Source of the DNA: Raphidiopsis brookii D9
Lineage (GTDB): Bacteria > Cyanobacteriota > Cyanobacteriia > Cyanobacteriales > Nostocaceae
Direction of reading: 5' to 3'
Assembly (NCBI GenBank): GCA_000175855.1
Contig: ACYB01000036.1
Coordinates: 1 to 32,000, forward strand
DNA length: 32,000 nt
Part shown: piece after piece, positions 1 to 32,000 of the stretch
Numbering within the stretch: the first letter of the stretch is position 1
How the letters are laid out: the number at the start of each line of letters is the position of its first letter
The notes under the pieces: model-generated
What the model saw: the letters and a program-made list of their open reading frames with translations, nothing else
What the model was told of the DNA's origin: nothing
Database searches by the model: none
Position numbers and translations under genes: made by a program

Positions 1-2203
1 TAAAACATTTTTGTACATTTTTCTTGGGGGTAAAAGGGAATTCCCAATTTTTTGGTCATCGTCAAAAGGACAATCCACATCCAAACCTGTATCAACAATT
101 TTCTTGCAAATTCCCTCTTTTAAAACATAGTTTTTTTGTGGGTCTTCTCGATATTCGGCGATGAGATCTCGTAAACTTACTAATTCCTTATATAGACCTG
201 CTCGACCATAAGGTGGCACATTATGAGAAATCAACACCCCATAACCACGACGTTTAGCCAAAATTGATTCGGAGGGATTATTAGCAGCATAGATATATAA
301 ATTTGGTAAATTTCCTAAAAGAATATCTGACCAAGAATAACCCGTATTCCCTAAAGGAGAACCTGGTAACCATTCCACCGTACCATGCATACCAAAATGC
401 ACCACCGCATCCGCTTGAAATTCATTTTGTAACCATTTATAATATGCTGCATATTGGGGATGGGGTGTTAGGTCTCTTTCGAACATTAACCGCATGGGAT
501 CCCCTTGAATCCCTAAAGGTGGTTGAATGCCAATCCAAATATTTCCTAATTGCACACCACCAATATGTAATTCATCTCCATAGGTTTTAATTCCTGCACC
601 GGTCAAAGATTGCCATTGTTTTTCAATTCGGGAAGTGCGAAGATAACCTAACCACTTTTCTAAGGTTTTGACATTCACTGTATTAGTTTTAGTGGGGAAG
701 GGTTTATTTTTTTCCCAGGTTTCCAATTCTTCATCTACCACTTTTACTTGTCTAATTAACTCTTCTCCATCTTGGGGAATTTCACCCACTGTATAACCCT
801 GCTCTTTGAGTGCATGAAGTAGTTTAATCAAACTGCGAGGAACATTTAATAATGCAGCAGTTCCTACCGCACCATAACCGGGAGGAAAACCATAAAGAAT
901 AATGGCAATTTTTCTTGCTGATGTTGGTTTTCGACTTAGAGCAACCCAGTTGCTCACCCTATCAATTAATCTTTGCACTCGCTCAGGTACTAAGTATATA
1001 TTTTCCCCCACTAGTCCACCTAGGGGAACTGTGTCAATTGCTCCATCTAGTTCCGGTAAGGCATATAAAACTACACTTTGTAAACCTCCAATGCCTTGAC
1101 GAGTCCAAGAGTAAATATCTTGAATTAGTAGGGGTGCAGCTACAATGTAGGGGATGTTCTTAGCCATAAGAATACGTTTGGCCACTTCTACTTGTCTTCC
1201 CGCTTCCATGGAACCAGCTGGTCCACCCACTAGGGGAAATCCAATGGTGGAAACTAGGATATCCACTTTTACTGCTTCGGTAGATAGTGAGGGTGTTTCT
1301 ATATTTCCCTTTTGTCTCTCTTTCCTTTCATAATCCGTTGTCATCCAATCACGAACCGCCACATGACCCTCTACACCGTTAATGAAAATAGGTAGGGGAA
1401 TTAAACCTGAATTTTCAAATTTTTTAATTAGTTGAGGAATATAATTTTGTTTAGTAATAACGTGCTTTCTATACAGTAAGATGGCAACAACAGGTTTTTC
1501 TTGGATGTGTCCATCCCCCCTCCCCCCATACCATTCTAGATATGCTCTCGCTGACAGAAAAAAACCTGGGTAGTCTGGGTGTAATAAACCCATATTAGGT
1601 GTTTCTATAGGTTCGGGAATATTCTCTACTTTCAAACCTAAATATTTTTCCGCCAGGATCCAAAATAAAAGCTGCTACATTTTCCTTCCCACCCGCATTC
1701 CAGTAACCGTAGATAATTAACCAATTGCGCAGATCTTGAACTTTTTGTACGGGGACAAATTTTAATAGTTTGGGCCCTAGCTTGAGGAAACTAATATAAC
1801 CAGCAAGTTTGTCTTCTTCTTTACCATTGCTGAATTTATCCAGGATGAACTTAATTGGTTTTGGCATCCCCGCAGGTTTGTCACCTATGGAAAACTTACC
1901 TATTTGGGTCAAACTCATTAATTCTAACGCTGACTCAAAAACTAGTCGGATGGGAATATGACTAACATGCTCCCTTAACCACAAAACTTGATCATAGTCA
2001 AAAATTAAACTGCCAAAAAATACATCCGCATTTTTAAGTGCATTTTTAATCTCTTCTTGGTTTGTACTAATATTGCGATCGCTAAATACATGAATATCTA
2101 GATCAGAACAGCGAGAACTAGCCAAAAGAGCTGCTTTTCTGTATAAGTCAGCATTAAAAGATTCAAACCCAGCAATTAAGACAATCCGTTTCATGCTATC
2201 CAA
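1..2203 (-). pseudogene. CobN/Mg-chelatase subunit H family protein (BchH/ChlH-like paralog). The 3' end runs off the window and the reading frame is broken once.
   Basis: ORF 1595..2203 (MKRIVLIAGFESFNADLYRKAA...WNAGGKENVAAF) stops at 1595-1597. A second frame on the same strand is open from 1674 down to base 1. It reads LAEKYLGLKVENIPEPIETPNMGLLHPDYPG...STIGFPLVGGPAG...VVHFGMHGTVEWLPGSPLGN...IYAANNPSESILAKRRGYG, which is the continuation of the same chelatase family. The frame switch must lie within 1598..1674. Confidence 0.8.
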
Positions 2204-2323
2204 ACTCTTATATTTATTAAATATTTACCTTGATCTTAAACATTCTTAGCTGGTTTCGGGAGAATATCTATCATGGGAGTGAGTTATATTGGATTAGTTG
2301 AACCACTAATCTTATCATAATTC

Positions 2324-3283
2324 ATGAAATTTGGCATTGATATAGGTCATAATTGCCCTCCAGACACCGGAGCTGCAGGTATTAGGTCGGAAGACAAATT
2401 AACCATGGAAGTGGGCAATAAAGTTATCTCTAAGTTAAGAGGTTTAGGTCATCAGGTGATATCTTGCAAACCCGATAGCGCTTCTTCTGTGAGTCAGTCT
2501 CTGGGTAAACGTTGTGATACTGCTAACCGTAATAGAGTTGATGTTTTTGCTTCTATTCATTTTAATGCCTTTAATGGAAAAGCAAATGGCACAGAAGTAC
2601 TTGCTGCAAGTGATGCGGGAAGAAAAATTGCCCAATCCATAGTGAATGAAATTATTAGTTTAGGGTTTTTTAACCGTGGCGTTAAAAATGGATCTCATTT
2701 GTATGTACTGAGAAATACTAATATGACAAGTGTTCTCATAGAATGTTGCTTTGTAGATTCAGCTAAAGATATGCAGCTCTATGACGGGGAAGCAATGGCT
2801 AATGCTATTGTTAAAGGGTTAACTGGCAAACTACCAACCACTCCTGTAAAACCAGTGGAAGATGTAACTGGTGATCAGGATACGAAGGAGAATAAGGATA
2901 CTAGTATTTTGAGACTACAAAAAGCGCTCAATCAACTAAAAATTACTGATAGAAATAATCGGCCATTGACAGAAGATAACTTTACAGGACCTGCGACAAG
3001 TTCTGCTGTAGAAAAGTTTCAAAGAGTTGTGGGTATTATTCCTACAGGAATGGCGACTCAAACTACCTGGGATGCCATCAATCAGATATTGGCAAAACGA
3101 ACGGTTCAGGGGAATCAAACTAGTGGTCCAATTATGAGATATTTACAATATCGTGTGGGTACAACGCCCGATGGTATTTATGGGAGACAAACAGAAGCAG
3201 CAATTAAGAGATATCAACAGCAGAATGGTTTAACCGCTGATGGAATTATTGGTCCTGCAACTTGGGGTAAGTTACTAGGGTAG
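2324..3283 (+). CDS. N-acetylmuramoyl-L-alanine amidase (Amidase_3 catalytic domain) with two C-terminal peptidoglycan-binding (PG_binding_1-like) repeats
   Basis: 319-aa ORF. The N-terminus GIDIGHNCPPDTGAAG...SIHFNAFNGKANGTEVL...ECCFVDS fits the zinc amidase_3 pattern. The C-terminus has two repeats of the type LQ.aLn...G..tDGifGp.T..Av..FQ (…FTGPATSSAVEKFQ… and …PDGIYGRQTEAAIKRYQQQNGLTADGIIGPATWGKL). Confidence 0.85.
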   Translation: MKFGIDIGHNCPPDTGAAGIRSEDKLTMEVGNKVISKLRGLGHQVISCKPDSASSVSQSLGKRCDTANRNRVDVFASIHFNAFNGKANGTEVLAASDAGRKIAQSIVNEIISLGFFNRGVKNGSHLYVLRNTNMTSVLIECCFVDSAKDMQLYDGEAMANAIVKGLTGKLPTTPVKPVEDVTGDQDTKENKDTSILRLQKALNQLKITDRNNRPLTEDNFTGPATSSAVEKFQRVVGIIPTGMATQTTWDAINQILAKRTVQGNQTSGPIMRYLQYRVGTTPDGIYGRQTEAAIKRYQQQNGLTADGIIGPATWGKLLG

Positions 3284-3324
3284 GGATTGATAGAAGTTAC
3301 CTGATTAGTTTAGTATAGGACTTA

Positions 3325-4107
3325 TCAGGTAATAATTCTCACTTCTCCCATGCCCATGGTTGTTTTGCGACCAATACCGGAAAAAAGGGCAAATTTGGCT
3401 AAAATATTAGCTATACGAGCTTGTTGCAGATCTGGAAAAAAATATTTAACCCAGCCCACACAACCTATTTCTCTACGGCTTTCTGTAGAGCTGTTAATTT
3501 TTAAAAACTGGGTTTTTAAATCAAAAGCTAAAGCTAAACTTTGCCATTGAATAGAAGAAAAATGTAGCTCTGGGGGTGCAAAATAGTTCCAACGATGTAG
3601 TAGGGTGTTAAATACCAAGTCTGGTAAAGGGAAAGGTTGAATATTACGATGATGCTGTAAACTAGTGGGAGAAATAAAATTTAGCACGATCTCAGAATTA
3701 AAATTAGCAATATTTGCCAAACTCTCATAATTAGAAATATTGACTAAATTATGAGAATTAGGTACAGTATAAATCCCACGAATGATAAAGGGGAAATTAT
3801 CCAAATAAATAGATGGAGTTTGATACATTTCTATGCCTTGTAACAAAGATTGTATTAAATTACCATTTAACAGAGAAATACGAATCAAAAATCTATCCCC
3901 TAATCTTGTACCATCCTTACGCCGATACCCAATGAGTCCAGATAAACTAAATGATGATTCTTGACTATTGGAAACTGATTCAGCTAGATAGGAATTGCCT
4001 ATACTTAACCACTCTATAAATTGAGCATAAATTGCCTGATTTAGTCTTGTAGGAATGGGTTTTTCACTTGCAGCGCCCAGTTCAATAATTAAACTTTGTA
4101 GAAGCAT
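3325..4107 (-). CDS. cas6: CRISPR-associated Cas6 family protein (type I-D context)
   Basis: 260-aa ORF, last gene of a three-gene operon. It has the C-terminal glycine-rich loop FSGIGRKTTMGMGEV (GxGxxxxxGxG) typical of Cas6, and an N-terminal SFSLSGL segment like the Cas6 pFtlS.L motif. It starts 4 nt after the cas5 stop. No profile search was possible. Confidence 0.72.
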   Translation of the reverse strand: MLLQSLIIELGAASEKPIPTRLNQAIYAQFIEWLSIGNSYLAESVSNSQESSFSLSGLIGYRRKDGTRLGDRFLIRISLLNGNLIQSLLQGIEMYQTPSIYLDNFPFIIRGIYTVPNSHNLVNISNYESLANIANFNSEIVLNFISPTSLQHHRNIQPFPLPDLVFNTLLHRWNYFAPPELHFSSIQWQSLALAFDLKTQFLKINSSTESRREIGCVGWVKYFFPDLQQARIANILAKFALFSGIGRKTTMGMGEVRIIT

Positions 4108-4111
4108 ATTC

Positions 4112-4780
4112 TTAGATCAATATCCCTGTGCTTGCACCATAACCAACTCTCCTAGGTAAGCAGGTTTGATCTGGTAATTGATAGTAATCTCCCGTTAATT
4201 GTGCTTGGCTTAACAAGCTGGAGGGTGACATAAAAATCCTATTATAAAGTAATAATTTGGTGGTTCGAGATAAATCTATGGGGTTCAAAGGATGTTTACT
4301 AACATATTCTCCGGATTTTTGTTTGAAGTCTGAGATAATGCTGGTTTCAACTTTAATTTTTGCTGACCATTTACCCAGTCTAATCCAGTGGGGAATTGTA
4401 ATTTCGTGGGGAGCAAAAACATAGGTTTTAAAGTGACTACCCACCGCTAATTCTTTAACATTGCTATACTGATGATAACAAGGAATTTGGGCAACGGTGT
4501 TAATTTGATATGACCAGGTAATTGGTAAAGCAGGAAAGACATAAATTCCAGCCTGATTTAGATGAAAAAGACTTTGCTCTTGATTGGTATCTAAATAAGT
4601 AAGTTCTGGAACTATTTTACCTGGAAGACGGTAAGAACGAGGAATATAATCTGTTTCAAAAAAGGCAAAACTCAATGCCCAATTGTGCAAATATTTCTCG
4701 GTTTCATACAGAGTACCAATTTCACGATTGGCAAGAAATACATTATCATGTAATCTTAAATCACATTGATAAATCATCAT
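4112..4780 (-). CDS. cas5: Type I-D Cas5 (Csc1-like)
   Basis: 222-aa ORF. The N-terminus MMIYQCDLRLHDNVFLANREIGTLYETEKYLHNWALSFAF matches the Csc1/Cas5d signature as I recall it. It sits between the csc2-like and cas6 genes, as in type I-D operons. Confidence 0.72.
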   Translation of the reverse strand: MMIYQCDLRLHDNVFLANREIGTLYETEKYLHNWALSFAFFETDYIPRSYRLPGKIVPELTYLDTNQEQSLFHLNQAGIYVFPALPITWSYQINTVAQIPCYHQYSNVKELAVGSHFKTYVFAPHEITIPHWIRLGKWSAKIKVETSIISDFKQKSGEYVSKHPLNPIDLSRTTKLLLYNRIFMSPSSLLSQAQLTGDYYQLPDQTCLPRRVGYGASTGILI

Positions 4781-4795
4781 AAATTTACTTGAGGT

Positions 4796-5767
4796 TTACG
4801 AGATGTTAATTAATTGATAGTTGCTACTATCTAGACTAATAAAATTTCTTTTTCTAAAAGGTAGATTGGGGATGATTTCTTTGCTTCTTGAAGACCAAGA
4901 ATCACCATAGATTTGAGCATAAATTTTGGTCTGTTGACAAAGTGTGGTCATCACAGTTTTTAATTTGGTCCTATCTTGATAAAGGATGGAAACTTCTGTT
5001 AATAGGTTTATTAATTGTGATCCTGTAATTATCCTAGTCTTGGTTACTGGTTCTTGATTTAAGAGGTTATTGCTCACTTCCGTAGCTTTGGTAATTAGGT
5101 CTGCCAAGGAAGCATTAAGGTTTGATTTCAAAACATCATATAATGCTTGAGTAAAATGAAGATTACTGAATATTTCACCATCACACAATACAATACCAAT
5201 TACATGATTAGACATTCCTATCTGAGGAGAGGTATGCAATAAATTGCCCAAAACATATAAGAAACTTTCAAAAGTAGGATCACACAAGGTTGCTACCGTA
5301 GGAAAGGTAATTTCAGCAATCACATCATTTGATTTAGCGTCACCAAGAGAAAAAGCTGAGTCTGAGTAGACTTTTGCCAGCTCTAGTCCACCTTCATTAC
5401 TAGCAAATCCGTAAATAATACAATTTGGGCATTGTTTACAACAGTTTTCACCATTGTATTCACAAAATTTATCTTTATCCTTGGGGTTATCACTAGCTAA
5501 ACCAAGGGAAAACAATAATTCCCTTCCTACTAATCTTGCTGATGTGGTTTGTTGATGCTTGGGCATTACTAGTCTATTAATCACATCACTAGTTTGTATT
5601 CCTGCTTGTGTGCGTACTGTATTTAACACTCCATCAGGTTGTAATATAGGAAAGCATTGACTATGACGCAACATTACAAAATGGACATATTTACCAGACG
5701 CTAAACGGGGTAAAGCTGTGGAAAATTCTGGTTTGATACTGTCTAAAAAACCATCTGAAAAACTCAT
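4796..5767 (-). CDS. cas7: Type I-D Cas7 (Csc2-like backbone subunit)
   Basis: 323-aa ORF. GKYVHFVMLRHSQCFPILQPDG and the Cys cluster CEYNGENCCKQCPNCIIYGFA resemble the Csc2/Cas7d family. It is the first gene of the cas7-cas5-cas6 operon, with 15-nt and 4-nt intergenic gaps. Confidence 0.72.
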   Translation of the reverse strand: MSFSDGFLDSIKPEFSTALPRLASGKYVHFVMLRHSQCFPILQPDGVLNTVRTQAGIQTSDVINRLVMPKHQQTTSARLVGRELLFSLGLASDNPKDKDKFCEYNGENCCKQCPNCIIYGFASNEGGLELAKVYSDSAFSLGDAKSNDVIAEITFPTVATLCDPTFESFLYVLGNLLHTSPQIGMSNHVIGIVLCDGEIFSNLHFTQALYDVLKSNLNASLADLITKATEVSNNLLNQEPVTKTRIITGSQLINLLTEVSILYQDRTKLKTVMTTLCQQTKIYAQIYGDSWSSRSKEIIPNLPFRKRNFISLDSSNYQLINIS

Positions 5768-6126
5768 CTTTTTGAATCCTTAGTGCTTCTTGACTTTGCA
5801 AACATGCAAATACATCGCAAACTCGTACTCTCCGTCTGGTTTTGAGTATAGGAGCAGTAAATAAATTTTCATTGTAGGGTAAGTGTTTACTCTAGGTATT
5901 TACTTGATGCAACTAATCTAATACTTCCTGATTGGGAGTTGTTATCAAAAAATGACCACATCTCAAAAATTTTTGGGTTTATGGATTAGAAAAATAATGT
6001 TAATTGACATCGTCAAATCAAAACTTTGTTTAACATACAAAAATAGTTTTTAAAAACAAGTGGTAATAAATCCTGAAATTAAGATGTATAATTAGTTCTG
6101 AATAAACATTGTCTATTCCAGTCAAG

Positions 6127-7042
6127 ATGTCATCAAAGAATGCTAGTCCATGGAATCAAATAGGATTCGCACTAGAAATATTGAGACTCCTCGCACAAAA
6201 ATACCCAAAAAAAATCAGAATTAATGCTACTGCTAGGGGAACGGGGTTTTGCAGATGGGGATCTAGGACAAAAGATCACCCGCACCATAACTAAGTTGAG
6301 GAGTTGTGGTTTTGAAATTAAATCAGCGCCAAACCAACCATATAAACTGGTGACATCAGATTTCCCCGTAATTATAACAGAAGAACAACGACAAGCTTTA
6401 GCTATGGCATGTGAATTACTAGCAAGTCTGGGGTTTTCTGCGGAGGCGGGACATATTTACAGAATTGCTAACTCGGAAAATCGCATATCCCACAAACTGA
6501 CAACGGATTTTCACCCACCCACGAATTATAGTGAAGATAAGATTCAGGAAGTAGTACAGGATCTACAAAATCGGATTGGGAAAAAGCGTCGATTTGTTGT
6601 TTGGTATAGAAGCAGAAATGGTAATGATAAACAGTGGGACTTAGACAAGTCGGAATTAAGACTACATAACGGAGTCCTTTATTTATTTAGTATAGTTCCC
6701 AGTTTTATTGGTCAACATATTCACAAGACACCTAATCCAGAGCAGAATTGCACTTTAAGGGTAGACCGTATTGCTAGGGTGGGTTCTTCTTCCCAAATAC
6801 CTTGGACTTACACTAAATTTCCCACTTTGAAAATTCAGTATCGTCTAACAGGGAATTTAGCCAGCTATAAACCGCGTCGTCCCCACGAAAAAATTATTTC
6901 TCCTCCTGATAAGACGGAGCATGTTGATATTGAAACCCAAGAAGATTGTATTTTCTGGTTTCATCAAAGAATTTTACAATATGGCGCTAATGCTAGAGTT
7001 TTACAACCAGATTGGTTAGTAAAATGGTGGTGGAAAGTTTAA
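6127..7042 (+). pseudogene. HTH-WYL-WCX domain transcriptional regulator, divergent from the cas operon. The N-terminal HTH is split from the body by a frameshift in an A8 tract.
   Basis: ORF 6109..6294 encodes MSSKNASPWNQIGFALEILRLLAQKYPKK and then goes out of frame. ORF 6224..7042 continues MLLLGERGFADGDLGQKITRTITKLRSCGFEI (rest of the HTH), then a WYL core (RFVVWYRSRNG...LRLHNGVLYLFSIVP...LRVDRIARV) and a WCX-like end (FWFHQRILQYGANARVLQPDWLV). Removing one A from A8 (6207..6214) fuses the two as ...AQKYPKKSELMLLLGERGF... Confidence 0.75.
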
Positions 7043-7076
7043 ATAAGGCACATAGTAATTATCAATATCAGGTCAC

Positions 7077-7107
7077 GGGGAATAGGTAGCCATATTTCCT
7101 ATTCCCC
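7077..7107. terminator. Perfect 10-bp stem hairpin between convergent genes (candidate bidirectional terminator)
   Basis: GGGGAATAGG (7077..7086), an 11-nt loop, then CCTATTCCCC (7098..7107). It lies between the WYL gene stop (7042) and the stop of the minus-strand HPF-CSD gene (7127). Confidence 0.4.
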
Positions 7108-7126
7108 ATTTGCAATCCCTAAAACT

Positions 7127-7696
7127 TCAACGTTTATCTACTACTTGAATGGTTGTTGCTTGTGGTCCTTGCTCTCCCTCTTCTTGGGAAAAATGAACAC
7201 AAGCACCTAGTTTTAATTGATTAAAATCTTGATGTAAAACACTATTTTTATGAAAGTATATTTCCCTCCCATCTAGGGCTTGTAAAAATCCATATCCATC
7301 TTCTTTAAATAGTTTTGTGATAAAACCTGTACTCCCCCGTGTTTCTTCATCTCTATCATATTGCTCACTCGCACGTTGCATTTGGGTAAGTTTAGATAGT
7401 TGATGAACCATGGCATCAAAAGTCTGCCTAATTACTGCATCCAGTGGTTCATATCGAATACTCTCACCGGGATTTTTTTCTGCTACTAGTTCATGACCAG
7501 GAGGAACAGTTAGATCAATTCTTACCCGATAGGGAGAACCGCTCCGAGGACGATCATGGCTTTTTTCTATGGCAATATGACAGCTATTAATGTAATTACA
7601 AATATTTTCCAATTTGGCTATTTTCTCCCGAACCAATTTATCAATTATCTGGGATTTATCTAGGTTACGATAGGTGATTTCTGGTGCAATCTTCAT
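7127..7696 (-). CDS. HPF/RaiA (S30AE) family ribosome-associated domain fused to a C-terminal cold-shock domain
   Basis: 189-aa ORF. The N-terminal ~100 aa (ITYRNLDKSQIIDKLVREKIAKLE...YRVRIDLTVPPGHELVAEK...DAVIRQTFDAM) are HPF/RaiA-like. The C-terminus GFITKLFKEDGYGFLQALDGREIYFHKNSVL...GACVHFSQEEGEQGPQATTIQVV is a CspA-type OB fold. Confidence 0.7.
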   Translation of the reverse strand: MKIAPEITYRNLDKSQIIDKLVREKIAKLENICNYINSCHIAIEKSHDRPRSGSPYRVRIDLTVPPGHELVAEKNPGESIRYEPLDAVIRQTFDAMVHQLSKLTQMQRASEQYDRDEETRGSTGFITKLFKEDGYGFLQALDGREIYFHKNSVLHQDFNQLKLGACVHFSQEEGEQGPQATTIQVVDKR

Positions 7697-7990
7697 ACTT
7701 TTATCATCCTAACATGTCAAACACCCACTATAGATCTACTTAGTATGATTTCAATCATACCCAGGAAGGAATCTTTACCATTTCTTCTCTACTCAAATGG
7801 AGATCCTAATTTAAATAGGTAATTCCAAGATCCCACCTTTAAGTACCTCCCCGGGAAGAACTATATCTATCATTAGTATATTATTAGTAATGGTTAGTCT
7901 ATTATCACTCCTAAAATGCTAACATACCCTAATGTCAGTACGACTGAAATTTTTCGGTCATGATCACATCAGATCATTAGGAATAATCAA

Positions 7991-9679
7991 ATGGCGGATA
8001 ATTTAAAAAGTCAAGTAGTTACTCAAGGAGTACAACGATCACCTAACCGCGCTATGTTGCGAGCTGTTGGCTTCCAAGATGGGGATTTTAACAAGGCTAT
8101 TGTCGGTATTGCTAATGCTTATAGCACTATCACACCTTGTAATATGGGGATTAATCAACTGGCACAAAGGGCGGAGTCGGCTGTTAAAAATGCTGGTGCT
8201 ATGCCTCAAATTTTCGGTACTATTACTATCAGTGATGGCATCTCTATGGGAACGGAAGGTATGAAATACTCTCTGGTCTCCCGGGAGGTAATCGCTGATT
8301 CTATAGAAACTGCCTGTAGCGGGCAAAGCATGGATGGGGTAATAGCTATTGGGGGCTGTGACAAAAATATGCCAGGCGCTATGCTGGCGATCGCTCGCAT
8401 GAATATACCTGCAATTTTTGTCTATGGTGGGACTATTAAACCCGGACACTACAATGGTAAGGATCTAACAATTGTCAGTTCTTTTGAAGCGGTGGGGGAA
8501 TACAGTGCGGGCAAAATTGATGAGCAAGAGCTTTTGGCAGTAGAACGTCGTGCTTGTCCTGGTGCTGGTTCTTGTGGGGGAATGTACACAGCTAATACCA
8601 TGTCTTCAGCATTTGAAGCTATGGGTATGAGTTTACCCTACTCTTCGACTATGGCTGCTGAAGATGAAGAAAAAGCAGATAGTACAGCAGAATCTGCTTC
8701 TGTACTAGTAGAAGCTATTCGCAAACAAATATTACCCAGACAGATTATTACCCGCCAATCTATAGAAAATGCTATTTCCGTAATTATGGCAGTGGGTGGT
8801 TCAACAAATGCAGTATTACATTTTCTAGCTATTGCTCGCGCTGCTGGTGTAGAACTTACCCTAGATGATTTTGAAACCATCCGGGGTCGGGTTCCAGTTT
8901 TATGTGATTTAAAACCCAGTGGTAAATACGTGGCTACAGACCTACACAAAGCTGGTGGTATTCCCCAAGTCATGAAAATGCTTCTGGTTCATGGTCTCCT
9001 CCATGGTGATTGTCTAACTGTGTCAGGACAAACCATAGAGGAAGTTTTAGCACAAATACCTGATGAACCAGATCCCCAGCAAGATGTAATCCGTCCTTGG
9101 CATAACCCCATGTACCCCCAAGGACACCTAGCTATTCTCAAGGGTAATCTGGCTACGGAAGGCGCAGTGGCTAAAATTACAGGGGTAAAAAACCCGGCAA
9201 TTACTGGACCTGCAAGGGTATTTGAATCGGAAGAAGCCTGTTTAGATGCTATTTTATCTGGTAAGATCCAAGCTGGGGATGTGATTATTATCCGTTATGA
9301 AGGACCTAAAGGCGGACCGGGAATGAGGGAAATGCTTGCTCCTACATCAGCGATTATTGGTGCAGGTTTGGGTGATTCTGTGGGTTTAATTACCGATGGT
9401 AGATTTTCTGGTGGTACTTATGGTATGGTAGTTGGTCATGTTGCTCCAGAAGCAGCTGTGGGCGGAAATATTGCCTTGGTGAAAGAGGGTGATAGTATTA
9501 CTATTGATGCTAATACTAGACTATTACAGGTAAATGTGTCCGATGAGGAACTGGCCCAGCGTCGAGCTAGTTGGCAACCTCTTCCTCCCCGTTATAGTAA
9601 AGGTGTATTAGCAAAGTATGCCAAGCTGGTAGCTTCTAGTAGTATTGGTGCGGTTACTGACTTTGACTTGTTTAATTAA
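7991..9679 (+). CDS. ilvD: Dihydroxy-acid dehydratase
   Basis: 562-aa ORF with IlvD hallmarks: [65 protein letters not shown]. Confidence 0.97.
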
Positions 9680-9824
9680 GTTAGGGTAAGTTAGTTAGGT
9701 TAAAACTGACCTTGCTGGTCTAGCAGGATTTCATCAAAAATGAGAACCAACTGCTCTGACTTGGCAGGGTCAAGCAATCGATGTTAAGATAATACTTGTA
9801 CAAATTAGATCATTAGAGACAATT

Positions 9825-10694
9825 GTGGCAGTAAAACCAGAGTGGTTGCGGGTAAAAGCACCCCAGTGGCAACGTGTAGGTAAGGTCAAAGAAATTTTGC
9901 GGGATTTGTCCCTGAATACGGTTTGCGAGGAGGCCTCCTGTCCCAATATTGGGGAATGCTTCAACGCTGGAACCGCCACATTTTTAATCATGGGTCCTGC
10001 TTGCACCAGAGCTTGTCCTTATTGTGACATTGATTTTGACAAAAAACCTAAATCCTTGGATCCCACTGAACCCTACAGACTAGCAGAAGCTGCGCGCAGA
10101 ATGCAGCTCAACCATCTGGTAATTACTTCCGTAAATAGAGATGATTTACCCGATGGTGGTGCATCCCAGTTTGTCAACTGTATTAATTCTGTACGAGGGG
10201 TATCTCCTAACACTACAATAGAGATTCTAATTCCTGATTTATGCGGAAATTGGCAAGCTCTAGAAAGTCTTCTCCAATCAGTGCCAGAAGTGCTAAATCA
10301 CAACACAGAGACCGTACCAAGACTGTATCGGAGAGTGCGTCCCCAAGGGGATTATCAGCGGACAATGGAATTATTACGACGGTCCCGTCAAATTTCACCC
10401 ACAACCTATACTAAATCTGGTATTATGGTAGGTCTAGGTGAGACAGATGAGGAAGTTCGTCAAGTTATGCAGGATTTGCGAACAGTGGGTTGCGACATTT
10501 TGACTATTGGTCAATATCTCCAACCTAGTCAAAAACATCTCCCAGTCTGTGATTTTATTAACCCTGAACAATTTGCTACCTGGCAAGTTTATGGTGAGCA
10601 ACTGGGGTTTCTACAAGTTGTTTCTTCCCCTCTGACCAGAAGCTCCTATCATGCAGAACAGGTCAGAGAGTTGAGGACGCTTTTTCCAAGATAA
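9825..10694 (+). CDS. lipA: Lipoyl synthase (radical SAM)
   Basis: 289-aa ORF with a GTG start. It has [10 protein letters not shown], the auxiliary cluster motif [12 protein letters not shown] and the radical-SAM motif [10 protein letters not shown]. Confidence 0.95.
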
Positions 10695-10797
10695 TCTATG
10701 CTAGTTATAGCTTTTACAACAGTTAACCTCAATTAAAACCTGTGCAAACTCTCCCAATTAGAATTATTTAGTTATCAGTTAAGTGCCTAACTCACCA

Positions 10798-11737
10798 ATG
10801 ACCAATAGAAAAAAAATTTAAATCTATCCTTATTTTAGGTGCGGGTGCTTGGGGAAAAACTCTGGCAAAATTAGCTGGTGTGAATGGCAATCAAGTGACT
10901 GTGTGGTCGCGTCATGGATCCCAGCATTTAGGTGATCTTATCAATAATGTTGATCTGGTATTATGTGCTGTTTCTATGAAGGGTGTTCGTGAAGTGGCTT
11001 CACTGGTTAGGTCCTTTCCTGTTTCTCCCCATACGATATTTGTCACAGCTACTAAAGGTCTAGATCCAGAAACCACTTGTACACCCTCCCAAATTTGGCA
11101 AAGAGAATTTCCTGATCATTCTATAGTCGTACTCTCAGGGCCTAATTTATCCCAAGAAATTGCCCAAGAATTGCCTGCTGCTACTGTGGTAGCTAGCAAA
11201 AACAATATGGCAGCTCAAGTCGTGCAACAAGTCTTTTCATCTAGTCGATTTCGTGTGTATACTAACCCTGACCCGGTAGGTGTGGAACTAGGTGGAACGC
11301 TCAAAAACGTCATAGCGATTGCAGCTGGAATCTGTGACGGACTGCATCTAGGAACTAACGCTAAAGCAGCCTTAGTAACTCGTGGCTTAGCAGAAATAAT
11401 TCGCATTGGAGCAATTTTTGGTGCGAAAACGGAAACTTTTTATGGTTTATCCGGTCTAGGGGACTTGTTAGCAACTTGTAATAGCCCTCTAAGTCGTAAT
11501 TACCAGGTTGGTTATCAATTGGCCTGTGGAAAAACACTGGTGCAAATTCTTGCCAATCTACCTGGAACAGCGGAAGGGGTGAATACATGCTACGTCTTGA
11601 TGCATCTATCCCGACAACAAAGTATTCCCATGCCTATTACCCAACAAGTTTATCGTTTGCTAGAAAGTCTAATCACCCCTCAACAAGCATTAGAAGAACT
11701 GATGTTAAGAGGTATGAAGTCCGAGTATCACGAATAG
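10798..11737 (+). pseudogene. gpsA: NAD(P)H-dependent glycerol-3-phosphate dehydrogenase. The extreme 5' end is frameshifted in an A8 tract.
   Basis: ORF 10880..11737 carries the GpsA body (LSGPNLSQEIA, GTLKNVIAIAAG, GLGDLLATCNSPLSRNY). The Rossmann loop ILILGAGAWGKTLA lies upstream in the same frame (from 10802) but has no start codon. ATG at 10798 reads MTNRKKI-stop. Deleting one A from A8 (10809..10816) gives MTNRKKFKSILILGAGAWG... Confidence 0.85.
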
Positions 11738-12241
11738 GGTTTTTACCCCCCACCCCAAAACAAATCAAACAAGTTAAAGTGAACCCTAGACTCTCTGTCA
11801 GATCACCCTTAACCATTCCCTGGAAGAAATTGTTAAATTGTCAGGAAAAGACTTTTCCGATCATGTAAATGTAACTACGTAGTTTATCAACGGCAAAATC
11901 ACTGGAAATATCCTCCCGCTAAGTTAATAAAACCACTTAGCCAGATTCCCAGAACCTGCTTGCTGAAGATAACTTATCTCAAATTGCATCCCTTAAAAGC
12001 AACTAAAGTATAATTTGTTACTGTTTACCACAGTTTTGTTCAACCATAAGATTAGGAAGAGTTGAGACCTGACAGTGAGGAGTAATGATTTTGGGTAATC
12101 AAAAATTTTGGGTAGTGAAAGGGTCTTCATCTTTCTGTTTGCCATCATGGCCAATTCCCAACAGATGACTTCTGGATTAGTACAACTCATAGACCGTAAT
12201 TTTAGCTGACCCTCATTGTTACCTGGAGCAATAAAAAAGTT

Positions 12242-13531
12242 ATGTTAGCCATATCGCTAGATACAGAAGTGGAATACAATCCCCAACAGTCTGATCTGAC
12301 ATTACCTGAGTTAGACCTTAGTGATGTAAGTACTGATGGGGGAGATCTATCAGAGGAGCTGTCCTTAGATGATCTACAAGACATAGAACAGGAAGAAGAT
12401 GTGGAAATAGCTGCTGTTGAACCTCAAAACCTAGTAGCGAACTACGGTCGCAGCACTGACCTAGTAAGAGTGTATCTACAGGAAATTGGCAAGGTCAGAT
12501 TATTAGGAAGAGACGAAGAGGTTGGAGAGGCCCAAAAAGTGCAGCGACATCTGAAGATCAGATTATTGCTAGCCAATGCAGCTAAACAGGGTGATGCTCT
12601 AATCGTTCTCTATCTACAATTAATTGAAGTACAAGAGCGTTTAGTCTCTGAATTAGGACATCGTCCTTCCTTAGAAAGGTGGGCCAGTACCGCTGGGATC
12701 AAATTAATGGATCTCAAACCTACATTATCGGAAGGAAAAAGGCGCTGGGGAGAAATTGCCCAGTTGACAGTGGAAGAATTAGACGAGATTCAGTCCCAGG
12801 GAATACAGGCCAAGGAACACATGATTAAGGCGAATTTGCGCCTGGTAGTATCCGTCGCCAAAAAGTATCAGAATCGTGGTTTAGAACTATTGGACTTAGT
12901 GCAAGAAGGAACTTTGGGTCTGGAGAGAGCAGTGGAAAAATTTGATCCCACTAAGGGTTATCGTTTTAGCACATACGCCTACTGGTGGATCCGCCAAGGG
13001 ATTACAAGAGCAATTGCCACATCTAGTCGCACTATTCGTCTTCCTGTTCACATTACAGAAAAACTCAATAAAATCAAAAAAGCACAGCGCAAGATAGCAC
13101 AGGAAAAGGGAAGAACACCGACTTTAGAAGATTTGGCCCTAGAACTGGACATGACCCCTAACCAAGTTCGGGAAGTATTGTTGCGCGTTCCTCGTTCTGT
13201 CTCCCTAGAAACCAAGGTCGGTAAGGATAAAGACACGGAATTAGGAGAACTCCTGGAAACAGACACTATTACTCCAGAAGAAACTTTGATGCGAGAGTCT
13301 TTACAAAAAGATATACACCATTTGCTATCAGACCTAACCACAAGAGAACGGGAAGTAATTTTGATGAGATTTGGTTTAGCTGATGGGCACAGTTACTCTC
13401 TAGCTGAAATAGGGCGCGCTCTGGAACTTTCCCGCGAAAGGGTCAGACAAATTGAATCCAAAGCTTTGCAGAAGCTCCGTCAACCTAAACGGCGCAATTT
13501 AGTTCGTGATTATTTAGAATCTCTGAGTTAG
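12242..13531 (+). CDS. RNA polymerase sigma-70 family factor, cyanobacterial group 2 type (possibly SigC-like)
   Basis: 429-aa ORF with an acidic N-terminus. It has region 1.2 DLVRVYLQEIG, region 2 NLRLVVSVAKKY...LIQEG-type LVQEGTLGLERAVEKFDPTKGYRFSTYAYWWIRQGITRAI, and region 4.2 SRERVRQIESKALQKLR. Confidence 0.9.
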   Translation: MLAISLDTEVEYNPQQSDLTLPELDLSDVSTDGGDLSEELSLDDLQDIEQEEDVEIAAVEPQNLVANYGRSTDLVRVYLQEIGKVRLLGRDEEVGEAQKVQRHLKIRLLLANAAKQGDALIVLYLQLIEVQERLVSELGHRPSLERWASTAGIKLMDLKPTLSEGKRRWGEIAQLTVEELDEIQSQGIQAKEHMIKANLRLVVSVAKKYQNRGLELLDLVQEGTLGLERAVEKFDPTKGYRFSTYAYWWIRQGITRAIATSSRTIRLPVHITEKLNKIKKAQRKIAQEKGRTPTLEDLALELDMTPNQVREVLLRVPRSVSLETKVGKDKDTELGELLETDTITPEETLMRESLQKDIHHLLSDLTTREREVILMRFGLADGHSYSLAEIGRALELSRERVRQIESKALQKLRQPKRRNLVRDYLESLS

Positions 13532-13596
13532 ACTAGGATTAAGGTTCCCAAACCACCTGGGTAAGGGAGCTTTAATTCTTGGTTTTTTGTCCTCAT

Positions 13597-14052
13597 CTAA
13601 AGTGGCATTAATGCTCGCTGACACCGAGGACAAACAGCATGGATAGTTAACTGACAGTCTAGCAATTGATACCCTTCTTTCTGTGCTGTTTTTGTGCCTA
13701 TTTTCAAAATAGATTCGTTTTTGAACTCAATTGTAGCATTACATTTCACACAGATTAGGTGATGGTGATGATGGGGATAGGGCTGATTTAATTCATAGTG
13801 CTTATGTCCCTCACCTAGCTCTAATTCCCGCAGAATTCCCAGTCTAGCCATCAACTTGAGTGTCCTGTAGACCGTGGATAGACTTATGCTTTCACCTCCA
13901 TTTTCTAGGCGATGATGAAGATCCTCTGCGCTTAAATGTTCACCTTGGGGCAATTCTTGAAAAATATGTAGAATTGTTTCCCTTTGAGGAGTCAAACGCC
14001 AGCCTCGATCGTTTAGTTCTGCCTTAAGCGAACCAGTTGTATAGACAGTCAT
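13597..14052 (-). CDS. fur: Fur family transcriptional regulator (FurA-like)
   Basis: The ORF track starts at a TTG (14070), but the ATG at 14052 gives MTVYTTGSLKAELNDRGWRLTPQRETIL..., 151 aa. It has a winged helix, the HHHHH metal site and two CxxC pairs (CVKC, CPRC). Confidence 0.9.
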   Translation of the reverse strand: MTVYTTGSLKAELNDRGWRLTPQRETILHIFQELPQGEHLSAEDLHHRLENGGESISLSTVYRTLKLMARLGILRELELGEGHKHYELNQPYPHHHHHLICVKCNATIEFKNESILKIGTKTAQKEGYQLLDCQLTIHAVCPRCQRALMPL

Positions 14053-14131
14053 ACCAAATTTTTTCAACAAAGCCTGCTAATTGAGAATATAACAAATCTG
14101 GGAACTAATTTGCAATAGCCAAGTCTTATTG

Positions 14132-14145
14132 ACAATAATTATTGT
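14132..14145 (-). promoter_or_regulatory. Perfect 14-bp AT-rich palindrome, candidate Fur box / fur autoregulatory operator
   Basis: ACAATAATTATTGT is its own reverse complement. It lies 80 bp upstream of the fur ATG and 28 bp downstream of the stop of the upstream co-directional R-M gene. It resembles the AT-rich inverted-repeat logic of Fur boxes (GATAATGATAATCATTATC class). Confidence 0.35.
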
Positions 14146-14172
14146 TTATCAGAAAATGTAAAACATTCAAGT

Positions 14173-17034
14173 TCAATCTACCATTTTCACACAGTCATTT
14201 GTAATAAACTCACTAGCATCAGGTACACAGGGAGGTAAACCGGGAGCTATTACAGGTAGATTCTGTGCTTCTCTATCTGCAACTGTAAAATTTAACTCCA
14301 ACAAGAACTTTAATACATCTTCTGTTTTTTCCATACCATAAGTCTCACGAACTGCTTTATCAAGTTCTTCATGTGCTATGCGAAGACGATTTTTTCCTGG
14401 TATTTCTAGGGTGCGATATAGTTCGCGTAAACTCCATTTATTTTCTGTCATAATTTGTTGTCTTAACTCTCGTAATTTAACTGCTGCTGTAGCTACTTTC
14501 TTCACCTGTGATAATTTGGGATTTTGAGGAAAAGGAAAAGAATCAAAAACGGTATTAGAAGTATATCTAAAACCTCCAGCTAAAGTTGAACATCTTTCAT
14601 TAAACCATTGCCAATGAATATCAGATTGTAAAATTCCAAAAGAATAATCATCTGATAATGGAAATACTTGCAGAGCATCATTAGGATGTATAGAAGAACT
14701 AACAAACTCAAAAATTGAACGTTTAGTTACTCTTGCACAAGCAACATATCTCGGAATGAGAGAAATTTTCTCCAACATTTCCGTCCTTCCTCTCCAAAAT
14801 TTCCACCAATGACGAAAGTGTGATTGACGTGGACCATTATCTTTACCAGTTTGTTTCCTCTCGTCGTTAGCATTTTTTTCTATGGTTGGAAAAACATTTT
14901 TTTGAATATGTTCAAATGCTAGACGATGTTTCATAGCTGAAACAGAATCTTGACAATGATTCAGATCGATACAGTAGCGAGAAGTAAGACTTTTATAATT
15001 CCCCAATAGACTATTACCTATTAAGTAAGGATGAATTACAGATTCAGAAGATTCATCTTTAGCAATTATTTTTGCTTGTTGTAGAGTGAGTAGAAATCCT
15101 TCATTTCCATGAGTTTGTCCTTGATAACAAGCACCTAAGTTTATATTAACTAAAAGTTTTTTTGCTTGAGTAACATCAACTTTTGCAGATAAAGAAGAGT
15201 TGATTTGATCAAGTTCTACAACTTCCCAAGGACTATCTACATTATCTCCCATTTGAGTATATAATTTCTTTTGACCTGATTCTTCACCTTTGATCCAATT
15301 AACAATGGAAACATGAACTGCTGCACTACCTGACCAAACTTGAGTAGAAACTGCTTCAGTAATTGTTCCACCATTATTGACTATATAATCTAAACCCCCT
15401 TCACGGGAGTAGTTTTGACGGATGGTATTTGTACCAAACAGTCCAGCGCGTCCACCTTTGCTTAATTCATCATGAGTACGACGAAACCAGTAAACACAAT
15501 AATCTGCTCTTCCTGGTACTTCTTTATATCTTTCTCTTACTTGACTAACATAATCTTCTCCATATTCCTGCTGCATTTTGTTTTTTGATTGATAGGGTGG
15601 GTTGCCAATAATTGCGTCTGCTTTCACCCAGTCACAAAATAAAGCATCATCACAGCGAATATTTTGATCTAAATTATCCAAAGGAAGAGCTTGATCTAGT
15701 TCTAATGGTAAACTCATTTGTGCTACATTAATTAACTTATTTTCTTCATCTAATGCTAATTTTTTAGCAATCATTAATGTTACTTTTGCTAGTTCTACTG
15801 CAAATGGTTTAATATCTATACCATAAAATTGATTTGTTTTTACTAAAGAGAGTGTCCCAATATTAGATATAGATCGCAGACTGAAATTTTCATGAATTTT
15901 GTTTAATAAATTGGCTTCTAATCTCTTGATTTCTCTATAGGCAACATAAAGAAAATTCCCGCTTCCACAGGCTGGATCAAGAACTTTGAAATTAATTAAT
16001 TCTTGTCTGAGTGCCAGTAACTCATTCAGCTTTGTAGCTGCATCAATTCGTTGTTGCCAAGGTCTAAGAATAGTTGGTAAAACTACTTTTTGAATGTCTG
16101 CGGGATTGGTATAGTGTGCGCCTAAAGCATGACGTTCCTCTTTGCCCATGCTAGATTCAAATAATGTCCCAAAAATAGCAGGTTCTACTTTTGACCATTT
16201 TTCTGATGCTGCTGATGCTAATAAATCAAGTTCGCCTCTTGTCAGTGAAATTGGTTCAACTTTAGAGAATAAACCAGCATTAAAATAAGGTACATCTCGA
16301 TAACGACTATCTTGGGGTACTGGGCGATTACTTCCCATCTGATTAAAAAGTCCACCAATTAAATCATAAGAACTGATCTTATTAGAACGACAATCATCTA
16401 AAAATTCAGCAAATAAACCTCTAGGTAACAAATCAATATCTTCTGCAAATAAGGCAACAACACACTGAAGAATAAATTTTTGGGCAATTTCTTTTTTTTC
16501 TCTTCTTTCAACTAAGCGATTAAAAACTTGGGCAACGTTATCTGCTGCTTTGCGTGTAACATCCACTAAATTGTTATTAAATAGCGAGTTACGATTTTCA
16601 GGAAACAGGAAGTTTAAGACAGTATAGCGATTCGGTAAATCCTCCAATGTTACTTTATCTAATGGTTCTCGCAGTTGTATATCAAAGTCATAAATCCAAA
16701 ATTCATCAAAGTTACAAAGAATTACATATTTTGGACGATGGGGAACTAATTCTAGCCAATATTCAAAGGCTTGCTGGTAGTGTTTTTCTAGCTTTTCACC
16801 CCGTTTCTTCATTTCCAGCAGTAACCGAGGTCTCCATAGTAAATCAGCAAATTTTGTAGATTTTCCTTTGGCTTTTATCCTCGATTCTAGTTCTGCTCCC
16901 GTCTCTTTATAACCTTGATGGTTGAACGCTTGAAAAAGGCGATCGCAAAATACCTGTGCTTCATCTCTTTCATCACCTTTCAATTGGCGGACATATTCAA
17001 CAAAACTGATAATTTTATTGCGTGTATCTTCCAT
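14173..17034 (-). CDS. MmeI-family Type IIL (IIG) single-chain restriction endonuclease / N6-adenine DNA methyltransferase
   Basis: 953-aa ORF. It has an N-terminal PD-(D/E)xK-like motif FADLLWRPRLLLEMKKRG (D...ExK), SAM motif I VLDPACGSGNFL and catalytic motif IV IIGNPPYQ, followed by a long C-terminal region of TRD-like size. No separate M or S gene is adjacent. Confidence 0.85.
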   Translation of the reverse strand: MEDTRNKIISFVEYVRQLKGDERDEAQVFCDRLFQAFNHQGYKETGAELESRIKAKGKSTKFADLLWRPRLLLEMKKRGEKLEKHYQQAFEYWLELVPHRPKYVILCNFDEFWIYDFDIQLREPLDKVTLEDLPNRYTVLNFLFPENRNSLFNNNLVDVTRKAADNVAQVFNRLVERREKKEIAQKFILQCVVALFAEDIDLLPRGLFAEFLDDCRSNKISSYDLIGGLFNQMGSNRPVPQDSRYRDVPYFNAGLFSKVEPISLTRGELDLLASAASEKWSKVEPAIFGTLFESSMGKEERHALGAHYTNPADIQKVVLPTILRPWQQRIDAATKLNELLALRQELINFKVLDPACGSGNFLYVAYREIKRLEANLLNKIHENFSLRSISNIGTLSLVKTNQFYGIDIKPFAVELAKVTLMIAKKLALDEENKLINVAQMSLPLELDQALPLDNLDQNIRCDDALFCDWVKADAIIGNPPYQSKNKMQQEYGEDYVSQVRERYKEVPGRADYCVYWFRRTHDELSKGGRAGLFGTNTIRQNYSREGGLDYIVNNGGTITEAVSTQVWSGSAAVHVSIVNWIKGEESGQKKLYTQMGDNVDSPWEVVELDQINSSLSAKVDVTQAKKLLVNINLGACYQGQTHGNEGFLLTLQQAKIIAKDESSESVIHPYLIGNSLLGNYKSLTSRYCIDLNHCQDSVSAMKHRLAFEHIQKNVFPTIEKNANDERKQTGKDNGPRQSHFRHWWKFWRGRTEMLEKISLIPRYVACARVTKRSIFEFVSSSIHPNDALQVFPLSDDYSFGILQSDIHWQWFNERCSTLAGGFRYTSNTVFDSFPFPQNPKLSQVKKVATAAVKLRELRQQIMTENKWSLRELYRTLEIPGKNRLRIAHEELDKAVRETYGMEKTEDVLKFLLELNFTVADREAQNLPVIAPGLPPCVPDASEFITNDCVKMVD

Positions 17035-17183
17035 TGGACTGTTAAAATATTAATTAATACAAATGTACCATAACATATTATACACCCTAATTATATCCAA
17101 CTGGAGTTTAGACTAAAGAAAAGGGCGATCGCTAAATAGTTAGTAAATCGACAGACAGAAAAAATTATGTCAAGATCCCATAT

Positions 17184-20100
17184 CTATTCCACCAGAGATT
17201 CCGCTTCATGTACTAGATTTCTCAGGGTCTCCAAGGTCTCTAAACTTACATTTTCCCATAATTTTCTCTGATGTGCTTCTAATAACCTTTCAGCTATGTC
17301 ACGCAAGGCCCAAGGATTCTTTTCTCGAATGAATTCACACACTTTTGTCTCTTGTAAGTAACTAGTAAAAATCCCCTGATACATGTAATCTTCTACACAT
17401 TGAGCAGTGGCATCATAACCAAATAAAAAGTCTACTGTTGCTGCTATTTCAAAAGCACCCTTATAACCATGGCGCATCACTCCTTCAATCCATTTGGGGT
17501 TAATAACCCGGGAGCGATAAACCCTGGCAATTTCCTCTTTCAGTTTGCGGACCTTTGGTTGATTCGTATTAGCATGATCTCCAAAATAGGTTTCTGGGTT
17601 TTTACCTTGAATAGAACGAACTGCTGCGGTTAAACCTCCTTGAAATTGATAATAGTCATCGGAATCAAGTAAATCCTGTTCTCGATTATCTTGATTGTGT
17701 AAAACGATTTGCATTTGCTTTAAACGTTCTACAAAAATTTCAGTGTTAGCAACTGAAGATGGGGACTCCACAGTTCCCAAGTAGGGATGAGAACTCCAAT
17801 TAATATAGGCCTGAGCTAAATCTTGGTCACTTTGCCAATTTTGAGAGGCTATTAAACCTTGAATTCCCGTACCATAGGTTCCTGGTTGGGAACCAAAAAC
17901 ACGATAAAGGGATTTTTCTGTGGCCACTTCTAAACTTAATCCCTGGTGGGTCCAGAGGTCAATATCTTGTCGCACAGCAGTTACTAGGGGATTTTCCTCT
18001 AGTGGTTCATCTAAATTTGCCACTGCTACGACTGCTTGAGAGAATAGGTCGATTAAATTGGGGAAAGCATCCCGGAAAAAGCCAGAAATTCTCAAGGTAA
18101 CATCCACACGGGGACGACCTAAAATGGACAGGGGTAAGATTTCAAAGTCTATAACCCTTCTTGCTGCACCATCCCAGATAGGTTGCACACCCAATAGGGC
18201 CAAGGCCTGGGCAATATCATCACCTCCCGTTCTCATGGTAGAAGTTCCCCACACTGATAAACCCAGGGTTTTGGGATATTCCCCGTGCTCTTGAGTATAG
18301 GTTTCAATCAAGTTTTCCGCCGCCTTTCTACCCACATCCCAAGCTGTTTCTGTGGGAATAGCTCGAATATCCACAGCATAAAAATTCCTACCTGTAGGTA
18401 GCACTTCTGGTCTTCCTCTAGTGGGTGATCCAGATGCAGCACTGGGAACGTATTTACCATCTAATCCCCGCAGTAAATTAGTTATTTCTTCGGTGGTCTT
18501 TTCTAGAGCTGGAAGTAGTTTTGATTTTATCCAGTTCACAACTTGTTGAGTTGAGGATTGGTCTTGGCTTGTCTTAGTTTCATATAACTGATTTTCTATA
18601 ATTTGAGTCACTAGAACAGCAGCTTGTTCTTCCAGAAGTTCTACCACATCCCCCTGGGTGCGACAGGACTTTATTTCCATCTCCCTGGAAACCCAGTTGG
18701 GTAATGGACTTGATGGTGGATGAAATAGGTCACCATATTCTGCTGTTAATGGGTCAATATTTAATCCCCAGTCTTGAGCTATAGCACGGGTGATCCCCGG
18801 AGAGTGACGGTTGGGAATCCGGGCGATCGCCACTATTAAGTCTCTTAATTGTCTCCCCTGGGGAACTTGTCCAAAAACGTGTAAACCATCACGGATTTGT
18901 GCTTCTTTAAGTTCACACAGATAACCATCCAAAGAGTTTAAAATGGCAGATTCAAAGTTGAGGATATGTTTTTCATCTTTGATACCTAAATCTTGGTAAA
19001 GATGTTCTTGGATCACTAGTTCTTGAATACGCTGTTTTAATGTGGGTAGTCGGGAAGGATCTAAGGTTTGGGCTTCATAATACTCATCTATTAAATTTTC
19101 TACCTGTTGTAGGGAACCGTATAATTCCGCACGGGTCATAGGTGGGGTTAAATGGTCAATAATCACTGCTTGAGAACGACGTTTAGCCTGGGAACCCTCT
19201 CCGGGATCGTTAACAATAAAAGGGTAAAAGTGGGGTGTTGGTCCAAAAGCTACTTCAGGATAACAGCTATTTGATAGGGCCACACTTTTACCGGGTAACC
19301 ATTCTAAATTACCGTGTTTTCCTAGGTGAATAATGGCATCACACTTAAACACTTCCCTGACCCAATAATAAAACGCTAAATAATTATGGGTAGGTTCTAA
19401 ATCTGGCGCATGATAATTTAAACTAGGTTCTTGTTCATAACCTCGTGCAGGTTGAATCCCCACAAATATATTGCCAAAACTCACTCCACAAACTGATATT
19501 CCCCTTGATTCCCCCGAATTCATCCCCTCCCAATTCCCCCAACGGTTGAGAACTTCTTCCTGAACAGATTTAGGTAGGGTATTAAAATATCTTGTGTATT
19601 CTTCAAAGGAAACAGATTGATTTACGGGCTTCCAATCCCGACTTTCCGGATCATTGGTCACCCCAGCGGTAAGAACTTTGATTAGTTCATCACTGTTGCT
19701 GGGTATGGCACCCACATTATAACCCGCACCCTCTAAAGCTAGGAGAATTTCTATACAACTAGCAGGACTATCTAAACCTACCCCATTAGCCAATCTGCCA
19801 TTGGTGTTAGGGTAATTTGCCAAAATTATAGCTACACGCCTTTCTGAGGTCATTTTACGCCGTAATCTCAGCCAATTTGCCGCCAAATCCACCACAAAAT
19901 TAATGCGATCGCCTACAGGTTCATAAACCACCACATCAGATTCTAAGCTGGAATTGCGAGTTTGTAAAGTTTTGAAAGATACAGCTCTAGTAATAATTCT
20001 ACCATCTACCTCTGGTAAGGCCACATTCATAGCCATGTCCCGGGGGGTCAAACCTTGCAGTTGGGATGTCCATTGTTCTAGGGGACCACCAGAGAGGATG

Positions 20101-20987
20101 ACCTGAAAAACTGGAACATCCAATTTTTGCCAAAGTTCCACCTGGGGTGTTTCTGTCTCTAAACGTGCCAAGGAAAAACTTGTAGTATTGAGTAATAAAT
20201 CAATATGGTGATTCTCACAAGGTTGGAATAGGTGGACTAATTGTTCGCTCACACCCGGTTCCCGCAAGGAAGAAACAAAAACTGGGACTGGATGCAGATT
20301 TTTCCTCACTAGAGCATGACACAAAGCATCAATTACACGAACATTACCTGCTAAATAATGAGCGCGATAGAATAAAATACCTACTCTGGGTAATTGGAAA
20401 AAATCTAACTCATCGAGGGATTTACTACTTTCCAGTTTTGCAGGTTCATATAGTCCTACCCTGGGGACAGCTTGTGGTGGTGCTGGATGAAATCCAGTGG
20501 AAAGACAATTATTACAGACAAATAACAAACCATTCAGAAAGTTTTCCGTGCCACCTTCTTGAAAATACTCCCACACCTGACGGACAATTTTTTCAGAAAC
20601 AGTGGACTTCGATATTAAATCCAGATCAAGAGCGTCGTCTCCTGGCATTACAATAAGATTAGTGCTGTTGGTGGCTACAATTCCTTGTACTACCTCCAAA
20701 CCATACGCCCAATAGGAACCCCCTCCTAGTAGACGCAAAACTATTACCCGAGCAAGTTCCAACACTTCTTCAGCATAAGTGTCTATGGTCATCTGTTGCT
20801 GTAATTGCAGCAAATTGGCAACTCTCATCTGGGGAAATTCAACGGGCAATTTTGGCACTGTTGTGGCTAGGGTTTGTATATCTGTGTCAGCAGCAGTGAT
20901 AAATATAAAAGGGGCTGGGGTTTGTTCCAGAAATATCAAACTTTCTGATTCGTTCCACCCACCTGGTGTGGCATTGATACGATGCAT
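17184..20987 (-). CDS. cobN: Cobaltochelatase subunit CobN
   Basis: 1267-aa ORF with a CobN-type N-terminus MHRINATPGGW...FITAADTDIQTLA. It has IIHLGKHGNLEWLPGK and a conserved CobN/Mg-chelatase core throughout. Confidence 0.92.
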   Translation of the reverse strand: MHRINATPGGWNESESLIFLEQTPAPFIFITAADTDIQTLATTVPKLPVEFPQMRVANLLQLQQQMTIDTYAEEVLELARVIVLRLLGGGSYWAYGLEVVQGIVATNSTNLIVMPGDDALDLDLISKSTVSEKIVRQVWEYFQEGGTENFLNGLLFVCNNCLSTGFHPAPPQAVPRVGLYEPAKLESSKSLDELDFFQLPRVGILFYRAHYLAGNVRVIDALCHALVRKNLHPVPVFVSSLREPGVSEQLVHLFQPCENHHIDLLLNTTSFSLARLETETPQVELWQKLDVPVFQVILSGGPLEQWTSQLQGLTPRDMAMNVALPEVDGRIITRAVSFKTLQTRNSSLESDVVVYEPVGDRINFVVDLAANWLRLRRKMTSERRVAIILANYPNTNGRLANGVGLDSPASCIEILLALEGAGYNVGAIPSNSDELIKVLTAGVTNDPESRDWKPVNQSVSFEEYTRYFNTLPKSVQEEVLNRWGNWEGMNSGESRGISVCGVSFGNIFVGIQPARGYEQEPSLNYHAPDLEPTHNYLAFYYWVREVFKCDAIIHLGKHGNLEWLPGKSVALSNSCYPEVAFGPTPHFYPFIVNDPGEGSQAKRRSQAVIIDHLTPPMTRAELYGSLQQVENLIDEYYEAQTLDPSRLPTLKQRIQELVIQEHLYQDLGIKDEKHILNFESAILNSLDGYLCELKEAQIRDGLHVFGQVPQGRQLRDLIVAIARIPNRHSPGITRAIAQDWGLNIDPLTAEYGDLFHPPSSPLPNWVSREMEIKSCRTQGDVVELLEEQAAVLVTQIIENQLYETKTSQDQSSTQQVVNWIKSKLLPALEKTTEEITNLLRGLDGKYVPSAASGSPTRGRPEVLPTGRNFYAVDIRAIPTETAWDVGRKAAENLIETYTQEHGEYPKTLGLSVWGTSTMRTGGDDIAQALALLGVQPIWDGAARRVIDFEILPLSILGRPRVDVTLRISGFFRDAFPNLIDLFSQAVVAVANLDEPLEENPLVTAVRQDIDLWTHQGLSLEVATEKSLYRVFGSQPGTYGTGIQGLIASQNWQSDQDLAQAYINWSSHPYLGTVESPSSVANTEIFVERLKQMQIVLHNQDNREQDLLDSDDYYQFQGGLTAAVRSIQGKNPETYFGDHANTNQPKVRKLKEEIARVYRSRVINPKWIEGVMRHGYKGAFEIAATVDFLFGYDATAQCVEDYMYQGIFTSYLQETKVCEFIREKNPWALRDIAERLLEAHQRKLWENVSLETLETLRNLVHEAESLVE

Positions 20988-21155
20988 AATTCTTTACGAC
21001 TTTCCCCCGAACACTTTTACTTATTACAGTGTCATCATGGATAAAACCACCTAACAACTCACTATACCACAACTAATTACCCGCAAGCAAGGGAATTATT
21101 CTGCTTGTTTTTCCCAAATTTCAGGCACTCCGCCCATTTCATTAAAATCTTTAAA

Positions 21156-23087
21156 ATGCTTAGTGACACCGATTTGAGCTTTGCTGGCATCTTACCTTTG
21201 AGTATATTTAATCAACTTGGTGATTTGTTGCATCAGATAGCTCATGAAGTAGATAGTGCTGCTCTCATACTTACAGAAGCAGTATTAGTACGAACCTTTG
21301 CTCCCCCAGGGTGGCAACCACAAAGATTTATTCTTGTAGTTTCTCAGCAATTTAGCGCTCTTTTACTTGGTAATCTTCCAGACGGTGCCCAACAAGGTCA
21401 GTCCAGATGGGATACAAGTTTGGAGTCCCTCCATATTCACTTCACTTTTAACTCGGAGGCGATCGCAAGTTTTGCCACTAGACTAAGCGAATTGTTTGCT
21501 GCTAATTCTCAGATTTATCAAAATATCCTACATTATAGAGGGATGCTGGGAGCAAATAATGCCACTTACCAAAGTAAATTCACAATTTTGTTGTTACAAT
21601 ATTTGCTCCCTACTATTAGTCAAAATACAATTAATCCCCATGCTCTACCACCAGAAGGGTTTACTTGTAAACCTGTGGAAGATGCTCTTACCAAACAAAT
21701 TGCCCAAGAAAAACTCTTAAATCAAGTAACCACTCAAATTCGTAAAAGCTTAGATCTCCCCGTAATCATATCTACAGCAATCACCCAAGTGCGGGAATTT
21801 CTAGAGTTGGATAGATTGGTAATTTATAAATTTGTTTCAGCTCCTAATCATTCTTTGGCATCTCCCCAATCCATAGATCATCAGTGGTTTACCAAAGACT
21901 CTGAACACAATGGAGGCTGTGTAATTTATGAATCCCTTGGTGGAGAATCAATCAACTCCATATTAAATTCCCAAGAAGACTGTTTAGCAGTTCACTCCCC
22001 ATGTTGGCAAAAATATCACCAGGGTTTTATTTTAGTCGTGGAAGATGTGGAAAAAACCTACATACTGGAAAATTGCCTCCTCAATTTCCTCCGAACCAAT
22101 CAAATTCGTGCTAAGGTGGTAGCACCAATTATTTTTGAAAATAAACTGTGGGGATTACTCATTGCTCACCAATGTGATGCTCCTCGACAATGGACAGAAT
22201 CTGAAAAAGCCCTATTATCTTCCATTGCTGAACAATTAGCGATCGCCATCAATCAATCACAATTAATGGACTCATTGCGGGAAGCAACACGCAAATTAAC
22301 CCAAGAAAAACAAACTTTAGAACAAAGAGTAATTGAAAGAACCATGGCCCTGCGGGAAGCACTTTTAGCCGCAGAAGCAGCCAGTCGCATTAGAAATGAG
22401 TTTTTGGCTACTATTAGTCACGAACTATTAACCCCACTCACCTATGTAATTGGCATGTCCTCTACCCTATTACGTTGGCCTTTGGGGGAACTGACACCAC
22501 GACAAAGGGAATATTTACAAACAATCCACGATAGTGGTGAAAGACTCTTAGAAATGATTAATGATATTCTGGATTTATCACAAATTCAAGCTGGCAAAAC
22601 CGTATTAAATATTTGTGAGTTTTCCCTAACCAGGTTAGCAGAAAATATAGTAGACTCCCTATTAGAAAAAAGTACCAATGCCAAAGTTACCTTGAAACTA
22701 GACGTGCAGGTCAATCCACGCCATGATCAATTTAGCGCCGATCCTGGTAGAATAGAGCAAATTATTTGGAACCTATTAACTAATGCCATCAAATTTACAC
22801 CGCAAGGTGGAAGTGTCACCCTCCGATTTTGGGTGGAAGACAACACGGTTATCTTTCAAGTAGAAGATACTGGAATTGGCATTCCAGAAGAAAAATTACC
22901 TCTGGTTTTTGAAAAGTTTCAGCAGGTAGATGCCTCCTATCATCGTCCATACGAAGGTACGGGTATTGGTTTGGCCCTAACTAAACAACTGGTGGAACTC
23001 CACCGTGGTCGCATTGAGGTGGAGTCAACAGTGGGTGTTGGCTCAGTCTTTACCGTCTGGATACCTAGATCGGTTTTTGATAAATAA
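21156..23087 (+). CDS. Sensor histidine kinase with an N-terminal DICT-like domain, GAF domain, HisKA and HATPase_c
   Basis: The ORF track starts at TTG 21105; ATG 21156 (MLSDTDLSF...) is more plausible. It has a GAF-like segment (LDRLVIYKF...KLWGLLIAHQCDAPRQW), H-box FLATISHELLTPLT, N-box WNLLTNAIKFT, G1 VEDTGIGI and G2 GTGIGLALTK. Confidence 0.85.
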   Translation: MLSDTDLSFAGILPLSIFNQLGDLLHQIAHEVDSAALILTEAVLVRTFAPPGWQPQRFILVVSQQFSALLLGNLPDGAQQGQSRWDTSLESLHIHFTFNSEAIASFATRLSELFAANSQIYQNILHYRGMLGANNATYQSKFTILLLQYLLPTISQNTINPHALPPEGFTCKPVEDALTKQIAQEKLLNQVTTQIRKSLDLPVIISTAITQVREFLELDRLVIYKFVSAPNHSLASPQSIDHQWFTKDSEHNGGCVIYESLGGESINSILNSQEDCLAVHSPCWQKYHQGFILVVEDVEKTYILENCLLNFLRTNQIRAKVVAPIIFENKLWGLLIAHQCDAPRQWTESEKALLSSIAEQLAIAINQSQLMDSLREATRKLTQEKQTLEQRVIERTMALREALLAAEAASRIRNEFLATISHELLTPLTYVIGMSSTLLRWPLGELTPRQREYLQTIHDSGERLLEMINDILDLSQIQAGKTVLNICEFSLTRLAENIVDSLLEKSTNAKVTLKLDVQVNPRHDQFSADPGRIEQIIWNLLTNAIKFTPQGGSVTLRFWVEDNTVIFQVEDTGIGIPEEKLPLVFEKFQQVDASYHRPYEGTGIGLALTKQLVELHRGRIEVESTVGVGSVFTVWIPRSVFDK

Positions 23088-23088
23088 A

Positions 23089-23115
23089 CAGTATTAACAG
23101 TATTAACAGTATTAA
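23089..23115. repeat. Three perfect tandem copies of the 9-mer CAGTATTAA
   Basis: Read directly: units at 23089-23097, 23098-23106 and 23107-23115. They lie in the 46-bp spacer between the kinase stop (23087) and the nanE start (23134). Confidence 0.9.
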
Positions 23116-23133
23116 ATAAGCAATATTAACAAC

Positions 23134-23828
23134 ATGAACAATTTACTATCAAAATTACCAGAACTATCGGGGCTTATTGTGTCTTGTCAAGCTCCTGTTA
23201 CCTCACCTCTCCATAATCCCACCATTATAGCAGCTATGGCACAAGCCTCCGCAAACAATGGTGCTAAAGCTGTGAGGATTGATAGTCCCAATCACATCAA
23301 AGCTGTAAAACAAAAAGTTTCAGTACCAATTATTGGTTTATGGAAGCAAATTATAGCAGAGTCAGATGTGTACATTACCCCCCAATTTCACCATGCTTTA
23401 GCTGTTGCAGAAGCAGGAGCAGATATAATTGCCATGGACGCAACCCCAAGAAAACGCGCAGGAGGGGAAAAACTAGTTGATATCATTAGGGGAATTCATC
23501 AACAAATAGGTAAACCAGTAATGGCTGATGTAGACACCTTTGCATCTGCTAAATTAGCTATAGATAGCGGTGCGGACATAGTGGGTACAACCCTTTTTGG
23601 TTACACAGAAGAAACCAAAAACCTCATTCCTCCTGGGTGGGAACTTCTCAAACAAATAGTAGAAAACCTGAAAGTAGAACACCCAGAGATTCTTGTCATT
23701 TGTGAAGGGGGATTTCCTCCCCGGAAGAAGCAAAAAAAGCATTAGAGTTGGGTGCGGATGCGGTTGTAGTAGGGACAGCAATTACTGGAATTGACCTGTT
23801 AGTTAAAGCCTACATAAAAAGGATTTAA
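23134..23828 (+). pseudogene. nanE: N-acetylmannosamine-6-phosphate 2-epimerase; the C-terminal ~40 aa are frameshifted at a G5 run
   Basis: ORF 23134..23745 (LIVSCQA...VRIDSP...IAMDAT...ADVDT...GTTLFGYT...VICEGG) ends in the aberrant tail FPPRKKQKKH. Adding one G to G5 (23707..23711) gives ...EGGISSPEEAKKALELGADAVVVGTAITGIDLLVKAYIKRI, with a stop at 23826-23828. That is the expected NanE C-terminus. Confidence 0.8.
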
Positions 23829-23831
23829 ACC

Positions 23832-24080
23832 TCAATCGGGCCTTTTAGGAGACGGACGGTCCGTACTCCAGGCCCACCAAGCACAACCGCAGTGACAAAG
23901 ATAAAACTCTTGCCACTTACGACGATGGTCCGGGGTTGTCACAGGGGATCTTCGATTTAACCAGACTCCCACTGCTTCCCTGCTACCAGAGCCACATTTG
24001 GGGCAAAAAAAATTAGTAAGAGTGGACTGACCGATCTGTCCATTCTGGTGGGTTAGCTGCAAAAGCATCCATGAGTTCAA
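23832..24080 (-). CDS. Small hypothetical protein with two Cys pairs (zinc-ribbon-like)
   Basis: 82-aa ORF containing CPKCGS ... CHCGC. It is convergent with nanE, 3 nt after the corrected nanE stop. No family was recognised; whether it is coding is inferred only from ORF length and the Cys pattern. Confidence 0.35.
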   Translation of the reverse strand: MNSWMLLQLTHQNGQIGQSTLTNFFCPKCGSGSREAVGVWLNRRSPVTTPDHRRKWQEFYLCHCGCAWWAWSTDRPSPKRPD

Positions 24081-24106
24081 ATTCTCCGACCTCGATCCGG
24101 TAAAAT

Positions 24107-24714
24107 ATGGGATTAGTTCTCAAGGAAGACCTGAAAGTCTTTATGATGGATCCAAATACTGAAATTCGTCGTCTGTTGGATATAGTACCAGCTTCCGGAC
24201 GCATGACAATTAAAATTATCAGCAAACCGGAACAGAATCAAGTGATTAGTGCAGAGTTTCCCCTACCTTGGATTCAGAGTAAACCAGTATATATCAATTT
24301 TGAATTATGGAGACAGTTAAAAAAGCCACAAAGAGACTTGCTAATATTGTATCACACCAGTTGGTTAATAGGAATCAAATGGATACAACCGGATATTTAT
24401 CAGGGAGTAGTCCTAGTTGGACTATTAGGGGGGTAATAGAAACTCTTCAAGGTGATATAGTTGGTTTAGTCATAGCTGGTGGCTTAACCGTCATAAGTGG
24501 TGTAAAACTGTGGCAAAACAATAAGTCTCAGGAACTACAACTGAGAGCTGATAAAACAGCGATCGCTATTGCTCAAAAACGAGGCTACTCCGAATCAGAA
24601 GCAGCTGGACATTTGTTAACTGCTATTGAGACAGTTGCTAAACTTGAGGGAAGATTAGGTCTCAATTTTAATGAATTAATTCGTTGTCAAAATTTGCGAG
24701 CGATCGCCAGTTAG
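24107..24714 (+). pseudogene. Conserved cyanobacterial membrane protein (DUF3318-like), split by a frameshift at a G6 run
   Basis: ORF 24107..24436 (…MMDPNTEIRRLLDIVPASGRMTIKIISKPEQ…VVLVGLLGG-stop) and ORF 24307..24714 (…VIETLQGDIVGLVIAGGLTVISG…AAGHLLTAIETVAKLEG…) join seamlessly if G6 (24428..24433) becomes G7. The likely true start is at ATG 24143. Confidence 0.6.
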
Positions 24715-24869
24715 AGTAGTTAATTCCACCCATTGCGATCGCCTGGAATAATAGGTTATAATTCATAACTTTGGGATATCAAACAAGTCGTTCCAGGTGA
24801 AGCTAAACTTTGGTGAGCCATCCTGCTGACACCCAATTAAATGAGATTTGATAGGAAACAACAAAGACA

Positions 24870-25328
24870 ATGGTCAAACGAGTGCAGTTAGTATTAACAA
24901 AAGATGTAAGCAAACTAGGAAAATCCGGCGATCTAGTGGAAGTAGCTCCTGGTTATGCGCGGAATTATCTAATTCCCCAGAGTTTAGCCACCCAGGTGAC
25001 TCCTGGCATTTTAAAGCAAGTAGAGCGTCGTCGGGAAATAGAACGCCAACGCCAACTAGAACTTAAGCAACAAGCGGAAGAGCAAAAATCTGCTTTAGAG
25101 AAACTGATTAAAGTAGCGATTGCCAAACAGGTAGGTGAAAATGAAGCTATTTTTGGTACTGTTACCACTCAAGATGTAGTAGATGCTATTCAAGCAGCTA
25201 CAGGGCAAACAATTGATAGACGTGGCATAACTATTCCAGATATTAACCATTTGGGTACTTACAAAGCGGATATTAAACTTCACTCAGAGGTGACTGCCAA
25301 AATTGATATTGAGGTTGTAGCCAGCTAA
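24870..25328 (+). CDS. rplI: 50S ribosomal protein L9
   Basis: 152-aa ORF with [37 protein letters not shown], the canonical L9 N-terminal domain. Confidence 0.95.
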
Positions 25329-25379
25329 ATTGGTTATAGGTCATATTAACCATTAACTAATGATTGCACTGTTCAGTGG

Positions 25380-25405
25380 GATGCGTTAACTTGGGGTAAC
25401 GCATC
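25380..25405. terminator. Perfect 9-bp stem hairpin between convergent rplI and the DUF29 gene
   Basis: GATGCGTTA (25380..25388), an 8-nt loop, then TAACGCATC (25397..25405). It starts 52 nt after the rplI stop (25328) and ends 22 nt before the stop of the minus-strand gene (25427). Confidence 0.45.
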
Positions 25406-25426
25406 ACAACTAGTTCAAATAGGGAT

Positions 25427-25888
25427 TTAACCTTTTTCCCAAAATTTCTCATTTAATAATCTTTCTAGCTGGTTAGGAAAAGGGTAATCATCGGGAAAAA
25501 TAACACTAGGATAACTATCTTTCACGTTATCCAACCCAATTTGGTAACACTTGGGCAAAATTTCTAAAATAAAATTTTTCAAACTGGGCGAATCTTCCAA
25601 CTCAAACATTAAATGTTGACGAAAATTCCGAATTTCAATTTCCCAACTACGATTACAATCGGGTATTTGGACATAGCAACGTTTCAGTAAATGTTCTAGT
25701 AGACGCACCAAATAACTACGCACAGAACTGCGTTGACTTTTTCCCAAGGATTCCACCTCCTGGATCAAATTTTTCCAATCTACCTGTTGGAAATTCTGGG
25801 ATTTTAACTTGGCCACGGTTTCTTCAACCCAGAGAGCAAAATCAGCGTCATAGTGGCCTTCATAATCGCTAGTTTGAATATTCGTCAT
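25427..25888 (-). CDS. DUF29 family protein
   Basis: The ORF track begins at TTG 25927; ATG 25888 (MTNIQTSDYEGHYDADFALWVEETVAKLKSQNFQQVDWKNLIQEVESLGKSQR...) matches the DUF29 pattern (Y..DF..W...qa..Lr......lD..nl.EEie.lg). Confidence 0.8.
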   Translation of the reverse strand: MTNIQTSDYEGHYDADFALWVEETVAKLKSQNFQQVDWKNLIQEVESLGKSQRSSVRSYLVRLLEHLLKRCYVQIPDCNRSWEIEIRNFRQHLMFELEDSPSLKNFILEILPKCYQIGLDNVKDSYPSVIFPDDYPFPNQLERLLNEKFWEKG

Positions 25889-25946
25889 AATCAATAACAT
25901 TATCCATTTCAGAAACCATGTCAACAATTTAAGTTTACAATCATTT

Positions 25947-28088
25947 ATGGCTGAAGAATTGAACTTTCAAGGCAATAGTAGTGATCAGCTTCCTCCCCAA
26001 AACATCGAAGCGGAAGAGGCTATTTTGGGCGGTATTCTTTTGGATCCAGAAGCTATGGGTAGAATCAGGGATCGTCTTCTTCCCCAAGCGTTTTATGTTA
26101 ATTCCCATAGAGAAATTTATCAAGCAGCAATAATTCTTAATAACCAAAATAAACCAACCGACTTACTTTCCCTAACAGAGTGGTTAACTGGCAATGACAA
26201 ATTAAATCGTATTGGAGGTAGAAATAAACTAGCTACCTTGATAGACCGCACCGTATCATCAGTAAATATTGATATGTTAGCGGATTTAGTCATGGATAAG
26301 TATCTGCGCAGACAATTAATTAAAGCAGGTAATGAAATTGTCAAATTAGGATTTGAGACCCAGACAGAATTACCAATAGTTTTAGATCAAGCAGAGCAGA
26401 AGGTTTTTGGAATTACCCAAGAAAAACCCCAGGAGGGACTAGTTCACATTTCGGATACCCTAGTGCATACCTTTCAGGAAATTGAAACCCGTCATGAAGG
26501 AGTTGCTTTACCGGGTATTCCTAGTGGTTTTTATGATTTGGACGCTATGACCAGTGGTTTTCAGCGTTCTGATTTAATTATCGTCGCGGGTAGACCTTCT
26601 ATGGGGAAGTGTGTAAGTTATGACTCAGAAATAGTCTTAGCAGATGGAGAAATTGTCACCATTGAGGAGCTATACTACCGAAAGGAAGGTATGGTATTAA
26701 CTTTAAACCGAAATTGGAAATTTAGTTTTACTCAACCCTGTGGATTTGTCAACGATGGCATAAAACCAGTTTTTCGGGTGACAACTGCATTAGGTCGTTC
26801 TATTGAGACCACTATTACTCATCCTTACTTGACCCCAACCGGGTGGCAAAAGTTAGCAGATCTCCAACCAGGTGCTAAAATAGCAGTTCCCGCTCAAATA
26901 AATGTCTTTGGTAAGGAAAAAATTGAGGATGATCAACTTAAGCTCATGGCCCATTGTTTGGGAAATGGCAATATGGAGAAAACCATACCTCCCATAGTTT
27001 TTAAATTAGGGCGATCGCAAATAGCCTTATTTTTAAATCAGTTATTAAAATTACAGACAACCTATAAAACAAACCAAGAGAAACTAGCAAGACAGATTCA
27101 ACATTTATTATTAAGATTTGGCATAATTGCCAGATTAAAAAAAGGCTATAACAAAGAGCAAACTAACCAAACCACTTGGCAATTAGAAATTATAGAACCC
27201 CTGAGCATCCAGAGATTAGAGATTGGTGTGATAGCACAAACATTAGAGCCATTAGAGCTAATAGAAACCCAGACAGACTGTGACATTTACTGGGATGAAA
27301 TCATAGCCATTGAGAACTTAGGGGAAAAACAGGTCTATGACCTAACCATACCACATACTCATAACTTTATAGCCAATGATATTTGTGTGCATAACACTGC
27401 ATTTTGTTTAAATCTAGCCCACAACATTGCCATAGGTTATAAATTACCGGTAGCAGTGTTCAGTTTAGAAATGTCCAAAGAGCAGCTAGTACAAAGATTA
27501 TTAGCTAGCGAGGCCCAAATTGAAACCGGTTATTTAAGAAGTGGGAGGATTAGTCAAACCCAATGGGAACCTCTAAGTCGTGCTATCAGTTTGCTATCAG
27601 AAATGCCCGTTTTTATTGATGACACCCCCAATATTACCATCACCCAAATGCGGAGTCAAGCTAGAAAACTACAAGCACAACAGAATTCAAAACTAGGTCT
27701 AATCGTTATAGACTACCTGCAACTAATGGAAGGTGCAGGAGACAATCGTGTACAGGAATTATCCAAAATTACCCGTTCTCTCAAGGGTTTAGCCAGGGAA
27801 TTATCAGTTCCCATAATTGCCCTATCTCAGTTGAGTAGAAGTGTGGAAGCTAGAACTAATAAACGTCCCATGTTGTCAGACCTGCGAGAATCTGGTTCCA
27901 TTGAACAAGATGCGGATTTAGTTATTATGCTTTACCGTGAAGAATATTATGCACCCGATACCCCCGATCGCGGTATAGCAGAAGTTATTATTGCCAAACA
28001 TCGCAATGGTCCCACAGGAACAGTCAAACTTCTATTTGACCCCCAATTTACAAAATTTAAAAATCTAGCCAAACCTAAGACTTATTAA
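25947..28088 (+). CDS. dnaB: Replicative DNA helicase DnaB, interrupted in-frame by an intein in the Walker A loop
   Basis: It has the N-terminal domain PPQNIEAEEAILGGILLDPE, Walker A GRPSMGK|...|TAF split by the insert, Walker B IVIDYLQLM, and SQLSRSVE, RESGSIEQDADL, IAKHRNGPTG. The extein total is 451 aa. Confidence 0.95.
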   Translation: MAEELNFQGNSSDQLPPQNIEAEEAILGGILLDPEAMGRIRDRLLPQAFYVNSHREIYQAAIILNNQNKPTDLLSLTEWLTGNDKLNRIGGRNKLATLIDRTVSSVNIDMLADLVMDKYLRRQLIKAGNEIVKLGFETQTELPIVLDQAEQKVFGITQEKPQEGLVHISDTLVHTFQEIETRHEGVALPGIPSGFYDLDAMTSGFQRSDLIIVAGRPSMGKCVSYDSEIVLADGEIVTIEELYYRKEGMVLTLNRNWKFSFTQPCGFVNDGIKPVFRVTTALGRSIETTITHPYLTPTGWQKLADLQPGAKIAVPAQINVFGKEKIEDDQLKLMAHCLGNGNMEKTIPPIVFKLGRSQIALFLNQLLKLQTTYKTNQEKLARQIQHLLLRFGIIARLKKGYNKEQTNQTTWQLEIIEPLSIQRLEIGVIAQTLEPLELIETQTDCDIYWDEIIAIENLGEKQVYDLTIPHTHNFIANDICVHNTAFCLNLAHNIAIGYKLPVAVFSLEMSKEQLVQRLLASEAQIETGYLRSGRISQTQWEPLSRAISLLSEMPVFIDDTPNITITQMRSQARKLQAQQNSKLGLIVIDYLQLMEGAGDNRVQELSKITRSLKGLARELSVPIIALSQLSRSVEARTNKRPMLSDLRESGSIEQDADLVIMLYREEYYAPDTPDRGIAEVIIAKHRNGPTGTVKLLFDPQFTKFKNLAKPKTY
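26610..27395 (+). mobile_element. DnaB intein (262 aa) with intact splicing blocks and a degenerate LAGLIDADG-like remnant
   Basis: It begins with Cys (CVSYDSEIVLADG, block A). Block B is GRSIETTITHPYLT, block F is VYDLTIPHTHNFIAND, and it ends ICVHN followed by Thr(+1). It is inserted exactly between GRPSMGK and TAF. Confidence 0.9.
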
Positions 28089-28169
28089 AGAAAATCTGGA
28101 TTTACCGAAACCGCATAATCCGCATGAAAACTTGTCTAATCTATCTTTATCTCCGGTTGTCTTGACAAT

Positions 28170-28781
28170 TCAACTAGTAACTGCTTGATATAAGATAGCC
28201 AAAATTTTATTTAACTCTTTAATGTAATAGTTATTGAGGTCAATAAGTATTTCTCCTTCCATTAGTTTTAAAAATTTCCAAATGTCTCCCGTTGTGACAG
28301 CTCCATAAATGGTTTTAATCTCACAAGTAAGTTCATTAGATTGCTGTTGATTGAATAGCTGTGCTGCTAACATTGTAGCTGCACATTGGCCTAATCCAGA
28401 TTTAATGTTTTCATTTTTCGCCTCGACAATAATCACTATGGGAGCATTAACTATTAACTGCTCTTTGGAACGACTGATGATGAAGTCACAATAACCGTTT
28501 AAACCTTTTTCAATATCAACATTAAAATCAGTCCCAGAAAATAAACTAATTTGATAATTGGCTCTGCGTCTTATTTCTAGTAAAATGGGTGTAATGATCA
28601 TTTCTGACCGTGCCTTTTCAGTATTTATTGCTAATGCCATTTCCATTGTTTCCCCCAGGGTACTAGTTAATTTATCACTAGCATCCAGCGGTTCAATACT
28701 GGCAAATAAATCCGGATTTTCATCAATTTTGATGTGGAATTTGTTTCTAAATTGGGTCAAAGTGAAATCGCTGTAAGCCAT
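28170..28781 (-). CDS. Hypothetical protein with a PD-(D/E)xK nuclease-like core (resembles the HsdR N-terminal-type restriction endonuclease fold)
   Basis: 203-aa ORF. The motif arrangement GYCDFIIS ... PIVIIVEAKNENI ... GQC fits a D...(E)xK nuclease core. The assignment rests on motif recognition only. Confidence 0.4.
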   Translation of the reverse strand: MAYSDFTLTQFRNKFHIKIDENPDLFASIEPLDASDKLTSTLGETMEMALAINTEKARSEMIITPILLEIRRRANYQISLFSGTDFNVDIEKGLNGYCDFIISRSKEQLIVNAPIVIIVEAKNENIKSGLGQCAATMLAAQLFNQQQSNELTCEIKTIYGAVTTGDIWKFLKLMEGEILIDLNNYYIKELNKILAILYQAVTS

Positions 28782-28917
28782 TTTCCTCCTTTTTGGTTGC
28801 GGATTCCATTAGCAGTCAATTTATTGTTAACTCGTTTTTAAGCTACTATTAACTTACTATTAAACTATTATTAGTTTATCACTAGTCTATTATAGGAATC
28901 CTGGAAATACACTAATT

Positions 28918-30846
28918 ATGGAAAGTGCTGTTCAAAATGCTATTCAAAATAATGTTGCCTTTCAAGATGCTTATGATGTAATTGTAGTAGGTGCAGGTCA
29001 TGCTGGTTGTGAAGCAGCTTTAGCTGTTGCTCGTCTTGGTTGTCCTACTCTATTATTGACCCTGAATCTGGATAAAATTGCTTGGCAACCATGTAATCCA
29101 GCGGTGGGAGGCCCGGCCAAATCCCAACTCACCCATGAAGTGGATGCTCTAGGTGGGGAAATTGGTAAAATGGCAGACCGTACCTACCTGCAAAAACGAG
29201 TCCTTAACTCCTCCCGAGGACCAGCAGTTTGGGCCCTACGAGCTCAAACTGATAAACGTGAATATGCAGCTGTGATGAAGGGAATTGTGGAAAACCAAGA
29301 GAACCTGACCATTCGGGAAGGTATGGTAACCGACTTAGTTTTAGGCAAAAACGATGAAATAATTGGCGTGGAAACCTATTTTGGTGTAGCTTTTGCATGT
29401 AAAGCTGTGATTTTAACTACAGGGACTTTTTTAGGAGGGAGAATTTGGGTAGGAAATAAATCCATGGAAGCTGGTCGAGCAGGAGAATTTGCAGCAGTGG
29501 GTTTAACAGCAACTCTCAACCGCTTGGGTTTTGAAACCGGAAGATTAAAAACTGGAACTCCCGCACGGGTGGATAAAAGGTCTGTGGATTATAGCAAAAT
29601 GGAAATCCAACCAGGAGACGAAGAAGTCCGTTGGTTTAGTTTTGACCCGCAAGTATGGTTGGAAAAAGAGCAAATTCCCTGTTACATGACCCGCACTACT
29701 CCAGAAACCCATCGTCTCATTCAAGAAAATCTAGGTCTATCTCCCGTATATGGAGGTTGGGTGGATGCTAAAGGTCCTCGTTATTGTCCCAGTATCGAGG
29801 ATAAGATAGTCCGGTTCGCAGACAAGGAAAGTCACCAGATATTTATTGAACCGGAAGGAAGAGATATACCGGAACTTTATATTCAGGGTTTTTCCACGGG
29901 ATTACCAGAAACTTTGCAAATCCTCATGTTGAGAAGTCTTCCTGGTTTGGAAAAATGTGTGATGTTACGTCCAGCTTATGCTGTAGAGTATGACTACTTG
30001 CCCGCAACTCAATGTTACCCATCCTTAATGACTAAAAAAATACAAGGACTTTTTTGTGCTGGACAAATTAATGGCACGACGGGTTATGAAGAGGCAGCTG
30101 CTCAAGGATTAGTGGCGGGCATTAATGCAGTTCAGTTTGTTCAAGGTCGAGAAATGGTGATTTTTCCCCGAGAACAAAGTTATATTGGCACTTTAATTGA
30201 TGATTTGTGCACGAAGGATTTACGAGAACCCTATCGCATGCTCACCAGTCGCTCAGAATATCGGTTATTACTAAGGTCTGATAACGCAGATCAACGTATG
30301 ACTCCCCTGGGAAGAGCAATAGGTCTAATTGATGACAGAAGATGGAATTTGTTTACTAGAAAACAAGAACACATTATTGGGGAAAAGGAAAGACTCCATT
30401 CCACCAGAATCAAGGAGCATGAGGATATTGGTAGGTTGATTACTCAACATACTCAACAGGTTATTAAGGGTTCAATCACCCTCGTAGATCTGTTGCGTCG
30501 TCCAGAAATCCATTATCTTGATTTGGAAAGATACGGACTCGGTAATCCCCATCTCCATGCAGCGGAAAAAGAGGGTGCGGAAATAGATATTAAGTATTCT
30601 GGGTATTTGGCCAGACAGCAAAACCAAATCGACCAAATCGCTCGTCAAGCAAATCGCCATCTACCCCCCAATTTGGATTATGATTCTATTACTACTCTTT
30701 CTAAAGAAGCTAGGGAGAAACTCACCACAGTTAAACCTCTCACGATTGGACAAGCATCGCGCATTGGAGGAGTAAATCCTGCTGACATTAATGCTCTACT
30801 TATCTATTTGGAAACTAGAAAAAATTTGACTACATCCCCCCACTAA
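28918..30846 (+). CDS. mnmG: tRNA uridine-5-carboxymethylaminomethyl(34) synthesis enzyme MnmG (GidA)
   Basis: 642-aa ORF with FAD-binding [16 protein letters not shown], then [27 protein letters not shown] and [19 protein letters not shown]. Confidence 0.97.
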
Positions 30847-31167
30847 TGATGAAGTTAATGTCCTAATTATATACTGGGTGTACTTAATCTTGGGTGGTAT
30901 TAGTTAGTATCCGGATAAAAATTGCCAGAACTGGAAAGCAATAAGCAATATATGAACCGGTTCAAGAGATGGATTTTTAATTTTTCTGGCGTTGCACCAG
31001 TGTTGAATCTAATATGGTAAGTGTTGTACCGTAGGTATGAAGGGTTGAATTTGGCTATTTCGCCATCCCTGGTCATGAGCAGGATGTCGTGTCATACTTC
31101 ACCCAATCCTAGGTTACCTAGATATATTTTGCCTAATAGTGTACACATTTTGGAAGTGAGTCCTGCG

Positions 31168-32000
31168 ATGGTTAAACTCCGTCAATCTTCCTTTAGACGA
31201 ATTTTAGTAACCAGAATATTACTGGTCTTTGTTCCAGTTTTATTAATTGGGGAAATAGCTGCACTGAATAAAGCACGTTCAAGCTTGCTAAATAATGTTA
31301 GGCAAAATTTAATTGATAGTGCGATTAATAAAGGAGAGAAAATTACAGATGCGATCGCCACCCTAGAAAGCAATTTACTGACAGCTACTCAGACTCAAGC
31401 GATAAAATCTGGGTCAGTTATAGAAGCGGAAAAATTAATCAAACAAATCAAGAGATTATTGCCCAATCAAATTGATTGTATTCAACTCAATCATCTTGAT
31501 AATAGGGATGAGAGGAATCTGGTGATTGCTAGTAGCTGTGGAAATCAACCTTTGATAGAAAATAATATGTCATGGATTAATAGTCAATTTTCTGGTGGAA
31601 TTAGTCATCAGGTTCACATTACCCCATTTTTACCATTGAAATCGAGAATTACTGGTAAACATCCTAGAGGAAACCAATTGGAATTAGTTTTGTCAGCACC
31701 AGTGTATAATCAGCGGGGAAATTTGGCTTATGTTTTAATTATTAAAACCACACTACACCGAGAAATGGAAAATCAACGAGGTTCCCTTATTGGTGCTTTA
31801 GTAGTAATTAGTGAAGATGGGACTATTCTGGCCCACCCATCTTTAGAAACCATAGGAACTAATATTAATAAATATACAGATTTGCAGCAGTTAAAAGGAG
31901 TTATTAAAGATGCTCTTGAGGGTAATAATAACTCCATAAATTTTCATTTTAGCGACGGAGAGGACTCGGTAGCTGGGTATACAGCTATTCCCAATCCTAT
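31168..32000 (+). CDS. Membrane sensor protein with an N-terminal TM helix and a Cache-like extracytoplasmic domain; 5' partial, continues beyond the window
   Basis: An open frame runs from ATG 31168 to the window end with no stop. It is not in the ORF track, presumably because it has no stop. It reads MVKLRQSSFRRILVTRILLVFVPVLLIGEIAALNKAR... then ...LVLSAPVYNQRGNLAYVLIIKT...GALVVISEDGTILAHPS, typical of dCache/Cache sensor modules. Confidence 0.6.
   Translation, partial: MVKLRQSSFRRILVTRILLVFVPVLLIGEIAALNKARSSLLNNVRQNLIDSAINKGEKITDAIATLESNLLTATQTQAIKSGSVIEAEKLIKQIKRLLPNQIDCIQLNHLDNRDERNLVIASSCGNQPLIENNMSWINSQFSGGISHQVHITPFLPLKSRITGKHPRGNQLELVLSAPVYNQRGNLAYVLIIKTTLHREMENQRGSLIGALVVISEDGTILAHPSLETIGTNINKYTDLQQLKGVIKDALEGNNNSINFHFSDGEDSVAGYTAIPNP

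What the first reader, a model, noticed from the sequence alone, without database searches (positions are those of the whole stretch)
3325..7042. Orphan, nuclease-less type I-D-derived Cascade core (cas7-cas5-cas6) paired with a divergent WYL regulator, with no large subunit, Cas3, adaptation genes or array
Canonical type I-D loci run cas3 - cas10d - cas7(csc2) - cas5(csc1) - cas6 - cas4 - cas1 - cas2 - array. Only the middle three genes are present here.
- Upstream of cas7 there are just 359 bp (5768..6126) of AT-rich DNA with stops in every frame, then the divergent WYL gene.
- Downstream of cas6 there are 41 bp, then a convergent amidase gene.
- There is therefore no room for cas10d (which also supplies Cas11d by internal translation), an HD/helicase nuclease, cas1/2/4 or a CRISPR array. 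No Tn7-like tnsABC/tniQ genes are in the window either.
- The three ORFs are tightly packed (4-nt and 15-nt gaps) and uninterrupted, although the assembly carries frameshifts in several other genes. That argues against simple decay.

WYL regulators are known repressors of cyanobacterial type I-D CRISPR transcription, so the divergent gene pair looks like a self-contained regulated module.

Hypothesis (inference): this is an RNA-guided binding module without a nuclease or large subunit. It may borrow crRNAs from arrays elsewhere in the genome. That is comparable in logic to type IV systems or transposon-associated minimal Cascades, but with a different and possibly undescribed partner or function. 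The alternative is a recently stranded remnant of a deleted type I-D locus.
Basis: partly seen in the sequence, partly recalled or inferred. Interest (0 to 1): 0.85.

Follow-up and report, generated by a model that had tools for sequence, protein, structure and literature searches.

The report
Orphan, remodelled type I-D Cascade remnant
This bloom-forming cyanobacterium has kept only three backbone genes and the regulator of a type I-D CRISPR system, and these genes are still under selection after losing the parts that grip target DNA, so they probably now do a different, RNA-level job.

Summary
**Observation: confirmed.**
- Window 3325-5767 (- strand) encodes Cas6d, Cas5d and Cas7d.
- A divergent WYL regulator follows. 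Its true span is 6127-7089; two 1-nt indels break it in this assembly only.
- The window has no cas3', cas10d, cas4/1/2, array or Tn7 genes.

**It is not a recent remnant.**
- The same four-gene cassette sits in the same chromosomal slot in all sampled Cylindrospermopsis/Raphidiopsis strains and in a Sphaerospermopsis MAG.
- dN/dS is 0.08-0.39. Neutrality is rejected.
- A 103-nt promoter block is 100% identical across these genera.
- The 359-bp gap keeps the first 11 codons of cas3' fused to the last ~45 nt of cas10d, so one clean ~5-kb deletion removed both genes.

**It is not a normal Cascade backbone either.**
- Cas7d lacks the thumb. Cas5d lacks the loop holding Q110/K114. Both parts are present in all 80-82 canonical loci compared.
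- Both conserved Cas6d histidines (Synechocystis H32 and H51) are replaced in the raciborskii lineage.
- Cas6d is otherwise nearly canonical.

**Genome context.** A published survey types complete genome Cr2010 as three III-B systems and no I-D.

**Best reading.** This is a WYL-controlled, exapted RNA-binding module acting on repeat transcripts made elsewhere in the genome. It is not a DNA-binding Cascade.

**Verdict.** New variant of a known kind. The mechanism is unproven.

The parts
4796..5767 (-). cas7d (csc2)-like gene, 323 aa. It is thumbless: it lacks the 29 aa equal to Synechocystis Cas7d Y138-I166. It also lacks 7 aa of the RRYGAQESRTGT loop and has a new ~30-aa disordered C-terminal tail.
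   Evidence: Family hits. Deletions; the segment is present in 82/82 canonical Cas7d. AF2 model has pTM 0.73 and its top Foldseek hit is 7sba_A at TM 0.74. dN/dS 0.24-0.39. 91/165 canonical near-invariant columns are kept.
4112..4780 (-). cas5d (csc1)-like gene, 222 aa. It lacks the 14-16-aa loop GKSxQFGGxGAxxNYPxN, which equals Synechocystis Cas5d ~F111-R126 and includes K114. Q110 is substituted.
   Evidence: Family hits. Deletion; the loop is present in 80/80 canonical Cas5d. dN/dS 0.11-0.20. 76/106 near-invariant columns are kept.
3325..4107 (-). cas6d gene, 260 aa, nearly canonical. The G-rich loop GIGRKTTMGMG is kept. The two conserved histidines (Synechocystis Cas6-1 H32 and H51) are Tyr27 and Ser46 here.
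   Evidence: Family hits. Alignments. Histidine columns: H in 76/78 and 73/78 canonical sequences. dN/dS 0.08-0.14. 60/69 near-invariant columns are kept.
3284..3324 (.). 41-bp spacer between the cas6d stop and the convergent amidase stop. It carries an inverted repeat (ACCTGAT...ATCAGGT) that is a likely bidirectional terminator. This marks the site of the downstream deletion of cas4-cas1-cas2-array.
   Evidence: Sequence. The inverted repeat is kept in L007 and L011. Canonical loci continue with cas4-cas1-cas2-array.
5780..5872 (-). 30-codon upstream ORF, MKIYLLLLYSKPDGEYEFAMYLHVCKVKKH*. It consists of the first 11 codons of ancestral cas3' fused across the deletion junction to about 45 nt of the cas10d 3' end. 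Its stop lies 12 nt before the cas7d ATG.
   Evidence: Alignments to canonical Aphanizomenonaceae loci L021, L026, L032, L072, L017 and L024. Coordinates.
5880..5982 (.). 103-nt non-coding block that is 100% identical in Cylindrospermopsis lineages and Sphaerospermopsis. It is homologous to the WYL/cas3' divergent promoter region of canonical loci and overlaps a WYL 5' pseudo-remnant (5939-5989). It is the presumed promoter/operator of the cas7-5-6 operon.
   Evidence: identical run; intergenic p-distance 0.075 against synonymous 0.16-0.32; 68-73% identity to L021, L026, L032 and L072. No significant RNA fold.
6127..7089 (+). Divergent WYL-domain regulator gene, 320 aa in other assemblies. In this window it is interrupted by two 1-nt indels (extra A at 6203, missing A at ~7024), most likely assembly errors.
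   Evidence: intact 320-aa ORF in L001, L002, L004-L010 and L014; the indels. PADLOC WYL 8e-14 and Pfam WCX 3.8e-5. 60% identity and 99% coverage to the WYL of the canonical locus L015. dN/dS 0.09-0.21.

Best explanation
**What it is**
- A vertically inherited, reduced derivative of a canonical type I-D locus (WYL | cas3'-cas10d-cas7d-cas5d-cas6d-cas4-cas1-cas2-array).
- Two deletions made it. One runs from cas3' codon ~12 to ~45 nt before the cas10d stop. The other removed everything after cas6d.
- What remains is the native WYL-controlled promoter driving cas7d-cas5d-cas6d.

**Shown**
- The cassette was fixed before Cylindrospermopsis/Raphidiopsis and a Sphaerospermopsis lineage diverged.
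- It has been kept under purifying selection since then.
- It has been remodelled. Cas7d lost its thumb, an Arg-rich loop and several conserved basic residues. Cas5d lost the loop that sits at the PAM-proximal DNA fork. Cas6d stayed almost canonical.
- In the raciborskii lineage Cas6d exchanged both conserved histidines.

**Inferred**
- It can no longer act as a DNA-targeting Cascade.
- It works at the RNA level. Cas6d, with Cas5d and the remodelled Cas7d, binds repeat-containing transcripts from CRISPR arrays located elsewhere in the genome. In strain Cr2010 those arrays accompany only type III-B effector loci.
- It may cleave those transcripts, but binding alone is equally possible.
- It thereby matures, loads, protects or sequesters crRNAs, serving or modulating the type III-B systems under WYL control.
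For: **Identity and origin**
- Family assignments.
- The canonical architecture is found in about 75 of 80 related loci.
- Deletion junctions are mapped by homology to the cas3' start and the cas10d end.

**Conservation**
- Same synteny (ilvD, HPF-CSD, WYL | cas7-5-6 | amidase, chlH) in lineages at 99, 94, 86 and 77% Cas7d identity.
- Present in CS-505, the D9-type strain, Cr2010, CENA302/303, S07, LB2897, CHAB3438, NIES-932, GIHE-G1, BLCC-F218 and a Sphaerospermopsis MAG.
- dN/dS: cas6 0.08-0.14, cas5 0.11-0.20, WYL 0.09-0.21, cas7 0.24-0.39. Flanking genes give 0.04-0.16.
- Neutrality is rejected, P = 2e-5 to 5e-14.
- A 103-nt promoter block is identical across genera.

**Remodelling**
- The thumb and the Cas5d loop are deleted in all cassette members. 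They are present in 82/82 and 80/80 canonical proteins.
- The thumb assignment rests on E152 (PMC9123187).
- Retention of canonical near-invariant columns falls from Cas6d 87% to Cas5d 72% to Cas7d 55%. Six Arg/Lys are lost in Cas7d.

**Genome context**
- 4-11 arrays per genome and cas1/cas2 sets elsewhere (PMC7679094, PMC7005129, PMC6186047, PMC3922686).
- Cr2010 is typed as III-B x3 and I-D x0 (PMC11903412 Table S1).
- No Cylindrospermopsis or Raphidiopsis Cas10d appears among the top 120 homologues or on plasmids.
- Remote arrays are processed in trans by Cas6 in Anabaena 7120 (bioRxiv 2020.04.14.041012).
Against: - No cognate repeat or array of this genus could be retrieved. RNA binding is therefore not shown, and whether any array has an I-D-type repeat is unknown.
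- Both conserved Cas6d histidines are replaced in the raciborskii lineage. This argues against simple crRNA cleavage there.
- A Cas7 without thumb and basic loop may not coat RNA at all.
- If only Cas6d were needed, the selection on cas5d and cas7d is unexplained.
- Whether the III-B loci carry their own cas6 was not testable.
- GIHE-G1 is listed with one I-D system in PMC11903412. This may be the cassette itself or a full locus.
Confidence: 0.45

Rival explanations
1. The three proteins assemble on crRNAs borrowed from remote arrays into a nuclease-less, crRNA-guided nucleic-acid binding complex. It would resemble type IV or CAST Cascades and would silence or mark DNA targets for an unknown partner.
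For: - The Cascade backbone genes are intact and selected.
- Arrays exist elsewhere in the genome.
- I-D Cascade can bind ssRNA without engaging its PAM-recognition domain (PMC9123187).
- Nuclease-less derived Cascades are known precedents (PMC9881144, PMC12669027).
Against: - There is no large or small subunit. All known derived type I, IV and CAST complexes keep one. In I-D, Cas10d K326 and the Gly loop are required for dsDNA binding.
- The Cas7d thumb, which organises the crRNA:target duplex every 6 nt, is deleted.
- The Cas5d fork loop is deleted and basic residues are lost.
- No partner gene is conserved next to the cassette. Its neighbours are housekeeping genes.
Confidence: 0.12
2. Only Cas6d, with its WYL-controlled promoter, is functional, for example as the repeat-RNA endonuclease or binder for the type III-B arrays. 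cas7d and cas5d are passengers that decay slowly. They would be retained because they lie upstream in the same operon.
For: - Conservation falls from Cas6d (87% of canonical invariant columns, dN/dS ~0.1) to Cas5d (72%) to Cas7d (55%, dN/dS ~0.3).
- Cas7d lost structural elements.
- Type III systems commonly use a Cas6 encoded elsewhere (established knowledge; one search shows trans processing).
Against: - cas5d dN/dS of 0.11-0.20 equals that of housekeeping neighbours. cas7d is also significantly below 1 (P down to 1e-11).
- No stop or frameshift occurs in either gene in the five divergent lineages examined at the DNA level: the window, L001, L014, L007 and L011. Synonymous divergence reaches 0.46.
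- The deletions in Cas7d and Cas5d are in-frame, shared by the whole clade and stable.
- Passengers could simply have been deleted, as cas3' and cas10d were.
Confidence: 0.2
3. crRNA-independent exaptation. The remodelled Cas5d-Cas7d(-Cas6d) proteins have a new role that no longer uses CRISPR repeats. Examples would be binding another cellular or phage RNA, or acting as a sensor or decoy under WYL control. This would be analogous to the array-less HRAMP/ARAMP modules.
For: - The locus is array-less.
- Cas7d is heavily remodelled, with a new C-terminal tail.
- Both Cas6d histidines are replaced in one lineage.
- The regulatory block is extremely conserved.
- Array-less RAMP systems are a precedent (PMC12669027).
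Against: - Cas6d keeps 87% of canonical invariant positions, including the G-rich RNA-binding loop. This suggests that its substrate is still a CRISPR-type repeat hairpin.
- No associated effector gene, such as a nuclease, is conserved nearby. HRAMP/ARAMP modules have one.
Confidence: 0.15
4. A non-functional remnant of a deleted type I-D locus that simply has not decayed yet.
For: - Two flanking deletions clearly occurred.
- Conserved structural elements and putative catalytic residues have been lost.
- The WYL gene is frameshifted in this particular assembly.
- Other I-D loci that lost cas3'/cas10d exist: L058 and L094.
Against: - The ORFs are intact in the same position across genus-level divergence and worldwide isolates.
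- dN/dS is 0.08-0.39 with neutrality rejected.
- The promoter block is 100% conserved while synonymous sites differ by 16-32%.
- The WYL indels are assembly-specific. A second error-prone assembly has different ones.
Confidence: 0.08

Closest known systems
[quoted passage not shown]
   Same: - Cas7d, Cas5d and Cas6d are clear orthologues: 49-57% identity to the Synechocystis proteins, with an AF2 model at TM 0.74 to 7sba_A.
- The cas7-cas5-cas6 gene order is the same.
- The same divergent WYL regulator and a homologous promoter region are present.
   Different: - No cas3', no cas10d (and so no Cas11d), no cas4/1/2 and no array.
- The Cas7d thumb and the Cas5d Q110/K114 loop are deleted.
- Cas6d H32 and H51 are substituted in the raciborskii lineage.
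- It therefore cannot be a member of I-D as defined by its signature gene cas10d.
Type I-D CRISPR-associated transposons (McCAST; Hsieh & Peters 2023, PMC9881144)
   Same: - Derived from I-D.
- Lost cas3' and cas1/2/4.
- No target degradation.
   Different: - CASTs keep Cas10d (with HD inactivated), a short array, and tnsAB-tnsC-tniQ inside a Tn7-like element.
- None of these is present here.
- The cassette is fixed in a chromosomal housekeeping neighbourhood.
HRAMP / ARAMP array-less RAMP modules (Makarova et al. 2025, PMC12669027)
   Same: A locus without an array that encodes diverged Cas5 and Cas7 homologues. It is presumed to be exapted from a class 1 effector.
   Different: - Those modules derive from type III and usually come with an HNH or PD-(D/E)xK nuclease.
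- This cassette is I-D-derived, keeps a near-canonical Cas6 and a WYL regulator, and has no associated nuclease.
Trans-acting or regulatory Cas6 proteins (Anabaena 7120 Alr1482/Alr1566 on orphan arrays; T. thermophilus type III-associated Cas6 as negative regulator of I-B, PMC12102369)
   Same: - A Cas6 acts on arrays that are not adjacent to it.
- Binding without productive hand-off can modulate another system.
   Different: - Those Cas6 genes belong to complete cas cassettes.
- Here Cas6d is co-conserved with a thumbless Cas7d and a trimmed Cas5d and has no effector of its own type.
Type IV CRISPR-Cas
   Same: A nuclease-less class 1 system that often lacks adaptation genes and borrows from other systems.
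   Different: - Type IV has its own large subunit (Csf1/Cas8-like), Csf2/Csf3 families, usually an array and DinG/CysH, and is plasmid-borne.
- PADLOC places these proteins in I-D families, not type IV.

Membership tests
Type I-D CRISPR-Cas (canonical) | Signature large subunit gene cas10d/csc3 (HD domain; also encodes Cas11d internally) | tested here: not met
   - No ORF or tblastn hit in the window or in orthologous loci L001-L014.
- Only about 45 nt of its 3' end survives upstream of cas7d.
- No Cylindrospermopsis or Raphidiopsis Cas10d appears among the top 120 homologues or in plasmids.
- Cr2010 is typed I-D = 0.
Type I-D CRISPR-Cas (canonical) | cas3' helicase gene | tested here: not met
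   Only the first 11 codons remain, as part of a 30-codon upstream ORF at 5780-5872. There is no tblastn hit.
Type I-D CRISPR-Cas (canonical) | cas7d (csc2), cas5d (csc1) and cas6d backbone genes in that order | tested here: met
   Pfam, NCBIfam and PADLOC hits are far above their cut-offs. PDB 7SBA Cas7d and Cas5d match at 5e-89 and 4e-74.
Type I-D CRISPR-Cas (canonical) | Adaptation module cas4-cas1-cas2 and an adjacent array of 37-nt repeats ending ...GGGGACTGAAAC | tested here: not met
   - No such genes are present.
- No tandem or direct repeat array is present.
- No repeat match was found, even with 3 mismatches allowed.
- Canonical relatives all have them.
Type I-D CRISPR-Cas (canonical) | Cas7d thumb segment and Cas5d Q110/K114 loop, as in the solved Cascade | tested here: not met
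   Both are deleted in all cassette members. They are present in 82/82 and 80/80 canonical sequences.
Type I-D CAST | Location inside a Tn7-like element with tnsA/B, tnsC and tniQ | tested here: not met
   All neighbours are housekeeping genes in conserved synteny.
Type I-D CAST | Retained Cas10d with inactivated HD, plus a short array | tested here: not met
   No cas10d and no array are present. The defining features are taken from PMC9881144.
Type IV CRISPR-Cas | Csf1-type large subunit with Csf2/Csf3 backbone families | tested here: not met
   PADLOC's best families are Cas7d, Cas5d and Cas6d. The only type IV hit is a weak Cas6 match: 5.7e-13 against 1.8e-105 for Cas6d.
HRAMP/ARAMP-like array-less RAMP modules | No CRISPR array associated with the locus | tested here: met
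   There is no array in the 32-kb window or in the ±10-kb flanks of orthologous loci.
HRAMP/ARAMP-like array-less RAMP modules | Type III ancestry and an associated HNH or PD-(D/E)xK nuclease | tested here: not met
   The proteins are I-D orthologues. No nuclease gene is adjacent. The definition is taken from PMC12669027.
WYL-domain regulators of I-D loci (Sll7009-like) | Divergent position next to the cas operon and orthology to WYL genes of canonical I-D loci | tested here: met
   - 60% identity and 99% coverage to the WYL of L015.
- A WYL gene is found next to most canonical loci.
- Synechocystis pSYSA has the same arrangement.
WYL-domain regulators of I-D loci (Sll7009-like) | WYL and WCX domains detectable | tested here: inconclusive
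   - Pfam WCX scores 24.4 bits, just above its cut-off of 23.9.
- Pfam WYL scores 13.9 bits, below its cut-off of 21.8.
- PADLOC WYL models score 8e-14 and 3e-11.
- The fragment scanned lacked the N-terminal 26 aa because of the frameshift.
WYL-domain regulators of I-D loci (Sll7009-like) | Represses the cas/CRISPR promoter | not testable with these tools
   The only indirect support is the 103-nt promoter block, which is 100% conserved.

The most novel reading that the evidence does not exclude
The cassette would be the first described type I-derived effector module that lacks both an array and a large subunit. It would have been fixed genus-wide in a major bloom-forming cyanobacterium. A thumbless Cas7d, a trimmed Cas5d and a histidine-less Cas6d would form a WYL-regulated ribonucleoprotein with a new role. 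Possible roles are gating or feeding crRNAs to the co-resident type III-B systems, or binding a non-CRISPR RNA. That would make it a new functional class of CRISPR exaptation.
Probability: 0.35. Interest if true: 0.8.

Novelty: new variant of a known kind. Interest (0 to 1): 0.62.

Why it matters
- **A missing case.** Derived CRISPR systems such as CASTs, type IV and HRAMP show how effector complexes are repurposed. A class 1 backbone that survives for a long time with no large subunit, small subunit, thumb, array or nuclease is not in the current classification (PMC12669027). It would show which parts of Cascade can have a life of their own.
- **Cross-talk.** It sits in Cylindrospermopsis/Raphidiopsis, globally invasive toxic bloom formers whose only typed effectors are type III-B. 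It may therefore bear on I-D/III cross-talk and on phage-host dynamics in blooms.
- **Tools.** A natural thumbless Cas7 and a minimal Cas5-Cas7-Cas6 set are simple test objects for Cascade assembly rules.
- **If the alternative holds.** If only Cas6d turns out to be functional, the locus is still a clean natural example of stepwise CRISPR-Cas reduction with mapped deletion junctions.

Tried and rejected
1. **Genome-contig scan** with a Cas7d alignment. It was meant to find cassette relatives and any second I-D locus in the same genomes. It returned 80 canonical loci but no Cylindrospermopsis or Raphidiopsis record, although both search peptides occur in the query. The source clade seems masked or absent there, so co-occurrence could not be read from it.
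2. **Metagenome scan** for the I-D repeat core CCCCGCAAGGGGACTGAAAC. No listed contig came from the two JGI samples that hold cassette contigs L007 and L009. It says nothing about Cylindrospermopsis arrays.
3. **Searches of the window** for I-D repeats, degenerate repeats, Rfam families or tandem arrays. Nothing was found.
4. **Structured RNA in the conserved intergenic block.** Folding z-scores were -0.95 and -0.78, not significant. There is no variation available for a covariation test.
5. **cas3' or cas10d remnants by tblastn** in the 359-bp gap. No significant protein-level hit was found. The remnants were only found by DNA alignment to close canonical loci.
6. **Cas10d elsewhere.** Neither the protein search nor the plasmid tblastn gave a hit from this genus. 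Only the top 120 of 293 hits are visible, so absence is not proven.
7. **Literature.** Eight searches found no description of this cassette. Jesser et al. 2019 on Cas6-1 and Cai et al. 2013 are not held. That H32 and H51 of Cas6-1 were the residues tested there is recalled from memory only.

Full report
**1. What is in the sequence**

The window is chromosomal DNA of a Cylindrospermopsis (Raphidiopsis) raciborskii-group cyanobacterium. Its Cas7d is identical to proteins annotated in that species, and the same locus occurs on contigs of up to 3.76 Mb.

Three tightly packed ORFs lie on the minus strand:
- 4796-5767, 323 aa
- 4112-4780, 222 aa
- 3325-4107, 260 aa

They are unambiguous type I-D backbone proteins:
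- Cas7d/Csc2: Pfam 1.9e-74, PADLOC 2e-82
- Cas5d/Csc1: TIGR03159 3.7e-47, PADLOC 7.5e-89
- Cas6d: PADLOC 1.8e-105

Their only strong solved-structure relatives are Cas7d and Cas5d of the Synechocystis I-D Cascade, 7SBA.

The divergent gene is a WYL/WCX regulator. It is 60% identical over 99% of its length to the WYL gene next to the canonical I-D locus of Nostoc sp. CENA543.

The true WYL gene spans 6127-7089 and is 320 aa in at least ten other assemblies or contigs. In this window an extra A at 6203 and a missing A near 7024 break it. The assembly carries about ten other single-base indels in roughly 14 kb. A second error-prone assembly has different indels in the same gene. I therefore treat these as sequencing errors.

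The window holds no array, no I-D repeat and no Rfam family. It holds no cas3', cas10d, cas4, cas1 or cas2 and no Tn7 genes.

**2. Where it came from**

Related Cas7d genes in 80 cyanobacterial genomes almost always sit in the full locus: WYL(divergent)-cas3'-cas10d-cas7d-cas5d-cas6d-cas4-cas1-cas2-array.

The 359-bp 'empty' gap of the window is a scar of that architecture. Reading towards cas7d it contains:
- a pseudo-remnant of a WYL 5' end (5939-5989);
- a block homologous (68-73%) to the WYL/cas3' promoter region of canonical Sphaerospermopsis, Dolichospermum and Cuspidothrix loci;
- an ATG followed by the first 11 codons of cas3' (MKIYLLLLYSK...);
- a junction;
- about 45 nt that align with the 3' end of cas10d, then the cas7d ribosome-binding region.

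One clean deletion of about 5 kb therefore removed cas3' and cas10d and put cas7d under the old operon promoter. It left a 30-codon upstream ORF (5780-5872) that stops 12 nt before the cas7d ATG.

Downstream, cas6d is followed by 41 bp with a hairpin and then by the convergent amidase gene. Canonical loci continue there with cas4-cas1-cas2-array.

**3. It is conserved and selected, not a fresh remnant**

The same four genes have the same lengths and sit in the same slot (ilvD, HPF-CSD, WYL | cas7-5-6 | amidase, chlH). This holds in lineages whose Cas7d is 99, 94 and 86% identical, and in a Sphaerospermopsis MAG at 77%.

Exact or near-exact copies are annotated in isolates from several continents:
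- C. raciborskii CS-505, the D9-type strain, Cr2010, CENA302/303, S07, LB2897 and CHAB3438
- R. curvata NIES-932
- C. curvispora GIHE-G1
- Raphidiopsis BLCC-F218

| Gene | Pairwise dN/dS (NG86) |
|---|---|
| cas6d | 0.08-0.14 |
| cas5d | 0.11-0.20 |
| WYL | 0.09-0.21 |
| cas7d | 0.24-0.39 |
| ten flanking housekeeping genes | 0.04-0.16 |

A binomial test on synonymous against non-synonymous differences rejects neutrality for every gene and pair (P = 2e-5 to 5e-14).

The intergenic region is even more constrained. Its p-distance is 0.075, against synonymous p-distances of 0.16-0.32. A 103-nt block (5880-5982) is identical in all four lineages. It shows no significant RNA fold, so it is most simply the promoter/operator.

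**4. It is not a normal Cascade backbone**

Every member of the cassette clade differs from all 82 canonical Cas7d and 80 canonical Cas5d sequences compared:
- Cas7d lacks 29 residues (Synechocystis Y138-I166). This segment contains E152, which Schwartz et al. place in the thumb domain (PMC9123187).
- Cas7d also lacks 7 residues of the Arg-rich RRYGAQESRTGT loop.
- Cas7d has fixed replacements of six conserved Arg/Lys residues and carries a new ~30-aa tail that is predicted to be disordered.
- The core fold is kept: the AF2 model has pTM 0.73 and aligns to 7sba_A at TM 0.74.
- Cas5d lacks 14-16 residues, the loop that carries Q110 and K114. In the structure these sit where the dsDNA splits and in the PAM-side major groove. 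The K114A mutant alone had little effect on binding.

Cas6d is almost canonical: 60 of 69 near-invariant columns and the G-rich loop are kept. However, two histidines align exactly with H32 and H51 of Synechocystis Cas6-1, and these columns are His in 76/78 and 73/78 canonical proteins.
- In the raciborskii lineage they are Tyr and Ser.
- In the Sphaerospermopsis cassette they are His and Tyr.

From memory only, H32 and H51 are the residues probed in Jesser et al. 2019. That paper is not held in the library.

Retention of canonical near-invariant positions falls from Cas6d (87%) to Cas5d (72%) to Cas7d (55%).

**5. Genome context**

Published genome notes report 4-11 arrays per Raphidiopsis/Cylindrospermopsis genome, with cas1/cas2 sets elsewhere.

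A 2025 survey types the complete Cr2010 genome as three type III-B systems and no I-D (PMC11903412 Table S1). Cr2010 nevertheless carries the cassette.

A Cas10d search with the closest canonical query (Sphaerospermopsis) listed no protein from this genus in its top 120. A plasmid tblastn also found none.

In multicellular cyanobacteria, remote 'orphan' arrays are typical and are processed in trans by Cas6 enzymes.

**6. Interpretation**

Shown:
- The module derives from a canonical I-D locus by two mapped deletions.
- It is old, fixed and under purifying selection together with its regulator and promoter.
- It has lost every element that I-D Cascade uses to engage and cut DNA: Cas10d/Cas11d, Cas3', the Cas7d thumb and the Cas5d fork loop.

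Inferred:
- It acts on RNA. The best-preserved protein is the repeat-hairpin binder Cas6d, and the only effectors typed in a complete genome of the species are type III-B, which use Cas6-type crRNAs.
- I therefore favour a WYL-controlled complex that binds repeat transcripts made elsewhere. It may process, load, protect or sequester them (confidence 0.45).

Weak points:
- No cognate repeat was recovered.
- The histidine replacements argue against plain cleavage in the raciborskii lineage.
- A thumbless Cas7 may not coat RNA.

Rivals:
- Only Cas6d matters and the other two genes are slow passengers (0.20). The strong constraint on cas5d argues against this.
- A crRNA-independent exaptation like HRAMP/ARAMP (0.15).
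The missing large subunit and the deleted thumb argue against this.
- An inert remnant (0.08).

**7. Comparison with known systems and novelty**

It is not a member of type I-D, because the signature cas10d is absent. It is not a I-D CAST, because it has no Tn7 genes, no Cas10d and no array. It is not type IV.

It resembles HRAMP/ARAMP in being an array-less RAMP module. It differs from them in ancestry and in lacking a nuclease.

The 2025 classification lists only the CAST as a derived I-D variant. Eight literature searches found no description of this cassette.

The genes themselves are routinely annotated as I-D Cas7, Cas5 and Cas6 in public records. What is new is the recognition of a conserved, remodelled, orphan module. 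I therefore rate it a new variant of a known kind, with interest 0.62.

Two other loci, Limnoraphis L094 and a Stigonema MAG L058, lack cas3'/cas10d upstream but keep the normal thumb, the loop, the adaptation genes and the arrays. They show what a recent or rearranged loss looks like, and they make the remodelling in the Cylindrospermopsis cassette stand out.

Noticed in passing
window 14143-17190: A 3.05-kb insertion relative to strain L001, between fur and cobN. It carries a 953-aa MmeI-like type IIL restriction-modification gene (14173-17034; MmeI_N, hel, Mtase, TRD and C domains). The segment has low GC (0.33-0.34). It is a strain-specific defence gene acquisition.
   Followed up: partly
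window 5880-5982: A 103-nt non-coding block that is 100% identical between Cylindrospermopsis lineages and Sphaerospermopsis, although synonymous sites differ by 16-32%. It is longer than a typical operator and has no significant RNA fold. Why so long a stretch is invariant is unexplained.
   Followed up: partly
window 5780-5872 (- strand): A 30-codon upstream ORF made of the first 11 codons of cas3' fused to cas10d 3' sequence. It ends 12 nt before the cas7d start codon, so translational coupling or leader-peptide control of cas7d is possible.
   Followed up: partly
L026:1266-1389, L032:4773-4896, L072:4728-4851: Canonical Dolichospermum and Cuspidothrix-type I-D loci already carry a pseudo-remnant of the WYL 5' end directly upstream of cas3'. 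In L032 and L072 an intact WYL gene lies 0.8-1.1 kb further away. The duplication of the WYL 5'/promoter region therefore predates the cassette.
   Followed up: partly
L094:9992-14593 (Limnoraphis robusta BA-68); L058:4182-8788 (Stigonema MAG): Independent I-D loci with cas7d-cas5d-cas6d-cas4-cas1-cas2 but no cas3'/cas10d upstream. L094 also shows a repeat array. Unrelated genes lie upstream instead: RTX/cadherin and TPS genes in L094, a type III PKS and an ABC transporter in L058. Their Cas7d thumb and Cas5d loop are normal.
   Followed up: partly
window 1-60, 1670, 6203, 7024, 7968, 10807, 11810-11821, 13589; 24107-24714: Scattered single-base indels relative to other assemblies, with a cluster of seven in the first 60 bases. 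They split chlH (fragment at 1595-2203), WYL and a DUF3318 gene (24107-24436 / 24307-24714). This looks like unpolished long-read error, not pseudogenisation.
   Followed up: partly
window 25947-28088: The replicative helicase DnaB is interrupted by an intein with a LAGLIDADG homing-endonuclease domain (Intein_splicing 6.6e-23, LAGLIDADG_3 5.7e-08).
   Followed up: no
window 7127-7696 (- strand): A 189-aa fusion of a ribosome hibernation factor domain (Ribosomal_S30AE) with a C-terminal cold-shock domain lies directly next to the WYL gene. In the 86% lineage (L007) only a 94-aa CSD ORF is called at this position.
   Followed up: no
window 7879-7889 and 9685-9694: 11-bp and 10-bp tandem-duplication indels in intergenic DNA relative to L001 and L003. 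These are strain polymorphisms.
   Followed up: no
Genome-contig collection: The scan found no Cylindrospermopsis or Raphidiopsis locus, although both search peptides (GEIFSNLH, LPRLASGKY) are present in the query protein. The source clade appears masked or missing in that collection. Negative results from it should not be read as absence.
   Followed up: no
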